Shown here one piece after another: positions 1-64,000 of a stretch of DNA of 64,000 nucleotides. The stretch comes from Candidatus Thorarchaeota archaeon (lineage in GTDB: Archaea; Asgardarchaeota; Thorarchaeia; Thorarchaeales; Thorarchaeaceae): NCBI GenBank assembly GCA_048882325.1, contig JBHLRS010000013.1, positions 7,668-71,667 on the forward strand. Direction: 5' to 3'. How positions within the stretch are numbered: the first letter of the stretch is position 1; each line of letters begins with the position of its first letter. The notes beneath the pieces are model-generated. The model saw only the letters and a program-made list of their open reading frames with translations, had not been told where the DNA came from and searched no databases. The position numbers and the translations under genes are program-made.

Positions 1-492
1 GTCTGCTACAACAACATAATCAGGAAAAAGGCCCTGCTTTTTCAGATGTTCTTTCAGCTCACCAGCGCCTTGTCGTCCACCAATCTCCTCATCTCCTGAT
101 GTCGCAATCATCACAGTACACGGAAAGTCTGATCCAGCCAGTTTCTCAGCCAGAAGCAAGAGTGTAACAATGTTTCCCTTGTCATCACATGTACCCCTTC
201 CATAAGCTCGATCACCATCGACATTCAACTTCAATGGATCTGAAGCCCATCCTTCCCCAAAGGGTACAACATCGAAATGAGCTAGGAATAAAATCTTGAA
301 TGTACCATGACCTCGACGAGCAAGCGTAGTGTAGTAGCCATTGGACTCAAGAATCTCAGTGTGAAACCCATAATCACTCAGAATGCTGTTAATGTATTCA
401 GGACACTCTTTTGTGGGGCGTGTGTCACCATCATTTCTTGTGTCAAATCCAACAAGCTTCCCCAGAAGTTCGAGAGGATCCAGCGTCATCAT
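1..492 (-). CDS. M20-family metallopeptidase/deacylase (ArgE/DapE-like), N-terminal 164 codons; gene continues off the left edge
   Basis: Not in the ORF track because there is no stop inside the window. Reverse translation from ATG at 492-490 gives MMTLDPLELLGKLVGFDTRNDG...FLAHFDVVPFGEGWASDP...AYGRGTCDDKGNIV...ATSGDEEIGG. These are the H-x-D, DDKG and GDEE motifs of M20 peptidases. The frame stays open to base 1. Confidence 0.8.
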   Translation of the reverse strand, partial: MMTLDPLELLGKLVGFDTRNDGDTRPTKECPEYINSILSDYGFHTEILESNGYYTTLARRGHGTFKILFLAHFDVVPFGEGWASDPLKLNVDGDRAYGRGTCDDKGNIVTLLLLAEKLAGSDFPCTVMIATSGDEEIGGRQGAGELKEHLKKQGLFPDYVVVAD

Positions 493-547
493 AATCAAAT
501 TACAACCGAACTAATTGAGTCAAAAGTCTATCCACTCGATTGAAAGC

Positions 548-587
548 AAAAAGAAAAAGCTGTGACAAGGGACAGTGTGACTGCCCC
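548..587 (-). terminator. Hairpin plus U-tract downstream of the EF-2 gene
   Basis: On the minus strand, 17 nt after the EF-2 stop (604-606): GGGGCAG-UCACA-CUGUCCC (7 bp including one G-U; plus coords 569-587). Ten nt later comes UUUUUCUUUUU (plus 548-558). Confidence 0.4.
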
Positions 588-603
588 TAGCATCAAGAGC
601 AAT

Positions 604-2817
604 TCAGGTTCTTTTATAGACCCATCTGTTCCAAGAGCTGAGACTTGGCATCTCTTCTGGCATGCTCTTTCTCTTCCGAATTTCGAGGATTATTTCCTCC
701 TGCAGGTTGGTGGGAAGAGGTTCAAAGCCTCTGAATTCGTACCCGAAGAAACTGCGACCTGCTGTTGCACTTCGGAACTCATCAGCGATACCGATAGTTT
801 CGGCAGAGGGTAGTGTGCCCTTCACAGTGACAGCATCCTCCTCACCCTCGATTGTGACAATCTGACCTCTATGACCCGTAAGGACCTTAATCACAGCACC
901 CTGTGTGTCAGTAGGAGTTTTGATATCAGCATTGAGGACCGGCTCGTATATGCCAGGTCTTCCCGTTAGGAAGCCCATGTTGAGACCAGCGCTCACCATC
1001 GTAGCGACTTCATTGTATCCTGTGTGCGCAGGGTCTGTGTGAACTGTTGCATCTGTGAGCACAACCTTGACACCCATCACTGGCTCCTTTGCAATTGGGC
1101 CACTGTCGATGAACTCTCTGAATGTTGTCTGTAGATAGGAGAAGATCCTGTCGAATCGTTGGACACCACTCATAGCATCCACAAGCATTGATGATTCATA
1201 GATGTCGAGAATCTTTCGGGCCTCCTTCGCATCCCATCCGGCCTCGTCTCGTAGAATTGCTGCACGCTCACGATCAGGCATTTCAGCTGTGATTCGCTTC
1301 TTCTTGATCAGCTCAACTGTCTTCTCATCGAGGGGCTCCAAGTACATTCGAATCCTGTTGTGACCATTTGGTGACTTTGTGTGGAACTCATCACCGCGTT
1401 CAGTCATCTTCTCACGATACACAATGATAGGCTCTGAAACTGTAATCTTGACTTGTTCGTTGATTCTCTTTGTGAGGATTTCGATCTGCAGTGGGTCAAT
1501 TCCATCCAGCCGATACTCTCCTGATTCCTTGTCATGCACGAACCTAGCTGTCGGATCAGCCATAATCCACTTGGATACTACTTCACCAAGCTTTGCGATA
1601 TCCTGTGGGTCAACTGGCTTGATGCTTCGACTAACGACAGGTTCACTAACGTACTCTATGGCCTCAAAGCCCTTCATATCAGAACCTGGTGCAACAAACG
1701 ACTCACCACTTGGACACATAAATCCGAAGACTGAGAACAGGTTGCCTGCAGGAACCTCATCCATGTCTAGAATGTCTGTGATCTCTTGCACACCAAGACG
1801 CTTGACTTTAGCATTTTGGCGCATGTTAACAAGTGAGATTTCCTGTCCAGACTTGATGGTTCCAGAGAATACCCGACCGATCAGCGTTGGTCTCTTGCTC
1901 TTCGGGTCCACGAAAATCTTAGTGATCATTCCGCAGAGAGGACCTTTAGGATCAACATTCAAGAGCGCTTTTCCCTCAGGACTGTCTAGGTCACCTGTCC
2001 AGATTCTCGGGATCTTGTACTGCTGCGCCTCCTTTGGATCTGGTAGGTGTTTCACGATCATCTCGAGCAGTGCGTCATCGAGTGGCAGGTTCTCTCTTAG
2101 CCACATCTCATCGCCCTCATTGTACTTCTCAAAGACAACTGTTGGTTTGATGTCTTTCTTCTCAAGGGTCTTCATCGTGAATGCCCAACCTGTCTTTGCA
2201 CTACCGATGGCAACACTTCCATCCTGGAAATTGACCTTCCAATCTTTGCCATAGCCCTCAGGTGCGACCTTCTTAATCAGTTGGTTGACCTTTGCAATGA
2301 TGATGTCAATACGCTCGTAGACTTTAGCTGGCGGGAGTTTGAGCTCGTTGATGAGTCTGTCTACTTTGTTAACGAACAAAACAGGCTTGCACGCCTCTCC
2401 ACCAACTGCCAAGCGAATGTTTGTTTCTGTCTGTGTCATCACGCCTTCCAGAGCATCGACTAGAATGACAGCACCATCACTGGCACGCAGTGCTCTAGAA
2501 ACCTCGCCAGTGAATGACAAGTGTCCTGGTGTGTCAGACAGCTGTACTAGGTATTCTTCTCCATCAATTTCGAAGTTGAGCAGCACGACTGATGTGAAGA
2601 TGGTGATGCCACGCTCCTGTTCCTCTTCATCTGAGTCAGTCATCAGTGCCTGTCCAGCGGCTGCGTCGGACATCAGACCAGCACGACGCATCAGATAGTC
2701 AGTGGTCGTAGTCTTGCCATGGTCAATATGTGCACTGATAGAGATGATTCTCTTGTGTTTATAATCGTCTGATAGGATGAGCCTCTTGATTGCACCTGGC
2801 TCTTTGATCTTAACCAT
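604..2817 (-). CDS. fusA: Translation elongation factor 2 (aEF-2) family GTPase, with divergent domain IV tip
   Basis: G motifs AHIDHGKTT, DTPGH and NKVDR; EF-2-like over its full length (LPDPKEAQQYKIPRIW, SEPVVSRSIKP, SEPIIVYREK, KSPNGHNR). The ORF track extends to 2871, but the start is more likely ATG 2817 (MVKIKEPG) with GGAG about 10 nt upstream. Confidence 0.9.
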   Translation of the reverse strand: MVKIKEPGAIKRLILSDDYKHKRIISISAHIDHGKTTTTDYLMRRAGLMSDAAAGQALMTDSDEEEQERGITIFTSVVLLNFEIDGEEYLVQLSDTPGHLSFTGEVSRALRASDGAVILVDALEGVMTQTETNIRLAVGGEACKPVLFVNKVDRLINELKLPPAKVYERIDIIIAKVNQLIKKVAPEGYGKDWKVNFQDGSVAIGSAKTGWAFTMKTLEKKDIKPTVVFEKYNEGDEMWLRENLPLDDALLEMIVKHLPDPKEAQQYKIPRIWTGDLDSPEGKALLNVDPKGPLCGMITKIFVDPKSKRPTLIGRVFSGTIKSGQEISLVNMRQNAKVKRLGVQEITDILDMDEVPAGNLFSVFGFMCPSGESFVAPGSDMKGFEAIEYVSEPVVSRSIKPVDPQDIAKLGEVVSKWIMADPTARFVHDKESGEYRLDGIDPLQIEILTKRINEQVKITVSEPIIVYREKMTERGDEFHTKSPNGHNRIRMYLEPLDEKTVELIKKKRITAEMPDRERAAILRDEAGWDAKEARKILDIYESSMLVDAMSGVQRFDRIFSYLQTTFREFIDSGPIAKEPVMGVKVVLTDATVHTDPAHTGYNEVATMVSAGLNMGFLTGRPGIYEPVLNADIKTPTDTQGAVIKVLTGHRGQIVTIEGEEDAVTVKGTLPSAETIGIADEFRSATAGRSFFGYEFRGFEPLPTNLQEEIILEIRKRKSMPEEMPSLSSWNRWVYKRT

Positions 2818-3002
2818 TAAGGACGTCTCCTTGTTTCTTTGTTGGCCCCTCGTGATTTTGTTCGATAGCATATCCCCAACAGTCCATTATCACACGAGAG
2901 AACTCGTTGGGGTCACCGGCGGCCTCACCGGTGGCTTGCGCGACCTCGCGAGTGGATGATTAAAAGTATTTCTACAGGGGAATAACTGATAGTTCTCTAG
3001 TT

Positions 3003-3407
3003 TCAGGTTTCTTTGAAACGCATGCACAGAATAATCAACAATATAGTAGTCATAAAGAGTAGTATAGGAAGAATGGTGATTAAATCAAATTGCCTTCGAT
3101 TGAATAACAAGTCCCATATCACCAGATATGCAATCACGATGCTAAATGCAGCCCAAGTTTCTATTCTTTGCCTATATGCAGCTATCGTGTGATCGTTTCT
3201 TGATAACCAAACAGATATTGTACCCATGCTACCGAATAGAATCGAGGCAAACAGAGCGTAAATATTTGGATTAGACCTCGTAGCAGCAAAGTAAGCATCT
3301 AATGCGAACCAATAGAGAACCAACGCATGAAGGAAAAGTGCTCCATCTATGTATTTCTTCATGATATTCTGATTATCTTTCATGGTACACCACATAAGCA
3401 GATTCAT
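3003..3407 (-). CDS. Hypothetical membrane protein (about 4 TM segments)
   Basis: 134-aa ORF with hydrophobic segments. It abuts the stop of the upstream methyltransferase gene (3408), which suggests co-transcription. Confidence 0.55.
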   Translation of the reverse strand: MNLLMWCTMKDNQNIMKKYIDGALFLHALVLYWFALDAYFAATRSNPNIYALFASILFGSMGTISVWLSRNDHTIAAYRQRIETWAAFSIVIAYLVIWDLLFNRRQFDLITILPILLFMTTILLIILCMRFKET

Positions 3408-4187
3408 TCATCGGTGTGCGACAACCACCATGCGCTCAGAGTTCGATGAATAGGGGAGTCGCGGGAGATAGTGCTGCCCGTAGAAGTCCACCTTTGTGAA
3501 TCCAACCTCCTCGAGCATCTCACGAATCTCAAGGGCTGTGTACATCCGGATATCGTTGTTTGCGAGGGCATCTTGATCCATCAACACCATGCGGTCGTTT
3601 TCTGTGTCGATGAACATAGCAGGTCGGCCAGTGAGGACACCCGCTGGTGCATCAAGCACGTGAGGCTCGTTCAGCAGGAACCCTCCCTCGAGCTGGGTCC
3701 AGGTCTTCAGGAATCTTGGCAGGTTGTATGGGTTCATGAGGTCAAGCAGTAGACAGCCTTTTTTCTTAAGGGCCTTGAAGACCCCTTTGAGGACCCTGTA
3801 GTTCTCCTCATGGTTGAAGAAGCCAAAGCTGTGACTCAACAGGACTGCACCATCAAACTGGTCCTCGAAGGTCATGTCACGCATGTCTCCAGGAAAGAAG
3901 TTCACCTTAGCCTTCTCCTCCTTCGATCGTTCCGTTGCCACATCAATGAGTGACTGGGCGATGTCGAAGGCCGTGACCTTGAGACCTCGCTTGGCAAACT
4001 CAATCGAGTGGTCACCAGCACCGCAGGCAATGTCGAGGATCTCTTCTCCTTTCTTCAGCCCCAAGACCTCCATGGTGAAATCAACTAGAAGCTTGTCGAA
4101 CTGTTCAATTCCTTGAAGTGCTCGACGGTGTTTGACCCTGAATATCTCAGCCCAGAACTCATTCCAGCCAAGCTCGACCTTTTCCAT
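3408..4187 (-). CDS. Class I SAM-dependent methyltransferase
   Basis: Motif I ILDIACGAGDHS, an acidic residue after beta-2 (VTAFDIA), and motif FPGDMRDM. Confidence 0.85.
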   Translation of the reverse strand: MEKVELGWNEFWAEIFRVKHRRALQGIEQFDKLLVDFTMEVLGLKKGEEILDIACGAGDHSIEFAKRGLKVTAFDIAQSLIDVATERSKEEKAKVNFFPGDMRDMTFEDQFDGAVLLSHSFGFFNHEENYRVLKGVFKALKKKGCLLLDLMNPYNLPRFLKTWTQLEGGFLLNEPHVLDAPAGVLTGRPAMFIDTENDRMVLMDQDALANNDIRMYTALEIREMLEEVGFTKVDFYGQHYLPRLPYSSNSERMVVVAHR

Positions 4188-4299
4188 GTGTCACACTTCC
4201 ATTCGTTGCGGTGAGTTGACTTGGATATGAAGATTGTCATGATGAGAATCGAATACGTGTATCTCCATTCGAGAAGACAGTCATGTGAGTGATTGAGTA

Positions 4300-4542
4300 T
4301 TGAAACTTAAACTACAACCCATGAAGCAAAGAGGAGGTCTTCTATCTAAGGCTGTGTTTGGTGTGTTTGCAATCAATCCGGAATTTGGAAACTTGATCTG
4401 GGAGTTAAGCCGGAATAGAGGTTATTTCGAAGAGATGTCGGGCCAATTCATAATCTACCAAGAGAAAAGCAGAATCATATTTCTTGAACTCATGCCGGAC
4501 GATGAACTACTTGACACCATTGAGGATGACCTAGATTCATGA
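4300..4542 (+). CDS. Hypothetical small protein
   Basis: 80-aa ORF starting at TTG; an internal ATG lies at 4321. No recognisable motif. Its end overlaps the convergent ORF by 6 nt. Confidence 0.35.
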   Translation: MKLKLQPMKQRGGLLSKAVFGVFAINPEFGNLIWELSRNRGYFEEMSGQFIIYQEKSRIIFLELMPDDELLDTIEDDLDS

Positions 4543-4959
4543 ATCACTAGTTCCCATTTCTTCTTGAACAAACTCAACAGCCTGTATCATCTTAGATGCT
4601 AGATCAGTCACATCCTTGACAACGAGTGTATCAAGTATCTCGTCAACAAGCAAGTCATCAGGTGATACTTCTTTCTTGGGAGGTTCTTCATCCATGTATG
4701 GAAAGTACCTTCGTCGGATATTCTCATCAAGCATGTCTTTCTGAGAACTTGGAGTCTTGGTCATTTTTCTTTGAGATGCCCTTTTCTTCCGTTCTATTGT
4801 CCTCTGTTTTTCTTTCTCAAGCATCATCCGGATGTATTCTTTATCATCCATCTCATTCTGAGACGTTTTACGGACTTCAGTGGGAGGACTGAGGAAGTCA
4901 TCAAGTAATTGTGACACTGAGAACCGGTCAAAGATCCTACGCTTCTTTCCATTCCGCAT
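4537..4959 (-). CDS. Hypothetical Lys/Glu-rich protein
   Basis: 140-aa ORF with a charged, coiled-coil-like composition. No family recognised. Confidence 0.5.
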   Translation of the reverse strand: MRNGKKRRIFDRFSVSQLLDDFLSPPTEVRKTSQNEMDDKEYIRMMLEKEKQRTIERKKRASQRKMTKTPSSQKDMLDENIRRRYFPYMDEEPPKKEVSPDDLLVDEILDTLVVKDVTDLASKMIQAVEFVQEEMGTSDS

Positions 4960-5096
4960 AATCTTGTCCTATCCGTTATGAGCTTCCGCGTGTTTCCTAA
5001 TATAATGCCTTTGAAACAGCACACTTTGTACTAGGGTCTAGAACTCTTCCAGCTTTGGTTGCTTTAGCATAGAATGTGTAAGTCTGAGGGAACAAT

Positions 5097-5116
5097 AAAA
5101 AGCGGAGAGAATCCGC
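5097..5116 (-). terminator. Short hairpin plus U-tract after CDS 5126-5884
   Basis: Minus strand, 9 nt after the TAA stop (5126-5128): GCGGA-UUCUC-UCCGC (plus 5102-5116), followed directly by UUUUUAUUG. Confidence 0.3.
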
Positions 5117-5125
5117 ACCATGAAA

Positions 5126-5884
5126 TTAGCTTGATGATGAATCCTCGGCATCCATTCTAGCATCATCAAGAGCGAGCTGGAGTGCAGTGCGCATAGCACG
5201 GTTGTATTCCTTAATGTCTCCCCTCATTCTGTCTGTCGATTCTCTGATGGCTTTACTTAGCTCCTCATGTCTAAACACCCACGGGGTATCTGTGAAAATG
5301 TGCTCCATTGAATCACGAAGAAGAAGAGTTCGCACGATGTCGAGGGGGTATACACTCGTTCTAATCCCATCAGCAATACGGGGCACTGCTCTCTCTAGAG
5401 CCTTTTGTATCTGTTCATCTTTCCAGATTCTTGGAACATCCTTAATCAAATCTAAAACATACCATGGTTCCGAATGAGTGTCTAGAAGATCACAGTACTC
5501 GTCTATCTCCTGTGCATAGGTAGAGTCTGGTACACTAACCAGCGATTCACCAAGGGCTGCGAGAATAATCGACTTTGACATCCACTCCGGACTTTTTCTC
5601 ACATCTCTATGTACAAGTTTTCCATACATATGACAGAGATATCCAACTATGACACGTATCTCTGGATTCTCACTGAAGAAAGGTATGTTTCCTATCTGTG
5701 GAATCAACTCGGACCACCAGTCTTCCCAGAGACCTTCCACAACAGCCTTTGTCACCTCTGGAAGAACACCTTGAATCATAGGATCTGTAAGGAATTCTGG
5801 ATTCTCCTTAAAGTATGGAATGATTACATCAAGTATTTCTCCATTCTTTATGGCTTGTGAAATATCATCTGGGTTTCTGAACAT
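5126..5884 (-). CDS. Hypothetical helical protein
   Basis: 252-aa ORF with protein-like composition and an acidic C-terminus. No family recognised. Confidence 0.6.
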   Translation of the reverse strand: MFRNPDDISQAIKNGEILDVIIPYFKENPEFLTDPMIQGVLPEVTKAVVEGLWEDWWSELIPQIGNIPFFSENPEIRVIVGYLCHMYGKLVHRDVRKSPEWMSKSIILAALGESLVSVPDSTYAQEIDEYCDLLDTHSEPWYVLDLIKDVPRIWKDEQIQKALERAVPRIADGIRTSVYPLDIVRTLLLRDSMEHIFTDTPWVFRHEELSKAIRESTDRMRGDIKEYNRAMRTALQLALDDARMDAEDSSSS

Positions 5885-6507
5885 TTACCAACAGGGCTCC
5901 ATGCCACATTTCATTACGTTAACAACCTACCTTCACTTCTTCATAGACACCTATTAACTCATCGAGCATTATTTGTGGTTGCAGTAGTTTTTCCAATTCA
6001 TAGTTTCAATGATGCAATGACTGTTGAGATTGGAACATCTATGTTGAGGAATGGTTCATCGATGGCTACTGTTGAGTAATATCCACCAATAGGAAAGGGC
6101 CACTCATTCAGTAATTGTCTACAAGACCTGCCCTGGAATTGTTAATCAGGGTTTCCCCCAAGATTCACCCTAAATGCCATAGAAGAAAATGGAGATGTCC
6201 GCATTTTTTCCTTTCTCCGCCGGGAGGGACGCAGTACAACAGGAAAAACTCGATTGAGCATAACCTGCGGGCTTCTCCACCTGAAATGAAGGCGAGTTCT
6301 CTAAAAAGCCTTTAGGTTGTGCATAAAACTCATAAATTGACGAATTATTGAGGTTCCTTTCTATTTTTCGATTTTTCACTGCAAGAGGTGTTCTGAAGAC
6401 AGAAAAATCAAAAATTCGAGTGATTTTCAAGTCCGAGCTGAGCTGCTAGGTTCATAGACAGTAATATTAGACTGAAATGCAATGCAGAAGGTGTTGGAGG
6501 GTAATGG

Positions 6508-7134
6508 ATGATTTCAGATGAACCAGGTGATTACTACTACGCACCATCAAGACATACTCAACTTTTACTGAGAATTGGAGCCTTTGGGGCATTGGGAAAT
6601 GCGGTTTACTATTCTTGGTATTTTCAAATGGTCACAACAGGAGTTGGTCTGATTTACTGGTCTTATACTGTGAATGAAATTGTGTTCACGATTCTTCATA
6701 TTTCACTAGCTATGGGTCTAATTGGCATACTATTGAAGTATAATAGCGGAATTCCCCTTGCCTTTCTTACAGCTGCTGTCTTTCTAATACCAACAGTTCA
6801 GGATGTGCTTGATTTGTATTTTGAGATTTACGTTAATCTGGCAATTGGTTTTGCAGCCTTCACAATCGTAGCCTTAGTTTTGCTGTTGTTCATCCGTAAT
6901 CGAGTGAAGAGCATAAGGCTACTTTCTCTATTCACAATCGTCATGGTAGCATCAAGGATTGGTCCATACTTTCTGCGTGAAGCGTTATTTGAGATCTTTC
7001 CAACAACAGGAGGGTCTTTTCTCTACATGACTATACTGATAGGTCCATACTGGGCATTCCTTTCAGTGTTCTATCTACTAGGATTCGCCTTGTTCCGTTG
7101 GGAATCAATAGATGAACAGACATCATGGAGATAG
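6508..7134 (+). CDS. Hypothetical polytopic membrane protein (paralog 1 of a tandem pair)
   Basis: 208 aa with 5-6 TM segments and GGAGGG upstream of the ATG. Clearly similar to the next ORF (GLIGILLKYNSGIPLAFLTAAVFLIP versus GFLGFLLKYQSPFAFQATFVFLIP). Confidence 0.7.
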   Translation: MISDEPGDYYYAPSRHTQLLLRIGAFGALGNAVYYSWYFQMVTTGVGLIYWSYTVNEIVFTILHISLAMGLIGILLKYNSGIPLAFLTAAVFLIPTVQDVLDLYFEIYVNLAIGFAAFTIVALVLLLFIRNRVKSIRLLSLFTIVMVASRIGPYFLREALFEIFPTTGGSFLYMTILIGPYWAFLSVFYLLGFALFRWESIDEQTSWR

Positions 7135-7141
7135 GTATTTC

Positions 7142-7735
7142 ATGAGCCCGGAAGAAACACTCAATGCAGAAGGCTACAAAGCTACTGACCACCATAATCG
7201 GCTCATGGGTTGGGGTATGTTGGGTGCATTGGTATATGCCATCTATTACTCAATATATTCCGAGATGTCTGTCAAGAACTTACTACCATACTGGTTGTTC
7301 TTGCTGACAAACACAATCAGCACAGTTCTCACTTTAGCTATAGCCTTGGGTTTTCTTGGATTTCTTTTGAAGTATCAGAGTCCCTTTGCATTTCAAGCAA
7401 CATTTGTATTTCTCATTCCGAGAATCATAGGTTTGCTTCCATTCCCAAAGAATCTGTATATTGGATTAGGAATCAATACTGTGTCTTACACTGTTGTAGC
7501 AATAATTCTTTGGACCACTCGCAGTCATGTGAAAAATCCTAAGACGCTCCTTGTACTTGCCATCACCATGGTAACTCTGAGTATAGGCCCCTTTTTCCTC
7601 CAATACATTTTGAGTCCATTCTACACCTCAGAGCAGGACTTAGTCGGACGAGCCATTTTACTGGGGCCCTATTGGATAGTCCGCTCATTGTTCTATGTTC
7701 TAGCATTTTCGTTGTTCGATACGGAGCTGACATAA
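7142..7735 (+). CDS. Hypothetical polytopic membrane protein (paralog 2)
   Basis: The ORF track starts at 7112, overlapping paralog 1. ATG 7142 (MSPEETL) aligns with the N-terminus of paralog 1 and lies 8 nt after its stop. Confidence 0.7.
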   Translation: MSPEETLNAEGYKATDHHNRLMGWGMLGALVYAIYYSIYSEMSVKNLLPYWLFLLTNTISTVLTLAIALGFLGFLLKYQSPFAFQATFVFLIPRIIGLLPFPKNLYIGLGINTVSYTVVAIILWTTRSHVKNPKTLLVLAITMVTLSIGPFFLQYILSPFYTSEQDLVGRAILLGPYWIVRSLFYVLAFSLFDTELT

Positions 7736-7757
7736 TATCAAACACGTCAGAAGTAGG

Positions 7758-7833
7758 TGGTAGCTCCGCCAGGATTTGAACCTAGGTCCGGTGGGCCAGA
7801 ACCACCGATGCTGGACCACTACACCACGGAGCT
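7758..7833 (-). tRNA. tRNA-Gln (anticodon CUG), CCA encoded, no intron
   Basis: Hand-folded 76-nt cloverleaf. Acceptor AGCUCCG/CGGAGCU; D stem GUGU/GCAU; anticodon stem GGUGG/CCACC with loop UUCUGGC; T stem CUAGG/CCUGG with loop UUCAAAU; discriminator A followed by CCA. An A1-U72 start is typical of archaeal tRNA-Gln. Confidence 0.9.
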
Positions 7834-7949
7834 ATTGATGCGGAACACCGCATGGCTCGGGAGTTGCTCAGGGCATTTTTCATCTTTTCGGTCTGGAGCG
7901 TGAGCAAGACGCCTTCTTTATTAGCAAGCTTGCGTCAAACCAGCGCGAT

Positions 7950-8690
7950 TTGAAAATGCCATACTGGTCTGAACTCACACACGGAAATTTTGCAAAGGCA
8001 GCTAGTGAAACCGAAGTGGTAGTCATGATGACAGGAGCCCTGGAGGCTCATGGGAAACATCTTCCACTCGGGACAGATTCTATGCTACCTGAGTTCCTTG
8101 GACAGAAGCTTGCTGAGAAGACGAAGGCATTGGTCCTTCCAGTAATCCCCTTTGGGGAGAGCTGGAACTTTGACAAGTACGAGGGGACCATATCGATCAA
8201 GTCCGATGTGTTGGTTGATTACTATAGGTCTGTCATGAAGGCTGTGTTCAAACATGGTTTCAGGTACATCATAGCATTGAATGGTCATGGAGGAAATGAT
8301 TCTATTCTAAGGCAAGCAGCCAAAAAAGCCACTCGAAAAGATGAGCGGGTGGTAATCATTGTGAATTGGTGGAGAGATCTTGCCAAATCAGCACGAACAC
8401 TGGTAGAGGAGAGTCCAGGAGGACATGGTGCTGAAGATGAAACCTCAGAGGTCATGCATGTGAGGCCAGATCTTGTGGACATGTCGAGAGCAGAGGCACA
8501 TCGCGTTGAGACCAAATTCACCATTATCTCAGGAGCTTATCGGGGCGAACTGCTCCCATCTGCCATGTATGGTGATCCGACAAAAGCATCTGAGGAGAAA
8601 GGCAGACTCATCATGGAGCAAGCGGAGGAGGAACTGGTTGAACTGGTCCATCGATTAGAGAAAGGACAACTCCCCTTAGGAAGTGATTAG
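7950..8690 (+). CDS. Creatininase-family amidohydrolase (creatinine amidohydrolase / ArfB-like)
   Basis: EAHGKHLPLGTD, IIALNGHGGN and GGHGAEDETS motifs typical of the creatininase fold. The start may be ATG 7956. Confidence 0.75.
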   Translation: MKMPYWSELTHGNFAKAASETEVVVMMTGALEAHGKHLPLGTDSMLPEFLGQKLAEKTKALVLPVIPFGESWNFDKYEGTISIKSDVLVDYYRSVMKAVFKHGFRYIIALNGHGGNDSILRQAAKKATRKDERVVIIVNWWRDLAKSARTLVEESPGGHGAEDETSEVMHVRPDLVDMSRAEAHRVETKFTIISGAYRGELLPSAMYGDPTKASEEKGRLIMEQAEEELVELVHRLEKGQLPLGSD

Positions 8691-9493
8691 ATACCAACCT
8701 TGAAAATCAGTGCATCGCGTAAGACGCGTTGAAACATTCTCAGGAGATTCTTCCCCTCTGTAGCAATCGTGTCATATACCGGATAGCCCTCAAGGTCAAG
8801 CATCTGCACCATGTAATCAATGGGCAAAGCGTTCGGGAGGTCTCTTTTGTTCAGTGCCACAATGATAGGTAGGGTTGCCATCCTATCTGTACCAAGAGCT
8901 ATCCTCAATTCCTGTATTGAGGCGAGGTTCTCGTTCATCTGCTCTGGAGTAGAGTCAGCCATAAAGATAATACCATCACAATCCCGGAGTACTTTGATTC
9001 TCTGGCTCGCGTGTCGACGCTGTCCAGCAACTGTGAAAACATCAAACACAATTCTCTCACTTGCAGTGACTGGTACAAAATCGAAGAATGTTGTCCGACC
9101 CAGCTCATCATGAATCTCTATGATTTTTCCTTTTGCAAGGGATCGGACATTTCCGAATAGCCATCGTAGTGCAGTGGTCTTCCCTGAGAGAGAAGGTCCG
9201 TAAAATACTATCTTGATGTGAACGCGCCCTTGTTCGTCACGCTTCAAAACATGACCAGGGACAATCTCAGCTGCGCTCTGAGGCTTGATACTAGCGCGCC
9301 GAGCATGTTCTGCTGTAGTTTCAGGATCGAAACTCACATCCTCAGATGAGGCAACAAGTGTTCCCATAGGTTTGGGTTCACCTATCACAGGTTCTTCTAC
9401 AGCAACACTAGGAGAGTCTCTGAACTCAACTGACACTTTTTCTTCCTCTTCCGGCTCCTTTGACCGCCCGGTTAACCTGCGAAACACGGACAA
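8687..9493 (-). CDS. MglA-like small GTPase with about 95-aa disordered N-terminal extension
   Basis: KIVFYGPSLSGKTT (P-loop), GRTTFFDFVPV, TVAGQ (switch II), GIIFMADS and NKRDLPNA closely mirror the bacterial MglA signatures KIVYYGPGLCGKTT / FFDFLPL / TVPGQ / NKRDLPNA. Confidence 0.85.
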   Translation of the reverse strand: MSVFRRLTGRSKEPEEEEKVSVEFRDSPSVAVEEPVIGEPKPMGTLVASSEDVSFDPETTAEHARRASIKPQSAAEIVPGHVLKRDEQGRVHIKIVFYGPSLSGKTTALRWLFGNVRSLAKGKIIEIHDELGRTTFFDFVPVTASERIVFDVFTVAGQRRHASQRIKVLRDCDGIIFMADSTPEQMNENLASIQELRIALGTDRMATLPIIVALNKRDLPNALPIDYMVQMLDLEGYPVYDTIATEGKNLLRMFQRVLRDALIFKVGI

Positions 9494-9594
9494 ACGCCTC
9501 TCCAGAAATTACGGTGCGAATTCTAGTCTTAAATCTTGGGGGGATTGTGTCCGCAGTAGGCTTTATCAAGAGAAAGCCGTTCGAGAGATGCGTT

Positions 9595-10719
9595 ATGACA
9601 GAATTGATTGACCCAGAGTTCATTTCTGAACAATGGCCAACGCTCAAAGAGATGACCTATCTCAATAATGCTTCAACTGGCATTCCACCGTTGGATACAT
9701 TCAATGCTATGAAGAAGCAGCTAGACAATAGAGCGAGAGTCATTGGCAAGTTTGAAGACACACTTGCGTGCTTCAAAGAGATTAGGCAGCATCTTGCAAC
9801 GCTCTTGGGTGGAGACTATAGTCAGTATGCATTCGTTTCAAGTACTAGCGCGGGCATTAACTCCATCGCTCACAGCGTTGATTATCCAACGGGTTCTAAC
9901 GTTGTGATCTGTGATCTGGAATTCCCAGCGAACTATGTACCTTGGCAGCACGCAAGCAAGCTCTATGGATTTGAGCTTAGAGTTGTGAAATCCAAGGATG
10001 GGGCAGTTTCATTGGATGCATTCAAGGAACAAGTTGATGAGAACACAAAGGTGGTAGCTGTGAGTCAGGTGCAGTTTGGAACTGGCTTTAAGGCAGACCT
10101 TGACCAACTTACCAAAATCGCTCATAAGAATTCAGCACTGCTATCTGTTGATATCATCCAAGCTGCTGGATGTCTTGAAACGGATTTAGAGAAAATAGGA
10201 GTGGACTTTGCAGCAGGACAGGCTGCAAAGTGGATGTTGGGACCAATTGGAGCTGGCTATATCTATGTCAGTCAAACAGTAATCGATGAACTCACTCCTA
10301 GATTCATAGGATGGTGGGGTGTAGAGAAACTTATGGAGTTTGAATACTTTGAGAGATCTCCACTTCCTGACGCTCGGAAATTCCAAGTAGGCTCACCTGC
10401 GATGGTCGCGTATGTCGGACTACTTGAGTCACTGAAGACATTGTTGAAGGCCCCTGGTAAGACAAGAGAACGGGTGGCAATGGACAATGCGGATTATCTC
10501 CGAAAACGCTTGGCAGAGATAGATATACCATACTATGAATTCGGTCCAAATCACAATTCAGCCACAGTTTCATGTGAGCCACTGGATGTAGAGAATCTAC
10601 ACAAAGAGCTAATCGAAAACAAGATTCATTGCTCTGTCAGGAATGGTCGGTTACGAATTTCGCCACACTTTTACAACAACCATGATGAGATTGACAGGAT
10701 CATCGAACATCTGAGGTGA
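9595..10719 (+). CDS. Class V aminotransferase-fold PLP enzyme (cysteine desulfurase/selenocysteine lyase-like)
   Basis: Fold-type I class V pattern: AFVSSTSAGIN, DIIQAAG, and putative PLP-Lys in AAKWMLGPIGAGYIYV. The track start 9460 overlaps the convergently... divergently placed GTPase gene, so ATG 9595 (MTELIDPEF) is preferred. Confidence 0.75.
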   Translation: MTELIDPEFISEQWPTLKEMTYLNNASTGIPPLDTFNAMKKQLDNRARVIGKFEDTLACFKEIRQHLATLLGGDYSQYAFVSSTSAGINSIAHSVDYPTGSNVVICDLEFPANYVPWQHASKLYGFELRVVKSKDGAVSLDAFKEQVDENTKVVAVSQVQFGTGFKADLDQLTKIAHKNSALLSVDIIQAAGCLETDLEKIGVDFAAGQAAKWMLGPIGAGYIYVSQTVIDELTPRFIGWWGVEKLMEFEYFERSPLPDARKFQVGSPAMVAYVGLLESLKTLLKAPGKTRERVAMDNADYLRKRLAEIDIPYYEFGPNHNSATVSCEPLDVENLHKELIENKIHCSVRNGRLRISPHFYNNHDEIDRIIEHLR

Positions 10720-10723
10720 GCAA

Positions 10724-11401
10724 ATGCTTGACCAGATAGCGGATTCTATTTACTTCATAATGAGTCGATCTTTTGACTCTAACATCACTTACATCAAATC
10801 TGGAGACCACGAGATATTAGTTGATGCAGGAACAGGCCTCTACGCATCATCACTCGATAAAGATCTGCAGTCACAGGGGTCTTCACTTGAGTCAATTACG
10901 GATGTTGTTCTTACACATTGTCACATCGACCACATTGGTGGTGTTATTCCTTTATTGGAAATGGGATCACCTAAACTGTATCTTCACAGGACGGAGGCTG
11001 AACCAATTAACAGTGGAGATATGAGTCACACGCTGGGTGACACATTCGGAGCGGACCTTCCACCATTCAAGATTGATGTGATGCTGGAAGAGGGAGATGT
11101 GGTCGACTTCGGAGATGTCAAGCTTGAAGTTTTTCACACTCCGGGTCATTCCGAGGGCAGCATAGTGATGCAGGTCCAGGGATCAGGAATACTGTTCACA
11201 GGAGACACGATGTTTCCCGGGGGTAGTTTCGGAAGAGTTGATTTCCCAACAGGTAGTGCAACAAAACTGGTTGCGTCGCTCAAGCGCATCTCGGAGATGG
11301 ACTTTGATATTGGACTTCCGGGACACATGAACGCAATCAAGTTCAATGCAAGACATTCAGCTCTCACATCATATGAAATGGCGAAGAATTGGTTCGGATG
11401 A
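10724..11401 (+). CDS. MBL-fold metallo-hydrolase
   Basis: THCHIDHIGG (HxHxDH), HTPGHSEG and a later GH motif. Confidence 0.85.
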   Translation: MLDQIADSIYFIMSRSFDSNITYIKSGDHEILVDAGTGLYASSLDKDLQSQGSSLESITDVVLTHCHIDHIGGVIPLLEMGSPKLYLHRTEAEPINSGDMSHTLGDTFGADLPPFKIDVMLEEGDVVDFGDVKLEVFHTPGHSEGSIVMQVQGSGILFTGDTMFPGGSFGRVDFPTGSATKLVASLKRISEMDFDIGLPGHMNAIKFNARHSALTSYEMAKNWFG

Positions 11402-11610
11402 ATCATCAAAACCAACGATGTATTACACGGATAATGTGGGTATTCTACTAAGCAAAGAATATATGAGATAAATCGATTGAGCGAGAGTGCCGACAATGGC
11501 CAGATTAGTGGAGAAGCCGTCGGTATATACAGACGAAACAGACCCTCAAGCCATTATAATGGCGTTAGGGAGAAAACAAACAGAAATATCCAATGGTGGG
11601 TGTTAGATAA

Positions 11611-12444
11611 TTGGCAGACTCTTCTCGTGACTTGGATGAACTCCTTAAAGAGTTCAAACCCGAGAAGAAAGCACGTTTCCAAGCTTTTGACAAGGTCGTC
11701 AATGCATTCAACACACCGAGTCAGTCTCTGTTTGTCACAGATAATGATAATGAGGTCGACACATTCCAGCGTGAATTCAATCAATTTCTTGTTTCGACTG
11801 GAAGGATGGAAGAAGGTGCAGAACTTCCATATCACATGGTTCGTATTGGCTACGATGGTGACATGTTGGATGATATGTTTAGACTGATTGTGTCTGATGA
11901 GTCTGAGAACTTCAAACCAGCATCATTGGATGTGAACATGCTTTATTCCAAGCAAGCAATTTTCCAGCATCTCTATCAAACAATAACAAAGGACAAGTTC
12001 ATCGTATTTCATATCACAGAGTTTCCTTTAGCTTATTATTTTGAGACCGCAGTTGTGGTTGATGTTGAGGAACTCTCAGACGTCATGGACCCATCAGTTC
12101 ATGATGGTACAATCATCAGGTATCTTAATGACCTTAGAGAACAAGGAACTGAAGAGCATAGAAAGACGTACAGTTTCTTCTATAGAATCAGTACATCATT
12201 GCTGATGGAACTCTCCAACGTCTTTCTCGTTGTACCGACAGCAGGTATGAATAGACATCTTTGCGTCGCAAGCTGGCGGACACAGACTCTTCTTCTCGGG
12301 TTCAGTCCACTCACATGGTCATCAGGAAGCTTTAGGGTGTTTGATTTGAGCGGCAGAGATATTGATGCAAGATGGGCATATCCAGCTCCAGCTTCAGATG
12401 ATCCACGAGTCAAACAGTATACCCGTATAGTCCCTCTCGAATAG
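11611..12444 (+). CDS. Hypothetical protein
   Basis: 277-aa ORF. Its first possible start is a TTG directly after a TAA, so the real start is uncertain. No family recognised. Confidence 0.5.
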   Translation: MADSSRDLDELLKEFKPEKKARFQAFDKVVNAFNTPSQSLFVTDNDNEVDTFQREFNQFLVSTGRMEEGAELPYHMVRIGYDGDMLDDMFRLIVSDESENFKPASLDVNMLYSKQAIFQHLYQTITKDKFIVFHITEFPLAYYFETAVVVDVEELSDVMDPSVHDGTIIRYLNDLREQGTEEHRKTYSFFYRISTSLLMELSNVFLVVPTAGMNRHLCVASWRTQTLLLGFSPLTWSSGSFRVFDLSGRDIDARWAYPAPASDDPRVKQYTRIVPLE

Positions 12445-12501
12445 AGGTTCTATGAAACTATCAAATACTAAATGTATATACATGTATATATCCATCGTTG
12501 A

Positions 12502-13485
12502 ATGTATAAAGAATATTTAATACTCGAGCAAACTGGAATGGACGTGGCTGACACCTTGACAACGCAACAGGATGCAGTGCAGACTGCGAAGGCATTCGTG
12601 CCGGGACATGTCACAGGGATCTTTCGTATCTTCGACGAGTATGATGATCCCCTTCGTTGCGGATCTACAGGTGCAGGATTCTCAGTGACCATTGGAACAG
12701 TCACAACTGTGTCTGTGGTGGATCATCCGTCGCTAGAGATCACAACCGAATATAACAAAGAACGAGTAGATGCTAAAGTTACAAAGACGGTGATACAGAG
12801 ATTGACTGAAGAATATGAAAAGACACTCAAGGTGCATGTTGAGCATAATTCTTCTCTTATCTCAGGAGCTGGTTTTGGAGCTTCAGGCGCAGGTGCCCTG
12901 GGAACAGCTCTTGCTCTCGGTCATCTCTTAGACCCAAACATTACCTACAAGAATGCCGCTTCATTCGCACATATTGCAGAGATTGAGAATCACACTGGTC
13001 TTGGTGATGTTCTTGCACAAACCCTTGGTGGTATAGAGGTAAGAGTTATGGCGGGAGGACCGGGTGTAGGGAAGATAAAGAATATCCTCTACCTGGACTC
13101 GCTTCGCGCAGTGCTTGCTGGGTCTTCCGGACTCAAGACAGCTGATGTTTTGACAAATCCTGAAAGCCGAGAACAGATCAATGCAATTGGAGACCATCTG
13201 ATAGAGAGAATTATCGCAGACCCAACGATAGAGACCTTTGTGGAGTCATCGAGAGCATTCTCTAATGAGATAGGTCTGAAGACAAAGAGAGTTGAAGATG
13301 CACTTGAAGAACTTGAAAGAGTAGGATTGATTGACTCTAGCATGGTGATGCTCGGTGACTCAGTGTTCTGTCTTTGTGAAGAGAGTGATGCTTATGTGGC
13401 AGAGAGAATTCTCTCCAAATACTGGAACTCGAATGAAGTATCAGTTTGTGGTATCGCCTTAGAGGGTGGGAGGCTACTCAAATGA
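12502..13485 (+). CDS. Pantoate kinase (archaeal PoK, GHMP kinase superfamily)
   Basis: FVPGHVTGIF N-terminal signature, GHMP motif SGAGFGASGAGALG, and position directly upstream of the phosphopantothenate synthetase gene. Confidence 0.75.
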   Translation: MYKEYLILEQTGMDVADTLTTQQDAVQTAKAFVPGHVTGIFRIFDEYDDPLRCGSTGAGFSVTIGTVTTVSVVDHPSLEITTEYNKERVDAKVTKTVIQRLTEEYEKTLKVHVEHNSSLISGAGFGASGAGALGTALALGHLLDPNITYKNAASFAHIAEIENHTGLGDVLAQTLGGIEVRVMAGGPGVGKIKNILYLDSLRAVLAGSSGLKTADVLTNPESREQINAIGDHLIERIIADPTIETFVESSRAFSNEIGLKTKRVEDALEELERVGLIDSSMVMLGDSVFCLCEESDAYVAERILSKYWNSNEVSVCGIALEGGRLLK

Positions 13486-14294
13486 CTAAGATTGAGATTC
13501 CGCCTAACCATCCACGACGTGTGTCTCTTGAAACCCGTGAAGCAATTATTGAGGGATATGAAGCTAATGTAGTTGCTACGGCTGGTCTTTTGGCACATGG
13601 TCGAGGAGAGGCATTTGACTACTTGATTGGTGAGAAGACAAATGATCGTGCCAAGGACGCGATGAGAGCCGCTGTCGCAGCGATGCTTGCAGCGGATCAT
13701 CCAGTAATCAGTGTGAACGGAAATATTAGCTCTCTAGTTCCTGAGGACTTGGTGGAGCTATCAGAGATTTGCACAGCGCCTCTAGAAATCAATCTATTCT
13801 ACTACAGGAAAGAACGTGAGGATGCCATTAAGGATGCCCTGCTAGCCGCGGGGGCAAAGCAAGTACTAGGCACGCACGACCGTCCTTCTGAGATTATTCC
13901 TGAGTTGAGTAGCAATCGTCGAAAAGTAGATCCTGAAGGAATTGGAGCTGGAGATGTGATTCTGGTTCCGCTTGAAGATGGTGACCGAACAGAGGCGTTG
14001 AAGGCAATTGGTAAGTTTGTCATTACAATAGACCTCAATCCAATGAGCAGGACTGCAGTCTATTCTGACATTACGATTGTTGATAATGTTGTTAGAGCTC
14101 TTCCACTCATGGTAGAGCTAGCCCGAGAAATGAAGCAGCTTCCAAAAGAGGAACTTCGTGGGATTGCAGAAGGCTTTGATAATACTGAGAATCTTGCCAT
14201 GTCAGTACACATAATAATGCAACATCTCGAGGCGAGTGTCAAGAATATTGGCAAATTGAGAGAGAAAATCAAAACCGGAGTTCAGAAAGAATGA
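13482..14294 (+). CDS. Phosphopantothenate synthetase (4-phosphopantoate--beta-alanine ligase, archaeal PPS)
   Basis: IPPNHPRRVSLETRE...GLLAHGRGEAFDYLIGEKT matches the archaeal PPS (COG1701) signature as I recall it. The start ATG overlaps the PoK stop (ATGA). Confidence 0.75.
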   Translation: MTKIEIPPNHPRRVSLETREAIIEGYEANVVATAGLLAHGRGEAFDYLIGEKTNDRAKDAMRAAVAAMLAADHPVISVNGNISSLVPEDLVELSEICTAPLEINLFYYRKEREDAIKDALLAAGAKQVLGTHDRPSEIIPELSSNRRKVDPEGIGAGDVILVPLEDGDRTEALKAIGKFVITIDLNPMSRTAVYSDITIVDNVVRALPLMVELAREMKQLPKEELRGIAEGFDNTENLAMSVHIIMQHLEASVKNIGKLREKIKTGVQKE

Positions 14295-15277
14295 AAATAG
14301 TTGTTGTGGGGTCAGGAGCAATCGGAAGTTTGTACGGTGCATTCCTGAGTAGACTAGAGGAAACCGAGGTCATTCTGGTAGGACGAAACCCTCATGTTTC
14401 AGCCATCCAAAAGAGGGGGCTAACTATCAAAGGCCTTCTTGGTAAACATGTCTTTAAGTTGAAGGCATTGAGGTTTGCGTCTGATGTAGACTATGCAGAC
14501 CTTGTCATACTCACAACAAAGACCTATGATACACTCGCTGCAGCAAAGAGCGCAAAACATCTCATTGACTCTGGTGCCTCAGTGCTCATTATCCAGAACG
14601 GTCTGGGAACGGAAGACCTTGTTGCCAAAGCCCTAAACACAACTAAAGTTCTCAGAGCTACAACCTGTATGGGTGCGCTAAGAACTTCACCCGGAGTTGT
14701 AACTGCTACAGGTTGTGGACTTACAGAGATAGGTTCACGGTATCCAGAGAATTACAAACTTGTCGAGAAACTCACAGAGATGATGCGGAAAGCTGGTTTT
14801 GATGTACGCTCAAGTGACAATATAGAAGGGGTTGTTTGGACAAAGACCCTTGTGAACTGTGGGATTAATCCTGTAGGAGCGCTCACAGGTCTGACTAATG
14901 GCGAGGTTTACAATAACAAGGCGCTTCGAGGACTGATTGTCCGACTGGTAGAGGAAGCGGTTCAAGTCGTCGAAGCGTTGGGTGTAGAACTCACAACTGA
15001 TGATCCTGTTAGATACGCTCTTGGGACTGCAAAGGCGACAGGTGACAACATCAATTCTATGTTACAGGACCTTCAGGCTGGAAAGCGGACCGAGATAGAT
15101 TCGATAACTGGAGAAGTCATTCGACTGGCAAAAGAACTAGGTATAGAAACTCCATCAAGTGAAGCAGTCTACGCATTAGTGAAAGCTCTCGAATCGAAGT
15201 ATATTGAGGGAGGAGAGAGGCTCAGAGAAGAGGACATTCTTGCAGTTGATGACCTTGTTGAGGCAATAACCAGGTGA
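14291..15277 (+). CDS. panE: 2-dehydropantoate 2-reductase (ketopantoate reductase)
   Basis: N-terminal Rossmann motif KIVVVGSGAIGS, central TTKTYD, and C-terminal SMLQDLQAGKRTEID typical of ApbA/PanE. ATGA overlap with the PPS stop. Confidence 0.85.
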   Translation: MKIVVVGSGAIGSLYGAFLSRLEETEVILVGRNPHVSAIQKRGLTIKGLLGKHVFKLKALRFASDVDYADLVILTTKTYDTLAAAKSAKHLIDSGASVLIIQNGLGTEDLVAKALNTTKVLRATTCMGALRTSPGVVTATGCGLTEIGSRYPENYKLVEKLTEMMRKAGFDVRSSDNIEGVVWTKTLVNCGINPVGALTGLTNGEVYNNKALRGLIVRLVEEAVQVVEALGVELTTDDPVRYALGTAKATGDNINSMLQDLQAGKRTEIDSITGEVIRLAKELGIETPSSEAVYALVKALESKYIEGGERLREEDILAVDDLVEAITR

Positions 15278-16524
15278 ATGATTTGATAGAGCACACTTCC
15301 AAGCTCATCAAAGGAAGTCTGAGTAACCTACTCGACGGAAAGAAAATCGCACTTGGTATTACGGGAAGTGTAGGGGCGGTAGAATGCGTTGCCCTAGCAA
15401 GGAAACTGATGCGACATGGAGCAGAAATCATAACAGTGATGAGCCAAATGGCTCAGACTATCATTCATCCCTATCTCATGGAGTGGGCAACAGGCAATCC
15501 CGTCATCACAGAGCTAACAGGTCAGATAGAACATGTAACACTCGCAGGTAAACACAAGGACCACGTAGACCTACTTTTGATCGCGCCATCAACGGCCAAT
15601 ACTATAGGCAAGATTGCAAATGGTATTGATGACACTCCTGTCACTACAACAGCATCTTCAGCCATAGGAGCAGGCATACCAGTCGTCATAGTACCAGCGA
15701 TGCATGAGTCAATGTACGATCATCCTGCGGTCATAGAGAATATCGAGAAGCTAAAAGGAATGGGAATCACAGTTGTTTCTCCACGAATGGAGGAAGCAAA
15801 GGCAAAGATTCCAGCAGTTGATACTATCGTGGACCAAGTGCTAGCAATTCTAGGTCCAAGGGATCTTGATGGAAAACACTTTATTGTCACAGCTGGACCA
15901 ACGAGAGGGTGGATTGATAGAGTTCGGTTCATCACAAATCCATCTACAGGAAAGATGGGAATCGCGATTGCTGAGGAGCTGCTTCGTCGCGGAGCGACGG
16001 TGAGTCTTGTTCTTGGGCCCACATCGGAATCAGGACCTGATCTTGCAGATATTCACAAGGTGGCGACATCTGAGGAGATGCTTCAAGCTGTTTTGTCAGA
16101 ACTTTCTTCTCGAAAGACAGATGGATTTGTTTCTGCTGCGGCTGTTCTTGATTACACTCCTGCAACAAAGGAGGACAGTAAACTAGCGTCAGGTTCAGAG
16201 AGTCTGAGTGTTAAGCTTGTCCCCACCAAAAAGATAATCGAAGAAGCTAGGAGTGCCTACAAGGACCTTTTCATTGTTGGATTCAAGGTTGAGTCGGGGG
16301 TCAGTGACGATGAACTAGCATCCAGAGCGAGAACTAAAATCGACGCTGGAATATGTGATATCGTCGTGGCCAATGATGAACAAAGAAAGGGGGTTGCTTT
16401 TGGCACAGACACCAATGCAGTCATGATTGTTGGTCCTGCTGAATACACAAAGAGTTATGATCTAGCCCCTAAGAGAGAAATAGCTCGTCATATCGTGGAC
16501 GAAATAATCCAGAGGATGACATAA
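15274..16524 (+). CDS. coaBC: Bifunctional phosphopantothenoylcysteine decarboxylase / phosphopantothenate-cysteine ligase
   Basis: Flavoprotein N-domain (KKIALGITGSVGAVE, APSTANTIGKIANGIDD) and CoaB C-domain (FITNPSTGKMG, AAAVLDY, VANDE). GTG start overlaps the panE stop (GTGA). Confidence 0.9.
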   Translation: MNDLIEHTSKLIKGSLSNLLDGKKIALGITGSVGAVECVALARKLMRHGAEIITVMSQMAQTIIHPYLMEWATGNPVITELTGQIEHVTLAGKHKDHVDLLLIAPSTANTIGKIANGIDDTPVTTTASSAIGAGIPVVIVPAMHESMYDHPAVIENIEKLKGMGITVVSPRMEEAKAKIPAVDTIVDQVLAILGPRDLDGKHFIVTAGPTRGWIDRVRFITNPSTGKMGIAIAEELLRRGATVSLVLGPTSESGPDLADIHKVATSEEMLQAVLSELSSRKTDGFVSAAAVLDYTPATKEDSKLASGSESLSVKLVPTKKIIEEARSAYKDLFIVGFKVESGVSDDELASRARTKIDAGICDIVVANDEQRKGVAFGTDTNAVMIVGPAEYTKSYDLAPKREIARHIVDEIIQRMT

Positions 16525-16534
16525 CGCAGGTGAC

Positions 16535-16897
16535 TCAGAGTATCTCCAGAAGTGACTCAGCCATTCGCCGCATATCAACAAAGATGAGCCCTATCTGTGC
16601 ATCCGCTTTTGCGAGGACAAGAAAGAGTGCGTTCTCGCCCACAGAAGTAAGTAAGGTGTATCCGCGATCACTTTTAACATAAATCTCCATGAGGTTGCCT
16701 CGGTCCAATTCGTTTGTGGCCTTCTCTCCCAATGACAACAATGCTGCACTAATTGCTGCAACTCGTTCTTGTTCAGCTTCTGGTAGAGCAGAAGAAATCA
16801 TGAGTCCATCAGCTGACACAAGAGCTGCACCTTCAACACCTGGTACAGTTTCGAAATCACGAATTATTTTGTTGATGCTATCAACACGACTGGACAT
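16535..16897 (-). CDS. Roadblock/LC7 (MglB-like) domain protein
   Basis: VPGVEGAALVSADGLMISSALP...AAISAALLSLGEKA...GYTLLTSVGENALFLVLAKADAQIGLIF is a textbook Roadblock/LC7 pattern. The track start is TTG 16924; ATG 16897 is preferred. Confidence 0.85.
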   Translation of the reverse strand: MSSRVDSINKIIRDFETVPGVEGAALVSADGLMISSALPEAEQERVAAISAALLSLGEKATNELDRGNLMEIYVKSDRGYTLLTSVGENALFLVLAKADAQIGLIFVDMRRMAESLLEIL

Positions 16898-17000
16898 ACT
16901 TGCACCCTCTGGCAATCCGAACAAACGCTAGTCTGTGGCCACTCTATAATAACTTATTGCATTACAGGGATTTGAGGCAATTCATGTTCATTGATATTCA

Positions 17001-20000
17001 CTAGACACCAAAGTACTCTTTGACATCAGATTTGCTGTCCTCTTTCCGTCGCTTGGCTTCCCTCTTTCTCTCATCGGGTGTGCGCTCTCGTTTCCAATCA
17101 ATACTATCGCCGCGCCTCCTGCGCAGGTAGATCCATCCACCAACAACAACAGCTACCACTCCACCTAGGACTCCAAGAATAAGAACTGGGAATGGTCGAA
17201 TGAGGATGAAGTTCTCCAATGTGAGAGTGAGTGTGTCATATCCATTCATATGTCCGAGGATATGCAAGTCTAGCTCACCTAGGTTTGCGCGGGTCCATGC
17301 TGCATCCAAGTTAAGGATATAGTATCCTTCTCCCATTTCAAGAGGTGTGATTCCAGTTGTGTTTAACCAAGCAGAAAGACTGACAGACTCAATATAATTA
17401 CCAACCTGATCAGTGAGCCTAAGGAGAATATCGACTCGATCACCCGCCCAGATAATCTCTTGACTTAATGATATCTCACTCAAGATGATTGATGGTGTAC
17501 TGCTCCAGGAGATAGAATTCTCAAGAGTAGCTACATCACTAGGGAGTGTTGTCGTGAGAGCAACCTTGCCAGATCCCACCGCCCCTGCAACAATGACAGG
17601 ATCTACCCCATCTGTGGCTACGATGGAAAGATTCTCCCAGACTGATGAGAAGTGACCGGAGTAATCTACTGTCGGGCTGAGGGAGTTGGGACTTATCATC
17701 AATGGATGTGTTGCATCCTCAATAGTAATCGATGTTCCAGTTCCACTGGCATCATACGAGATTGGCCATGGGAACCATGGAATGGATTGAGTCACACCAA
17801 AGACTATCAAGACACCACCATCTCTGACATAAGCCTCAAAAGCCCCACTTGAGGAAGAAAGGCTAGAGCTTAGGTCACTCAAGGTATCCGGTTCTACAAT
17901 TACAAGCTGACGCAGCGGTAGGAGTTGAAGGAACTCTGTATAGTTAGAAGACTCGTAGTACTCGTAGCTTGCACCCAAACCAGCCAGACTAGTTGGAAGG
18001 TATGAGGAAACCCCAAGTGCAGCTACAGCTCGAATCCCCTGTCCAGGTTCGTGGGTGTCAAATGGCACATCTGTTGGATCTACTGATGAAACATGAGGAG
18101 AGGTTGCAGGCTCGTATAGTCGAATCGATGGATCACCAAAGAGGACCTGTTGGTTTCCATAGTCACGAGGATCACGACCAACCAGTGGATCGGAATAATC
18201 AGCAGATGTGAGACTAAGACCGATAGAGAGTGCATCGCCAACTGTATTACCCTCGGAGAGCTCTTGAGCCAAAACTACTGAAAGCATACCTGCTGCTTGG
18301 AAGTAAACTGTTCGAGGAGCGGCGGTAACTGCCACGGCTCCATGTTCCATCAACATCAAAGGCATTTCGGTTCCTCCAAGGAGACAGGCTGTGAGAATCA
18401 CAATAGGACTACCGATGTTGCCAATAGATGCTTCCAGTTCATCCGTTGACTTTACAACATGGTTCGATACTTCGGGAAATGCAACTGGATTGACCAGATG
18501 GTTCGAGTCTGTGGGACTTTCTCGAGTGGTTAGACTATCTTCAAATCCATATGGTGCATCTGCGGTTCTCAATGAGATATACCCCACACCATACGGTCTA
18601 TCAGGTGGGTCTCGAGGCAGCTTTGTCAGTGTTCCATGTGTGCTAAGTGACCATAGGGCAATTTGTGAATCAAGAGTGTCAAAGACCTCATTCTGTCCCA
18701 CATGCTGCTCTATGAGAAAACCAGCAGAACCGAGGGCATCAGTAGTGTTATCAAGTTGGACTAACAGATGGGTGTCCAAATTGTTATCCCAGTATATTTC
18801 GCCATCAGTATAGGCATACATACTCACGAGAGCAGTGTCAGCCTCATCGGCCTGAAGGAAGAGAAACCTGTGGAGGAGGCCTCTGTTAATGAGAATAGAA
18901 GTCAAGGCAGGTGTTGTCGCAGGAATTCGCCCTGGACTGAAATGGGATTGAAGTGATCTATCAAAGCTCAGTGGTATTAGAGAAACAGGTGAAACGACAA
19001 CTACAGGCTGATTCATTGTTGTGTTGTAAGCACCACGTGAGATGAGAAACGACTCAAATGATCCCTCTGATTCCATCATTGAGAACTTGTTCGGAATCCT
19101 TTCATCGTACCAACCATTTTCTGCTCGGTTCTCGTACTTGTGAATAACGTAGATGTTGTCGATTTCCGGACCTATCATATATGGGGCCCAGGTTTCTTGT
19201 GCGAGTGTAGTTAGCTCATTTGAGTTCCCACAGAGAGAGAATACTGGACTCCCGTGAGCTGCAGCTGAGAATGCAGCAGGAGCAAAGAATTCGTCCCCAT
19301 CACCTGTAGGAATAGAAACCACAATGTCGTGTGATCCTGAGAGGGACTTAATCATTGAGGTCATTCCAGAATAACTCACAATATTATTGAGAGTCCCATA
19401 TGCAGCAAGTAAAGCAGCTAGTCCTGCGTCTTGATGATTGGTTGGGTCGATAAGATAGACATCCGTAACACCAAGATAGTTGAGAGCCCAAGATGTTTCA
19501 GCTGGGATTGTGTCTTCATAGACATACAATAACGGAGCATTGAGGAGAGAGGCCAAGACAGCAGCATTTGATGCAGACTCCATGTATGTCTGAATATCTG
19601 CATCAATTCTAGAGATTGCCCAAGAAAGCTCGATGTTATTCTGTTCCAGAGTTGCATCCATCCAAGCTGCAATGATAGTCCAATCTCCAGCCTTGGGATA
19701 AGGGAGTTCAATTTCTTCTTGCCCGGGATTTGATAAGATACTTCCAGCAGGGGCCCACATTGCTAGTCTCCCATCTGGGTCGATAAGAGCAAGATTTAGG
19801 TTAGTTGCAGCGTTATCCCAAAGAAGTGATACATTCAACCACTTAGCGTTTGCAGGAACCAATACAGATTGTGTATATCCAGGATGATAGAGAACTTCAT
19901 TATCCATGTTCGTCGTACCACTGATATCACGGGTGAGGTTCATGGTCCAGACCCCATCTGAGGTCTTAGGGAACCAAAAATTCAGAGGAACTGGAGTAAC

Positions 20001-20798
20001 TACATAACCGACTTGTCTTGAGAAAAAGACTTGGTTTATAACAGAATAATCGACTATCACGCCATTTGGATCAATAAGTTCATGTGTCAGTAGCTCATCA
20101 CCGGTCCAATTGAACCTTCCTTCAATCCAACCCGCCCATGCAGGAGGAGTGAAGCTGATGCTCGAAGGAGCGCCATATGTGACAGTTCCACCGAACTCTG
20201 ATAATTCCGAAGCTTGATTTTGAAATGTGTAAGTTGCACTGCCAGTAGTGACTATTGGAGAACCAAACTCATCTTTTAGGAGAGCTACAACTGCAGTTGA
20301 ACTTGACCGCCATTCGTTCATTGCAAGTAGTGAAGCGATCTCAGCAGCGGAACTTCCTCTGATTCGTGGATAGATCTTTGTTCCCAAGTCAAACTGAAGT
20401 TGAGTCAGTTCACTCTCTGTGAAATCACCAACAGCAATTGCCTGTGCAACTCCTCCGTCGGTTTCTAGATACTGAGACCAATCCTCCAAGAGCCAGGATT
20501 CACTCTGTGAGCCCTCACTATAGATGAGGGGTGATATGTACTGGGTGTTGTTATGGTAGAAGATTGATGTCGGGACTGTGGCCATGTATGCAAACTCATC
20601 CATGTATGAATTAGGATCGGGAGCAACGAAAGCAACCCGTGATAGTGGAACTTGATCTGTTGGAACGTCACTCAGAGTGTGACTAGGTGAAATAGAAACA
20701 GTTCCTGAGTTGATGAAAGATTCAGTGATTGGACCCAGTGTTCCTATCATGAGAACTACTAGAAGAATCGAGAGCATCTTTTTCCTAGAATTGGTCAT
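17001..20798 (-). CDS. Large (1265 aa) membrane-anchored surface protein, possible clan CD (gingipain/C25-like) cysteine peptidase domain
   Basis: N-terminal signal/TM (MLSILLVVLMIGTLGP). C-terminal TM (VLILGVLGGVVAVVVGGWIYL) followed by a basic tail RRRRG...KRRKED. The central LWSLSTHGT ... SPIVILTACLLGG resembles the His-Gly / Ala-Cys dyad preceded by hydrophobic strands. The CDS itself is certain; the peptidase call is tentative. Confidence 0.6.
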   Translation of the reverse strand: MTNSRKKMLSILLVVLMIGTLGPITESFINSGTVSISPSHTLSDVPTDQVPLSRVAFVAPDPNSYMDEFAYMATVPTSIFYHNNTQYISPLIYSEGSQSESWLLEDWSQYLETDGGVAQAIAVGDFTESELTQLQFDLGTKIYPRIRGSSAAEIASLLAMNEWRSSSTAVVALLKDEFGSPIVTTGSATYTFQNQASELSEFGGTVTYGAPSSISFTPPAWAGWIEGRFNWTGDELLTHELIDPNGVIVDYSVINQVFFSRQVGYVVTPVPLNFWFPKTSDGVWTMNLTRDISGTTNMDNEVLYHPGYTQSVLVPANAKWLNVSLLWDNAATNLNLALIDPDGRLAMWAPAGSILSNPGQEEIELPYPKAGDWTIIAAWMDATLEQNNIELSWAISRIDADIQTYMESASNAAVLASLLNAPLLYVYEDTIPAETSWALNYLGVTDVYLIDPTNHQDAGLAALLAAYGTLNNIVSYSGMTSMIKSLSGSHDIVVSIPTGDGDEFFAPAAFSAAAHGSPVFSLCGNSNELTTLAQETWAPYMIGPEIDNIYVIHKYENRAENGWYDERIPNKFSMMESEGSFESFLISRGAYNTTMNQPVVVVSPVSLIPLSFDRSLQSHFSPGRIPATTPALTSILINRGLLHRFLFLQADEADTALVSMYAYTDGEIYWDNNLDTHLLVQLDNTTDALGSAGFLIEQHVGQNEVFDTLDSQIALWSLSTHGTLTKLPRDPPDRPYGVGYISLRTADAPYGFEDSLTTRESPTDSNHLVNPVAFPEVSNHVVKSTDELEASIGNIGSPIVILTACLLGGTEMPLMLMEHGAVAVTAAPRTVYFQAAGMLSVVLAQELSEGNTVGDALSIGLSLTSADYSDPLVGRDPRDYGNQQVLFGDPSIRLYEPATSPHVSSVDPTDVPFDTHEPGQGIRAVAALGVSSYLPTSLAGLGASYEYYESSNYTEFLQLLPLRQLVIVEPDTLSDLSSSLSSSSGAFEAYVRDGGVLIVFGVTQSIPWFPWPISYDASGTGTSITIEDATHPLMISPNSLSPTVDYSGHFSSVWENLSIVATDGVDPVIVAGAVGSGKVALTTTLPSDVATLENSISWSSTPSIILSEISLSQEIIWAGDRVDILLRLTDQVGNYIESVSLSAWLNTTGITPLEMGEGYYILNLDAAWTRANLGELDLHILGHMNGYDTLTLTLENFILIRPFPVLILGVLGGVVAVVVGGWIYLRRRRGDSIDWKRERTPDERKREAKRRKEDSKSDVKEYFGV

Positions 20799-20896
20799 AC
20801 GGGCGCACTCCGATAGAATTCAACATGATGACGAATTCTATGTAAATAGAGTTTTCCTGTGGAAAGCAATAAAGAATATGATATGGAGTGATTAGC

Positions 20897-21769
20897 TTAA
20901 TCTTCCTGAAACTCAAGCAGATCCTCATCAAACTCCTCATCATCATCATCAGATTCAGTTTCTTCAGGTAGCGCGTCAATGAGTTCATCAATCACACGAC
21001 GTAGTCTCCTACGAGTGCTCTTGGGAACATCCCACATTTTTTGTTCAGCTCGTTCCAAAACCTCTCGTGCAATATCATAGATTTCAGAGTCATAGTAGTT
21101 CTGTGCGGCTTCCACAAAGAGTTCAGCTGCTTTTTTCTGGTTCCCTGCAGTTTCTGCAATATCACCTAGGAGTGAACAAGCATCAGCGACTCCAGATTTA
21201 TCATCAATCTCTCGATAGACCTTTAGAGCCTTCTTGATTGTGGTTTCAGCAGTTGTCCAATCCTCTTTATCAACGTAGGCAGCGCCCATGTCCATAATCA
21301 CACTTGCCACACCTTGTTCATTTTCAAGTGATTTGTATGCTTTTTGGGCTTTCTTGAAGTGATCCATGGCAGTATCAAAACTGCCATGTCCTAGACTTGC
21401 CAATGCAAGACCATACAAGGCATCAGCTGCACCGCTGTCGTTGGATGACTTCTCAAACATCTTTCTTGCTGACTCAAGTGTGGAAATGGCTTCATCCCAT
21501 TGTTCAAGATTAATCTGTGCGACCCCAAGGTTGTACATTGTGTCACAAATACCAGTTTCATCCTTCAAATCCTGATAGATCTTTAATGAGTCCTCGAAGC
21601 ACTTGTGAGCCTCCTCAAATTCAGCGACTGACATGTAGATGTTTCCAACAGCATTGAACATCTTTGCAGCAGTATCATTGTCTCCAGCCTCTAGTGCGGC
21701 TTGTGCCTGTTCCAATAACTCAGCCGGGTCCATGTCTTCGATGTCATCACTCATTTGGCTCACCTGCAA
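20897..21769 (-). CDS. Tetratricopeptide-repeat protein with acidic C-terminal tail
   Basis: About seven 34-40-aa repeats of the A-x-x-Y/F-x-x-A-L pattern (AAKMFNAVGNIY, EAHKCFEDSLKIY, AMDHFKKAQKAY, KKALKVY). Tail ETESDDDDEEFDEDLLEFQED. Confidence 0.8.
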   Translation of the reverse strand: MQVSQMSDDIEDMDPAELLEQAQAALEAGDNDTAAKMFNAVGNIYMSVAEFEEAHKCFEDSLKIYQDLKDETGICDTMYNLGVAQINLEQWDEAISTLESARKMFEKSSNDSGAADALYGLALASLGHGSFDTAMDHFKKAQKAYKSLENEQGVASVIMDMGAAYVDKEDWTTAETTIKKALKVYREIDDKSGVADACSLLGDIAETAGNQKKAAELFVEAAQNYYDSEIYDIAREVLERAEQKMWDVPKSTRRRLRRVIDELIDALPEETESDDDDEEFDEDLLEFQED

Positions 21770-21876
21770 ATATCAACGGTGGCGGCCTATATCGCTTTTG
21801 ATTCTTTCTGAACGACTCAAACGATGTAGACGTGTACATAAGTAAAGCGCGGATTCAAGAAAACTAATTTGAAATA

Positions 21877-22578
21877 TTAGCGAGGCATCAGCAAAACTGG
21901 ATTCTCGAGTAGTGGGCGTACTGCATCCTTCACCATAAACTGTTCATCACCCACTTGAACCTCTAGGAGTTTTCTAAGTTCAAACCTGCGAAGATATCCG
22001 ACAGCTTGGTCTCGTTCTAAGTTAAGATCCTTCATCATCTTGCTTAGCCCTTTCTTGTCACCACTGAATTCAGCGAATTTTCCAAAGACTGAACTCCATT
22101 GCATCATTACTAGATACAGCAATGTACGAAGCATGCTGTCAACATTTTCACCAGTCTTTGCTGATACAGGGAAGACTGGGAGTCCTGCAAGAAACCGAAG
22201 GTTCTTTCTTAGTTGGTCAATTGGTCTTGACTCAGGAATATCTTGCTTGTTTGCGGCCACTACACATGGCACACCAGGTAGGAAGAATGCAATCTCCCTG
22301 AAGAATAGCTTTGCTCTAGCATCAGATTCAGGGTCAACTGAATCTACTACAAAGATTATACCATCAGCTCCTTCACTGAGAATCTTTCTCATTGTGCGAA
22401 AACGAAGTAGACCCGGGGTTCCAAACATAAAGACGTTTAACCCATCTACATTTGCTAGACCGTGATCCATAGCTATTGTAGTACCCCTACGTTCAACATT
22501 GATACATTGGCCATTGGTGATATGATGAATCATCTGGCTCTTACCAGCTTCATAGGGACCTGTAACGACTATCTTCAT
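21877..22578 (-). CDS. CvnD-like (COG2229) small GTPase with C-terminal winged-helix-like extension
   Basis: KIVVTGPYEAGKSQ (P-loop), TTIAMDHG, FMFGTPGLLRF (switch II with Leu where Gln is usual) and ANKQD (G4). The track starts at TTG 22617; ATG 22578 sits directly before beta-1. Confidence 0.8.
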   Translation of the reverse strand: MKIVVTGPYEAGKSQMIHHITNGQCINVERRGTTIAMDHGLANVDGLNVFMFGTPGLLRFRTMRKILSEGADGIIFVVDSVDPESDARAKLFFREIAFFLPGVPCVVAANKQDIPESRPIDQLRKNLRFLAGLPVFPVSAKTGENVDSMLRTLLYLVMMQWSSVFGKFAEFSGDKKGLSKMMKDLNLERDQAVGYLRRFELRKLLEVQVGDEQFMVKDAVRPLLENPVLLMPR

Positions 22579-22802
22579 TCGACCACCAAATTCTAACTCC
22601 GAATCAGTGTGTTTCAAGTATTCTGCTGCTCATTATAAGGTTTGTAGTGCTATTATCGGTCTAACAACTTCCGGCGCCACAATGCATGTTTCAGACACTA
22701 ATTTCATTGAATTGCGCAATTTGAGAGAACAGAGTAGGATGGAGACCGGCCGCTCGCAACGGCAGTCCTCAAACTCGGGCCCCAGTGGGATTTCCAATGT
22801 CA

Positions 22803-23837
22803 TCATGGGAACTCGGTCTCAATGAACTGAACATCCTGTGCAAGTTTTGCAGAGGGTGATCCATTAGATTTCACGACTTTGCCTACAGGCCAACAAGGCA
22901 GATTCTTCTCCTCAAGTGTGTTGCAGAACTCCTCGACCTTTGTGGAATCGAGGAACACAAGCATGCCACCGGCGGTTTCAGCACCAAGTCCAGTCGCGAG
23001 CTTATGACCAAAGAACTCTGCAAGCTCGAGTGTGCCACGAATAACAGGAATCCGCTCAATGACCACACTGACATCACTAAGAGAACAGACATTCCCAGCA
23101 TGACCGAGAAGGCCAAACCCTGTGACGTCCGTAGCAGCATTTACCTCAACTGCTCTCATCGTTTCAGCAACCTCCAGATTACTGAAGGTCATTAGTCTAA
23201 CAGCAACATCTTGTATTCGTTTTAGGTCACTCTCTTTGAACTTGGACAAGAGCACATCACGCTTCTCATCTTTGAGGTCTCTATATGATCTCATCGCTGG
23301 TTGAATACCCAATGGTTTAGTCAGAAGAACTGCATCACCTGGTTTGGCTCCATGTGAATAGACGACTTCACTAGGGTGTGCAGAACCCAGAGCTATTCCA
23401 CCAAACACGGGAACTGGATTCCTGATTGTCTGACCACCAGCGAGCTTCGCATCATGCCTTTCCATAAAGGTCTTCATACCTTCGAGGACACCTACAACAA
23501 TATTTTCAGGTAGTTCTATGGGATAAGCAAGAAAAGCCTGAAGCGAGAGAAGTTTCGTGACACCCATAGCAAAGATATCATTGGTCGCATTGCACGCGAC
23601 AATCTCTCCCTGTATCTGAGGGTCATCATGTATCGGTGTGAAGATATCCACATTTTCTACAATAGCCACATCATCGTTGACGATACGGACCACAGCATCG
23701 TCCCCGATTTCCTCGGTTACGCATTCACCTAACGGAAGAAGACCAGCGGTCTGTAGAAGACGAGTGAGATCATCCTGGTTGACCTTGCAGCTTCAGCCAT
23801 GAGAAGTTACCATTGCAGTCAACCGCACTTCATGCAC
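22803..23837 (-). CDS. selD: Selenide, water dikinase (selenophosphate synthetase) with in-frame UGA = selenocysteine
   Basis: The track ORF (22803-23693) starts inside the GDDAVV motif. The same frame continues upstream through TGA (23793-23795): (GTG)HEVRLTAMVTSHG-U-SCKVNQDDLTRLLQTAGLLPLGECVTEEIGDDAVVRIV. This aligns with the SelD N-terminus (E. coli IRLTQYSHGAGCGCKI), with U at the Cys17/Sec position. AGGAGG lies 12 nt upstream of GTG 23837. Confidence 0.85.
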
Positions 23838-23989
23838 CTGGTGACTCAACCTCCTGCATCCTTTAAGGCAAGTTAGCCCAACTCACAACTGGAGGTAGCC
23901 AGTAATAAGATTCTGGGTCAAGCTCACTTCACAAGCCTTATAGCCAGTGTCACGAAGCGATGCGCTATTCTAAGAGAGAGTGATTCGAG

Positions 23990-25435
23990 TTGGATATCAA
24001 GAAGGTCTCGGAAAACATTCATGAAATTCCAAAGAGCACACAAGCGTGCATGAAGGTCCCTGTAAAGGTGTTTGCTTCTGACAAACTCGTGCAGAAGATG
24101 CGTCAGGACAAGACCTTCACTCAGGCAACTAATGCAGCTTGCTTGCCTGGAATCTATAAACATAGCATTGTATTGCCGGACGGACATCAAGGCTATGGAT
24201 TCCCCATTGGTGGTGTTGCAGCTACAGATTATGATTCAGGCGTGATTTCTCCAGGGGGAGTTGGATATGACATCAACTGCGGTGTTCGGGTATTACGGAC
24301 TAATCTGGATGAAAGCGATGTCAGACCGAAGATCAGAGACCTTATCGACAGGCTCTTCGAAGAGGTTCCTACCGGTGTGGGTAAGCAGGGTAAAATAGAC
24401 CTACGCAACCACAGCGGTGTAGATGAGGTTCTAGCAAATGGGGCAACATGGGCTGTGGAACAGGGCTATGGATGGGATGAAGACCTGGACCATCAAGAGG
24501 CCAACGGCAGGCTCGAAATCGCAAATCCTTCTGATGTTCCAGACTCTGCAAAGAATCGAGGCATCAAGCAGAGTGGTACCCTTGGTTCGGGCAATCACTT
24601 TCTTGAGATACAGGTCGTAGATGATATCTACGACGAAGAAGCTGCAAAACGTATGGGTATAACAAGAAAGAAACAGATCATGGTAATGATTCATAGTGGG
24701 TCTCGCGGTCTCGGACATCAAGTGTGCTCTGAATACATCAAGACGATGACCCAAGCTATGAGAAAGTACAACATAGAACTTCCAGATAGAGAACTATGCA
24801 GCGCACCCACTACGTCACCAGAGGGACAGGCTTATCTCGGAGCCATGAGCGCAGCAGCAAACTACGCTTTTGCGAATAGACAGGTCATGATGCACTGGAC
24901 AAGAGAGGTATTTGGAAAGGTTCTAGGTAGTACACCAGAAGACCTGGATATGGGTCTGATTTATGACGTTGCTCACAATATGGGCAAAATCGAGGAGCAC
25001 GAGATAGATGGCAAGAAAACCAAGGTTGTTGTCCACAGAAAGGGTGCTACTCGAGCATTTCCACCGGGACACCCAGATGTGCCTACGAAATATCGAGATA
25101 TCGGACAACCGGTGATTATCCCCGGAACCATGGGTACAGCATCGTACATCCTTATCGGAAACGAGAGAGGGATGGACTTGACGTGGGGGTCAACTGCGCA
25201 TGGGGCTGGTCGCTTCATGAGCCGATCGAAAGCCAAGAAACGTTTCTTTGGAAAAGAAGTTCAACAGGATCTTGCTTCCGAGGGGATTCTTGTGAGGGCA
25301 ACCAAGGGTATCGTAATAGCAGAGGAAGCCCCGGGTGCATACAAAGATGTTGATGAAGTTGTGAAAGTGTCTGATGCAGTTGGAATTGCTACAAAGGCTG
25401 TCAGACTACGACCTATCGGTGTTATCAAAGGTTGA
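23990..25435 (+). CDS. rtcB: RNA-splicing ligase RtcB
   Basis: LPDGHQGYGFPIGGV, GGVGYDINCGVR, GSGNHFLE, HSGSRGLGHQV, and the C-terminal HGAGR and PIGVIKG signatures. Confidence 0.95.
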   Translation: MDIKKVSENIHEIPKSTQACMKVPVKVFASDKLVQKMRQDKTFTQATNAACLPGIYKHSIVLPDGHQGYGFPIGGVAATDYDSGVISPGGVGYDINCGVRVLRTNLDESDVRPKIRDLIDRLFEEVPTGVGKQGKIDLRNHSGVDEVLANGATWAVEQGYGWDEDLDHQEANGRLEIANPSDVPDSAKNRGIKQSGTLGSGNHFLEIQVVDDIYDEEAAKRMGITRKKQIMVMIHSGSRGLGHQVCSEYIKTMTQAMRKYNIELPDRELCSAPTTSPEGQAYLGAMSAAANYAFANRQVMMHWTREVFGKVLGSTPEDLDMGLIYDVAHNMGKIEEHEIDGKKTKVVVHRKGATRAFPPGHPDVPTKYRDIGQPVIIPGTMGTASYILIGNERGMDLTWGSTAHGAGRFMSRSKAKKRFFGKEVQQDLASEGILVRATKGIVIAEEAPGAYKDVDEVVKVSDAVGIATKAVRLRPIGVIKG

Positions 25436-26356
25436 GTTTTGAGTTCGTTCACGTGCAGCAATATCTGCAAGCACCATAGCAATTCCGATAAGAATTATAA
25501 CAAACCCGATGATGGTTGTTGGACCAGGGATTTGCGCGAAGATTAGTGCTGCAAGCAAAGCTGCTCCAATAGGTTCGCCGAGTACCGCTGATGAAACCAC
25601 ATATGCTGGGACCTTTGTCAATAGGTAGTTATTGACAGAATGTCCTAGAACTGTTGGAAAGATTGCGAGCGCCAAGAATATTGCGACCTCAGTCGGTTCC
25701 AAGACAATTATGTTGAGATTAATTGTAACACAGATAGGGACTGTTGTAAGTGCAGCTATAAAGTAGATTATTGCAGTGTATACTGTGATTGGCATTTCTT
25801 TCGCAAATCGGCGACCGCCAATAAAATAGAGCGCGAGAAAGACCGCACCTGATAACGCGAGAAGGTCTCCCGATAGAGCAACAATGCCCCCACCCCCAAA
25901 ATCGCCCCATGCTAGAAAGACGGCGCCAATTGAAGCAATGAGTATTCCAGCCCATGATCGTCTTCTCAATGCTTCACCAAGAAAAATAGTCGACAGGATT
26001 GCTGTGTATATTGGGGACGAATCAACGAGAACCACACTTGCAGCCACTGTGGTCATGAATAGTGATTGAAACCATGTGCAAAAATGGAGAGACAATGTTA
26101 TCCCAATGGCTGCTAGCCAAAACCAATTATCCCTTGTAACTAGTTGACGTACTTTCTTGAAGTCACCCCTAACAAGACCAATCGTTGCCATGAAGATGGC
26201 TCCGTAGAGAGTTCTCCAAAAGACAATAACAAAAGGATGAGAAGAACTGAAGAGAATGAGAATGCTTGCACTTGACACCATGGAAACTGAAAGAACCAGA
26301 AGTGGGATTATTTGACGCTTACTGCTTGATGAATCAATAAGCGACTCGGACATCAT
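25406..26356 (-). CDS. EamA/DMT-family transporter
   Basis: 316 aa with about 10 TM segments arranged as two EamA-like halves. The end overlaps the convergent rtcB by 30 nt. Confidence 0.75.
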   Translation of the reverse strand: MMSESLIDSSSSKRQIIPLLVLSVSMVSSASILILFSSSHPFVIVFWRTLYGAIFMATIGLVRGDFKKVRQLVTRDNWFWLAAIGITLSLHFCTWFQSLFMTTVAASVVLVDSSPIYTAILSTIFLGEALRRRSWAGILIASIGAVFLAWGDFGGGGIVALSGDLLALSGAVFLALYFIGGRRFAKEMPITVYTAIIYFIAALTTVPICVTINLNIIVLEPTEVAIFLALAIFPTVLGHSVNNYLLTKVPAYVVSSAVLGEPIGAALLAALIFAQIPGPTTIIGFVIILIGIAMVLADIAARERTQNSTFDNTDRS

Positions 26357-26857
26357 CTACACCTTGACATGGTGACTACCAGATCCGCATCCTACGCACT
26401 TCAGTCCTTCCTCAAGAGCTTCCGCGACGTGAGAATCACAGACAGGGCATTTCTGAACAATTAGGTTTTCCAGATTATGTGATCGAAGAACCTTCTCAAC
26501 ATCATCAAGTGTCTTATACTCGATGAGAACTTTACCATCCGCCCCACGAACCATCTTTGACAAGGTATTCATGTCACCGTTATAGAACATTAAAATCGGT
26601 TTCATCAACTCAATAGCAAGCATAATTTCCATCCCAACACCTAGTGAAGGATTAGAAACTTCTGCCAACAAAAAATCACTCATTCGAACATTATGGACAT
26701 CACGTAGGTAAATCTCTTGAGGTTCAGCAGGACCTAAGAATTGAGGTGCAAAAACTGTTAATCCAATGTTTTCAAGTATGGACACAACTCTGGTGCAGAA
26801 ATCATCCTTCCGCGATGCTTTAGAGATGATTGGTGCGGATAAGTAGACATGAACCAA
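26357..26857 (-). CDS. Nucleoside 2-deoxyribosyltransferase-like protein with C-terminal CxxC...CxxC zinc ribbon
   Basis: N-terminus VYLSAPII...VFAPQ resembles the NDT-like Rossmann family. The C-terminus has CPVCDSHV...CVGCGSG. The functional call is weak. Confidence 0.45.
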   Translation of the reverse strand: MVHVYLSAPIISKASRKDDFCTRVVSILENIGLTVFAPQFLGPAEPQEIYLRDVHNVRMSDFLLAEVSNPSLGVGMEIMLAIELMKPILMFYNGDMNTLSKMVRGADGKVLIEYKTLDDVEKVLRSHNLENLIVQKCPVCDSHVAEALEEGLKCVGCGSGSHHVKV

Positions 26858-26886
26858 TACTTAACCCCCAAAATGGCGTAGATTGA

Positions 26887-27243
26887 TTATTCCTCACCAG
26901 TAGATTCTGTTGCTGAACCAAGATCAGTAATGGATGGAACTGAACCATCGTCTACTAATATCTCGTATCTTCCAGATCGACCGAGAGAGAGTTGGACTTT
27001 GCCTCTCCATTCTTTTGCCCACCCATCAATAATCCTAATCACCTTCCCAGCAGAGAGATCAGTACCTTCATTGAAACCCCAGAGTGAGAGTATTGTAGAT
27101 CCAGTATCATCAGCCACAAGAACCTCAGTCAGTTGCGTCTTCCTTCCAGCGCGGGTGCTGATCATCTTTGGTGGGGCCATGGATACAATGCGAACGACTA
27201 AGTCGGTAACATTCTTTTCTGGTTCAACTTCTGCTAATTTCAA
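26887..27243 (-). CDS. ssb: Single-OB-fold ssDNA-binding protein (crenarchaeal-type SSB) with acidic tail
   Basis: VTDLVVRIVSMAPPKMISTRAGRKTQLTEVLVADDTGSTILSLWG...GKVIRIIDGWAKEWRGKVQLSLG parallels the Sulfolobus SSB pattern (VTVRVLE...ISEAIVGDETGRVKLTLWG...ENAWTTAFKGQVQLNAG). Acidic C-terminus. Confidence 0.8.
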   Translation of the reverse strand: MKLAEVEPEKNVTDLVVRIVSMAPPKMISTRAGRKTQLTEVLVADDTGSTILSLWGFNEGTDLSAGKVIRIIDGWAKEWRGKVQLSLGRSGRYEILVDDGSVPSITDLGSATESTGEE

Positions 27244-27301
27244 TAGGATTCCTCGGGTTTGCTGAACCTTACTTACAAATCAGTCTTTCCGCTTGTCACA
27301 A

Positions 27302-29056
27302 CTAGTCTTCTTTCGTTTCTTCCTCAGCTGAGTCAAGCAGTTTATCCAGTTCAGCTAAGGTTTCTCCGTTGAGTGGGAGATATGAATCGTGTTCATCCTC
27401 CTCGTTGACGTCGGTAATTCCAAACCCACCCACAGAGCGATCTAAAGGACCTAGGATAGTCTCTAATTCCTCAAGTGATTCTGCGTCTATCTCTTCGGTT
27501 TCTATGGATTCGTCTGCAACTGGCTTTGTTTCGTCACTCCCGATTGCTTGCAGTGCTGTGTCAATCTCCTCATCGGATGCTTGTTCAATTTCTGCTGCAA
27601 TAATATCATCAAAATCATCAGTTTCGAGGGCTTCAAAGATTATGTCCTTAGCCATTTTAATGGCATCTGTATTCTCTTCGACAACAAGTTCTGGACCAGC
27701 ATCAACAGTTGTTTCTGAAACATCAATCTCGGGCCCCACTGGTTCCGGTTCTGGTATTGGTTCAGGTTCCGAATCAACATCGATTTCAACGGCTATCTCA
27801 TCTCCAATGCCGACCTCATCCACTGAAACCTCAATCTCTTCTTCAACAATGGGTTCTTCGACTTCAGGTGCTTCTTCCTCAACCGCTTCGAGTTCCTCCT
27901 CTTCCTCTTCTTCCTCTACTTCTTCGATTTCTTCTTCTATAATTTCATACTCTTCAAGGTCTTCAATGATTCTACCTTCTTCATCTATATAGACTTCCTC
28001 ATATTCCTCCTCTTCTTCAACTTCAGAAACGGCAGTGGCTGCAGCTGCCTCTTCAGCAGCTAGCTCTTCCATTGCATCAACTTCAGCAATAGCTTCCTCA
28101 GTAGCAGTATCTGTGAATTTTAGGAGCTCAGCAGCGGGAAGATCAGGTAATGCAACTCCTACATATTGAGCAGCCGCGTTCATGAGAATGCGTAGCATCT
28201 CATCTCTACGGTCTTTATCAATAGCGACCATGGGGTAGGTTGGGATTCCAAGAATTTTCTGGACAACTTCTGGTTTCATTGCATTTGGCTTGTCTTGCTT
28301 GTTTGCCATGGCAAAAACAGGAACCTTTGGTGCATCCCTCTTAATCAGCTTCAGAATGTCCTTACTTATAATGACATTTCTCAGCGTTGAATCGCAAACC
28401 AGAAAGATGACATCAGCTCCATGAAAGTAGAATCGCCAGAGCGTTCTGAATCGTTCCTGACCTGCAAAGTCCCACAGAACTAAGGAATAGTTGCCAAACC
28501 GGATGTTTTCGACAGTTTCAAGGTTTAATGCAATTGTTGGTACATACTGAAGTGGTGGCGTATCACCTAGAAGCAGGTGAAGTGTAGTTGTCTTTCCTAC
28601 ACCTCCCTCTCCAACGAGAGCAATCTTGAGCCTAGTTGTCACCGAGGGCTCGATGAGAAATCTATAGTTCTTGATTGCACCTTCAATGCCATCCTTTTTG
28701 AACTTCCTTCGAAGAGCCTTCAAAGCAATATCGATCTTTTCGTAGGTGTTTCCTTCGTCTTCACCTTTATCAGTCACGAAGACAAGAGTTGAGTCTTCAA
28801 TCCAGTCCTTTCCAAGGAATTTGTGGTCACCTATAATCAGGGGTAACTCCTGTACTTGTCCGTGACCAGTTCTGAGTTCCTCTCTTGTTGAGATGAACTC
28901 CATCAGTGCTTCGTTGCTCACTTCTACTGGCCAGTACTGTGTCGATGCGATTATCTGTTGTGTGGAAATGCGGACAAGGAAAGTATTGTGGATCACTTCA
29001 GCATCACCGGATTCATTCACTTCAAGAGGGTAGTACACTAATGCGCTTTTTATCAC
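27302..29056 (-). CDS. Multidomain Arf/Rab-like small GTPase: about 140-aa N-terminal alpha/beta domain + GTPase + about 270-aa acidic disordered tail
   Basis: KIALVGEGGVGKTT, WDFAGQERF, ANKQDKPNA. The C-terminal half is dominated by E/D (EEEEEYEEVYIDEEG..., EEVEEEEEEEELEAVEEE). Confidence 0.85.
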   Translation of the reverse strand: MIKSALVYYPLEVNESGDAEVIHNTFLVRISTQQIIASTQYWPVEVSNEALMEFISTREELRTGHGQVQELPLIIGDHKFLGKDWIEDSTLVFVTDKGEDEGNTYEKIDIALKALRRKFKKDGIEGAIKNYRFLIEPSVTTRLKIALVGEGGVGKTTTLHLLLGDTPPLQYVPTIALNLETVENIRFGNYSLVLWDFAGQERFRTLWRFYFHGADVIFLVCDSTLRNVIISKDILKLIKRDAPKVPVFAMANKQDKPNAMKPEVVQKILGIPTYPMVAIDKDRRDEMLRILMNAAAQYVGVALPDLPAAELLKFTDTATEEAIAEVDAMEELAAEEAAAATAVSEVEEEEEYEEVYIDEEGRIIEDLEEYEIIEEEIEEVEEEEEEEELEAVEEEAPEVEEPIVEEEIEVSVDEVGIGDEIAVEIDVDSEPEPIPEPEPVGPEIDVSETTVDAGPELVVEENTDAIKMAKDIIFEALETDDFDDIIAAEIEQASDEEIDTALQAIGSDETKPVADESIETEEIDAESLEELETILGPLDRSVGGFGITDVNEEDEHDSYLPLNGETLAELDKLLDSAEEETKED

Positions 29057-29145
29057 TAAGTTATCCCTTAGGGCATAGATTAAGCTGTCCTGTGTGTATA
29101 TTTTGATATTCTGTGTATCTACTCATGATAACAATAGCAAAAATG

Positions 29146-29345
29146 TTGGAGCGGCGGGTCCGCCGAGGCGAACCTTCCGCATCCGTGGAGCTCTTCTTGG
29201 CAGGATGCATGGTAAAATCAAATTACATGCGCAAGACTGCCCCGAAGGGCAATAGGGACCTAGAACTCACTTTGGGACCGTGTTTGCTGCGAGTTCCTGA
29301 CGGGGGAAGCCATGCAACCCTGTCATGAAGATTCACAAGCCCGAA
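29146..29345. ncRNA. Candidate structured RNA of unknown class (GC-rich stem-loop array in a 450-nt intergenic spacer)
   Basis: Hairpins seen by eye: CGGCG-GGUC-CGCCG (29152-29165), GCAUCC...GGAUGC (29179-29208), UGCCC-CGAA-GGGCA (29238-29251; reads C(UUCG)G on the minus strand), GAACUC...GAGUUC, and GACGGGG...CCCUGUC (29299-29324). Clearly more GC-rich than the flanks. The only ORF here (29113-29328) is not protein-like. Strand and family are unresolved. Confidence 0.3.
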
Positions 29346-29503
29346 ACGCAAAGTAACATAAGAAGCTTTCTAGGTTTTTCTTGAGCACTCCCAAATCGAT
29401 TTTCTATGAAGTATTCGCAGTAATATCGGGGTCATATTGGGGAAATCGCAGGAACTCTGGAGTCCAATATATCATGTTCAGGATGCAATATGAGGATCTT
29501 CGT

Positions 29504-30643
29504 CTACCTGGGAAAGTTGTCTCTGAGTAGCCGAAGATGATGGTGAACCATTTCCATTTGCTTAGGATCATCCGGAGTCTTCTCAAGATCAGTCACTAGA
29601 GTCTGCAAAAAGTACTCTGGGAAGAAGAGCCTGACACGAATGTCATTCAGAAGGAACAACCATTTGTCATACTCACCAGATGCACCCTTACGCCGTTTCT
29701 CAGAGATTATCCTGAATTTCTTTAAGGTCTGGATGGCAGTCTTTAGCTCCTTAGGTGGAATTGCAAGAGTGGCTTCCAATTCAGAAATGTTAACAGGTCT
29801 TCTCCTGAGTTCACTTAATGTATCATAGCAGTCTGGATCAGCTAAAACTTGGGCAACAGATACGGTATCCTCAGGAGTCTTTTGCCACTCTGTTAAGAAC
29901 TCTAGCACTTCTGACTTGTATTCAGCAGCGAGCTCCGGGTCCAAAACACTACCTGCCGATTCCATTGCTACCAAAGGTGGTGCACGGAAAACTTCGAGGT
30001 CTTTTATCATGAAAACACAAGTTCGACCAATTTCGTCAACCCACTCGGTCTTCACGAGTCCTAGCTCTTCAAATGGAGCAACTACAGAATCGACACTCAC
30101 ACTAGGCAAGCCTGTGACCATTTTAAGCCACTCTTCAAGCTCTTCTTTGGAGATACCTCCCTTCCAGAGCTTTGGAAACACAGCTCGTGATACTTCATCT
30201 GAGAATAGTCGTGCTAGACGTGACTCATCAGTCATTCCTGCAAGTCGGATGATTCTACGATATGTGTTGTCGAGCTCGGTCTGCAATTCCGCATCAGTCA
30301 TGGATACAACCGCGTTCGTGAGGGGGGTAACCACTGAAGTGATCGCAGCCTCGTATGTCTTGGGATCCTCAGAGGGTGTGAGAAGTAGAGAAACACAGTA
30401 CTGCTCCTCTTCTCGAACAATACCAGTGTAGTATGAAGCAACACCATATTCTTCTCCTCCAATTCTAACACTTAGTGATGAGAATCCTGCAGTTGCGTCA
30501 CCCATGGCATGTGACGTAAAGATACGCATAATTTCTGTATTGAGGTCCTCTCTGTAGTAGTCAGCAAAGTCAGCAGGCACTTTAGCCTTTAAGACAGCAC
30601 CAATCTTTGAGTCCCAATCTATCAGCAGCATCGCTACGGGCAT
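29504..30643 (-). CDS. Hypothetical protein: possible longin/roadblock-like N-terminal domain plus winged-helix-like repeats
   Basis: 379 aa. The N-terminus MLLIDWDSKIGAVLKAKVP...IMRIFTSH...SSLSVRIGGEEYGVASYY...YCVSLLLTP has a beta-beta-alpha-beta-beta-beta pattern. Located directly upstream of, and codirectional with, the multidomain GTPase. Confidence 0.6.
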   Translation of the reverse strand: MPVAMLLIDWDSKIGAVLKAKVPADFADYYREDLNTEIMRIFTSHAMGDATAGFSSLSVRIGGEEYGVASYYTGIVREEEQYCVSLLLTPSEDPKTYEAAITSVVTPLTNAVVSMTDAELQTELDNTYRRIIRLAGMTDESRLARLFSDEVSRAVFPKLWKGGISKEELEEWLKMVTGLPSVSVDSVVAPFEELGLVKTEWVDEIGRTCVFMIKDLEVFRAPPLVAMESAGSVLDPELAAEYKSEVLEFLTEWQKTPEDTVSVAQVLADPDCYDTLSELRRRPVNISELEATLAIPPKELKTAIQTLKKFRIISEKRRKGASGEYDKWLFLLNDIRVRLFFPEYFLQTLVTDLEKTPDDPKQMEMVHHHLRLLRDNFPR

Positions 30644-30797
30644 TTTACTTATCTCCCAGTCCCTGGAGTTAGGTAGTATAAAGCCAGACTAATTTACGTT
30701 GCATGGTGCCAGCCTAAAAAACCTTGTCTTATTTGGACCCGACTATTTGAAATATCGAATTGTTCAGCGCTTTTTAGATACCCACCTTAGAATACTC

Positions 30798-31466
30798 CTA
30801 TTCATTCATAATCAAGACATCTGTAATAATGTCGAAAATCTCATCCACAACCTGGTTTAATGGGTTCTTGGAATCAATTATTCTGAAATTCCCTGTGTCT
30901 TTTTCTACCATCTCTAGATAGTTTTGACGTACTCTCACAAGTCTATCAATTTTTTCAAACTGCAGATTGGCTTTTCCTGTTCTCCCAGTTGCACGTTCAA
31001 GACCAATCTCAGCAGGAACATCAAGTATGAACACAATATCAGGTTCTGGTGCAGAAAGCTGTTCACGATTTATCCTGAGGATTTCACTCCAGTGGAGGTC
31101 CACAACTGTTGATTGGTAGGCACCTGAAGCAAAAAAGTAGCGATCCATAAGGACAACCTTGCCAGCCTGTAGAGCAGGCAGAATCCTATTGGCTATGTGC
31201 CATTCCCGATCTTTGGTATAAAGGTCAAGTTCTTCCTCCGGACTAAGTTCACCAGCAGGAGTTTTCTCCTTGATTTCTTTACCCCATGGACTCTCATGAG
31301 TTGGCTCTCTGAGCTGGACGACTTCGTAGCCCAAGGACTGCAGTCTATTCAATAAGTCTTGGCACGCACAGGTCTTACCTGACCCATCTATCCCCTCCAG
31401 GACAAAGAGAAAACCAGTGTATTCCTTTTGAGTGGTATCCGTCAAGTAGGAGTTCTCCTTTCGCAC
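30798..31466 (-). CDS. tmk: Thymidylate kinase
   Basis: FVLEGIDGSGKT P-loop, DRYFFASGAYQ (DRY motif region) and a lid region. Confidence 0.9.
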   Translation of the reverse strand: MRKENSYLTDTTQKEYTGFLFVLEGIDGSGKTCACQDLLNRLQSLGYEVVQLREPTHESPWGKEIKEKTPAGELSPEEELDLYTKDREWHIANRILPALQAGKVVLMDRYFFASGAYQSTVVDLHWSEILRINREQLSAPEPDIVFILDVPAEIGLERATGRTGKANLQFEKIDRLVRVRQNYLEMVEKDTGNFRIIDSKNPLNQVVDEIFDIITDVLIMNE

Positions 31467-31580
31467 GAACGAGATTTCTCATTCCTGAACTTGTATTAGA
31501 TGCTTCGGTTTGTTCACGAAAAGAAAAGGTTAAAATAACGAGTGTCGTAGGATATGTTAACCTACCATAGGATGTGAGAT

Positions 31581-32078
31581 GTGCTGAACCGACGAGGAAG
31601 CTTCCTCATACTGATGCTGGCTCTGATGTTTGTGATCAATTGCACAAGCACAACAGCTGCAGAGTCAGGAAATGAGTACATCCTAGCGGCAGAGGGAATA
31701 ACGCTCACCATAGACTTTGGGAATGGAACAATAAGAGAGTACAATGACCTCAATGGATCTACAGTTCTTGAGGTGACATCATCAGTTCTTGATGTAGAAG
31801 TTCAATGGTTTGGTCCGTTGGTATATATTCGAGGAATTGAAGGATTTGTAGGTGAAGGAACAGAAGGGTGGGAATTTTGGGTGAACGGTGAGTTTGCATC
31901 AATTGCTGTCAATCTTTATTCCTTAGAAAATGGTGATTCAATATTGTGGAAATACACAAGTCCTGAACCACAGACGCAATATGATCCCACTTTCATTCCT
32001 GGAGTTATCATTGTATCATTATCTGGTCTGGGATTCATCGCAATAGTCTATGTTCAAACCTCAAGGAGAATCGTTTAG
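31581..32078 (+). CDS. Secreted DUF4430 (transcobalamin-like) domain protein with C-terminal TM anchor
   Basis: Signal peptide followed by GSTVLEVT...YIRGIEGFVGEGTEGWEFWVNGEFASIAVNLYSLENGDSILWKY, which is the DUF4430 pattern. TM at the C-terminus. Confidence 0.7.
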   Translation: MLNRRGSFLILMLALMFVINCTSTTAAESGNEYILAAEGITLTIDFGNGTIREYNDLNGSTVLEVTSSVLDVEVQWFGPLVYIRGIEGFVGEGTEGWEFWVNGEFASIAVNLYSLENGDSILWKYTSPEPQTQYDPTFIPGVIIVSLSGLGFIAIVYVQTSRRIV

Positions 32079-32079
32079 A

Positions 32080-32817
32080 ATGAAGAAAGAGATTGCACTG
32101 GCACTAATTATAGCAATATTCATGTTGCCTGTTAATAGCGTGGCTCAAAACAGCTCCTACTACCCATTCTGGGATTATAGCATAGACTGGGATGTCAGCA
32201 TAGCGTCTGACTTCACCATGTGGTACACTGAAGGAGGATACTGTCATGTAGTGAATGATAGTATAATGTCCTTCTCTGTAAACAGTATCGACAACGAAGT
32301 CTCTGGAACGTTGGAGATAGGCAATGTCACGGTAGCCACAAATGACACAATGGTGGCTCTTGATCTGACATTGGGAATCTGGCCATCATGGTTGACCGGC
32401 CTTTTTGTAGAAATTGGTCAAGAGAAAATAGATAGTCTGAACGAAACTGCATATGCAGCTGCAGAAAGGGTATCTGGAAATTGGATGAATGGTACAATGT
32501 CCTCTCGCTATGAAGACATTGTCGTTAATCAAGAAACGTACAGTTGCATTGTATTTGACTATGAACAAGACCCTCCTGGAACACAGGTGACTCATTTAGC
32601 ATATTCAACAGCAACGGGATTGCTTGTTGAGGCTGATACAAGTGTAACATTTGGCAGCACATTTAGGCTTGTTTTTTCATTGCGAGAGGTGAGGACACCT
32701 CCACCAGTAGATTTTACCGTGAATCCGCTTCTAATGCTCGCTTGGTATGGTATTATTGGCGGGGGAGTACTTGCTGTAATTGTACTAGTATACATCGTTC
32801 TGAATAAACGGCAATGA
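32080..32817 (+). CDS. Hypothetical secreted protein with C-terminal TM anchor
   Basis: ATG 32080 (MKKEIALALIIAIFMLP signal peptide) lies 2 nt after the previous stop. C-terminal TM LLMLAWYGIIGGGVLAVIVLVYIVL. Confidence 0.65.
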   Translation: MKKEIALALIIAIFMLPVNSVAQNSSYYPFWDYSIDWDVSIASDFTMWYTEGGYCHVVNDSIMSFSVNSIDNEVSGTLEIGNVTVATNDTMVALDLTLGIWPSWLTGLFVEIGQEKIDSLNETAYAAAERVSGNWMNGTMSSRYEDIVVNQETYSCIVFDYEQDPPGTQVTHLAYSTATGLLVEADTSVTFGSTFRLVFSLREVRTPPPVDFTVNPLLMLAWYGIIGGGVLAVIVLVYIVLNKRQ

Positions 32818-32836
32818 AACTAGAGGTGTAGACTGT

Positions 32837-33439
32837 TTGGGGACTACTAAGGCAGTCAGGCAAATGAAAGATAGTAGGTGGGTTTCCATTGCAGCTATCA
32901 TGACTGCTCTTGCTTTGGTTGGAAATTACGCACTAGTGGCAATTCCTAACTTAGAGTTAGGTTCAACTGTCCTGTTCGTCACAGCATACATCTTTGGTGC
33001 ACACATGGCTATCTGGGTAACTCTCATTATGTCCCTCCTGTTTGGAATCATCAATCCGTGGGGAGGATTCATCCCTCAAATCTGGTTATCACAGGTTATC
33101 GGGTGGTTTTACATCATCGCTGTGGGATCAATCATGGGAAGACAAGGTAGAGATGGGAAAAGCCTAGAACCTCGAAAGTGGGAGTTAGCAATAACTGGAG
33201 CTTTTGTCACATTCATCTTTGAGCAAGTAACGAACCTAGGATACTCGGCCACATTTGGAGTCCCATTCCTGTTAGCAGTTTCTGCAGCCATTCCCTTCTC
33301 TGTTGTTCATATCTTGTCGAATGCCATCATTTTCTCTCAGGTCGTACCAATGTTGAATAAGGTTCTGAGAGATCAGCTCAAAGACCTTATCTGGAGTGCT
33401 GAATCTGGAGTAAGAGTCGAGAAGTTGGAGAGTGCATGA
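32837..33439 (+). CDS. ECF-transporter S-component-like membrane protein
   Basis: About 6 TM segments. The N-terminal pattern VSIAAIMTALALVGNYALVAIP resembles ECF substrate-capture subunits, and the gene sits beside a DUF4430 gene. The start may be ATG 32864. Confidence 0.45.
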   Translation: MGTTKAVRQMKDSRWVSIAAIMTALALVGNYALVAIPNLELGSTVLFVTAYIFGAHMAIWVTLIMSLLFGIINPWGGFIPQIWLSQVIGWFYIIAVGSIMGRQGRDGKSLEPRKWELAITGAFVTFIFEQVTNLGYSATFGVPFLLAVSAAIPFSVVHILSNAIIFSQVVPMLNKVLRDQLKDLIWSAESGVRVEKLESA

Positions 33440-34079
33440 TTTGACATGGAAGGATGAGTTCATCAAACTCTCTGAACCCGCCGACGGACGCGTAGCACCA
33501 TCGTTCAAGCCGCATCATGCGGCTGTTGGGTTAATCATGATAGGGAGAGAACAACCTCTTGGCAGGTATGAACTCTGTGATAAGATGTCAATCGGGGAGG
33601 GTAGCGTGAGGACACTTCTGAAGAGGCTTTCAGATGCAGATTTCATTGAGCCTGAGGGAAAACAGGGACAGAAGCTAACATCTAAGGGTAAGGAGCTGTT
33701 TGATGATGTGTCACATGATGTTCCTATCGGTCTCATGCTCGATGTTCGTCAGCTCGTGATGTATGAATACGCTTATGCTAATCTTGTACGTGATAGAGCA
33801 TCTCAGGTGACGGATGGCGTTCGTCAAAGAGATGAGGCCATAATTCAGGGAGGCTACGGAAAGGCAGGAGCCACGACCTTGATTCAGCGTAACATTCGCC
33901 TTGTCATGCCTCCAGATGACTTTCACATCCTTGTTGCTTATGAGGCTGAAACACTATTAATTATTGAGAGCCTGCGGCCAAAGAACAATGACGTAGTTGT
34001 TATCGGTTCTGCAGACGACCCCAATCTAGCTAGGGAGGTCTCTATGGCTGCAGTCATGACGCTCTTCGAAGAGGGTTAG
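33432..34079 (+). CDS. Winged-helix DNA-binding-like protein with uncharacterised C-terminal domain (possibly DUF4443-like)
   Basis: PLGRYELCDKMSIGEGSVRTLLKRLSDADFIEPEGKQGQKLTSKG is a wHTH pattern. The remaining about 110 aa are unassigned. Confidence 0.55.
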   Translation: MHDLTWKDEFIKLSEPADGRVAPSFKPHHAAVGLIMIGREQPLGRYELCDKMSIGEGSVRTLLKRLSDADFIEPEGKQGQKLTSKGKELFDDVSHDVPIGLMLDVRQLVMYEYAYANLVRDRASQVTDGVRQRDEAIIQGGYGKAGATTLIQRNIRLVMPPDDFHILVAYEAETLLIIESLRPKNNDVVVIGSADDPNLAREVSMAAVMTLFEEG

Positions 34080-34081
34080 GG

Positions 34082-34918
34082 ATGCAATCGGACCTGTTTG
34101 GAAATGTACCGGAGATCGTTATCGACGTCCATGAAACAGGCGGAAAAGGCAAGAATGCTGTTAAGCATCTTATGGACATGCTCGATAAGGCACAAATCAC
34201 GTTTTCAGTGCAGAAAATACCAATTGGTGATGTTCTGGGTATTGATGGTATAGCAATTGAGAGAAAGACCGTCAATGATCTCGTAAATACGCTAAAGGGA
34301 AGTGCTGCTGGTGTGCCACGACTCACAAAACAGCTGGATGCTTTGCTGGAGTACGACAAACCGTATGTCCTCATTGAGAATATACTGGCTATCAGACGAG
34401 ATCCCGTGAAAGGTTGCATCTACATCCCATTCTCTACAAAGCAGACCAAAGGCAAACCATATTTTGTGACTATGGAACGTGCCAGCTTTATTCATCCCAA
34501 CTCTTTAGATGCTTTGATTGAAAGTATCACTGATAGAGGTATTGAGGTTCTCAGAGGATTCAATGCTTTACATTCAGCGGGTCTTCTATATGGAGTTCTA
34601 GTGGGTGATGATGCTGATAAGAGAAAACAGAAGGGACAAAGACTTCCTGTCATCCGAACTCGAAAGGGACTTGACTCAATGAATGATGAACAGGAATTCT
34701 TTCTGGCTGGTTTTCCTGGTGTAAATGTTGTCCGTGCTAAGAGCCTTCTAGAGCGTTTTGGATCGCCCCAAGAAGCCATAATGCGGATTGATGACTGGGG
34801 GCAAATCCCCGGTATAGGCCCCAAGACTATTGCCTCGGCTAAAAGGCTACTCTACTCAGATTATGAAATCACTGAGTCAGAACCCGACGAAGGTGAAGAA
34901 ATGGCTTCTGACTCCTAG
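34082..34918 (+). CDS. ERCC4-type structure-specific nuclease (short archaeal XPF/Mus81-like) with C-terminal HhH2
   Basis: Nuclease motif IPIGDVLGIDGIAIERKTVNDL (GDx(n)ERKxxxDL). HhH region FLAGFPGVNVVRAKSLLERFGS...IPGIGPKTIASAKRLL. Acidic tail. Confidence 0.85.
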   Translation: MQSDLFGNVPEIVIDVHETGGKGKNAVKHLMDMLDKAQITFSVQKIPIGDVLGIDGIAIERKTVNDLVNTLKGSAAGVPRLTKQLDALLEYDKPYVLIENILAIRRDPVKGCIYIPFSTKQTKGKPYFVTMERASFIHPNSLDALIESITDRGIEVLRGFNALHSAGLLYGVLVGDDADKRKQKGQRLPVIRTRKGLDSMNDEQEFFLAGFPGVNVVRAKSLLERFGSPQEAIMRIDDWGQIPGIGPKTIASAKRLLYSDYEITESEPDEGEEMASDS

Positions 34919-34985
34919 GATTGCCAGCTCACAAGTTTTAAAAGAACTAACTATTCTATGGCTGTAGAATACTCAGAAAGGTGAG

Positions 34986-36080
34986 TTGAAAATGGGAGAT
35001 GTCCGAATAGCAATCGCAGGACTTGGTAACTGTGCCTCCGCGCTTATTCAAGGCACACACTACTATAGAAACGCAAAGGCAGATGAGGAAGTACCAGGTT
35101 TAATGCATGTTGATTTTGGCGGCTACTTTCCAAAGGACCTCAAATTTGTTGCAGCCTTTGAAGCAAACAGGAAGAAGATAGGTCTTGATATTGCTGAAGC
35201 CATGTGGGTGGAGCCAAACTGTTGTGTTCCATTCGCTCCTGATGTACCGAAAACAGGTGTCAAGGTACTCCCAGGTCCAATATCGGATGGAGTCGCACCC
35301 CACATGAGAGAATCCTTCTTTGCATATGACGAGAAGGAAATGGAACCTGTGGATGTTGTAGAGGAAATAAAGAAATCAAAGGCAGACCTGCTTGTTTCTT
35401 ACCTCCCAGTTGGAAGTGCAGAAGGCTCCAGAATATACGCACAAGCTGCACTGGAAGCCGAGATAGGTTATATCAACGCAATCCCAGAGTTCATTGTATC
35501 AGATCCTAAATCACCAATAGCTCAGGCCTTCGAGAAGAAAGGAATTCCGTGTGCTGGTGATGACATTAAGAGCCAACTTGGTGCAACAATCTTGCATCGC
35601 GTTCTAGCCCAGCTTTTCGACAAGAGAGGACTGATTCTTGAAAATACGTATCAGCTCAACATTGGGGGGAATACTGATTTTGAAAATATGCAGGTTGAAA
35701 ATCGGTTGAGTTCAAAGAGAATCAGCAAGACTGAAGCAGTCACAAGTTGTGTCGATTATGAGCTGCCCACAAAGATTGGTCCTAGTGACTACGTACCGTT
35801 TCTTGATGACAACAAGGTCTGCTACATCAGCATGAGGTCTAGAGCGTTTGGAGACCTACCTATAGACCTTGATCTAAAACTCTCAGTTCAAGACTCGCCC
35901 AACAGCGGTGGTGTAATCATTGATGTTGCTCGAGCTGTCAAGATTGCTCTAGATAGAGGGATTGGAGGAGAACTCTCAAGCATTAGCTCCTACAGCTTCA
36001 AACACCCTCGATATCAGATTGATGACTTCGAAGCAAGAAAGCGAGTTGACGAATTCATAGAAGGAAAACGCGAGAGGTAG
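34986..36080 (+). CDS. ino1: Inositol-3-phosphate synthase (myo-inositol-1-phosphate synthase)
   Basis: VRIAIAGLGNCASALIQGTHYY...VPGLMHVDFGGY...KFVAAFE closely parallels the actinobacterial/archaeal Ino1 N-terminus (VRVAIVGVGNCASSLVQG..YY...VPGLMHV). Confidence 0.85.
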   Translation: MKMGDVRIAIAGLGNCASALIQGTHYYRNAKADEEVPGLMHVDFGGYFPKDLKFVAAFEANRKKIGLDIAEAMWVEPNCCVPFAPDVPKTGVKVLPGPISDGVAPHMRESFFAYDEKEMEPVDVVEEIKKSKADLLVSYLPVGSAEGSRIYAQAALEAEIGYINAIPEFIVSDPKSPIAQAFEKKGIPCAGDDIKSQLGATILHRVLAQLFDKRGLILENTYQLNIGGNTDFENMQVENRLSSKRISKTEAVTSCVDYELPTKIGPSDYVPFLDDNKVCYISMRSRAFGDLPIDLDLKLSVQDSPNSGGVIIDVARAVKIALDRGIGGELSSISSYSFKHPRYQIDDFEARKRVDEFIEGKRER

Positions 36081-36135
36081 TTTTCAAAAAGAATGAGAGT
36101 CAGCCTAGTAGATTGCTAGGCTGATCTATTCTCAC

Positions 36136-37287
36136 TCAGATTTCGGTGAAACTCTTAACGGTTGACTCATCCAGTCTTTGCAGAACTTCTACGAGGAGCT
36201 GGACAGCTGCCTCTACATCGCCAAGGTCAAGCATCCCATTGTGAGAGTGAATATATCGAGTGGGAATTCCAAGGTACAGTGATGGTGCACCCATACCAGC
36301 AAGATGGATCTGACCAGCATCAGTTCCACCAAGCATTAGAAGCGAGTATTGATGCTGAATTTTCTTCTCTTCTGCGACCCTCAGGACAAACCTACGTAGC
36401 TTTGGGTTTGGTATCATTGACGCGTCTCCACCTGAGATTGCCACTCCTTTACCCATCTTTTGAGCTAGTTGGTCGGCACCAGGTGAATCACCAGATATGT
36501 CAACATCCACAGCAAATCCAATGTCTGGCAGAACCGTCTGAGCAGAGGTCTTTGCACCGCGTAGTCCAACCTCCTCCTGGACTGTAGACACAAAATAGAC
36601 TGTGTTTGGTAGTGAGATGTTCTTTTCGGATATCCTCCGAAGTACTTCAAGAACAACAAAGACACCAATTCTGTCGTCAAAAGCCTTAGCAATTGCTAGG
36701 GTGACCTCCCGCTCCTTCTCCTTCGCATCTTTGTCATCCTCGTCTTTCTTCTCTTTTCGAGTTCTCTTAATAGTGCGAAAGTCTGAACGTGGAACTGCAG
36801 GGTCACCAACTCGTATTCCAAGTTTTTTGACTTCCTCAGCAGATGAACATCCGATGTCGATGTACATCTTCTCTTTAGTAACGACCTTACTCCGCATCTC
36901 AGGGGTTAGTAAATGGGGAGGTGGTGCACCGATAACACCGATGATCTTCTCATCGCCCTCAGAAGGTCGGATGACGACCTCTTGTGTTAGAAGAGTTTGG
37001 TCCCACCAACCGCCTAGCTGATGAAATGTGAGGTACCCATACTTCTTGATGTTGGTGATGATGAATCCGATCTCATCAACATGCCCTGCTATCATTACTT
37101 TAGGTCCACCATCGCCTTTCTTGAAGATGAGCGATCCTATGCCATCTTGGAGTACTTCGACACCGTACTTCTTAGCGTACTCAAGTGCTACTTTCTGAGC
37201 CTCCTCCTCATGACCACTTGGTCCGAATGCATTACAAAGGTCTTCAAGTAGCTTCAAATCAAGATTCAATTCAGTCATGAAACTCAC
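36136..37287 (-). CDS. M42-family (TET/FrvX-like) aminopeptidase
   Basis: LCNAFGPSGHEEE, MIAGHVDEIGF, AFDDRIG, STVQEEVGLRGA and IPTRYIHS signatures. Contains a K/E/D-rich insertion. Confidence 0.85.
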   Translation of the reverse strand: MSFMTELNLDLKLLEDLCNAFGPSGHEEEAQKVALEYAKKYGVEVLQDGIGSLIFKKGDGGPKVMIAGHVDEIGFIITNIKKYGYLTFHQLGGWWDQTLLTQEVVIRPSEGDEKIIGVIGAPPPHLLTPEMRSKVVTKEKMYIDIGCSSAEEVKKLGIRVGDPAVPRSDFRTIKRTRKEKKDEDDKDAKEKEREVTLAIAKAFDDRIGVFVVLEVLRRISEKNISLPNTVYFVSTVQEEVGLRGAKTSAQTVLPDIGFAVDVDISGDSPGADQLAQKMGKGVAISGGDASMIPNPKLRRFVLRVAEEKKIQHQYSLLMLGGTDAGQIHLAGMGAPSLYLGIPTRYIHSHNGMLDLGDVEAAVQLLVEVLQRLDESTVKSFTEI

Positions 37288-37367
37288 TTCATTTCCCTTG
37301 GGAACTTGTTTGGTGCGAAATATTACCCTCTTTAGTGGTTTTGGTTATAGCAGATTCTAGAATGTGA

Positions 37368-37910
37368 TTAAGAAATTGCTAGCGAATTCTTCGCAAGCAT
37401 GTTGAATGCCTCTTCGACGTTCTGACCATTCAGTGCGCTTGTTTCTAGATATCCGGTGAGATTATGCTCTCGGGTAAACTGTTCACCCATCTCACGAGTA
37501 ATCACCCTATGTTCGATGAGGTCCACTTTGTTTGCTAGAAGAATAATCGGAATCCTTTCGCCTAAAGCATCTTCAGTTTCCTTAATCCACTTTGGTAGTT
37601 CTAACCATGTACTCTTTCGGGTTGTATCGTACACAAGTAAAGCCCCTTTAGATCCTCGATAATAACTACCACGAATGAAATCGAATCTCTGCTGTCCAGC
37701 AAGGTCCCAAACCAAAAGTTTCACAACCACATTACGACCGTTCGCAGCTTCTACTTCTACCGTCTTGACTGCAAATTGTGAACCAATGGTCACGATATAC
37801 TCTTCAGAGAACTTGTGTGTGAGAAATCTGTTGACTAGGGCAGTCTTTCCACTACCGCCAGCGCCAATCATGACGACCTTACGCATGTAGTCAAAGCCAC
37901 CGCTACTCAA
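37368..37910 (-). CDS. Rab/Ras-like small GTPase
   Basis: KVVMIGAGGSGKT (G1), TIGSQF (G2), WDLAGQQRF (G3), ANKVDL (G4), ETSALNG (G5). No C-terminal prenylation motif. Confidence 0.9.
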   Translation of the reverse strand: MSSGGFDYMRKVVMIGAGGSGKTALVNRFLTHKFSEEYIVTIGSQFAVKTVEVEAANGRNVVVKLLVWDLAGQQRFDFIRGSYYRGSKGALLVYDTTRKSTWLELPKWIKETEDALGERIPIILLANKVDLIEHRVITREMGEQFTREHNLTGYLETSALNGQNVEEAFNMLAKNSLAIS

Positions 37911-38141
37911 GTACTCACCTTTCTGCTCAATTATCGGGACTCACATAGGTGTGTCTAAAGCTTCCACCCGCAGGATTCCTCATGCGAAGTTAGTTTCACC
38001 ATATTTAGCCTTTTATGGGTCGAATGTCCACGAGTGAAAGTCTCACTCGTCGTTTCATTAAAGATGGCGCGAAGCACTTCTGGTTTGGTATCGACTTATA
38101 TCCGGTAATACCCGGTTAACACCTGACGCGAGGGATCACGT

Positions 38142-38318
38142 GTGCAACTTGTGACCGTAAAAATGAGCGATATTTATGTGAAGGGACTTGACAAGTTAGT
38201 GGACATCGGTATGTACCCGTCCAGAAGCGAGGCTATCAGAGTAGCAATCAGAGATCTACTGCGGAGAGAGTTGTGGCCAGCAGATGGAAGTCCCATCAAC
38301 ATGGATGAGAGCAAATAA
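38142..38318 (+). CDS. Ribbon-helix-helix (CopG/Arc-MetJ family) DNA-binding protein, 58 aa
   Basis: Below the ORF-track size cut-off. (GTG)QLVTVKMSDIYVKGLDKLVDIGMYPSRSEAIRVAIRDLLRRELW shows the RHH beta-strand, then helix A, then the G-x-Y-x-SRSE-x-IR-x-AIR helix B signature. ATG 38163 is an alternative start. Confidence 0.7.
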   Translation: MQLVTVKMSDIYVKGLDKLVDIGMYPSRSEAIRVAIRDLLRRELWPADGSPINMDESK

Positions 38319-38387
38319 CACGGAATTTGTGCCCACAAGACACATTAAGCCTATTGAGATGAGTGAGTCGTTACTTGCGTCTACAGC

Positions 38388-38915
38388 ATGGAGGACAAGT
38401 GTTTGAACTTCAGGGTATTCTTCAAGAGTGTCAAATTCGCATATCGAGCTAGGATTCGAGTTTTGGCATTCATTTTGATTTACGCAATATTGTACATAAT
38501 TGTAGCAAAAGGTCTGACGAACAATCCAGGAGATTTGTCGTATGTAGGTCTTGCCTTCATCGTGGCAACAATATACGCAATTTTGGTTTCACAATTCAGA
38601 AGACGAGACATTTCTATCTTCAAATGTATCGGATGGGATAATTCGAATGTTATGCTTTTAGTGATGGGAGAAGTCATTCTTGTTTCATTCACTGCTTTTC
38701 TCCTAGTCTTCCAAGTGAGTGTGGAGATTCTTGGTCTATTTGCGTATTTCCTGGGAGTCACAGAAGTCACTGGATTGTGGGATCTTGTATATGTTGATTT
38801 GATATCCATGTTTGTAACACTGTTCTGGATAATCATCGCGCAGATACCAGGACTTCTATTGTCCATGTGGAGAGCAACTCAAGTCCCACCAATGAGGGCA
38901 CTTAGGGAGGAATGA
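38388..38915 (+). CDS. Small FtsX-like ABC permease (4 TM)
   Basis: FKCIGWDNSNVMLLVMGEVILVSF is the FtsX-domain core. Located directly upstream of an ABC ATPase gene. Confidence 0.65.
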   Translation: MEDKCLNFRVFFKSVKFAYRARIRVLAFILIYAILYIIVAKGLTNNPGDLSYVGLAFIVATIYAILVSQFRRRDISIFKCIGWDNSNVMLLVMGEVILVSFTAFLLVFQVSVEILGLFAYFLGVTEVTGLWDLVYVDLISMFVTLFWIIIAQIPGLLLSMWRATQVPPMRALREE

Positions 38916-38918
38916 GAT

Positions 38919-39596
38919 ATGGTTGGACCAATAATTCAACTCGAAGATGTCAATAAAGAATTTGGCAAGGGAAAGAACACCGTAGCAGCGCTGAAAGATG
39001 TTGATTTGCAGATTGAAGCTGGTGACTTTGTGGCCGTACTAGGTCCCAGTGGTTGTGGAAAGTCAACACTGCTCCACGTGATGTCAGGTCTTGAAGCACC
39101 ATCATCTGGTAGAGTCCTTGTGGATGCGGTTGATGTCACATTGATAAGCGAACGGGATATGCCTAAGGTTCGAGCGCAGAAGATTGGCTTTGTGTTTCAG
39201 TCATTCTTGCTTGTTGACCATCTGACAGCATATGAGAACATCGAATCTGTTCTCTGGCCTAGAAATGATATAACTAAGACAGAACAAGAGGAAAGAACTC
39301 TAGCAGTCCTCCGTGAAGTTGATATGCTCGAGAGGAGAGACCACTTTCCAAAACAGCTGTCTGGTGGGGAACAACAGAGAGTAGCTATTGGTAGAGCACT
39401 TGTGAACAATCCACCGATCCTATTTTGTGATGAACCCACCGGGAACCTCGACTCGAGAACAGGTGAGAATATTCTCAAGATCATCGCTCAGCTGAATCGG
39501 GAGAGGAGGATGACTGTTGTTCTTGTGACGCACAACCATGACATTGCCAAATTTGCTAAGAGAACGCTCAATATGAAAGATGGTGTCATCAGATAG
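38919..39596 (+). CDS. ABC transporter ATP-binding protein (MacB/LolD-type)
   Basis: Walker [11 protein letters not shown]-loop, signature LSGGEQQRV, Walker [13 protein letters not shown], and H-loop VTHN. Confidence 0.95.
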
Positions 39597-39619
39597 TCAC
39601 TTACCAGAATCACGGGGTC

Positions 39620-40462
39620 TTGATATTCATGGGTCAGTCAGAGTGCCAAAAATTGGAGGAACTGGCTGAGGAAAAAGCGGACTCTGGAAAGAACAAGGAG
39701 GCAATGACTCTCTTTCGGAAAGCAGGGGACTGTTGGAAGAACTGGGAGTCATACTCAAAATCTGCACAATCGTATGAGCGTGCGTATGAACATGGTATGC
39801 TAGCTCAGAATTATTGGGATGCTGCCCTTGTGATGAAGAAAGCTGGTGCTTCGTGGATAAAGCATGGCGAACATGAAAAGTTCGAGATTGACTGTCAGAT
39901 TGCGGCACAGGCATATGTGTCTGCGGCTGAGGAGAAGAAAGATCCATATCTCCTTCTTGATGGAGCTTTCTGTGCCATCACAGGAGGAGACCTTGAGCTA
40001 TCTAGACAATTGATTGATGCAGTTATTCAAATCACAAAAGGAGAAGTCACAGGCTTTATCGACCTCGCCCTGATGCTTACTGAGTATCGTTTCGGTGATG
40101 CAAACAAGTTAATGGAAACAGTCTTAGCTGCTGAAATTGATAGAACTGAACTCAATAAACTCAGACAGTCTTTTGAGCTGGTTCTTGCGGGCTTTATCCG
40201 GACCTCACTTGAGTCTGAAGCAGCAGTAACGCTTGCAAGTCTTGAAGAGAGCACAGGTCTGGAAAAAAACCAACTGAAGAGGTTGATTGTTAGGTTAATC
40301 GAAAATGGGTACATTCCTGCCTATCTTGACGAAATTTCTGAAGAGCTAGTTGTTGACGCTGATAGATTCGATGTTTCATCACTGGAAACGAGGAAGAGAC
40401 CCATTCTAAGTAGGGATCTAGAGGACCCTGGTGCTTGGGACATTGACCTTGATGAGGAGTGA
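39620..40462 (+). CDS. Hypothetical TPR-like helical protein with C-terminal winged helix (PCI-like architecture)
   Basis: Helical-repeat N-terminal region ([31 protein letters not shown]...) followed by [44 protein letters not shown], the pattern of a PCI-type WH. The start may be ATG 39629. Confidence 0.6.
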
Positions 40463-40554
40463 TTGAGTGGATTTGCTGACTCTTTATAGGGCCCCTAGAA
40501 AACGTTTTTAGTACCATTGCTGACACTCACAATTGCCTGCTCACTTATTGATAG

Positions 40555-40782
40555 GTGATAGTACAAATGGCTGAAGGGCTGAAATGGATGCAGTGTCCTG
40601 TTTGTAAGGAATCAATCTACTGGGAGGTTCCTAAGGACAGTTTGAAGAATGTCAAGCGGTTTCCAGCCCCTGTCGTTGTCAAGCATAAAGACCACTATCT
40701 TATCTGCTACTTGGATAGCCATCAACAACTGGCTGATACCGAAATTGGAATTGCCTGTGTTGATGGTAAGGAGAAGAAGTGA
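40555..40782 (+). CDS. Hypothetical small protein with N-terminal CxxC
   Basis: 75-aa ORF (ATG at 40567: MAEGLKWMQCPVCKESIYWEV). No family recognised. Confidence 0.45.
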   Translation: MIVQMAEGLKWMQCPVCKESIYWEVPKDSLKNVKRFPAPVVVKHKDHYLICYLDSHQQLADTEIGIACVDGKEKK

Positions 40783-40793
40783 TCCGCGTTCAT

Positions 40794-41342
40794 TCACTCA
40801 ATCCCATTGTCCATAGCCCATTCGAGGACGCGTGCGGCTTGAGCACTTGCCATACCCCACGATCGAAGATTGAGAATCAAATTTCTTATACCTGCTATCC
40901 AATCATCAAGAAGGTCCTTGATCCTCTGATGGATGACGGGATCGGTGTCTTGCTTATAGATTGGAAGAATCATATCTACCAGACTCTGGGAGAGAACCAA
41001 TATGGTTTCCAAACGAGCAATCCATTCCTCTCTGGGCAGACCAGACAAGGTCTGAGCTACTGCAAGATGGTAGTCATATTGGGCGGTGAAATATCTAAGA
41101 CGCCAGCTTAGTACTTCTACAAGTAGTGTCTTATGAGCTGTACTTGGAGCTGTCTTGATAAGCAAACTTAGGAACCGTTGGGTCATCTCGTCAGCTGATT
41201 GGCTTGCGTCATAATACAGCGCCATAGCTTGCTGATATTCCTCGTTAGTTAGACATTCGTTAGCGCGGCCAACTGCGTGCTTGAAGCGGTCAAGCAGTGC
41301 CTTTGTGGTTGCGCCTTCAACGTCTTCCAACTGGATATTCAC
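40794..41342 (-). CDS. Hypothetical all-helical protein
   Basis: 182-aa ORF with helical composition. No family recognised. Confidence 0.55.
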   Translation of the reverse strand: MNIQLEDVEGATTKALLDRFKHAVGRANECLTNEEYQQAMALYYDASQSADEMTQRFLSLLIKTAPSTAHKTLLVEVLSWRLRYFTAQYDYHLAVAQTLSGLPREEWIARLETILVLSQSLVDMILPIYKQDTDPVIHQRIKDLLDDWIAGIRNLILNLRSWGMASAQAARVLEWAMDNGIE

Positions 41343-41451
41343 CTTGTCATTTTTCCGATTCTGTTGACCTGAGGTATATGTAATGGAGGGCCCTCTTGGT
41401 CTTTCCGACGGACGAGATTGCCTATAATTCTAATAAGATGTTTTGCTGTTT

Positions 41452-42441
41452 CTACTCAAGGTCAGAGATAGGTGGTGGATGTTTCAATTTGAACTCTTCT
41501 GATGCATGAGTCCAGCTAATGAAATCTTCACTGGGAGGGTCAGTTACATAACGCTTTTCGCGCTCAGCCTCAAGCATTGATCTTTCCACACCTAGGAGGT
41601 CAGCCATAGTCAGCACCTGATTTCCAGAGTTCTTCGCGGTACTTAGCACAGGTGACAGCCACTCTTTCCAATTCTTACCTCTCATAAGATGATGGTCAAC
41701 CACAAGAGTAGGAACCGATGACGCAAGAACTATCAATGATCTCTGAGCAGCCTCTCTCTCGTCATCAGTGAACTTTGATAGATAGATAGGAGGACCACCA
41801 ACTATCAACAAGTCAGGTGCAATCGACAGGATGTATTGAAGAGTTTCTTGGACAACAGGTCCCTGAATGTCAGGTGCGAATAAGAAACGATTTTCTGAGT
41901 ACTCGACAAGCGTTGCTAACACATAGCCTAGAAATGAATTTTCTGGACCATGAGGAAGTGGTTGTGAATAGGTGACGAAAGTATCCCCGAATTTGAACTT
42001 TCGATCATCAGCCCATTCTATCTTTGAAACAACATCGCCAATGTCTTTCTCGAAGTAAAAACCACGTCGTCTCTGGGAAGGATTGATTTTCGCACGGTTA
42101 TCTTTACTCAAAACCACCTTATCTGCAAACATATCTCTACGTTCTTCCTTCGAACTTAGATTGTAGAGTTTATTATCAAAGCCTGGTCTGACATGATCGT
42201 AATGATAATGTGAGATTGAGAGTACGTTCGAATTTGCAGCAGCCATGTTGATCTTGTCAAGTGAAGTTTTCAAAGCCTGATATTCTGTAGGATGCGGTTC
42301 TAAACCATATCGCTTTGCCAATGCAGCAGATGGATCAAATAAGATGCTTAGGTCAGGAGTGATAACGTGAGTGCAGAGGGACCTCGTACCAAGACTTTCT
42401 GCAGCCAATGGGATGATATCAATCTCTCCTAACTTCATCAC
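41452..42441 (-). CDS. MBL-fold hydrolase (archaeal UPF0282-like)
   Basis: LAAESLGTRSLCTHV, ISHYHYDH (HxHxDH variant) and VDHHLMR. Length and layout are typical of the archaeal UPF0282 family. Confidence 0.7.
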   Translation of the reverse strand: MMKLGEIDIIPLAAESLGTRSLCTHVITPDLSILFDPSAALAKRYGLEPHPTEYQALKTSLDKINMAAANSNVLSISHYHYDHVRPGFDNKLYNLSSKEERRDMFADKVVLSKDNRAKINPSQRRRGFYFEKDIGDVVSKIEWADDRKFKFGDTFVTYSQPLPHGPENSFLGYVLATLVEYSENRFLFAPDIQGPVVQETLQYILSIAPDLLIVGGPPIYLSKFTDDEREAAQRSLIVLASSVPTLVVDHHLMRGKNWKEWLSPVLSTAKNSGNQVLTMADLLGVERSMLEAEREKRYVTDPPSEDFISWTHASEEFKLKHPPPISDLE

Positions 42442-42925
42442 CAGACTTCCTGTAATAGATTAGATGATACCCATCTTCATCATGCTTCAGCTCAGCCTCA
42501 TAGGGTGTTAAAGATGGCTCATTCTGAAAACAATGGAACATCTCAAAGTCAGAGGGAAGAAACCGCCCTTTTGCAGATTCAATCTCGTCCTCAGTGAATA
42601 GTGCGAGATCCCCTTCCCGATGATTCTTAGTAAATGATGCAATTTCTGCATAACCAACAAAAATGAGAAAGTGAGAAGATAGTGATTCATCGGATTCGAC
42701 AAGCCTCTCAGAAACAAGTCCGCGATATTCATAGTTATTGACCTTGAATGCACCAGTTTCTTCCCTAACCTCTCTTGTGGCAGCAGCCCGTATATGTTCC
42801 CCTAGTCCAACCTTGCCTCCTACCAAACTCCAAAGATTCTCATACGGTGGATTTCGCCTCTGTAGGAACAAATAACGTTCACCAACACGGAGTATGGTGA
42901 TTGCAATTGGTACTAGTTTAGTCAT
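42419..42925 (-). CDS. NUDIX hydrolase
   Basis: Nudix box GGKVGLGEHIRAAATREVREETG. Confidence 0.85.
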   Translation of the reverse strand: MTKLVPIAITILRVGERYLFLQRRNPPYENLWSLVGGKVGLGEHIRAAATREVREETGAFKVNNYEYRGLVSERLVESDESLSSHFLIFVGYAEIASFTKNHREGDLALFTEDEIESAKGRFLPSDFEMFHCFQNEPSLTPYEAELKHDEDGYHLIYYRKSGDEVRRD

Positions 42926-43043
42926 GTATTAATCCACCGATACTGGAGATGATGAAGCCACTCCTTTAAAGCTAGAGGCTGTCCTATCCTCTTGAAGCTA
43001 AAATTCATAGCAAGCAAAAAACCACATAGGAGTAGGTCTGAAA

Positions 43044-44531
43044 TTGGAACAACTGTTAACCGATGATGTAAGGAGAAGAATTCTAGCAGAGATAACCCCA
43101 ACTCGGAAAGAGCTAGACCTACAGAACACTGTAATTCAGACACTAATAGATGCACTAGCAAATCATACCGGTTCACAGCAGTTTTCATACTCGTTCATTG
43201 AGGCACAAGGTTCTACAGGAAAGAAGCAGACTCAACTTCGAGGCGCTGCTGATATAGACCTGTTTGTGGGACTTATTCCCGATGAATACGGTAATATTCT
43301 AGAACAACCGTTACCGAAGAGACACAAGGCCATTGACGATTTGATGAACTGGATGATCAAGAATTGGTTTGAACCTGCGGTTGATAGGTTAAACGTGGTT
43401 AACGTTCAGCGAGCTTTCTCACAACACCCATTCTTGTCACTAAGGATGAACGGATTGGAGATAGATATTCTAGGATGTTTCGACATTAGTGCGGACCATC
43501 TTTCAAGAGAAGGACCATATACTGCAGTCGACAGAACTGTTCATCATACGCGTTACATTGCAGAAGCTATCACACGGGTAAAGAGAGAAGATGCCAGGAT
43601 ACTGAAGTCATTTGTGAGAGCGAGTCATGCGTATGGTGACCAGTGTGCTGTTGGGAGAATGGGGATAACAGGAGTTTCACTCGAGATATTATCTATTATC
43701 TCAGACGACCTCACCCATGCGTTTGAGAACCTAGAACTACTAATTGACAGACCAATAGACCCCCAATATCGTCCTGTCAAAACTTTACGCAACAACTCGA
43801 CATTCAAGGATGACTACATCATCCTTATTGATCCAACAGACCACAAACGAAATATCGCATCAAGTTTCACACCCAGAGCATATGAATGGGTGAGGCATCG
43901 GATATGCAACCTCCGGGATGCGACCAACCTAAATGACATCGATGAAGTGTTGAACATCATACTTGAGAGTCCGATCCCAACGACTGATATTCCTCGGTGG
44001 TTAGCTAGACATGCATTTGTTTTTGAGTTCAGATCGGATGGAACCAGACACTACACAATATTGCGAGACAAGCTCTACCGAATTGCAAGAAAGATTGAGA
44101 TTGCTCTTCAATCTGAAAGAACAGGAGAAGTCAGGTTTGGAGATACTCTTTCAGAAGTGTACTTTGAGGACAACAGGTATTCGGTAGGGTTCTTGGTTGA
44201 AACACCAGAGATTTCTGACCATTATGTTAGACGGGGGCCTCCAGTGGCTTTGGTTGATGCATGTGTCGAGTTCAGAAATAACCATCAAGAGGTTGTGGAA
44301 CGGGATGGTTTTTTGTGGACAACTGAAAGGAGAGCATGGGTAAATCCAAAGAGTCTCATAGACCAAGTCTTGGAGGATAGCCCAGTTATGGGATTGGTTC
44401 CGATTGAAAAACCCAGTGAGGTTTCGAAGAAGGTACTGAATGTGTTATATAGATACATTCTCCCAATTGAACAAGCATTCTCCGAAAAAATGACAAGAGT
44501 TAAGGACAGAGACCCTGACAATCCGCGGTGA
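43044..44531 (+). CDS. cca: CCA-adding tRNA nucleotidyltransferase (archaeal class I)
   Basis: GSTGKKQTQLRGAADIDLFV, HPFLSLRMNGLEIDILGC, AVDRTVHHTRYI, ARILKSFVRASHAYG...GITGVSLEIL and ILIDPTDHKRNIAS align motif-for-motif with the A. fulgidus CCA enzyme as I recall it. Confidence 0.85.
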   Translation: MEQLLTDDVRRRILAEITPTRKELDLQNTVIQTLIDALANHTGSQQFSYSFIEAQGSTGKKQTQLRGAADIDLFVGLIPDEYGNILEQPLPKRHKAIDDLMNWMIKNWFEPAVDRLNVVNVQRAFSQHPFLSLRMNGLEIDILGCFDISADHLSREGPYTAVDRTVHHTRYIAEAITRVKREDARILKSFVRASHAYGDQCAVGRMGITGVSLEILSIISDDLTHAFENLELLIDRPIDPQYRPVKTLRNNSTFKDDYIILIDPTDHKRNIASSFTPRAYEWVRHRICNLRDATNLNDIDEVLNIILESPIPTTDIPRWLARHAFVFEFRSDGTRHYTILRDKLYRIARKIEIALQSERTGEVRFGDTLSEVYFEDNRYSVGFLVETPEISDHYVRRGPPVALVDACVEFRNNHQEVVERDGFLWTTERRAWVNPKSLIDQVLEDSPVMGLVPIEKPSEVSKKVLNVLYRYILPIEQAFSEKMTRVKDRDPDNPR

Positions 44532-44537
44532 AACATC

Positions 44538-45611
44538 GTGTCAGAGGATAGATTTGCTTTCATCTCACACCCGAAATCCAGCCTACATAGGATGCCCTTT
44601 CCAAAGCCACACATTGAAGCCTTTGAAAATCCTCTAAGGACTCAGATTACAGAGAGATATCTCGACAAGGAGGGTGTGCTCGAAACAGCTATCAGAATCA
44701 AGGCACCCAGAGCAAAACTGAATGACATACGTTTGGTTCATTCAGCGTATCTAGTCGAAACTGTCGAGATGATGTCAGAGATTGGCAATGGCCAACTTGG
44801 GGAGTCGTCGTATGCAAGTCCGGATCTTCTCAGAACTGCCCTCCTCTCAGTTGGAGGTGCATTGAAAGGTGCTGAGATGGTTGTTTCTGGAGAAGTCAAA
44901 CATGCATTCTCCTTGATGAGACCTCCAGGACATCATGCTACTTCCTCGAATCCAATGGGATTGTGCTATTTCAACAATGTAGCAATTGCAACTCGAAAAA
45001 TAATGGAGCACGATGATGTTAGCAAGGTTTCAATCATTGATTTTGATGATCATCATGGAAATGGCACTTCAGAAATATTCTACGAGGATAGAAATGTACA
45101 GATGATTTCTGTTCATGAGTATGACTATGAGAACTTTGGTCTGGGAAATTTTCAGGAACTTGGCTTTAGCGATGCAAAGGGAACGAATATCAACATACCT
45201 CTACTGGAAACCTCACCGAATGTTTCATATGAAACAGCTATTGATAGAGTGATAGAACCTGCACTCAAGAGATTCAAACCAGATGTCATAATGGTTTCCG
45301 CAGGTTATGATGCTCATTATGCAGACCCTGTGGGAAACATGGATGCAGATTCAGAGATTTTCTGGCGTTTCGGTGAGTTCATTCGAGAGATGGTAGATGC
45401 CACGAAGGCAATGGGATCAGTATGGGTTCTTGAAGGGGGATACAATCCGTTTGCATTGAGTTATTCTGTCAGAGCAAGCCTTGAGGGGCTATTAGGAAAT
45501 ACTCTTCCAGAACTTGATGACCAGATAGAGAGGGAAGTGTATCAGCAAATAATTGATGCAAATGATGAAATTGTGGACAAGGTTCTGGACACTTTAGAGC
45601 CTCACTGGTAA
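44538..45611 (+). CDS. Histone deacetylase-family enzyme (HDAC/acetoin utilisation/acetylpolyamine amidohydrolase)
   Basis: RPPGHHA, IIDFDDHHGNGT and SAGYDAH motifs. Confidence 0.9.
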   Translation: MSEDRFAFISHPKSSLHRMPFPKPHIEAFENPLRTQITERYLDKEGVLETAIRIKAPRAKLNDIRLVHSAYLVETVEMMSEIGNGQLGESSYASPDLLRTALLSVGGALKGAEMVVSGEVKHAFSLMRPPGHHATSSNPMGLCYFNNVAIATRKIMEHDDVSKVSIIDFDDHHGNGTSEIFYEDRNVQMISVHEYDYENFGLGNFQELGFSDAKGTNINIPLLETSPNVSYETAIDRVIEPALKRFKPDVIMVSAGYDAHYADPVGNMDADSEIFWRFGEFIREMVDATKAMGSVWVLEGGYNPFALSYSVRASLEGLLGNTLPELDDQIEREVYQQIIDANDEIVDKVLDTLEPHW

Positions 45612-45703
45612 GGTGGTAACTCATTATTCGGGGTGGTGGCATGAACAAGATTTTAAGGCCACCCGAGTTGCAGGCGCACAATCAGTCATGGTGGAACTGA
45701 AAA

Positions 45704-46000
45704 TTGGGTAAGAAAAGAAAATCTGGTGGCAGAAGCAAAGGCAGTTCAGGCAAGAGCGGAACTGTTCAATGCTCGAAATGCGGACGCATTGTGCCAGCTG
45801 ACAAGGCAAAGAAATACACGAAGAGAGTATCAGCTGTTGATCCTCAGCTTGCAAGAGAGCTTAGGCAGCAGGGTAGCTTTATCCAGACCAGAAAAGTGAC
45901 TTCATACTATTGTGTGAGCTGTGCAGTCCACGCTGGAAGGGTCCAGATAAGACAAGCTACAGAGAGAAAGACCGTACCCGGTCGTCAGCGTCGATATTAA
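45704..46000 (+). CDS. rps26e: Ribosomal protein eS26
   Basis: (TTG)GKKRKSGGRSKG...VQCSKCGRIVPADKA...YYCVSCAVHAGRV matches the eS26 zinc-binding layout (C-x2-C ... C-x2-C). Confidence 0.85.
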   Translation: MGKKRKSGGRSKGSSGKSGTVQCSKCGRIVPADKAKKYTKRVSAVDPQLARELRQQGSFIQTRKVTSYYCVSCAVHAGRVQIRQATERKTVPGRQRRY

Positions 46001-46087
46001 ACTCATCATGAACGCTCTTCATGGCAAACCAACTGACTCATTCGACGAGTAGCATTATAGCTGGTATGCCAAATGCCAGAGTCCACC

Positions 46088-46660
46088 ATGCTCAGATTCG
46101 TGCAGATTTTGCCGCATGTTTCCCCAGAAGGGGACTTTCTTTTGAGAGACCTACCGGGATCTGGCAAACGGATAGACGTGCTCTGTCGTGACCTCGAAGC
46201 TTGTTTTGATTGGGGACCAGTCACTTGGTCCACATCACATCTCGAAGTAATTGCCATAATAGGGAATCGTAGAATTCTAACATTTCATTATCCTAAGAGC
46301 AAACTCCCAACTGGAGAGTTCGAGTGGGCAGATCTAATTCGAGCCTCGTTGCAAGGACACCCTCCTGATTTCATTGATGTGTCTGATGGATCATTGGAGG
46401 ACCTCATCAAGATGCTTTTGGACACAACATCAACCTCACTGTGGGTTCTTGATGAAGAAGGAATCAATCTATCCGAAACTTTGATTCATCCAAATTCTCA
46501 GAACAGTTTTATGCTTGGCGACCATAGAGGATTTGATTCTCAAACAGAGAAGGTCATTTCTCAGTACAACATACCAACAATATCACTTGGGGGGAAGAGT
46601 TATCTTAGCAGTCATTGTTTAGCTGCAATAATCTCGGAGTTAGAAAGGATGGTCAGCTAA
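46088..46660 (+). CDS. trmY: tRNA (pseudouridine54-N1)-methyltransferase TrmY (SPOUT)
   Basis: LRDLPGSGKRIDVLCRDL and FMLGDHRGF...ISLGGKSYLSSHCLAAII parallel M. jannaschii TrmY (LKDLPGSCGRLDLLCRCV; FIIGDHIG...ISLSPLELHANHCITII). The track start 46073 was trimmed to ATG 46088. Confidence 0.8.
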   Translation: MLRFVQILPHVSPEGDFLLRDLPGSGKRIDVLCRDLEACFDWGPVTWSTSHLEVIAIIGNRRILTFHYPKSKLPTGEFEWADLIRASLQGHPPDFIDVSDGSLEDLIKMLLDTTSTSLWVLDEEGINLSETLIHPNSQNSFMLGDHRGFDSQTEKVISQYNIPTISLGGKSYLSSHCLAAIISELERMVS

Positions 46661-47001
46661 TGCCAGACGACGACCAAAAACCCAAAGCCATGACAAGACT
46701 TGTGAATAAACTGACCAAAGAGATGCTTTGGATGTACATTCTTCGTTTATTGCAAGAACGCCCTCACTACGGATATGAGATTAAGGAACTGATAACCGAA
46801 CGATTTGGGTTCTCTCCAGCAACTGTTAGCGGATATGCGATAATCTATCGCTTGACAAAGGACGGTCTTATTGAGGCGCAGAGGAAGGACGATTCTCCAA
46901 GGAAATACTATGCAATAACAGAGAAGGGCAGTAGGGCAATGACTGAGGCAAAGGCATTCCTCAGAAAAACAGTGGATATGGTGTTTGACCAGACGGACTA
47001 G
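46660..47001 (+). CDS. PadR-family transcriptional regulator
   Basis: MLWMYILRLLQERPHYGYEIKELITERFGFSPATVSGYAIIYRLTKDGLIE. The ATG overlaps the trmY TAA by 1 nt (TAATG). Confidence 0.85.
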   Translation: MPDDDQKPKAMTRLVNKLTKEMLWMYILRLLQERPHYGYEIKELITERFGFSPATVSGYAIIYRLTKDGLIEAQRKDDSPRKYYAITEKGSRAMTEAKAFLRKTVDMVFDQTD

Positions 47002-47876
47002 CGTGTGTCAACGGAACTAGATATCAGGTTAGATCTTCGTGAGACCTCATTTTCGTCTATTTGGAACTCCAATGCTTTGTTTTCAACCTTCAGACTAGCA
47101 ATAGAGGATGCATAAGCACCACTGACAATGTTTGGTTTTCCAGCTATTGATTGTGCTGCGAAAGCAGCTAGGTACACGTCTCCAGCCCCATTTGCATCAA
47201 CTTCCTCCGTATCATAGGCAGGTATTGTACTGAAGTCCGCGCCATCATAGATTAGGCTACCTTCCTTACCTAGTGTTATGACGCAGGTTTCAGAAGCCAA
47301 CTCCACGAGAAGTTCAGCAGCCAGGTAGGGATCTGATTCACCAGTTATCAACTCAGCTTCGAGTTGATTTGGTTTTATCACATCAAGATAACTCTGAGTC
47401 TTCTCGGTCACACTGAACTCACGGATAACCTCTAACCGACCTGCTGAATTCAATCCACGGAGTTGAGGATCGAGAAAGACAAGGGCATCGGTAGAACTAC
47501 ATATCCATTCTACAAACTCAGCAGTGATTTCTTGAAGGGAGGGACTTAGCAATACTGCCTGTGTTTGAAGAAACTCATCAGGTACTTCCCGTATAGAGAT
47601 TTTGGCTGGAAATCCGACGACACTCGTTCTTCGATTGACCGATGGGTTTTGAAATTCGACTGCTCTAACGCGGTCACTGTTGATAAGAAAGTACTCAGGA
47701 ATATCGAGTGCGTCAACACCACTGATGAATTCATTCGCTTTGGTCTGATCCACAGAGCTGAGTACTGCCAACTGTTCGATACCAATCTTGGCTGCTGTCG
47801 CAGCGGCATAGACACTTGGCCCAGCAAGTCGATTGCTATGGAATACTGGATTACCAATGACAACAATGTCATACAT
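46998..47876 (-). CDS. PfkB-family carbohydrate/nucleoside kinase
   Basis: N-terminal VVIGNPV and C-terminal DANGAGDVYLAAF (PfkB signature 2). Confidence 0.8.
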   Translation of the reverse strand: MYDIVVIGNPVFHSNRLAGPSVYAAATAAKIGIEQLAVLSSVDQTKANEFISGVDALDIPEYFLINSDRVRAVEFQNPSVNRRTSVVGFPAKISIREVPDEFLQTQAVLLSPSLQEITAEFVEWICSSTDALVFLDPQLRGLNSAGRLEVIREFSVTEKTQSYLDVIKPNQLEAELITGESDPYLAAELLVELASETCVITLGKEGSLIYDGADFSTIPAYDTEEVDANGAGDVYLAAFAAQSIAGKPNIVSGAYASSIASLKVENKALEFQIDENEVSRRSNLISSSVDTR

Positions 47877-48618
47877 CTAGCGAGTCACCCTTCTCTGTGG
47901 CGAGAATCATCTTCTTTGCATAGTGGAGTCTCTGGACCACTGTAATATGAGAAAGGATACCCACAATGACAATGCAAAGTGTGAGAATGTTAGTAATGTC
48001 CAAGAATACAAAGAAGTCGAGTAATGCAGGAACAGGGGTCAGAAGATTGACCCAGATATTTGTTGGAGGGAGAGCTAGCAAGAGGATTCCTGCTATTTGA
48101 AGAATCAGTTTTTCTTGCCTTTCAGCAATTCCTACAGTACAACTTTCCATTCCGCCGACAGATTCAGCTTTTGCACGAGCAAAACTAGCCATAATCATTC
48201 CAAAGAGTGTAAAAAAGCCCCAAAACCATGGGACGAAGGTTGTGAACACTTCAGTTCCAGAACTATATGGCCACCACGGTATCATTACTGCGTTAATAGG
48301 ACCCATTATGAGACCGACCATGAAGAGGTACTCTGCATATCTATCTAGAGTGTGGTCAAAGGTTGCGCCAAACTTTGTTGCCAAGCCTGCAGCTCGAGCA
48401 ACAGCACCGTCAAACATATCCATGACTACCGTGAGAATCATAACTAACAAACCAATGATGAGATTTCCCATCGCAAAGAAATAAGCACTCACAAATGCAA
48501 CTAGAACTGTCAATCCGGTTATGATGTTAGGCGTGATACCAGTTCGAGCCAGTGCTTTTCCAACTGGCATCATAGCTTTCTGATATCTTTCTCTTAGAGA
48601 TCCGAGCATTTTCTTCAC
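47869..48618 (-). CDS. CDP-alcohol phosphatidyltransferase (archaetidylinositol-phosphate synthase-like)
   Basis: DMFDGAVARAAGLATKFGATFDHTLD equals D-x2-DG-x2-AR-x8-G-x3-D-x3-D. Polytopic. Overlaps the PfkB gene start by 8 nt. Confidence 0.85.
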   Translation of the reverse strand: MKKMLGSLRERYQKAMMPVGKALARTGITPNIITGLTVLVAFVSAYFFAMGNLIIGLLVMILTVVMDMFDGAVARAAGLATKFGATFDHTLDRYAEYLFMVGLIMGPINAVMIPWWPYSSGTEVFTTFVPWFWGFFTLFGMIMASFARAKAESVGGMESCTVGIAERQEKLILQIAGILLLALPPTNIWVNLLTPVPALLDFFVFLDITNILTLCIVIVGILSHITVVQRLHYAKKMILATEKGDSLDV

Positions 48619-48683
48619 AAATCCGGTACTGTTGGGTCGGCTTCGCCGACTTGTATCGCGTTAATAAACGTGTTGTGAGGATT

Positions 48684-50351
48684 TCACAACACACTCATGA
48701 CGCGTTTCAAGACCCATTCATTTCCTAGAAGATTGAGAAAGCCACCAAGTCTAGGACCCGATTTTCTAGATATCAGGATTCTATAGAGAACAACAAAAGC
48801 CCGCTTGTCTTTCAGACCAACTTCTCTTGCAGTTTCGAATACCTTCCCCTGTAGCTCCTCGTCATCAAGAGGGTCCCCTTTCAGTACATCGACGAATTGC
48901 CGGAGGAAATCTCTATCTGCATCGGTAAGAGTATCAATGATTTCCTTGGGAACAGAGTCAGGAACTGCAACTCGGTCTCGTTCACTACCAAATTCCTCGG
49001 CCCAGTTCAAAGCTCTCGTGAGCCTTGTTGGAATCAACGATTTGGCGAGGGGGGGAATCGCGGAAAGATTGTATTGTTTTTTCAAGACGTCATAACATCT
49101 TTGTAGGATTGCTTCTTCACTCAGAATTTCTTGAAGTTGTGAGGTTATAACAGCGAATTTGAAAGGCAATTTTGGAATATACTCTTCACTGAGTGTGCGT
49201 ACTTCAGTGAGAGGATATAGGATCTTAGCTAATTCCTGCTTCTCACTATCTACATCATCTAATCCATAATACTCTCGCTCAAACGATTCGTAGATGTCAA
49301 CTAAATCAGGAATGAGATCGGTTTGAACATTGTTTGCCTTTTCTGGATCAGTCCTTAGAATCATATACCTGAATAATTCTGCGGGAGCAATATTCAACCA
49401 CTCCCTTGGTGTGAAAACATATCCTCTGGAAGTCCCCATATCTCGCCCACCAAGACGAACCCATTCAAATGGAACTTTGACAGGACCTGCCCAACCGAAC
49501 ACCCGTCGAGACATCTCAAGACCAGTATCATAAGACCCGCCCTTAACAGCATGGTCCTTCCCGGCTGGCTCACAGGTCGTCTTCATGACGTACCATTTCG
49601 CAGGCCAGTCAACTCTCCATGACAACTTCAACCTGATTTTGTCGAGTTTCACTGTCGCTGAATGTCCGCAGTGTGCACATTTGTAAGAAACCTCATCACT
49701 CTCCGGATTGTATGATGTTACTCGATTGGGTACTATTGATCCCTTACCACCACTCTGTAATCTTCCACACTCTGGACAAACAACTGTGGCAGGATACCAG
49801 GTCTTCATCGATTCGATATATTCTGCCTTCTGTTTCTCATCAAAGTCGCGAGCGACATACTCAATCAGTATCTCTCTGATAGTTTCGGTATGGTTTAGAC
49901 ATATACGAACAGCCTCAAGCATCTCTTTTGTTTCGTAGAGCTTTGTTTGTGATACAACCTCTGGATCTACTCCAAACTCAGGAAACGTTTCCACTAATTC
50001 ATTCGTCCAATGTGCAGCCAAGCTCTCACAGCAACCGTTCGGATCGGGAGCATCTGAGTAGGGAACCCCCATATACTCGTCTGGAGAGAGCGTCAAACTT
50101 GGTGGGAAAGCACGGATTGGATCAAAATCATCTGCAATGAAGACGGTCTTTGCTATTTTACCTATTTTCTGGAGCTCCCGTTTGATGACATCTGCAATTA
50201 TGACCTCCTTCATGAAGCCAGCATGAACACTGCCACTCATGCTTTTTCCAGTCACAATTAGATACTGATCGGGATTGCGTTCCAGCACTTCACTGACAAT
50301 ATCTTGAATCCAGTGAATAGAGAATTCATCTTGTGATTCATCAGACGACAT
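48684..50351 (-). CDS. lysS: Class I lysyl-tRNA synthetase homolog with atypical signature motifs
   Basis: Collinear with archaeal LysRS-I: FIADDFDPIR, GCCESLAAHW, WYPATVVCPECG...YKCAHCGH, SWRVDWPAKW, GKDHAVKGGSYDTG, PAELFRYMIL. However, the HIGH region reads SVHAGF and the KMSKS region reads DMGTS. Confidence 0.75.
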   Translation of the reverse strand: MSSDESQDEFSIHWIQDIVSEVLERNPDQYLIVTGKSMSGSVHAGFMKEVIIADVIKRELQKIGKIAKTVFIADDFDPIRAFPPSLTLSPDEYMGVPYSDAPDPNGCCESLAAHWTNELVETFPEFGVDPEVVSQTKLYETKEMLEAVRICLNHTETIREILIEYVARDFDEKQKAEYIESMKTWYPATVVCPECGRLQSGGKGSIVPNRVTSYNPESDEVSYKCAHCGHSATVKLDKIRLKLSWRVDWPAKWYVMKTTCEPAGKDHAVKGGSYDTGLEMSRRVFGWAGPVKVPFEWVRLGGRDMGTSRGYVFTPREWLNIAPAELFRYMILRTDPEKANNVQTDLIPDLVDIYESFEREYYGLDDVDSEKQELAKILYPLTEVRTLSEEYIPKLPFKFAVITSQLQEILSEEAILQRCYDVLKKQYNLSAIPPLAKSLIPTRLTRALNWAEEFGSERDRVAVPDSVPKEIIDTLTDADRDFLRQFVDVLKGDPLDDEELQGKVFETAREVGLKDKRAFVVLYRILISRKSGPRLGGFLNLLGNEWVLKRVMSVL

Positions 50352-50400
50352 CTATCTCTCCTCGGATAACCCCCAAGTTCGAGCTTAAAGAACATTATCA

Positions 50401-52254
50401 TCAAGAGGAGAATTCTGAGACTATCAGGTCAGTTCTTGTGGCAAAGAATATGTATGTCGGAATGGATGCCAAGAGAATCACTCCGATCATTGTCACCATG
50501 ACTGCGACAATTGACAATGGAAGATATGCCAATGATGGAACAGCGGCCTCAGGTATTAACATATAGATACTAAGAAGTGTGCTGACAATGAGTGCAGGAA
50601 TTCCAGCTCTCAGTCCAACTTCTAGGCCTTCTGCAATCATCACCTTAGCAATGAAAGATGGTTTTGCTCCTACTGACCGCATGATTATGTAATCTCGAAG
50701 ACGACCGAACACTGAAACTAGTAGATAGTTCATTAGACTCAGGAACGCGCTAAGTAGAGTAACAAGAGCAAGTGGATTCAAGAGTGCCCAGATGGCATCA
50801 ATTGTTTCCAGATTTCCTTCTAGTACATCCTGTTGTCTGAAGATACCAAATCCATAACTCTCAGCAAGAATCTCAATTTCACTAATGAGTGAGTCATCAT
50901 AATCTTCAAGCTGAACCAAGACCAAGTTGGTCCCTGAAACCCCAAATGAATTCTGCAGCTCTGAAAGCTCCATCAGGGCCATCATACCACCATTTAGAAT
51001 GTCAAAAGCCTGTGCTTTGATTTCGAGTGTATTTCCTTGTACCTCAAGGTTTTGTATGAGAGGATCTTCGAAGAGGTCACTAGCCATCTTTCCCCCAATC
51101 CATACCTGTTCTGTGTTCTCAGGAATACGACCTTCATAATACCAATCAGAGATTGATGAATCCCAATTGATACCAACTAGTACCGCATTTGATGTTCGGT
51201 CTTCTCCAACAATCTCATACTGCTCCAGCTCTTCATTCCAGACAGTAACTCGTTTCGCTTCAATTTCAGAATAGACCACAAGACGTTGTTCAACAGCGTA
51301 CACACCTAAAATATCTCCCAGGTCTGTTGTTAATGCACTGGGTATCATATCTGAACTGCTAAGATAGTTGAAACTGTTGTCAAGAGGAGAACCATAGAGC
51401 GAGTATGAGTCGTAGTAGGAATCAAGAAGGTCAGGATTCCCAACTGCGACAATGTTTTCTCCCATTGAACGTGTCACGTATGAACTTGAGGTTGTGTGAA
51501 CCACTCCACCACCAATCCAGAGAATAGAAGCAATCGTAAAACTCAGGAAAAGAGACAGTACCGTCCGCCTTGTACCTTTCAATCTTCTTCCTGTTCCTTT
51601 TGTGGCAATACGGAAAGAAAGGCCAAAACTATCAAGAAATCCTGAAACACGGACCTTTGTCCCGACATCGGGGTTCAGAGCGAGGGAGGGAGACTCTTGA
51701 ACTGTGTCATAGATTGGCTTTTGAGCTGAAAAGTACCCGGCGATAACAAGGACCACGGCTAAAACTGACAATTGAATAATTGGAAAGGAATTGGTCAGTT
51801 GAATATTGGGAATGAAACCACTTAGCCAAATTATTCCAGCTATGTACAGAATTGTACCGAACGACAGTCCAAGTACAATACTTGCCAACAGCATTATCAC
51901 TGATTGAGCCATAAAGAAATCAAAGATCGTGTCTAGGAGTGTTCCTATTGATTTCATCAAACCAATATCGCGACGCCTAGTCACCATCTCCAACGAGATT
52001 GTCGTGGACACCACTGCCGCACCCAGAACAAAAACAAGGAGTAGGATTGTCCAAACAAAGGTCGAGAAGAAAGTTCCGAAAGATGAAGACAGAGCACTTG
52101 CTACTGAGAAAGTAGATACGTCAAGTAGTACATTCCCAAATAGAAACACAAACGTGGTCGCCGTGACTACACTCGTTAATGAGATGAGAGTGAGAGTTGT
52201 CCGAAATGGACGTCGTTTCAGATCTCGTGAGGCAAAAATCTGATGTTCAGACAT
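50401..52254 (-). CDS. MacB/FtsX-type ABC permease (two 4-TM FtsX domains flanking a large extracytoplasmic domain)
   Basis: 617 aa with FtsX cores (MKSIGTLLDTIFDFFMAQS; MRSVGAKPSFIAKVMIAEG). 8-nt overlap with the upstream ATPase gene. Confidence 0.85.
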   Translation of the reverse strand: MSEHQIFASRDLKRRPFRTTLTLISLTSVVTATTFVFLFGNVLLDVSTFSVASALSSSFGTFFSTFVWTILLLVFVLGAAVVSTTISLEMVTRRRDIGLMKSIGTLLDTIFDFFMAQSVIMLLASIVLGLSFGTILYIAGIIWLSGFIPNIQLTNSFPIIQLSVLAVVLVIAGYFSAQKPIYDTVQESPSLALNPDVGTKVRVSGFLDSFGLSFRIATKGTGRRLKGTRRTVLSLFLSFTIASILWIGGGVVHTTSSSYVTRSMGENIVAVGNPDLLDSYYDSYSLYGSPLDNSFNYLSSSDMIPSALTTDLGDILGVYAVEQRLVVYSEIEAKRVTVWNEELEQYEIVGEDRTSNAVLVGINWDSSISDWYYEGRIPENTEQVWIGGKMASDLFEDPLIQNLEVQGNTLEIKAQAFDILNGGMMALMELSELQNSFGVSGTNLVLVQLEDYDDSLISEIEILAESYGFGIFRQQDVLEGNLETIDAIWALLNPLALVTLLSAFLSLMNYLLVSVFGRLRDYIIMRSVGAKPSFIAKVMIAEGLEVGLRAGIPALIVSTLLSIYMLIPEAAVPSLAYLPLSIVAVMVTMIGVILLASIPTYIFFATRTDLIVSEFSS

Positions 52255-53062
52255 TACGGGTTAGCTCTCCTAGCTCCATCTTATATTGGTGGACATTCGA
52301 TTGATTGATTATTCCCTCGTCATGAGTCATAACAATCACAGCCTTTCCTTGTTTGTTCAAATCACGAAGCAGGTCTCGAATCATTTGTCCACTTTCACCA
52401 TCAAGATTGGCTGTGGGCTCATCTGCGAGAATGATAGGAGGATCATTAGCCATAGCGCGTGCTATCGCGATTCGTTGTTGTTCGCCAGAACTGAGCTGCC
52501 ACGGAAGATGGTCAGCACGATCCTCCAACTCAACTCTCTCGAGAAGCTTCATTGCCTCTTCTCGTAACAGTGAATGACTCCGCTCATAAAGCTGCATAGG
52601 AAACATCACATTCTCAACAGCAGTTAAGGTGGAAACTAGATTATAGCTCTGAAAGATGAAGCCTGTGTTGTTGAGTCTGAAGGATGCACGAAATGATTCA
52701 TCATAGTCATTGATGGGAACATCCATGACAAACACCCGACCATTTGTTGGGAGATCTATTGCTCCGATGATATTCAGGAGAGTTGTCTTTCCAGATCCTG
52801 ACCTTCCCGAGATTACGACAAAATCACCGGCATCGATAATAAGATTGACATCACGCACAGCCCCAATTGTCGTTTTCCCCAATGAGAAGGCTCTCGAAAC
52901 ATTCTGAAGGTCCACTGCGTGACGGACTTCTTCAAGATCTTCTGCATCCAAATCGTCCCGAGTATAGTCGACCGCATCTAGATAATCGTCATCAGCCATT
53001 ACTTGCCACCTTGATAGGTGGCGAATGACTCTCAACCCAAGATAAGCGTAAGGGTTGAACAA
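52247..53062 (-). CDS. ABC transporter ATP-binding protein (MacB-type) with acidic N-terminal extension
   Basis: GRSGSGKTT, LSSGEQQRIAIARA, ILADEPTANLD and MTHD. The track start is TTG 53062; ATG 52999 (MADDDYLD) is possible. Confidence 0.9.
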   Translation of the reverse strand: MFNPYAYLGLRVIRHLSRWQVMADDDYLDAVDYTRDDLDAEDLEEVRHAVDLQNVSRAFSLGKTTIGAVRDVNLIIDAGDFVVISGRSGSGKTTLLNIIGAIDLPTNGRVFVMDVPINDYDESFRASFRLNNTGFIFQSYNLVSTLTAVENVMFPMQLYERSHSLLREEAMKLLERVELEDRADHLPWQLSSGEQQRIAIARAMANDPPIILADEPTANLDGESGQMIRDLLRDLNKQGKAVIVMTHDEGIINQSNVHQYKMELGELTRNV

Positions 53063-53878
53063 CTAATGTACCAAAATGGCCTGAACATCAAGCGCTGAAC
53101 GGGCCCAGTCTGTGAGTAGTACAGGTTTCTCTCTACCAAACACCTTCACTGATCGAAGAATATCCGCATCAAGAAGACTACTGATATAGTAGGAGATTAG
53201 GCTCTTATCCACATCTAGTGTTCTACTTATCACGGCTTGAGTTGTCTGACCATTAGATGCACATTCACTGAGGATTGATCCCACAGTGGGATTACGCGCC
53301 ATGGCTGTAAGAAGCATCACCTTTTCATCAGAGGAGTAGTCAGGTGTGAATAAGTGTCGAACATTGCCATTCCTGAGTGATACAACCTGTCCATCCTCTT
53401 CGAGCGCACGAAGATGGTACTGGAGTGCGCCCATGGCACATCCAATAATTCGATGAAGTTCGCGAAGGTGAATACCAGGATTAGCTGATACCTCTCCGAG
53501 GATTCGATCACGAAGTTTCTGAAGTCGACGGTCTTCTCTCCTGTCAATTGAGACAGTTCCAATCGCAAGAACGAGAAATCCTAAATCAAGTGCAGTGAAA
53601 AGCGAATTAGACCAGGCTATGTTAGTGCCTCCAGAGTTCCAAGTAAATACCTTAGCATCAATAGAGAGGTTTTCAATAATAGTAGATTTCCCAATACAGA
53701 ACGACAGTGCCTCAAATTGTGCGAGGTTATCATTTGCACTCAGTGTGGGAGACAAGTCCTGAGCCAATGGCTCTACACCACCAAAACCCGCTCCAGATAG
53801 AACTACACCTAGAACGCCCCATGAGAGGAGGGCAAGTGAGAATCCAACTAGGATATGTTTGGTGAACCGTCTATTCAT
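53063..53878 (-). CDS. Membrane-anchored double winged-helix transcriptional regulator (COG3398-like)
   Basis: Two TM segments (ILVGFSLALLSWGVLGVVL; ALDLGFLVLAIGTV), then ILGEVSANPGIHLRELHRIIGCAMGALQYHLRALEEDGQVV and a second wHTH (GQTTQAVISRTLDVDKSLISYYISSLLDADIL). Confidence 0.75.
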   Translation of the reverse strand: MNRRFTKHILVGFSLALLSWGVLGVVLSGAGFGGVEPLAQDLSPTLSANDNLAQFEALSFCIGKSTIIENLSIDAKVFTWNSGGTNIAWSNSLFTALDLGFLVLAIGTVSIDRREDRRLQKLRDRILGEVSANPGIHLRELHRIIGCAMGALQYHLRALEEDGQVVSLRNGNVRHLFTPDYSSDEKVMLLTAMARNPTVGSILSECASNGQTTQAVISRTLDVDKSLISYYISSLLDADILRSVKVFGREKPVLLTDWARSALDVQAILVH

Positions 53879-53950
53879 GTCCTAACTTCCATCAGCAAAT
53901 CCTAATAGCATTTTGCAGTTAAAAACTACGTTTGTTGAAATTTCGCACTA

Positions 53951-54505
53951 CTACGTGGCTCCACGTGCTGGATAGGTCATTGTAATTTTGAATGTGCAGC
54001 TCTCTTCACCAGCAGACATACAAGTGTCTTCTGTGACGATCAACTTCTCATACTCAATTCTATTGAAGTCGGTTAAGTACTCAAGAACTGCCTCTACGAA
54101 TCCCTTCAAGAAGAAACAAGATGGTTCTTCAGCTTCATAACCCGAAGCATATGGATTGTCACCAATTTCTATAATCGCTTCTTCATCCAACCAAAGTTTG
54201 TAGAGTTTAGCAATCCGAACATCACCAAATGGAACAATCAAAGTTTCGAGAGCCATTTTGATGAACTCGATGATTCCCTTAAAATCACCAGGAGGTTTTT
54301 GCTTCCCAATCTTGAAGTATTCTCTTTGAGCTTCAAGTCCTGCAAGACGTCCAGCTGAGTAATAGAGGTCCTTTACTCGATCTGGGAACATGACTGCAAT
54401 CCTGCTCCCGAGTTTGTTCCAGGTCTTCGCGAAGAATGCAACCATTAAGTCACGTTCCTTGAGTCGACCTTGCCACCAAGGAATCACCTTATCTTGATCT
54501 GACAT
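53951..54505 (-). CDS. V4R-like domain protein
   Basis: C-terminal EEPSCFFLKGFVEAVLEYL...VTEDTCMSAGEESCTFKI fits the V4R pattern C-x-f-x-x-G-f...E-x-x-C-x-x-x-G-x-x-x-C-x-F. Confidence 0.65.
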   Translation of the reverse strand: MSDQDKVIPWWQGRLKERDLMVAFFAKTWNKLGSRIAVMFPDRVKDLYYSAGRLAGLEAQREYFKIGKQKPPGDFKGIIEFIKMALETLIVPFGDVRIAKLYKLWLDEEAIIEIGDNPYASGYEAEEPSCFFLKGFVEAVLEYLTDFNRIEYEKLIVTEDTCMSAGEESCTFKITMTYPARGAT

Positions 54506-54573
54506 TTCTAGGCCTCGTTGTCACTGACAGATGATGAAATGATGTTTAATTGCTTTATGTGTGTGTGATACAT

Positions 54574-55047
54574 CTATACTAGACGGACATTCCATACGCA
54601 TGCATCTGCACCGGTGGCTTGGCTCATCTCTTGGAAGACCTTTGCATCAACACCTTTGAACTCCAGAATAGACTGGAGTATTCCACTAAAGACCTCACAG
54701 TACCCAAAACCCCGCATTCCTTCAAGGTTTACTTCTTGGCACCACACGCACTTGTCATCTGTAATCCTTACTGATCCGCGAGCTGTTTTCATATCAACAT
54801 CTTTGGGTTTCTTATCGAATAAGGTGCGATATACAATTTCAATCAGCTTGGCAACATCCTCGCGGGTTGTGACATTATCCTTTGTTTTTTCAACAATCTC
54901 TGTGTTAAGGTAGATTTGCTGACCAATCTCGCATCCAAGGTCTCGTAGTTTCTGATTTGCTTCTTCGATGTTTTCTGTTTCAGACAAAACCTTCTCGACA
55001 TAATAGGAGTATAAGCTAATTAACAAAGGATTTTCAATCTTGGGCAT
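54574..55047 (-). CDS. V4R (4-vinyl reductase / Bet3-TRAPP-related) domain protein
   Basis: RITDDKCVWCQEVNLEGMRGFGYCEVFSGILQSILEFKGVDAKVFQEMSQATGADACVWNVRL is the canonical V4R layout. Confidence 0.8.
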   Translation of the reverse strand: MPKIENPLLISLYSYYVEKVLSETENIEEANQKLRDLGCEIGQQIYLNTEIVEKTKDNVTTREDVAKLIEIVYRTLFDKKPKDVDMKTARGSVRITDDKCVWCQEVNLEGMRGFGYCEVFSGILQSILEFKGVDAKVFQEMSQATGADACVWNVRLV

Positions 55048-55070
55048 TATATGTACACCTTCTCTGAAAT

Positions 55071-56075
55071 CTAGAGGGTCTTTCCGATTAATTTCAGACC
55101 GTGTTTTCTGTATTTGGCAATTGTTTGTACAACCCTAGGTAGTGGAACACTCAATTCTTCGGCAATCTGTTCAGTAGTTCGAGTGCCATCACACAACCTA
55201 ATGATGTTTTGATCATTATTCGCGACTTTCTTCATATCACCCTCATAATGTGGACATTTAACATATCGTCCCATTGCACTAGTCGCTGATGCTGAAACTT
55301 CCTCACCCTCTGTAAGTTGCGGAACCGTGATTATACCTCGTGAAGCTCCCCACTTCAGTAAATCTATTACCCTATTGTTTGGCTGAAACATTGAGTCTGC
55401 AATTTTCTCTACACTGTTGGCACCATCAACCAGCATTAGAACATCAAAGCCAAAGTTTCGATAGAGTTTCTTCATCTCTGTGTACAGCTTTGAGTCCAGA
55501 GAGAGTGCGTTAGAATACCTTGGACCTCTCTCAGGGACAGTAGTAGGCTGAACATTGAATGACTCTGGTGGTGGAAGATCCTCAACTGGAGTGGGAGATT
55601 CTTCCACAACTGGTGGTGTGGCTACTTCAGGTTCAGGTCGTGGAGTTGTATCAGGTGCTTCAGTGGATTCGATAGAAGCTGCATTGATTGCGATGCTCTC
55701 TAGAACCTGCAGATTGGATTCTACTGATTCCTCGAACTCCTCTGGAGGAGGTGGTAGTTCAATTCCTTCTAACAATCTGAGAACGTTCTTTGTCTTAGCA
55801 ATAGCCAGTCCAAGCTGGAGCTCTGGTACGTATAGAACAGTCAAAATCCAGTTGTCATCAACGGGGGAGAGAACAACAAGCCCACGATCAGTATCAATGG
55901 TCATAAGTCGTAAATCACTCTTATAGAGGGCTATGCTATCCTTCACTCGTGGGAATAGTTCATCCGGAAATGCAAAGCTGACAAAAGGTCTACCAACCTT
56001 TGTCATCAATGAATAACCCAATACTTGGTCATCGAATCTCAACTTGGATAAAGCGCGTTCCAAATCTTTGGACAT
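55071..56075 (-). CDS. Roadblock/LC7-like domain + Pro-rich linker + two WH-like repeats (cassette copy A)
   Basis: MSKDLERALSKLRFDDQVLGYSLMTKVGRPFVSFAFPDE...GLVVLSPVDDNWILTVLYVPELQLGLAIAKTK (Roadblock pattern), then LPPPPEE...PTPVEDLPPPE, then VLMLVDGANSVEKIADSM and IIRLCDGTRTTEQIAEEL repeats. The start was set by alignment with paralog 57939-58916; the track start is 56183. Confidence 0.75.
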   Translation of the reverse strand: MSKDLERALSKLRFDDQVLGYSLMTKVGRPFVSFAFPDELFPRVKDSIALYKSDLRLMTIDTDRGLVVLSPVDDNWILTVLYVPELQLGLAIAKTKNVLRLLEGIELPPPPEEFEESVESNLQVLESIAINAASIESTEAPDTTPRPEPEVATPPVVEESPTPVEDLPPPESFNVQPTTVPERGPRYSNALSLDSKLYTEMKKLYRNFGFDVLMLVDGANSVEKIADSMFQPNNRVIDLLKWGASRGIITVPQLTEGEEVSASATSAMGRYVKCPHYEGDMKKVANNDQNIIRLCDGTRTTEQIAEELSVPLPRVVQTIAKYRKHGLKLIGKTL

Positions 56076-56222
56076 AATGTATACCTCACGGACACTGGTC
56101 TGAATAATAATGGCTGTCCCTGCTATTCTCTCGAAGTTCGTCTGAAAAGGATTGTGGTGGTGAAGCAAGTTGAGACTCGTCAAAAACGGTTAAGAGGGGT
56201 TCGAGTCTGCCGATTAACTACA

Positions 56223-56789
56223 ATGAAGAACTTTGTTGGCGGTCTACTAGCGGTTTTCATAGGTTCTATGGTCATAGTAATGTTCCTGGGACTTACGCAA
56301 CCGGTTTATCCAGAACCGTTCAACATTTTCTGGTTCCTTTTTGCAGGGAGTTATGCTATACAGACAACGCTCCTCAACCCACTCACGCTAATCAGTGTTG
56401 GGCTCTATATTCTCACATGGATTGTCATGGGATTGGTTATCGCACCATTTTCAAAACCTGGATGGAATACAGTCAGATCTGCACTTTGGGTTGGTCTAAT
56501 TCATGCAGTCCTGGCACTAATGTCAACCCTCTTCACAGAACCTGGATTTTGGGAGAGCGCCAGTAGAAACTATCAATTACTCACCAAGTTTACAACTTCG
56601 CTTCTACTAAGCATTCTTTCGTTACCAGCAGCAATACCAGCAGCAATAATCGTTGAAAGAGTTGGTCGTGAGGCTGAACCACCAATTCCATCCAAGATTG
56701 AAACAGTTTGTGAATGTGGAGCAGTTTTCAAATCGAAACCAATGATGTGTTCGGAATGTGGAAGGATATTGAATAAACCCACAGAATAG
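56223..56789 (+). CDS. Hypothetical membrane protein with C-terminal zinc ribbon
   Basis: About 5 TM segments, then CECGAVFKSKPMMCSECG. The track start 56154 overlaps the divergent gene; ATG 56223 (MKNFVGGLLAVF) is preferred. Confidence 0.6.
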   Translation: MKNFVGGLLAVFIGSMVIVMFLGLTQPVYPEPFNIFWFLFAGSYAIQTTLLNPLTLISVGLYILTWIVMGLVIAPFSKPGWNTVRSALWVGLIHAVLALMSTLFTEPGFWESASRNYQLLTKFTTSLLLSILSLPAAIPAAIIVERVGREAEPPIPSKIETVCECGAVFKSKPMMCSECGRILNKPTE

Positions 56790-57317
56790 CTAGCGATCTC
56801 TTGTTATGGCTCCACCAAGGAGGCCACCTATAGCACAAGCAATAGCAGGATATATTGTTCCTTCAAGTGCAGCTTGCATGATGATGAGTGAGCCTTGTTG
56901 GAAGATCCCACCAATTCCAGCAAAGGAAGAGGATATCATGAAGAAAAGTAACCATGTAAGAAATGCACCAATAACAGCTGAGAAGACAGCAGAAAGAATT
57001 CCAGGAAGTATCTCTTTAGTCACTAATCCAGCAATGAGACCACCTGTGCCCCATGCTAACCACATCAGGACCGTACCGCCTGGTGCACCGTAACCAACAA
57101 GAGAACCAAGACTTGTTGATCCAAGTATCGCTGGGGCAGGGAACAGGATTGTACCTGTTACAGCTAGACGTTTCTCGAGCTCTCTACTAGCGAGAAAGTC
57201 ATCTACAATAGTTGATGCAATGAGATCATTTGGCATAAAGGATCCGAACATCAGAACGATGAATGCAAGTGCGAATGCTGTTATCAAACCTAGGAGCGTG
57301 CCTAAACCTTGACCCAA
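56790..57317 (-). CDS. Hypothetical Gly-rich polytopic membrane protein
   Basis: 175 aa with 5-6 TM segments and repeated small-residue motifs (GGLLGG, GTGGLIAG). Its stop abuts the stop of the convergent ORF at 56789. Confidence 0.6.
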   Translation of the reverse strand: MGQGLGTLLGLITAFALAFIVLMFGSFMPNDLIASTIVDDFLASRELEKRLAVTGTILFPAPAILGSTSLGSLVGYGAPGGTVLMWLAWGTGGLIAGLVTKEILPGILSAVFSAVIGAFLTWLLFFMISSSFAGIGGIFQQGSLIIMQAALEGTIYPAIACAIGGLLGGAITRDR

Positions 57318-57414
57318 TTGAGGTCCTCCGTTTGTGTTGGTTCTATACCCCTATTTCTAGTTATTAGGTTTTATACCTATGCCGGATGGTTATCTTGAGA
57401 GTTGAAGCATCAGG

Positions 57415-57918
57415 TCACAATAGTGATAGTGTCCAGGTGCACGCCTCATCACCCAACGCCCTACAGGACTCCTGAAAGCTCTCAGCTTGGAATCCTCTGA
57501 GCTTCATGACAGCGTCAAACACACCACTCACTATGACACAGTATTGCAATCCAGGCATGTCAGTGATATGCACTCCAGCGCATATTGGACAATCCGCATC
57601 AGAGAACTTGATTGTTCGTTTGTCAGGACTTACTGAAATATCTGTGAATGTTTGCCCTGAATTCACCTTGTAAGCAAGTTGAAGAGTATTGGCGAACTCA
57701 TGGAACTGACCAGCGTGATCTCGAATTCGATCAGCGTAGTCCATCAGCAGGGTTTCACCGACTCTAAAGCCAATGTCCTTCATCTTACGGTTAATCTCAT
57801 CAACTGTTTCACTGGTGCTCATTAGCAGGTTCATAAGTTCCCGATAACTAGCTTGAAACAGAACTTTAGAGACCTTGTCCGTCATGAAATTCCAAGCAAT
57901 CTTACCTTTTACACCCAT
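57415..57918 (-). CDS. V4R (Bet3-TRAPP-related) domain protein (cassette copy B)
   Basis: KFSDADCPICAGVHITDMPGLQYCVIVSGVFDAVMKLRGFQAESFQESCRALGDEACTWTLSL. ATG 57918 has GGAGGT 12 nt upstream and lies 20 nt after the upstream stop; the track start is 58005. Confidence 0.8.
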   Translation of the reverse strand: MGVKGKIAWNFMTDKVSKVLFQASYRELMNLLMSTSETVDEINRKMKDIGFRVGETLLMDYADRIRDHAGQFHEFANTLQLAYKVNSGQTFTDISVSPDKRTIKFSDADCPICAGVHITDMPGLQYCVIVSGVFDAVMKLRGFQAESFQESCRALGDEACTWTLSLL

Positions 57919-57938
57919 TGTTACTTCGACCTCCAGTT

Positions 57939-58916
57939 TCAAAATCTTGATGTCTTGTCTGTACGAATGAATTTGACTTCCTTCCCACGATATGGGACAA
58001 CACATTGCAACGCTTCGAAATAGGGTATTCCAAGTTCAGTAGCAATTTCTTGCAATGTCCTCTTTCCATCACATAGCTCAAGCACGGGACGATGTTTCTT
58101 CTTCATTTTGTCAATCTTTCCTTCGAATAATGGTAACTCGATAATTTCCTTCTGGCTTAGCTCTTGTTCCTCTGGACACTCGATTCGAAGAACTGAATTA
58201 GATACACACCATTTCACGATTTCGATGATCTTTTCAACAGGTCTAGCTAATTGCTCCGCAATCTTATAGACTGTCATTTTTTCATCGACTATCAGAAGTA
58301 CATCAATGCCAACATTGGCAAATACCCTCTTTATAGCAGTGTTAAGCTGCGTTTCCAAGGTCACAGTAGGTTTGTAGTTCTCACTTCTGTGTACTACACA
58401 TCCATGTCGAACTTCAATTTCCTCAGGTGGCACCACTGGAACATCAGAAGGTTTTATTTCAGATGGTTCAGATTCAAGAGCGACTTCTGGAGCTAAACCT
58501 TGAGGTGTATTTTGAGTTGCTGATGCGACCTCAGTGACTTCTTCTTCAAGTGAAATCAGTTGTTCTTCCTCCTCAACACCTAGACCGGCAGGGGGTGGAG
58601 GAAGGTCAACTTGCACAAGAAGATCAACAACAGCTTTGGTTCGTGATAGAGCCCCACCAAGTTGGAAGTCCGGTTCGAATAGTACAGCAAGAACCCATTT
58701 AGGATTGACTCTTGCCAGAATAACTATTCCTTCACTTGTCATTGTGTTAACGAGTTTTAGATCACTCCCGTGTATTCGGAGAGTTCCTTTGATTTGTGGA
58801 AGAACCTCATCTGGTAAAGAGAACGAGAGGAAAGGATGTCCATCACTGGTGATTAGTGCATACCCACTAACTGCTTCATCAAACTTCAGTTTAGTAAGTA
58901 CACGCTCCAGTTGCAA
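57939..58916 (-). CDS. Roadblock/LC7-like domain + Pro-rich linker + two WH-like repeats (cassette copy B)
   Basis: QLERVLTKLKFDEAVSGYALITSDGHPFLSFSLPDE...GIVILARVNPKWVLAVLFEPDFQLGGALSRTK, then LPPPPAG, then VLLIVDEKMTVYKIAEQL and VLELCDGKRTLQEIATEL repeats. Paralog of 55071-56075. Confidence 0.8.
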   Translation of the reverse strand: MQLERVLTKLKFDEAVSGYALITSDGHPFLSFSLPDEVLPQIKGTLRIHGSDLKLVNTMTSEGIVILARVNPKWVLAVLFEPDFQLGGALSRTKAVVDLLVQVDLPPPPAGLGVEEEEQLISLEEEVTEVASATQNTPQGLAPEVALESEPSEIKPSDVPVVPPEEIEVRHGCVVHRSENYKPTVTLETQLNTAIKRVFANVGIDVLLIVDEKMTVYKIAEQLARPVEKIIEIVKWCVSNSVLRIECPEEQELSQKEIIELPLFEGKIDKMKKKHRPVLELCDGKRTLQEIATELGIPYFEALQCVVPYRGKEVKFIRTDKTSRF

Positions 58917-58963
58917 AGACTACACCTAACCTAGCGTCGCAAATTCAGTTGGTGGTACGAAAG

Positions 58964-60064
58964 TCACTGAACTTTAAGTAACTTTGTACCATCTCCCGAC
59001 AAAGGAGGATTGGACTCTAAATATTTCACTATTTCAGGTATTTGTGGATGAGTTGCTGAAGAAGAAGACACATAGAGCGATGCTATCGCATTAGCAAGAA
59101 TTAGTCTATCTCTCGGAGTTAAGCTAAGGAGAGTCCCATAGACATCTCCTGCATTCCAAGCATCTCCAGCACCACAAACAACTTTGCTTTCAACGGCAAA
59201 CGCTGGAACTGCAGTAACATCATTCTCGTCTATTGTTGCAGCGTAATGCGGTGTGTGTAAATCAACCCGGACACCCGACATACTGAAGATTAATTGGGCT
59301 CCTTCGATCCAGAGATCAGGCTTTGTAGGTAAGTCCTTCCAACGGTTTTTGTCCTCTGTTAAAGATTGGACTATCCATCCAACTTCGTTCTCATTTAAGC
59401 CTATCACATCTAGGAGGCCAGTTTTGATAACATGCTCTACAAGCTTAGGAACGATCCCTGGGTTTCCCGATGGATCGCCCATATCTAGGAAAGTCACAGA
59501 ATCAGAGGAATCCTTTATTCTCTGAAACAATTCCTGAGCTAGGTCAGCACCCAGTTTGTTGTGATTGAGATTTACCAAAGCAACGATACCACTATCCATT
59601 ATGACATCGAGATCGTTCTCAGTCAAATCAGAGAATGCAAACTCGGAGGCAGAACCGCTATCACTGATCATTAGATTAACACTTCTCCCCTGATATTTTG
59701 TTTCAATGGAAACTGTAGAGGAGAGCCTTCCATTAGTATGAACATGACTCAGATCGAGATTTGAATCAACAAGCGTCCTGAGAAGGGATGCGCCATTTCC
59801 ATCTGTCGTGACAATTAGTTTTGGACTAAGGCCTAATGTGTGGAGAGCAGCGGCAGTATTGACTGCATTTCCTCCTCTGCGAATAAACTGCTGATTATCA
59901 AGAAGATTGCCACCTCCTTGATCGGCAAGTCGTTTCAAGCCATCTATTAGAGTGTCTAGTGATTCGTACATCACAAAATGATCTACAAAAAAGTCTGGAA
60001 GTACAACAGGGTACTTCACCTTAGGGGGGTTTTGCAGGACGGAAATGAGTTGAGTGTAGTCCAA
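58964..60064 (-). CDS. PfkB-family sugar kinase
   Basis: RRGGNAVNTAAAL (signature 1 region) and VCGAGDAWNAGDVYG (signature 2). Confidence 0.75.
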   Translation of the reverse strand: MDYTQLISVLQNPPKVKYPVVLPDFFVDHFVMYESLDTLIDGLKRLADQGGGNLLDNQQFIRRGGNAVNTAAALHTLGLSPKLIVTTDGNGASLLRTLVDSNLDLSHVHTNGRLSSTVSIETKYQGRSVNLMISDSGSASEFAFSDLTENDLDVIMDSGIVALVNLNHNKLGADLAQELFQRIKDSSDSVTFLDMGDPSGNPGIVPKLVEHVIKTGLLDVIGLNENEVGWIVQSLTEDKNRWKDLPTKPDLWIEGAQLIFSMSGVRVDLHTPHYAATIDENDVTAVPAFAVESKVVCGAGDAWNAGDVYGTLLSLTPRDRLILANAIASLYVSSSSATHPQIPEIVKYLESNPPLSGDGTKLLKVQ

Positions 60065-60098
60065 CTCTCATCTCCCCATAGGCAAGATGTTGCTTCTT

Positions 60099-60548
60099 CT
60101 ACACCTTTCGAAGAGCTGCTTTGACCATAGCAGTGATACGATCTTCTTCAATACCGGTCTTTTTAGCGACTTTTGTAATATCGCAATATGCTAGGTCTTC
60201 AAATGTCTGAATGCCAGCTTTCACTAACAATGGAACATCGGTCTTTTTGACAGCGCGAAGTGAACCCAAGTCATCTTTGGGAGCGGCCCCTTTCACTTGA
60301 GCTGGTGCAGCTTCTTCAGCCAAAGAAGCGACAATTTCCTCAAGGTCCTTGATGTATTGCTTGAGGGCATCTACATTCTCAGGATGGACTGTCTTTCGTC
60401 GAAGGTCAACAATCAGTCCCATCTGCCGAGCTTCATTTATGGTGAGACCAGCTTGAGCAGTTTCTTCACTACTAAAACCACGTCCTCTCTTAGGGCGACC
60501 ATCTCTTGGAGATCTAACTGTTGGCTCAGCGATAATATCAAAGCTCAT
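60099..60548 (-). CDS. rpl13e: Ribosomal protein eL13 with C-terminal helix-hairpin-helix extension
   Basis: GRPKRGRGFSSEETAQAGLTINEARQMGLIVDLRRKTVHPENVDALKQYI is the eL13 core. The C-terminal 60 aa (LLVKAGIQTFEDLAYCDITKVAKKTGIEEDRITAMVKAA) looks HhH-like. Confidence 0.75.
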   Translation of the reverse strand: MSFDIIAEPTVRSPRDGRPKRGRGFSSEETAQAGLTINEARQMGLIVDLRRKTVHPENVDALKQYIKDLEEIVASLAEEAAPAQVKGAAPKDDLGSLRAVKKTDVPLLVKAGIQTFEDLAYCDITKVAKKTGIEEDRITAMVKAALRKV

Positions 60549-60830
60549 CTGTCAATCACCTGACTCGGCATCGAGCCGTTGGTCCGCTTATTAGGCTTTC
60601 GAGATGGCAAAGTAATGCGTCTTACTTTACACTAACAGGCAAAGTAGTTTTTGATGTGTACCCCTATGACTCATGGGCTATACGATGTGATATCAATCGT
60701 AGGCAAATGAACTACTCATTACACTCTCTATGCCAATCACCATCTATTGCCAAGAGATTACCTCCTCCTCCTAAGAAACTCACCCTAGTTGCCACGTAAG
60801 ATCGAATTGCATCTTACATTATTTCAAACT

Positions 60831-61121
60831 TCATTCTATCTCTAAGGCTTTCAGTGCATCTTGAACTCCCATACAAGGTTCTATTTTCCAGACGTATCCG
60901 TCAATGTCTGTAAACTCATTCAGTAGTTTTGTAATATAGATTAATGCCTCATCTGACTTATTTTTTTCAACCATGATAAGATTATAGACTTTCGTCCCGT
61001 TTTTCCCGTCTGGAGTGCCAAATACCTGCCACTTCTTAATATAATCTGGTAACTGAGGTGCGCCAATGGTCCTCTTTGTAACCTCTTTTGTTTTAGGATT
61101 TGGATACCATACTGTTAACAT
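60831..61121 (-). CDS. Hypothetical small protein
   Basis: 96-aa ORF with protein-like composition. A 7-bp hairpin GTAAGAT/ATCTTAC (60806-60828) follows the stop. Confidence 0.5.
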   Translation of the reverse strand: MLTVWYPNPKTKEVTKRTIGAPQLPDYIKKWQVFGTPDGKNGTKVYNLIMVEKNKSDEALIYITKLLNEFTDIDGYVWKIEPCMGVQDALKALEIE

Positions 61122-61452
61122 GAAAATTATACTTTTTCCCCTTATTGATTAATTGAATTATTGTATTTTACTGCAAAAATGATTACTCGTCTACGATATA
61201 AATTCTCGCCCCTAGAGGAAGAGCGAAGCGACATACATCAGTTCCATAGAGTTTGTGCATGTTTTAGTAGCACAACTTGAGCTTCCAGAGGAAGATGATG
61301 AAAGAATAGCTTATGTGATTCCAGCAGGTGTCTACTACTTCTACAAATACAATGGAGATAGGAATGATGATTTTGTTCAAATTCGTCTTTAAGCAAAGAC
61401 TGGATCGCAGGTTCCTGCTTGATAAGTTTTCGAGATGACACTGAAACATTCT

Positions 61453-62268
61453 TCACTTGATGTCAAATCCGAATCCAGACTCGACTAATTCAGCAAACCG
61501 GGCCACAAAGCGAGCGGCTGGACCGCCATCAACTACATCATGGTTCAAAAAGATAGTGACACAAAGAAATTCTCTTATCACTATGCTTTCATCAACCACT
61601 GCCGCCTTTTTTGCAATGCCTCCAAGAGCAAAAAGCACAGGAGAGATACTAATAGGTACAGCCCATCCACTTTTTCCTTTTCCAAACATTCCCACTGCGG
61701 TCACTGTCACAGTACCAAGGTGTTTCTTAACAAAAAAGGGATCAGTTCTAAACTTTCGCCAGAATAGGAAGTCACGCAGAAACTTTGGGAGCGCAAAGAG
61801 TCTTCGCATCATTTGTTGATTGACAGTATCAGAGATATCGCCATCAGTACGAGATTGAACAGCCCATATCTCATCCTGAATATCATGGACTGTTTTTTCA
61901 TTGGCTTTTCTAACAATATATGTCTGAGCTCCTGCCTCTCCGTCAATCTGCCTTTCAATCATGACAGAAACATCCACATCTTTGAAGATTATCAATCGCT
62001 TTCCCTTTCTAATTGCATGAACATTCCTATGTTCACAGACTGCTTGTGCAATACATTTCGTTATCCAAGCTGTGAACGAGAGCTCTTTCCCTGAACTTTC
62101 CTCATACTCTCTAATAAATTGACGACCTTCTGTAACATCCACCTCAACCAGACCTGAAATGTAATGAGTACGAAGTCCTTGTTCCATCAACTCCACAACT
62201 ATTTCTCGTTCAAAGGGCTTCTCCTCATATTGATCTATCAGACTCATCACAATCCTATCAATTGGCAT
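61453..62268 (-). CDS. 2-oxoacid dehydrogenase E2-type acyltransferase catalytic domain protein (no lipoyl domain)
   Basis: C-terminal FLNHDVVDGGPAARFV corresponds to the DHR-x-x-DG catalytic His motif of the E2/CAT-fold. 271 aa, with no lipoyl or E1/E3-binding domain. Confidence 0.7.
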   Translation of the reverse strand: MPIDRIVMSLIDQYEEKPFEREIVVELMEQGLRTHYISGLVEVDVTEGRQFIREYEESSGKELSFTAWITKCIAQAVCEHRNVHAIRKGKRLIIFKDVDVSVMIERQIDGEAGAQTYIVRKANEKTVHDIQDEIWAVQSRTDGDISDTVNQQMMRRLFALPKFLRDFLFWRKFRTDPFFVKKHLGTVTVTAVGMFGKGKSGWAVPISISPVLFALGGIAKKAAVVDESIVIREFLCVTIFLNHDVVDGGPAARFVARFAELVESGFGFDIK

Positions 62269-62444
62269 TGTAGGTCCAATGTATTATTGTTTTGGTTTAC
62301 AAAGAAACTCGAGAGTCTAGGATACGAAAATGATGCTTGGAATAATCTATGGTAGACATCATTTCCAAACTCATTTTCTGTGTTAGAGGATTATGAAAGC
62401 ATGAGAAGTTTATTTAGATGTGTTTCTAAATTAATGTTAAGTGT

Positions 62445-62564
62445 CTAAGTCCTCATACCTCGATGAAACACTTCACAGGCACACTTAGAACACTTGTCTT
62501 TGAAATCCTCATGTGTTTCACGGCTATGGCCGCAAGTACAGTGGTCAAAATTTCGTGTACTCAT
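62445..62564 (-). CDS. 39-aa Cys/His-rich mini-protein (putative zinc-binding)
   Basis: Below the ORF-track cut-off: MSTRNFDHCTCGHSRETHEDFKDKCSKCACEVFHRGMRT. It has 5 Cys and 4 His. It starts 7 nt after the stop of ORF 62571-62807. Confidence 0.35.
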   Translation of the reverse strand: MSTRNFDHCTCGHSRETHEDFKDKCSKCACEVFHRGMRT

Positions 62565-62570
62565 TTTTTT

Positions 62571-62807
62571 TCACCTTTCCTCCAGGGGCTCATTCTCAGC
62601 TAACCGGTCCAACAGTTTTTGTTGCTTCATTTCCAATATTCGATGAGGTCCATACCCACTAATCACTCGGTTTCGAGTATAGCTTGTCTTTGAATTGATC
62701 TTCAGTTTTTCCATTGTATTTATCCTGCTCTTGTGAGTGTAGTATATCATACAGACTATGTCTGTGATTGCTGAAAAAGCAGATACATCAAATACCAGAG
62801 AAAACAT
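62571..62807 (-). CDS. Hypothetical small protein
   Basis: 78-aa ORF. The internal start MEKLKINSK is possible. No family recognised. Confidence 0.35.
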   Translation of the reverse strand: MFSLVFDVSAFSAITDIVCMIYYTHKSRINTMEKLKINSKTSYTRNRVISGYGPHRILEMKQQKLLDRLAENEPLEER

Positions 62808-63041
62808 TCTGGTTTTAGTATGGTTATTTGTTAACCTGACTCTTCCTTTCTCACTTTACGCAATGAAACGTCACAGAGTGTCCTTATAACCTTGGGCATT
62901 TCGGTCAGAGTAGCTTTCGAGAGGGGTTTAGATTACATTCTAAACTGGATTTATGGAAGCTTACTCACTTTACAAGGGACACTTAACGCAAGAGAGCTGA
63001 ATTGGGCTGGTTCTTATCTTGTGAGTGCAATATCCAGCAAC

Positions 63042-63929
63042 TCATAGAGCACTAGCTGTGCCATTCAGAACAATTTGGAATCCAACAGCTGCTTCTCCAT
63101 AATTAGATGGATATGTTGATTCAAGATAGTTGATGGTTCCTTCGCCACTGCAGTGTATAGGAAAGATGTTTTGTACACCCATATCAATAAGTGTGTCAAT
63201 TGTTTCCTCGATTGTGTCCTGGTTTTCATTTAGCAAGTGGAACCCTCCCAACACCATGTAGATGTCATTCACATTCAAGTCATCAACTGTTTTGGAAACA
63301 ATGTTTTCAACTCCAGGATGACTGCATCCGACCAAGACCACCAATCCAAGATTTTCTATATTAACAACTAATGCCTGTTCGTTATAATTTAGTACGCCTT
63401 CGAAACCTCGACCAACTATGAATATTCCAGGTGAAATCTCAACCGTATCTTCGACCTCAATTTGAAAGAAATCACTCGTCCACGACTTCGAGTGACCATA
63501 ATAAGGCGTGTAAAGAGTGAGATTATCTCGAGTGTCTGAAACATAAGTGAGTCCGTTGACATGATCTGGATGATCATGAGAAATTACAATGAAGTCACAA
63601 TCTGATACAAAGTCTGCACCTAATTGCTTAGAATTATTTTCCAGTGCAACTGGTTCAAGTCCGGAATCGAATAATATGGTCAAATCACTGGTTTCAACAA
63701 GTATACTTAGACCCCAAGGAGTAAGAAGTGTTCCATTAGGATTGTTATCTATCAAGACTGTTATTTTAACATAACTAACACTCTCAGTTTGAGTTTGCAC
63801 AGGAAAGAAACTTGGGATTAGAATAACTGATACCGCCAGAACAGCAGAAATGCCAATAACTAATGCGAGTTTTAGATTCTTGTTCAATGCAATCATCTCC
63901 TGCTTTGCTGGCACAGTTTGATAATACAC
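63042..63929 (-). CDS. MBL-fold metallo-hydrolase with N-terminal signal/TM anchor
   Basis: ISHDHPDHVNG (HxHxDH), VGCSHPG and the later IHCSGEG. N-terminal TM LALVIGISAVLAVSVILI. Confidence 0.8.
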   Translation of the reverse strand: MYYQTVPAKQEMIALNKNLKLALVIGISAVLAVSVILIPSFFPVQTQTESVSYVKITVLIDNNPNGTLLTPWGLSILVETSDLTILFDSGLEPVALENNSKQLGADFVSDCDFIVISHDHPDHVNGLTYVSDTRDNLTLYTPYYGHSKSWTSDFFQIEVEDTVEISPGIFIVGRGFEGVLNYNEQALVVNIENLGLVVLVGCSHPGVENIVSKTVDDLNVNDIYMVLGGFHLLNENQDTIEETIDTLIDMGVQNIFPIHCSGEGTINYLESTYPSNYGEAAVGFQIVLNGTASAL

Positions 63930-64000
63930 TACGAAGATGAAGTTTTATGACATTGGTGTAACCCTTTAAGAATCACTATGTAAAGAACTAGAACACATCC

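Follow-up and report, generated by a model that had tools for sequence, protein, structure and literature searches.

The 64-kb stretch of Thorarchaeota DNA analyzed here (the window) very probably carries a functional selD whose own product is a selenoprotein, with the UGA at codon 15 predicted to be recoded by way of a SECIS-like RNA at the 3' end of the gene. The gene lies on the minus strand at positions 22803 to 23837 and comprises 344 sense codons (23837 to 22806) followed by a TGA stop (22805 to 22803). An earlier note on this DNA had proposed that selD is a selenoprotein gene shortened by ORF calling. That proposal is supported by Sec/Cys homologue pairs, by conservation across 22 orthologues, by a GTG start with an upstream GGAGG, and by the SECIS-like element. 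The presence of selD marks the organism as a probable user of selenocysteine (Sec).

Reading frame, family membership, and the in-frame UGA

The selD ORF obtained by standard calling (22803 to 23693, minus strand) has a product of 296 aa, and its GTG start is internal to ...IGDDAV/VRIV... (the slash marks where the called product begins), which is within the GDDAVV motif, as the earlier note had observed. Upstream in the same frame there is a single stop, the TGA at 23795 to 23793, and reading across it gives HEVRLTAMVTSHG, the stop, and then SCKVNQDDLTRLLQ. The full-length frame starts at a GTG (23835 to 23837) that occupies the same position in every orthologue with an N terminus. In eight orthologues, this GTG is the first possible start because an in-frame stop lies 0 to 3 codons upstream. 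A Shine-Dalgarno-like AGGAGG (23850 to 23855) is separated from the GTG by 12 nt, and orthologues keep GGAGG at the same spacing. When re-checked, the coordinates and sequences previously given for the locus were all correct, including the single TGA crossed upstream, the GTG at 23837, the 12-nt spacing, and the resulting 344-codon gene. The length is also normal for SelD, as had been claimed, with a match to the NCBIfam profile NF010705 that covers positions 4 to 344 of 345.

Gene callers drop the first 48 codons of selD because the active-site residue is encoded by an in-frame UGA. The same 296-aa truncation is common to most of the 120 closest database homologues listed. The practical value of the locus is in annotation, since the called product lacks the catalytic N-terminal loop. 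Properly annotated, the gene would run from 23837 to 22803 on the minus strand with a transl_except for Sec at 23795 to 23793.

By its profile matches and conserved motifs, the product is SelD, selenophosphate synthetase (selenide, water dikinase), predicted to make selenophosphate from selenide at the expense of ATP. When U was read as C, the full-length protein scored 301.4 bits against NF010705, the archaeal SelD equivalog and its best NCBIfam model (cutoff, 291 bits), and 219.5 bits against TIGR00476 (cutoff, 125). The called ORF alone reached 267.4 bits, with a match that began at profile position 53. Meanwhile, the 48-residue N-terminal extension by itself matched profile positions 4 to 49 (E = 3.5e-5), and the equivalog cutoff is passed only with this extension. 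Alignments to SelD and SEPHS1 structures in the PDB span residues 2 to 331, and an alignment with human SEPHS1, which is the Thr paralogue, covers residues 4 to 331 (E = 5e-40). The Asp motifs GDDA, D-x-FTP-x-DDP, N-x-x-x-D, and ATDVTGFG are aligned and conserved with respect to human SEPHS1. The PurM-like domains PF00586 and PF02769 (AIRS and AIRS_C) are recorded for window ORF P0001. Furthermore, the glycine-rich N-terminal loop contains Sec/Cys with a Lys three residues on.

The predicted Sec codon (23793 to 23795; residue 15) lies in the motif H-G-U-S-C-K. In alignments with Sec- and Cys-containing SelD, a check that the earlier note had proposed, the U sits on the catalytic Cys/Sec/Thr position. 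Specifically, SHG-U-SCK aligns with LKGCSCK of the Leishmania enzyme (SPS, 5l16; Cys) and with LKGTGCK of human SEPHS1 (Thr). The claim that the UGA occupies the Cys17/Sec site ahead of a conserved C-K thus agrees with the placement of Cys or Thr in solved SPS structures. Residue 15 presumably corresponds to Cys17 of E. coli SelD, and Lys18 (AAG, 23784 to 23786), which is three residues past the Sec and invariant in all orthologues, matches the catalytic Lys20 of the E. coli enzyme by alignment. In characterised SelD, selenide binds to the glycine-rich N-terminal loop, which also participates in the transfer of a phosphoryl group from ATP.

TGA stands at this codon in every one of the 22 Thorarchaeota orthologous loci whose sequence reaches the N terminus. 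The peptide VRLTAMVT[ST]HG-U-SCKV is kept in these 22 orthologues, and the 14 codons before the TGA are conserved along with the GTG and GGAGG at protein identities down to 65%. DNA changes 5' of the TGA are mostly at third positions (GTG/GTA, CGG/CGA/CGT, TTG/CTG/CTC, CAT/CAC, and GGC/GGA/GGT). Two orthologous proteins have Cys at the site (HGCSCK), encoded by TGT in P0048 and TGC in P0084; these Cys codons lie in the same synteny (TGT at locus L105 and TGC at locus L104). Decoding of the UGA at the Cys17/Sec position as selenocysteine is supported by these comparisons.

The SECIS-like element at the 3' end of selD

Covariation among orthologues identified a 79-nt SECIS-like element of type II (22742 to 22820, minus strand), with a kink-turn and a predicted three-way junction. 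The earlier note contained no 3' SECIS-like recoding signal. From 15 nt ahead of the stop codon, it runs through the last five codons, the stop codon, and 61 nt of 3'UTR, some 990 nt downstream of the Sec codon. RNAalifold recovered it without prior input, with 12 of 18 pairs compensatory. When the explicit structure was applied, 90.6% of cells were paired, compared to 29 to 44% when it was slid. Both-side changes were found in 16 of the 23 pairs of the element, and none of 500 shuffles reached any measure. A Thorarchaeota-derived model (R1) returned the element as the sole significant match in the window (83.6 bits, E = 4e-24). There was no second copy of the selD SECIS in the window, where the next R1 match was at chance level (12.1 bits, E = 0.23). 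The minimum free energy (MFE) fold of the isolated 86 nt reproduced the junction. When the 188-nt intergenic region was folded as a whole, the MFE structure was not more stable than those of shuffled sequences (z = 0.55) and paired GGACUG with CGGUCU; this rival lower helix was rejected, with no compensatory changes in its six extra pairs and four to seven sequences broken per pair.

The lower stem is formed by GAGACCG (22814 to 22820), which coincides with the codons Glu-Thr-Glu of the C-terminal IETEFP, and CGGUCUC (22742 to 22748), the latter assigned by RNAalifold and pair counts. In this stem, 99.4% of cells are paired and three of seven pairs show compensatory changes. Above it, UCC (22808 to 22810) pairs with GGA (22766 to 22768; RNAalifold and pair counts) to make a 3-bp canonical kink-turn stem, in which 98.6% of cells are paired and one change is compensatory (U-A in L020). 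The UCC is followed by the 3-nt kink-turn bulge CAU (22805 to 22807). The core itself consists of AUGA (22803 to 22806), which is invariant as [A/G]UGA, and a 3' GA (22769 to 22770) within a GAG that is invariant in the alignment. Based on knowledge of kink-turns and SECIS elements, the 3' GA and the GA of AUGA are predicted to form tandem sheared G.A/A.G pairs. The UGA of the core (22805 to 22803) is also the real stop codon of selD. TGA is the stop in 24 of 24 Thorarchaeota selD sequences, compared to 22 of 44 genes in the window, and an overlap between stop and AUGA has been described for selenoprotein genes of Lokiarchaeota in the literature.

Beyond the core, the upper stem pairs GACAUUGG (22794 to 22801), which includes one bulged A, with CCGAGUU (22772 to 22778), as assigned from orthologue folds and pair counts. 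Both-side changes were found among orthologues in seven of seven aligned pairs, and 19 of 24 individual orthologue folds had an upper stem of 6 to 8 bp at the same site. The copy in the window has, in addition to its bulged A, a U.U pair next to the core. The stem is followed by an unpaired AAA (22791 to 22793), in which two adenines are invariant and the third nearly so. This triplet matches the [U/A][A/G]AA reported for the adenines of Thorarchaeia selD (PMC11227280). At the apex, folds place a ministem of UCCC/GGGG with the loop ACU (22780 to 22790), a type II feature, and a ministem of 2 to 4 bp was present in 19 of 24 separate orthologue folds. The two Cys orthologues differ at their 3' ends. 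L104 has a TAG stop and no SECIS-like element, and L105 keeps the element with two mismatches in the lower stem.

A side hairpin, GCCGU-UGCGA-GCGGC (22749 to 22763), lies between the core and the lower stem, which makes the predicted element a three-way junction. Compensatory changes were found in four of its four pairs, and 97.9% of cells are paired. The same hairpin, with the loop UGC[G/A]A, stands at the same place in the 3'UTRs of Lokiarchaeia selD, after both selD paralogues. In the text of the two main papers (PMC11227280 and PMC4989117), there is no mention of the side hairpin or a three-way junction, which is possibly the only new detail at this locus. A tentative idea, which we consider less likely than not, is that the Asgard selD SECIS in general is a three-way junction rather than a simple two-stem type II hairpin. 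Together with the UCC/GGA stem, the side hairpin would give the core the form of a textbook kink-turn located at the junction. The hairpin could serve as a binding site particular to selD, perhaps for an archaeal SECIS-binding factor, or it could provide feedback control of the selenoprotein needed to make all others. Along with the clean covariation for a kink-turn junction, it could guide a search for the archaeal SECIS-binding protein.

The element fits the type II eSECIS-like model described for Asgard archaea (Huang et al. 2024, PMC11227280) and falls within all of its numeric limits. That model has a core of 5'-GA_[G/A]A-3' preceded by AU or GU, an upper stem of 7 to 15 bp with two mismatches or fewer, a bulge of 4 to 12 nt with unpaired adenines, a ministem of 2 to 8 bp, an apical loop of 2 to 6 nt, and a placement no farther than 30 nt ahead of the 3' end of the gene or 600 nt past it. 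Here, all 24 sequences have AUGA (22806 to 22803), or GUGA in its place, and GA (22770 to 22769). The upper stem has seven standard pairs, one U.U, and one bulged A. The apical bulge amounts to 4 nt (AAA on the 5' side and C on the 3' side), the ministem is 4 bp long, and ACU forms a 3-nt loop, while the element extends from 15 nt before the stop to 61 nt after it. Strictly, the bulged A deviates slightly from the model.

Other SECIS classes did not describe the element. An Rfam scan of 22400 to 24000 with E up to 10 returned no eukaryotic or bacterial SECIS match, and a scan of the window at gathering thresholds returned neither a SECIS or tRNA-Sec family nor any other family of relevance. 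This agrees with the published finding that SECISearch3 detects no SECIS in Asgard genes (PMC11227280). The element is predicted to work like a eukaryotic SECIS, yet it is not a scored member of the Rfam family SECIS_1. A canonical euryarchaeal SECIS has a GC-rich upper stem and a GAA_A bulge between its two stems, and inspection of the covariation-supported structure revealed no such bulge, including in the sole GC-rich hairpin (22749 to 22763). Likewise, for the bacterial type, a SelB-binding hairpin some 10 to 20 nt past the UGA, no model matched between 22400 and 24000 with E up to 10.

Recoding of the UGA and rival explanations

If selD is expressed as we propose, translation would start at GTG 23837, and the UGA at 23795 to 23793 would be decoded by Sec-tRNA(Sec) delivered by a Sec-specific elongation factor. 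The SECIS-like RNA (22820 to 22742), which lies in the same mRNA about 990 nt past this UGA, would direct recoding through its kink-turn AUGA...GA, its upper stem with unpaired AAA and ministem, its lower stem, and its side hairpin. The terminal UGA in the AUGA core is probably too near the SECIS for recoding, and translation would end there. Sec15 and Lys18 would lie in the glycine-rich N-terminal loop of a 344-aa enzyme that makes selenophosphate for Sec synthesis. In this scheme, Sec insertion itself, a factor that binds the SECIS, machinery elsewhere in the genome, and the reason that the terminal UGA escapes recoding are all inferred.

We also infer the Sec machinery of the organism, because no component was found in the 64-kb window. 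ARAGORN and Rfam identified tRNA-Gln only and no tRNA-Sec in the window, tRNA scans of 23 Thorarchaeota loci found nothing, and Pfam scans of 60 window ORFs revealed no EFSec, PSTK, or SepSecS. Two candidates were set aside. The protein with an EF-Tu domain at 604 to 2871 is of the EF-2/EF-G type rather than EFSec, and the class V aminotransferase at 9460 to 10719 is not SepSecS according to Pfam. A search of the whole window for same-frame ORF pairs split by one TGA found no second selenoprotein gene. The three long candidate pairs were adjacent unrelated genes: a tRNA nucleotidyltransferase-domain protein and a deacetylase (43044 to 44531 and 44538 to 45611), an unknown and an ABC ATPase (38388 to 38915 and 38919 to 39596), and a methyltransferase and a DUF1129 protein (3408 to 4187 and 3003 to 3407). 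It has been reported that 77.4% of Thorarchaeia are Sec users and that, among the Asgard archaea that use Sec, more than 90% have SelD as a selenoprotein. In a probable Sec user, hdrA, frhA/vhuA, frhD/vhuD, and prx-like genes are the ones to check for in-frame UGA. According to the literature, experimental evidence of Sec in archaea has so far come from methanogens only and never from any Asgard archaeon; archaea have no known SECIS-binding protein, and Asgard genomes lack SBP2.

Despite the conservation of the locus, the TGA could be a real stop, in which case selD would be 5' truncated or pseudogenised, with only the 296-aa ORF made from GTG 23693 or nothing made at all. Standard ORF calling does yield the 296-aa product, most of the 120 homologues are listed in the same way, and the window shows none of the Sec machinery. 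However, that product begins inside GDDAVV, lacks the loop with Sec/Cys and Lys, and scores under the SelD cutoff, and a covarying SECIS-like RNA accompanies the gene. Moreover, conservation of the 14 upstream codons, the GTG, and the GGAGG in 22 orthologues, with mostly third-position changes, is unexpected of untranslated or decaying sequence and argues strongly against truncation, which we regard as highly improbable. The chance that TGA is a sequencing or assembly error for TGC or TGT in an ordinary Cys-SelD is close to negligible. One base does separate TGA from either Cys codon, and Cys forms occur among orthologues, but the TGA is found in 22 independently assembled genomes, dozens of published Thorarchaeia SelD sequences are labelled as Sec containing, and the SECIS element present in the window is missing from one Cys orthologue.

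Two further explanations concern how the UGA is read and what the 3' RNA does. Readthrough might occur without Sec if the code were reassigned or if Cys, Trp, or Gly were inserted by a suppressor or near-cognate tRNA. Other stop-codon recoding has been reported in some Asgard lineages (PMC9723677), and direct proof of tRNA-Sec is absent from the window. Yet TGA is a normal stop here and the commonest one, and because it ends 22 of the 44 Pfam-supported genes in the window, we conclude that the genetic code is not reassigned. A conserved in-frame TGA occurs only in selD within the window, exactly at the Sec/Cys position of SelD and accompanied by the SECIS-like AUGA/GA core and AAA, which leaves such readthrough extremely improbable. 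It is very unlikely, though less so, that the 3' RNA is something other than a SECIS, such as a transcript-end, stability, or regulatory element or an L7Ae-bound kink-turn, with Sec insertion directed in another way. The lack of a match to Rfam SECIS models, a side hairpin that lies outside published SECIS models, the fact that Asgard SECIS elements are known from sequence only, and the retention of the element in one Cys orthologue would all be compatible with such a role. Against this, the defining features of a SECIS (AUGA_GA core, upper-stem length, unpaired adenines, and ministem) are found at the defining place, they fit the published Asgard type II model, and the same architecture follows both Lokiarchaeia selD paralogues. 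In addition, the element is missing from the Cys orthologue L104, and no bacterial-type hairpin model matches beside the UGA.

Comparison with known selenocysteine systems

A functional selD with a UGA recoded as Sec has close precedents. The earlier note had cited selenoproteins reported in Lokiarchaeota as evidence that the trait is not unprecedented; the precedent exists, but the closest relatives are in the Thorarchaeota/Thorarchaeia. Sec-containing SelD of Thorarchaeia is already published in dozens of sequences (Huang, Xiao & Zhang 2024, ISME J, PMC11227280), with the same motif RLTAMVT[ST]HG-U-SCKV, and the locus described here is one more instance. The sequence set of that paper contains 64 'RLTAMVT..HGXSCK' sequences, those listed being Thorarchaeia entries labelled _U, and it includes AB_25 (GCA_001940705), which corresponds to locus L003 in our comparison. 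The exact protein from the window was not found in this set, where the peptide VRIVNDDVAIVENVD had no matches and only close relatives were found; the nearest genome locus has 86% protein identity. The Thorarchaeia SECIS of the same paper is likewise of type II, with a ministem, an [A/G]UGA_GA core, [U/A][A/G]AA, and a G[A/U]G_C[U/A]C lower stem.

In Lokiarchaeota, the SPS gene has an in-frame UGA at the corresponding Sec position, and its lokiSECIS has been called 'distinct' (Mariotti et al. 2016, MBE, PMC4989117). The lokiSECIS resembles the element described here in its eukaryote-like kink-turn and extra apical stem. R1 detected Lokiarchaeia-like loci with E down to 2e-6, and the overall architecture recurs in them, including the side hairpin. 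These loci differ in that they were found with a clearly diverged query protein (e.g., KIHG-U-SCKLG). Their selD ends in UAA or UAG with a SECIS that begins a few nucleotides later, whereas the SECIS in the window overlaps the stop. Lokiarchaeia also often carry two tandem selD paralogues, compared to a single selD in the window.

Among other archaea, the SelD orthologues of Methanococcales and Methanopyrus also have Sec at this position and a SECIS in the 3'UTR, and SelD of Methanocaldococcus jannaschii is listed as KLHG-U-ACK in the PMC11227280 dataset. In contrast, the canonical SECIS of euryarchaea is a plain hairpin of two stems that carries a GAA_A bulge, while the element in the window has a kink-turn core and, by inspection, no such bulge. 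Eukaryotic SEPHS2 is comparable in being a SelD homologue that is itself a selenoprotein, and its Sec occupies the equivalent position. The eukaryotic type II SECIS (SECIS_1, RF00031) has AUGA...AA...GA and an apical ministem and acts from the 3'UTR at a long distance from the UGA. Relative to it, the element in the window has a shorter upper stem, a lower stem in coding sequence, a core that overlaps the stop codon, and an extra side hairpin, and Asgard archaea have no SBP2. With the possible exception of the side hairpin and the covariation at the junction, the locus adds nothing categorically new to these systems, among which Asgard SelD and its eukaryote-like SECIS have been discussed as a bridge between archaeal and eukaryotic Sec decoding.

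The selD reading frame and its in-frame TGA

Standard ORF calling places selD (selenophosphate synthetase) at 22803..23693 (-), a 296-aa ORF whose GTG start falls between ...EEIGDDAV and VRIVNDD.... Upstream in the same frame a single stop is crossed, the TGA at 23795-23793 (-), and the translation reads VHEVRLTAMVTSHG and SCKVNQDDLTRLLQTAGLLPLGECVTEEIGDDAVV on its two sides. A GTG start codon at 23837-23835 (-), with AGGAGG at 23855-23850 (-) and 12 nt between them, opens a gene of 344 sense codons (23837 to 22806, minus strand) that ends in TGA at 22805-22803; a second in-frame TGA follows directly at 22802-22800 (-). The earlier note had read this locus as a selenoprotein gene with an in-frame UGA. 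Each of its coordinates for selD was correct when the minus strand was re-read, and its interpretation is right, based on homology, TGA conservation, Sec/Cys pairs, and a SECIS-like element on the 3' side.

For profile and structure comparisons, we used the 344-aa protein with U written as C. Against NCBIfam NF010705, the archaeal SelD equivalog, it scored 301.4 bits (cutoff 291) and aligned over positions 4-344 of the 345-position profile; TIGR00476 (cutoff 125) gave 219.5 bits. The 296-aa ORF alone reached 267.4 bits against NF010705, which is below the cutoff, and aligned only from profile position 53 onward. The 48 N-terminal residues alone matched SelD profile positions 4-49 (E = 3.5e-5), and on this profile evidence we assign the N-terminal extension to SelD. 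The best matches among solved structures were human SEPHS1, Leishmania SPS, Aquifex SelD, and E. coli SelD. The U column aligned with the Thr of LKGTGCKV in human SEPHS1 and the Cys of LKGCSCKL in Leishmania SPS, while the Lys three residues after U and the Asp-containing motifs GDDA, DxFTPxxDDP, NxxxD, and ATDVTGFG were conserved. For this family it is established that the U position and the later Lys correspond to Cys17 and Lys20 of E. coli SelD, the catalytic residues.

A scan of species-representative genomes yielded 23 selD loci with 65-86% protein identity, all from Thorarchaeota/Promethearchaeota or uncultured-archaeon MAGs. TGA stood at the Sec codon in 22/22 loci that include the N-terminus, in the context [ST]HG-TGA-SCK (SVK in one). 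Changes upstream of the TGA were mostly third-position (GTG/GTA, CGG/CGA/CGT, TTG/CTG/CTC/CTA, ACT/ACA, CAT/CAC, and GGC/GGA/GGT), a pattern that marks translated sequence. Conserved in the orthologues were also the GTG start and, 10-12 nt ahead of it, a GGAGG; in eight of them an in-frame stop immediately precedes the GTG, which makes it the first possible start. The TGA is conserved and no accident. The genetic code is standard, since TGA is the commonest ordinary stop as well, ending 22 of the window's 44 Pfam-supported genes.

Two listed database homologues, P0048 and P0084, are full-length with Cys at the U position (RHGCSCKV, codon TGT, and SHGCSCKV, codon TGC, respectively) and form a classical Sec/Cys pair with the window gene; the small-GTPase gene that comes after selD in the window comes after it in both of these as well. 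The closest of the 120 public SelD proteins listed are from Thorarchaeota, most of them cut at the same place. N-terminal truncation (mostly to 296 aa) affects most of these 120, including NCBI records named 'selenide, water dikinase SelD', and amounts to an annotation error that runs systematically through the databases.

A SECIS-like element at the 3' end of selD

The earlier note missed a SECIS-like recoding signal at the 3' end of selD, where the 185-nt spacer opens with a strongly conserved segment. We aligned the window and the 23 loci with MAFFT (alignment A1, 24 sequences) and folded them with RNAalifold without prior input. Four helices emerged (lower stem, UCC/GGA stem, upper stem, and side hairpin), with 12 of 18 predicted pairs maintained through changes on both sides. 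On the minus strand of the window, RNAalifold pairs 22820-22814 with 22748-22742 in the lower stem (7 bp) and 22810-22808 with 22768-22766 in the UCC/GGA stem (3 bp). In the lower stem, the Glu-Thr-Glu codons of the C-terminal IETEFP supply the 5' strand, GAGACCG, and the 3' strand is CGGUCUC. AUGA occupies 22806-22803 (-) and the 3' GA 22770-22769 (-); [A/G]UGA and GA are invariant in A1. The upper stem (22801-22794 with 22778-22772) is capped by an unpaired AAA (22793-22791), above which sit a ministem and loop (22790-22780) that measure 2-4 bp and 3-4 nt across orthologues. The side hairpin, GCCGU-UGCGA-GCGGC at 22763-22749 (-), is inserted between the core's 3' GA and the lower stem and turns the element into a three-way junction; its four pairs all have compensatory changes and are 97.9% paired in A1. 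This layout is that of a kink-turn, with UCC/GGA as canonical stem, a 3-nt bulge, and tandem G.A/A.G pairs. Within the AUGA core, the UGA is selD's own stop codon, which is why TGA ends all 24 Thorarchaeota selD genes. The Sec codon is ~990 nt upstream of the element.

The minimum-free-energy (MFE) fold of the whole spacer offered a rival helix, GGACUG/CGGUCU, which we rejected; it had no compensatory change and was broken in 4-7 sequences per pair. For an explicit 23-pair structure on A1, 90.6% of cells were paired, compared to 29-44% when the 3' partners were slid by 1-3 columns, and 16 of the 23 pairs changed on both sides. None of 500 shuffles attained any of five measures for this structure. 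Upper-stem sequences are wholly unlike between lineages and still complementary, and the 86-nt element folded alone has the three-way junction as its MFE structure. A covariance model built from A1 (R1) matched the 64-kb window significantly at a single place (83.6 bits, E = 4e-24), the next best hit reaching 12.1 bits (E = 0.23).

Loci L104 and L105, those of the two Cys-form orthologues, bear on the association between element and Sec. In L104, the Cys codon is TGC, the stop is TAG, and no SECIS-like element was found (L104:2541-2960). L105 has TGT at L105:637-639 and a TGA stop, and keeps a SECIS-like element at L105:1610-1702 (56.3 bits, two mismatches in the lower stem); it looks like a recent Sec-to-Cys conversion whose SECIS has not yet decayed. 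The loci resemble two stages of such a conversion, and the association is as expected from Cys forms, with two cases being too few for statistics.

From metagenomes we also retrieved 80 selD loci of the Lokiarchaeia type. TGA stood at the Sec codon in 33/33 loci with the N-terminus checked. In the 33 examined for it, the stop was TAA or TAG, with the SECIS beginning a few nucleotides later in the order lower stem, AUGA, upper stem, AAA, ministem, GA, and side hairpin. This hairpin directly abuts the lower stem and has the loop UGC[A/G]A; Thorarchaeota and Lokiarchaeia selD 3' regions share a side hairpin whose loop is UGC[G/A]A. R1 picked up these elements with E down to 2e-6, and RNAalifold of 20 of them recovered all four helices, with compensatory changes in 13 of 20 pairs. 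Upstream of selD, a further SECIS-like element is present at L027:353-441, L044:359-449, L053:347-431, L057:337-421, L059:337-421, L068:123-215, L072:124-216, and L094:121-208. It comes after the C-terminus of a tandem selD paralogue (...ETAGGMLLSVD...VSKNVEHVEITEI, then stop), so that in these loci the two selD genes are arranged head to tail and each has a SECIS of its own; the paralogue's element has the side hairpin as well.

Sec machinery and neighbouring genes

ARAGORN and Rfam found only tRNA-Gln in the window and no tRNA-Sec, and a Pfam scan of 60 window ORFs returned no EFSec, PSTK, or SepSecS. We scanned the window mechanically for split selenoprotein genes, that is, same-frame ORF pairs parted by a single TGA. 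The pairs 43044-44531/44538-45611 (+; tRNA nucleotidyltransferase-domain protein and histone-deacetylase-family protein), 38388-38915/38919-39596 (+; unknown and ABC ATPase), and 3408-4187/3003-3407 (-; methyltransferase and DUF1129 protein) were rejected as unrelated neighbours. A class V aminotransferase of the NifS/cysteine desulfurase/selenocysteine lyase type, not SepSecS, lies ~13 kb from selD at 9460-10719 (+). Enzymes of the NifS/selenocysteine lyase class can supply selenide to SelD. That the organism has Sec machinery and further mis-called selenoproteins, as the earlier note proposed, is inferred from selD itself and from the literature, in which 77.4% of sequenced Thorarchaeia are classed as Sec users (Huang et al. 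2024, PMC11227280).

In the window, the gene after selD on its strand encodes a small Arf/Ras-like GTPase (21877-22617, -), as it does in both Cys-form loci (L104:2945-3646 and L105:1895-2605), an order that is conserved synteny. The window copy has a TATA-like TTATAA ~20 nt before its TTG start. Divergently upstream of selD lies rtcB (tRNA-splicing ligase; 23990-25435, +), with 152 nt between the start codons. The window holds four Arf/Ras/Roc-type GTPases (8687-9493, 21877-22617, 27302-29056, and 37368-37910), a Roadblock/LC7 protein (16535-16924), two TRAPP-domain proteins (54574-55047 and 57415-58005), and a V4R protein (53951-54505). It is rich in the eukaryote-signature proteins typical of Asgard archaea, consistent with the Thorarchaeota assignment. 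Four consecutive genes at 12502-16524 (+) encode a GHMP-family kinase, possibly pantoate kinase, PPS_PS (phosphopantothenate/pantothenate synthetase), ApbA/PanE (ketopantoate reductase), and a Dfp-type flavoprotein, and together resemble a coenzyme A pathway cluster of archaea. The 1265-aa ORF at 17001-20798 (-) had no Pfam match at E <= 1e-5.

Comparison with published Asgard selD and SECIS elements

A Sec-encoding selD has been documented before in this very clade, and the finding is of value for correcting the annotation and as a marker that Sec is used. Sec-SPS was described in Lokiarchaeota with a eukaryote-like kink-turn SECIS and an extra apical stem; UGA stops were frequent there, with one case of AUGA doubling as stop codon (Mariotti et al. 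2016, PMC4989117). In a survey of >400 Asgard genomes, SelD was a selenoprotein in >90% of Sec-using Asgard archaea (Huang et al. 2024, PMC11227280). In the sequence file of that survey, RLTAMVT..HGXSCK occurs in 64 sequences; the ones displayed are from Thorarchaeia, labelled _U, and include the genome of locus L003. The window's exact SelD sequence was not found in this file. The text of both papers, taken apart from figures and RNA supplements, makes no mention of the junction or side hairpin, which may be a new detail of the selD SECIS. Because the literature holds no experimental test of any Asgard selenoprotein or SECIS, and SECIS-binding proteins are not known from archaea (PMC4989117; PMC11227280), the mechanism of Sec insertion at the window selD is drawn by analogy.

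The window element lacks the GAA_A bulge of methanogen-type SECIS and is not a scored member of the Rfam eukaryotic SECIS family. Most selD elements of Thorarchaeia are type II eSECIS-like, and a GUGA_GA core, [U/A][A/G]AA as the adenines, and a lower stem of the form G[A/U]G_C[U/A]C are frequent among them (PMC11227280). The window element fits the numeric Asgard type II eSECIS-like model of Huang et al. 2024, which allows 7-15 bp for the upper stem, 4-12 nt for the bulge, 2-8 bp for the ministem, and 2-6 nt for the loop (PMC11227280).

Follow-up and report, generated by a model that had tools for sequence, protein, structure and literature searches.

A duplicated Roadblock–winged-helix and TRAPPC3-like gene pair in Thorarchaeota: a possible GTPase-regulating platform

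That platforms of the Roadblock and longin type regulate GTPases is well established, as in MglB and Ragulator, and in the GAP complex GATOR1/SEACIT the subunit with a longin domain and winged helices is NPRL2/Npr2. In actinobacteria the Roadblock protein MfpD is a GAP (PMC9769811), and the DUF742 protein MfpC has been shown by experiment to be a GEF (PMC11343762). Among Bet3-family proteins, Thor-TRAPPC3 forms a homodimer in the crystal, with a Zn site and a cavity inside the protein; the authors of that structure suggest that it binds or transports a ligand, saw no membrane targeting of GFP fusions in HeLa cells and described a Heimdall protein with a longin and a TRAPPC3 domain in one chain (Tran et al., 2024; PMC10933270). 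An NPRL2-like Asgard family, of the longin/C-terminal-domain type, has been found ‘in most Thor MAGs’ (Liu et al., bioRxiv 10.1101/2020.10.19.343400), and MsvR binds DNA in a redox-sensitive manner that depends on Cys residues (PMC3729527). Here we analyse a duplicated cassette in a window of 64,000 nucleotides (the whole stretch of DNA analysed) from a Candidatus Thorarchaeota archaeon.

Layout and duplication of the cassettes

The five minus-strand genes claimed in the initial annotation are all present as ORFs. Cassette A comprises the Roadblock-fusion gene RBf-A (55071-56075; 334 aa; 75 orthologous loci), V4R-A (54574-55047; 157 aa) and, as its third gene, the stand-alone V4R gene V4R-3 (53951-54505; 184 aa). 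Cassette B comprises RBf-B (57939-58916; 325 aa with a TTG start; orthologues in 55 loci) and V4R-B (57415-57918; 167 aa), whose start, MGVKGK, is backed by orthologues. The spacers, described earlier as 20-23 nt, measure 23 nt between RBf-A and V4R-A and 20 nt between RBf-B and V4R-B, and each contains a Shine–Dalgarno-like AAGGTG or GGAGGT; the most likely reading of this operon structure is that each cassette is a gene pair transcribed together.

RBf-A shares 36% identity with RBf-B (E 4e-70) and V4R-A 23% with V4R-B (E 3e-26), the orthologue profiles of V4R-A and V4R-B aligning over their full length (hhalign E 3e-34). Judged from these alignments, the paralogy of both the RBf proteins and their short partners is far above chance. 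V4R-3 is akin to V4R-A and V4R-B through the C-terminal V4R core only (BLASTP E 0.27; hhalign E 2e-5 and 3e-6). In the tree, RBf-A, RBf-B, V4R-A and V4R-B form four clades, all monophyletic, as anticipated for the old duplication that had been proposed. Duplication and retention have affected both members of the pair together; in two Thor genomes that still carry RBf-B, V4R-B is reduced to a remnant.

Domains of the RBf proteins and their partners

In both RBf proteins a Roadblock domain (residues 1-106 in RBf-A, ~1-104 in RBf-B) precedes an LPPPP motif, an acidic disordered linker (107-180 in RBf-A) and two winged helix-turn-helix (wHTH) modules (~181-252 and ~271-334 in RBf-A; ~173-245 and ~259-325 in RBf-B). 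Both the PPPP motif and the twice-repeated L-x-x-D-G-x-x-T/S-x-x-x-IA unit noted at the outset are real, in the sequence and in the orthologue alignment, and the AF2 model places two wHTH modules after the linker. No Pfam domain exceeds threshold in RBf. The N-terminal Roadblock domain, although undetected by Pfam, is supported by the AF2 model of RBf-A (pLDDT 71.5; topology alpha-beta-beta-alpha-beta-beta-beta-alpha) and by Foldseek, which matches it with probability 1.0 to Thor-RB, MK-D1 RBs, LAMTOR2/3 and CvnB, and with TMt of 0.6-0.72 to Roadblock structures.

The best seven full-length Foldseek matches of RBf-A are all NPRL2/Npr2 (E 4e-7); the whole-chain TM-score is just ~0.2, because the match covers domain order and domain folds only. 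At the sequence level hhalign finds no significant similarity to NPRL2 (E 0.44), and Pfam NPR2 is not matched. Sub-threshold Pfam matches at the RBf-B C-terminus are to HTH_47, Sigma70_r4 and DUF742 (E 0.0085 for the last). Among 32 family representatives, HTH_NPRL3 is matched by 8 (best E 1.9e-9) and DUF742 by 5 (E as low as 2e-5, below the Pfam threshold), while the wHTH of the distant family member P0150 passes HTH_NPRL3 at 32.3 bits (cut-off 27.2).

The wHTH modules of relatives also match generic DNA-binding families of the TrmB, MarR, HTH_24 and HTH_5 types, and wHTH-2 is somewhat on the basic side, with a net charge that averages +4 over the orthologues and a pI of 9.3. Both properties would suit a split transcription regulator, likened to MsvR and XylR/DmpR/PoxR, in which DNA would be bound by the RBf wHTHs, the Roadblock domain would serve for dimerisation alone, and a small molecule or thiol/Zn redox state would be sensed by the V4R-fold partners; its targets would be the neighbouring membrane protein genes and a MacB-type ABC transporter. 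We regard such a regulator as unlikely. The whole RBf protein is acidic (pI ~5; linker net charge -15), and in RBf-A the Roadblock domain is nearly invariant over 72 species whereas conservation is lowest in the recognition-helix regions, the reverse of a typical transcription factor. Furthermore, the wHTHs of NPRL2, the closest architecture, serve protein–protein contacts, and MfpC, a wHTH protein of the DUF742 family, acts as a GEF.

Pfam assigns V4R-A (43.1 bits) and V4R-B (28.3 bits; cut-off 27) to TRAPP, not V4R. V4R-A matches PDB 7YH3 and 7YH2 over its full length (E ~1e-91) and shares ~87% identity with the copy at the SMTZ1-45 locus; by sequence, it is the orthologue of the crystallised Thor-TRAPPC3. 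For V4R-B the match to 7YH3 has E 1e-20, and eukaryotic TRAPPC3 is hit directly at E 5e-6 to 1e-5. Across 59-72 species neither TRAPPC3-like paralogue varies at any of its four Zn-cysteines (C110, C113, C127 and C160 in V4R-B); V4R-3 keeps three Cys. The proposed affinity of the V4R proteins to Bet3/TRAPPC3 is therefore sustained by Pfam TRAPP scores above threshold, PDB matches and the crystal structure of an orthologue (PMC10933270), and V4R-A and V4R-B are not ordinary sensor V4R proteins devoid of Bet3 affinity. In the PDB alignment, the TRAPPC3-like proteins stop directly after the last beta-strand and therefore do not have the Bet3 C-terminal tail that serves in TRAPP GEF catalysis.

V4R-3, the most conserved of the trio (68-96% identity), reaches 36.3 bits in Pfam V4R (cut-off 31), and its AF2 model (pTM 0.77) has four helices and four strands; it is an ordinary V4R protein with, as modelled, the full V4R/Bet3 fold. 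Its top Foldseek matches include the phenol-sensor domains of MopR, PoxR and DmpR, and also TRAPP Bet3-family chains. These sensor matches, a weak match of both V4R-B and V4R-3 to the V4R domain of MsvR, and the invariant Cys clusters are further points for a transcription regulator. Orthologues of V4R-3 are annotated ‘predicted hydrocarbon binding protein’, and palmitate is bound by mouse and Naegleria Bet3. Together with the cavities of the Thor-TRAPPC3 crystal and the function its authors propose (PMC10933270), these observations could indicate a module for binding and handing over hydrophobic ligands, with no GTPase focus: the three V4R/Bet3-fold proteins would hold lipids, acyl chains or hydrocarbons, and RBf would be an adaptor whose LPPPP motif and linker tether them to other proteins, membrane neighbours or the MacB-type exporter. 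We consider this distinctly improbable, since it leaves the nearly invariant Roadblock domain and the NPRL/DUF742-like wHTHs with no role and since Thor-TRAPPC3 GFP fusions were not on membranes in HeLa cells (PMC10933270).

Recurrence across Asgard genomes and locus context

Gene order around the cassette is collinear in ~70 thorarchaeial species representatives; Thor genomes are broadly collinear, and within-Thor synteny alone is therefore weak evidence. In the divergent lineage L070 (45% identity), only RBf, a TRAPP-like gene and V4R-3 are kept from a block of 12 genes. In Ca. Ranarchaeia the pairing occurs at two loci: P0144 (longin and three wHTHs) is followed after 2 nt by the TRAPP-family gene P0170, and P0163 (longin and two wHTHs) after 18 nt by a V4R-B orthologue (43% identity). 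The N-terminal domain there is of longin type, diverged from Roadblock, and the pairing is still present. The conserved gene pair posited at the outset is thus present in Thorarchaeia, in L070 and at two Ranarchaeia loci, and far from being absent from related genomes it recurs in a second Asgard class. In five further distant RB/longin-wHTH relatives with usable contigs there is no TRAPP neighbour.

These data bear on whether the two genes are functionally coupled at all. Adjacency might simply reflect inherited gene order and segmental duplication, with the proteins acting independently and the TRAPPC3-like protein as a homodimer. Consistent with this, Thor-TRAPPC3 crystallises as a homodimer with no partner (PMC10933270), Thor genomes are collinear around the locus, two genomes lost V4R-B yet keep RBf-B, and several distant relatives have no TRAPP neighbour. 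Nevertheless, in L070 the pair or trio alone survives, Ranarchaeia repeat the pairing twice despite the longin-type N-domain, both genes were co-duplicated and co-retained, and a natural longin–TRAPPC3 fusion exists in Heimdall (PMC10933270); we judge independence very unlikely.

Between the cassettes lies memM (56790-57317, minus strand), a Gly-rich membrane protein of uncertain membership and with no Pfam match, which has the same position in all Thor loci and no counterpart at those of L070 and Ranarchaeia. Divergent from RBf-A is memP (56154-56789, plus strand), a contextual gene for a membrane protein with a C-terminal zinc ribbon, kept in all Thor loci; conservation begins at MKNFVGG and is also seen at the CxCG..CxxCG ribbon, and the true start is probably the ATG at ~56223. 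The Thor-conserved block also holds a membrane-anchored wHTH protein and an ABC ATPase with an FtsX-type permease (MacB-type). In the divergent RBf-A/memP intergenic region, an 18-19-nt element, ACC[AG]CAAT[CG]CTTTTCAGA (56141-56159, minus strand), is conserved in 36/36 aligned species amid unconserved DNA and is a probable promoter or operator. The element, strongly conserved, and the block would both favour a transcription regulator; against this, the element is non-palindromic, occurs once in the window and is missing upstream of RBf-B, and the membrane and ABC genes are not kept beside the pair in L070 or Ranarchaeia. The same neighbours, two membrane proteins and the ABC ATPase with its permease, would suit ligand handover, but their conservation stops at Thorarchaeia, whose genomes are collinear anyway.

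All four small GTPases ascribed to this segment are present in the window; the argument from their co-location is weak, because the nearest is ~16 kb from the cassette and Asgard genomes are full of GTPases. A candidate client module outside the cassette (16535-22617, minus strand; Pfam) encodes a Robl_LC7 protein orthologous to Thor-RB (16535-16924; E 4.5e-61 to PDB 7F8M), a 1265-aa surface protein, a TPR/SNAP-like protein and a 246-aa small GTPase with a WH-like tail (21877-22617). Its four genes are collinear in L070, where this MglA/MglB-like module directly abuts the RBf cassette and the GTPase is 56% identical to that of the window. In Thorarchaeia no GTPase gene adjoins the cassette, the L070-type GTPase lying 32 kb away, and none adjoins the pair in the Ranarchaeia loci; GTPase adjacency is confined to L070.

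A possible platform and its relation to known systems

We tentatively favour, as somewhat short of probable, a heteromeric platform of RBf and TRAPPC3-like proteins that regulates a small GTPase. RBf would dimerise via its Roadblock domain and join a TRAPPC3-like dimer in a hetero-oligomer; pairs A and B would be specialised paralogues, and assembly A would include V4R-3 as a third subunit of Bet3/V4R fold. Acting as GAP, GEF or scaffold, this platform would bind a small GTPase of the Ras superfamily and regulate it, and the hydrophobic V4R-fold cavities may couple regulation to a small hydrophobic ligand, lipid or redox state. In its favour we count the short-spaced operon with SD-like motifs, pairing kept beyond synteny, co-duplication, the Roadblock fold, the NPRL2/Npr2 top matches, the HTH_NPRL3 and DUF742 matches, invariance of the Roadblock domain rather than of the recognition helices, the Heimdall fusion as a Rosetta-stone precedent, the L070 adjacency, and the Zn site and internal cavity of the crystallised orthologue. 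Against it stand the single case of GTPase adjacency, in L070; the fact that a canonical Roadblock protein, the Thor-RB orthologue, is already the partner of that GTPase; non-significant sequence similarity to NPRL2, no Pfam NPR2 match and a topology that is Roadblock, not longin; the many generic DNA-binding families matched by the wHTHs; the absent Bet3 tail; and the five relatives with no TRAPP neighbour, the V4R-B remnants and Thor-wide collinearity.

As far as we found in the literature, the pairing of RBf with a TRAPPC3-like gene appears to be new. The module is undescribed in that respect, not in its components: V4R-A is the already crystallised Thor-TRAPPC3, and the NPRL2-like family of Liu et al. 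is a candidate for identity with the RBf family. One partner is thus in crystallised form, and it is the pairing that makes a ‘proto-TRAPP/GATOR-like’ complex directly testable in Asgard archaea.

Comparison with Thor-TRAPPC3 (PDB 7YH3, SMTZ1-45; 7YH2, AB25) shows that V4R-A shares the four Zn-cysteines and the same 4-helix/4-strand fold, resembling TRAPPC3/C6 dimers, and that V4R-B is a full-length paralogue matching eukaryotic TRAPPC3 at E ~1e-5; that study treated the protein in isolation and mentioned neither the RBf gene upstream nor the duplication of the operon (PMC10933270). Unlike eukaryotic Bet3, these Zn-binding proteins do not have the C-terminal tail of Rab1 nucleotide exchange, and an RB–wHTH fusion is encoded alongside them instead of longin subunits of the Bet5/Trs23/Trs20 type. 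MsvR and XylR/DmpR/PoxR/MopR join a V4R sensor fold to a wHTH or other output, with Cys/Zn chemistry in the V4R domain of MsvR, and V4R-3 is structurally as near to the MopR/PoxR sensor domains as to Bet3; here, however, two polypeptides divide sensor and wHTH between them, neither an AAA+ nor a sigma-54 module is present, and the wHTH protein has a dominant, highly conserved Roadblock domain. RBf is collinear with NPRL2/NPRL3 (Npr2/Npr3) of GATOR1/SEACIT, with an N-terminal platform of the Roadblock/longin superfamily, a flexible segment and C-terminal winged helices, but its N-domain has Roadblock topology (an N-terminal helix), there is no DEPDC5-like partner, and its operon partner is Bet3-like, of which GATOR1 has none. 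In the actinobacterial conservon/mfp systems (CvnA-D; MfpB-E), a Roadblock GAP (MfpD/CvnB) and a DUF742 wHTH GEF (MfpC/CvnC) act on one small GTPase as separate proteins; RBf, which Foldseek matches to CvnB structures 3LEQ and 3KYE, resembles a fusion of the two in one chain, with no histidine-kinase-like CvnA, no operon GTPase save for the L070 adjacency, and a Bet3-like partner that has no conservon counterpart. Finally, the RBf Roadblock fold resembles MglB, LAMTOR2/3 and the canonical Thor-RB, a separate gene elsewhere in the window, and has diverged too far in sequence for Pfam Robl_LC7; to the MglA/MglB and Ragulator–Rag scheme RBf adds wHTH modules and the LPPPP/acidic linker, and in L070 its cassette adjoins an MglA/MglB-like module.

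Two copies of a Roadblock-fusion and TRAPPC3-like gene pair

The initial annotation described a gene for a Roadblock-fusion protein (RBf) followed by one for a V4R protein, the pair occurring twice, and the ORF list bears out all five minus-strand genes of 53951–58916. Cassette A consists of RBf-A (55071–56075, minus strand, 334 aa), its partner V4R-A (54574–55047, minus, 157 aa) and a stand-alone V4R protein, V4R-3 (53951–54505, minus, 184 aa); cassette B consists of RBf-B (57939–58916, minus, 325 aa) and V4R-B (57415–57918, minus, 167 aa). Between the copies lie two membrane-protein genes with no Pfam match: memM (56790–57317, minus), whose product is Gly-rich, and memP (56154–56789, plus), with a C-terminal CxCG...CxxCG zinc ribbon. 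Within each pair the RBf and V4R genes lie in different frames, separated by 23 and 20 nt, and these spacers, in their length and in the AAGGTG or GGAGGT that they contain, are typical of co-transcribed genes. Identity is 36% between RBf-A and RBf-B (E = 4e-70) and 23% between V4R-A and V4R-B (E = 3e-26, or 3e-34 between orthologue profiles in hhalign), a sequence resemblance that places duplication of the cassette far above chance; V4R-3 has only the C-terminal V4R core in common with V4R-A and V4R-B. In NJ trees each of RBf-A, RBf-B, V4R-A and V4R-B forms a monophyletic group, and duplication of the pair is therefore older than the radiation of the class.

The AF2 model of RBf-A (pLDDT 71.5) comprises an α-β-β-α-β-β-β-α domain at residues 1–102 (pLDDT about 80), a disordered segment at 113–166 and two helical/winged-helix modules, wHTH-1 and wHTH-2. 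Foldseek matched the model to Roadblock structures with a probability of 1.0 and TMt of 0.6–0.72 (7F8M, 9JUE, 7YH1, 3LEQ, 1VEU, 5Y3A); its Roadblock matches included Thor-RB 7F8M, MK-D1 Roadblocks, LAMTOR2/3, the Streptomyces CvnB-type proteins 3LEQ/3KYE and dynein LC7. The N-terminal domain is thus predicted to have the Roadblock/LC7 sandwich fold (PF03259) of MglB and LAMTOR. At the level of sequence, neither RBf-A nor RBf-B gave a Robl_LC7 match in Pfam at E ≤ 1, short of the PF03259 gathering threshold; only 5 of 14 RBf orthologues gave one (best E = 0.12), the RBf profile reached 7F8M at E = 1.1, and no match above threshold was obtained in Pfam, NCBIfam or the PDB, the last queried with RBf-A and its profile, A1.

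Across 72 species the Roadblock domain of RBf-A is almost invariant (VGRPFVSF, LQLGLAIAKTKN, LPPPP); the linker varies freely, and conservation is lowest in the recognition-helix regions of the wHTH modules. RBf has an acidic pI of about 5, a linker with a net charge of −15 and a mildly basic wHTH-2 (+4). The LPPPP motif is invariant directly behind the Roadblock domain and ahead of the acidic disordered linker (RBf-A residues 106–110, window ~55746–55760), at the equivalent position in RBf-B and in L070, a locus of a divergent lineage; it may serve as a polyproline ligand for partners such as Asgard profilin or SH3-like domains. Only 49 RBf relatives were recovered when the profile was searched exhaustively against 1.84 billion representatives. 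RBf-A orthologues all come from Thorarchaeota/Thorarchaeia MAGs, and relatives outside this group have an N-terminal longin/Roadblock-like domain followed by one to three wHTH modules of the form CDG-x-x-T/S-x-x-EIA. Pfam matches to the wHTH modules of 32 relatives were to HTH_47 (21), TrmB (17), HTH_NPRL3 (8) and DUF742 (5); the best HTH_NPRL3 match had an E-value of 1.9e-9, and one relative, P0150, scored above threshold.

V4R-A matched PDB entries 7YH3 and 7YH2 at E about 1e-91, is 87% identical to the copy at the SMTZ1-45 locus and, by sequence, is the orthologue of the crystallised Thor-TRAPPC3. That protein forms a TRAPPC3/C6-like homodimer with a four-Cys Zn site and internal cavities for which ligand binding has been speculated; its neighbouring gene was not mentioned (Tran et al., PMC10933270). 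The Bet3 fold and dimer geometry of V4R-A rest on its ~87% identity to crystallised 7YH3/7YH2. V4R-B matched 7YH3 at E = 1e-20 and eukaryotic TRAPPC3 at 5e-6 to 1e-5. Both proteins pass the Pfam TRAPP model (PF04051; 43.1 bits for V4R-A and 28.3 for V4R-B, cut-off 27) and fall below the V4R threshold (PF02830), and four Cys are invariant in each of the two families. The initial annotation had listed a lack of affinity to Bet3 in the V4R proteins among the findings that would tell against its proposed GTPase-regulating complex; such affinity is present in V4R-A and V4R-B, in both the TRAPP HMM and the TRAPPC3 structure matches.

V4R-3 differs in scoring 36.3 bits against the Pfam V4R model (cut-off 31) with no TRAPP match, and has three invariant Cys; the annotation of its orthologues reads ‘V4R / predicted hydrocarbon binding protein’. 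Its AF2 model (pTM 0.77) shares the 4-helix/4-strand layout of the TRAPPC3-like proteins, for which the Foldseek matches to the phenol-sensor domains of MopR/PoxR/DmpR were similar in quality to those to TRAPP Bet3-family subunits (TM 0.6–0.68 for the TRAPP chains).

An 18-nt element, ACC[AG]CAAT[CG]CTTTTCAGA, lies at 56141–56159 in the divergent RBf-A/memP intergenic region (56076–56222) and is kept in 36 of 36 aligned Thor species, the surrounding DNA being otherwise unconserved; it may be a promoter core or operator. As a shared operator of both cassettes it was rejected: it is missing upstream of RBf-B. These features bear on a possible but rather unlikely alternative, that the cassette encodes a split transcription regulator of the MsvR/XylR type. 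Such a regulator would fit the generic DNA-binding matches of the wHTH modules, the basic character of wHTH-2, a sensor-like V4R-3, the strong conservation of the 18-nt element and weak matches to MsvR (PMC3729527), even though the element occurs once in the window; the match to the MsvR model is confined to the V4R part (E = 1e-3 to 4e-3) and falls far short of the 220-bit cut-off. If true, the cassette would represent a V4R-sensor regulator of a new, two-polypeptide type, a less far-reaching result, still undescribed.

Conservation of the pairing

A scan of species-representative genomes recovered 75 loci, and in every locus long enough the block is collinear, in the order L13e, pfkB, RBf-B, V4R-B, memM, memP, RBf-A, V4R-A, V4R-3, membrane-anchored wHTH, ABC ATPase, permease. 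Because Thor genomes are collinear well beyond this 12-gene block, synteny among them is on its own weak functional evidence, and the weight for a functional pairing rests on three independent cases outside the collinear Thor set. In the first, L070, the RBf protein is 45% identical and only RBf, the TRAPP-like gene and V4R-3 are kept from the block. The other two are from Ca. Ranarchaeia: at L080 a longin protein with three wHTH modules (P0144) is followed after 2 nt by a TRAPP-family protein (P0170, 33.7 bits) without the Zn-cysteines, and at L085 a V4R-B orthologue (43% identity, E = 6e-52) with the Cys kept begins 18 nt downstream of a longin protein with two wHTH modules (P0163). A search with the Ranarchaeia TRAPP-like protein gave no match except itself. 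That the adjacency is purely inherited is contradicted by L070, by the Ranarchaeia loci and by the co-duplication, and we consider it very unlikely. A Heimdall protein has a longin domain fused to a TRAPPC3 domain (Tran et al., PMC10933270), which provides a Rosetta-stone argument for a physical link between RBf and the TRAPPC3-like protein.

Three observations argue against an obligate link between RBf and TRAPP. A TRAPP neighbour is missing in five other distant RB/longin-wHTH relatives with usable contigs; several more, on contigs too short to judge the neighbourhood, were left out of this comparison. In two related Thor MAGs V4R-B is a 22–28-aa C-terminal remnant directly after an intact RBf-B (L027 3131–3214; L030 4744–4809), and the complete genome CP070658 (L045) lacks the entire B pair at this position, along with pfkB and L13e. 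Cassette B seems to be dispensable or mobile in some lineages.

The genes memM and memP are kept between both cassettes in all Thor loci and are missing from L070 and the Ranarchaeia loci. A further arrangement kept in all Thor loci is that at 50401–53878 (minus), where the genes for a MacB-type ABC ATPase and an FtsX-like permease directly follow that for a membrane-anchored protein with two wHTH domains (HTH_HVO_0163_N and MarR-like); this protein may regulate the transporter while tethered to the membrane. The cassettes could be envisaged as a module for handling hydrophobic ligands that is tied to these membrane and ABC genes; we think this improbable, the idea being weakened because such neighbours are lost outside the Thorarchaeia. 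The L13e gene (60099–60548, minus) encodes the ribosomal protein with a C-terminal helix-hairpin-helix/DUF4332-like extension.

In other Asgard lineages RB/longin-wHTH members stand beside further longin-like genes: a 207-aa longin paralogue with one wHTH upstream of P0163 (L085 2845–3468) and a 212-aa longin-like protein downstream of P0150 (L083 2523–3161). These neighbours hint at hetero-oligomeric longin/Roadblock platforms.

Candidate GTPase partners

Roadblock and longin platforms are established GTPase regulators. The reading that we favour, tentatively and at somewhat less than even confidence, is that the Roadblock platform of RBf and the Bet3-like protein would form a hetero-oligomer regulating a small GTPase, with the cavities of the V4R fold providing a ligand input to this regulation. 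Here we infer that a complex forms, which GTPase is its client and in which direction regulation runs.

The initial annotation had drawn on the presence of four GTPases in the window; they lie at 8687–9493, 21877–22617, 27302–29056 and 37368–37910. This argument was dropped, the GTPases being 16–45 kb distant and one of them belonging to an MglA/MglB-like operon of its own. Among the 75 loci, no kinase and no GTPase was found in the cassette or its 7-kb flanks, a GTPase being adjacent only in L070. At L070 the cassette abuts a four-gene module (318–6618) whose Thor orthologues form the MglA/MglB-like module at 16535–22617 (minus) in the window. It encodes a Robl_LC7 protein (129 aa; 16535–16924 in the window) orthologous to crystallised Thor-RB (7F8M, E = 4.5e-61), a 1265-aa surface protein with a signal peptide/TM and a weak Peptidase_C25 match, a TPR/SNAP-like protein (290 aa) and a small GTPase (246 aa) with a C-terminal WH-like extension. 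The crystallised Thor-RB thereby gains an operon context with a GTPase.

Elsewhere in the window, 37368–37910 (minus) encodes a Rab-like GTPase (Pfam Ras, 160 bits), a paralogue of crystallised Thor-Rab 7EZB (E = 5e-43) that matches eukaryotic Rab11 and Rab1 nearly as well. In SelD (selenide, water dikinase; 22803–23873, minus) an in-frame TGA falls precisely on the active-site residue (...RLTAMVTSHG-U-SCKVNQ...), for which reason the mechanical ORF list holds only the part after the TGA. SelD probably contains selenocysteine, which would imply Sec-decoding machinery in this Thorarchaeon.

Relation to TRAPP, GATOR1 and other known systems

In eukaryotes, membrane traffic and nutrient signalling depend centrally on the GTPase regulators TRAPP and GATOR1, whose prokaryotic roots have, to our knowledge, been described only as isolated domain homologues. 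The crystallised Thor-TRAPPC3, Roadblock and V4R proteins and NPRL2-like Asgard proteins are already known kinds; in the literature searched we found no description of the operon coupling of RB/longin-wHTH and TRAPPC3-like genes, of its ancient duplication or of the third V4R subunit. Tran et al. (PMC10933270) solved the lone Thor-TRAPPC3 homodimer, could only speculate on its function and found genome layout unhelpful for matching Asgard GTPases to regulators. We find this protein encoded 23 nt downstream of an NPRL2-like Roadblock-wHTH gene, in a pair that is duplicated, fixed across the Thorarchaeia and present in Ranarchaeia. The pair names a concrete, cloneable candidate partner for Thor-TRAPPC3, of which constructs exist (Tran et al.), and the analysis adds V4R-3 as a candidate third subunit and a possible client module with a GTPase, so that the question whether Asgard archaea have a TRAPP-like complex becomes experimentally addressable; it is also relevant to how TRAPP-type and GATOR-type regulators arose.

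Among the Foldseek matches of RBf-A that span the full length, the top seven were all NPRL2/Npr2 chains of GATOR1/SEACIT, their identities checked by sequence (361–404 columns, E = 4e-7 to 4e-4). Like NPRL2/NPRL3, the RBf-A model has an N-terminal longin-superfamily domain and then C-terminal winged-helix domains, in the same order. The whole-chain TM-score is only about 0.2, and the match is therefore one of domain order and domain folds. Pfam gave no NPR2 or HTH_NPRL3 match in RBf-A, RBf-B or their orthologues, and the link in sequence is transitive only: the A1 profile retrieves P0150 and others (E = 1e-7 to 1e-4), which in turn reach or come close to the HTH_NPRL3 threshold. We do not claim RBf as a member of the NPRL2 family because an hhalign comparison of the A1 profile with human NPRL2 fell short of significance (E = 0.44), the sole aligned region being wHTH-2 with NPRL2 172–218. 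In contrast to the NPRL2/NPRL3 longin, RBf is modelled with Roadblock topology and an N-terminal helix (H3-13). A GP motif/Arg finger is the signature of GAP longins (PMC12290439); the β1–β2 hairpin of RBf has instead a G-x-P (GRP in A, GHP in B, GKI in L070). We rejected this signature as support for GAP catalysis, since G-x-P is generic to Roadblocks and R29 is not kept in copy B or L070, and a catalytic Arg finger could not be mapped on RBf. The flanks of the cassette contain no DEPDC5-like gene. A Thor ‘NPRL2-like’ family noted by Liu et al. (bioRxiv 10.1101/2020.10.19.343400), whose text mentions neither TRAPP nor V4R, is probably the RBf family.

A more ambitious reading, which we regard as doubtful, is that the cassette is an ancestor-like form of both the TRAPP platform with Bet3 and the longin-wHTH GAP of GATOR1: an NPRL2-like Roadblock/longin-wHTH protein in complex with a Bet3-like one, acting as a ligand-gated GEF/GAP for an Asgard small GTPase. 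Were this true, eukaryotic TRAPP-type and GATOR-type regulators would trace to one operon-encoded module that had given rise to two specialised paralogues before Thorarchaeia and Ranarchaeia separated.

V4R-A and V4R-B end at the last β-strand (the TRAPPC3 alignment stops at ~157 of 178–200 target residues, with 9 query residues left) and so, unlike TRAPP Bet3, are without the C-terminal tail that enters the Rab nucleotide pocket in the GEF mechanism; the gene paired with each in the operon encodes an RB-wHTH fusion instead of a Bet5/Trs23-like longin. MsvR-type regulators, which bind DNA in a redox-sensitive manner, combine wHTH and V4R in one polypeptide, whereas here they are on separate proteins. 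Conservons (CvnA-D) encode a kinase-like protein, a Roadblock, a DUF742 protein and a GTPase, whereas the cassette has neither kinase nor GTPase. In the mfp/conservon system GAP activity belongs to the Roadblock protein (PMC9769811) and GEF activity to the DUF742 wHTH protein (PMC11343762); RBf, whose DUF742 match reaches only 16.4 bits (cut-off 27), resembles these two kinds of module fused.
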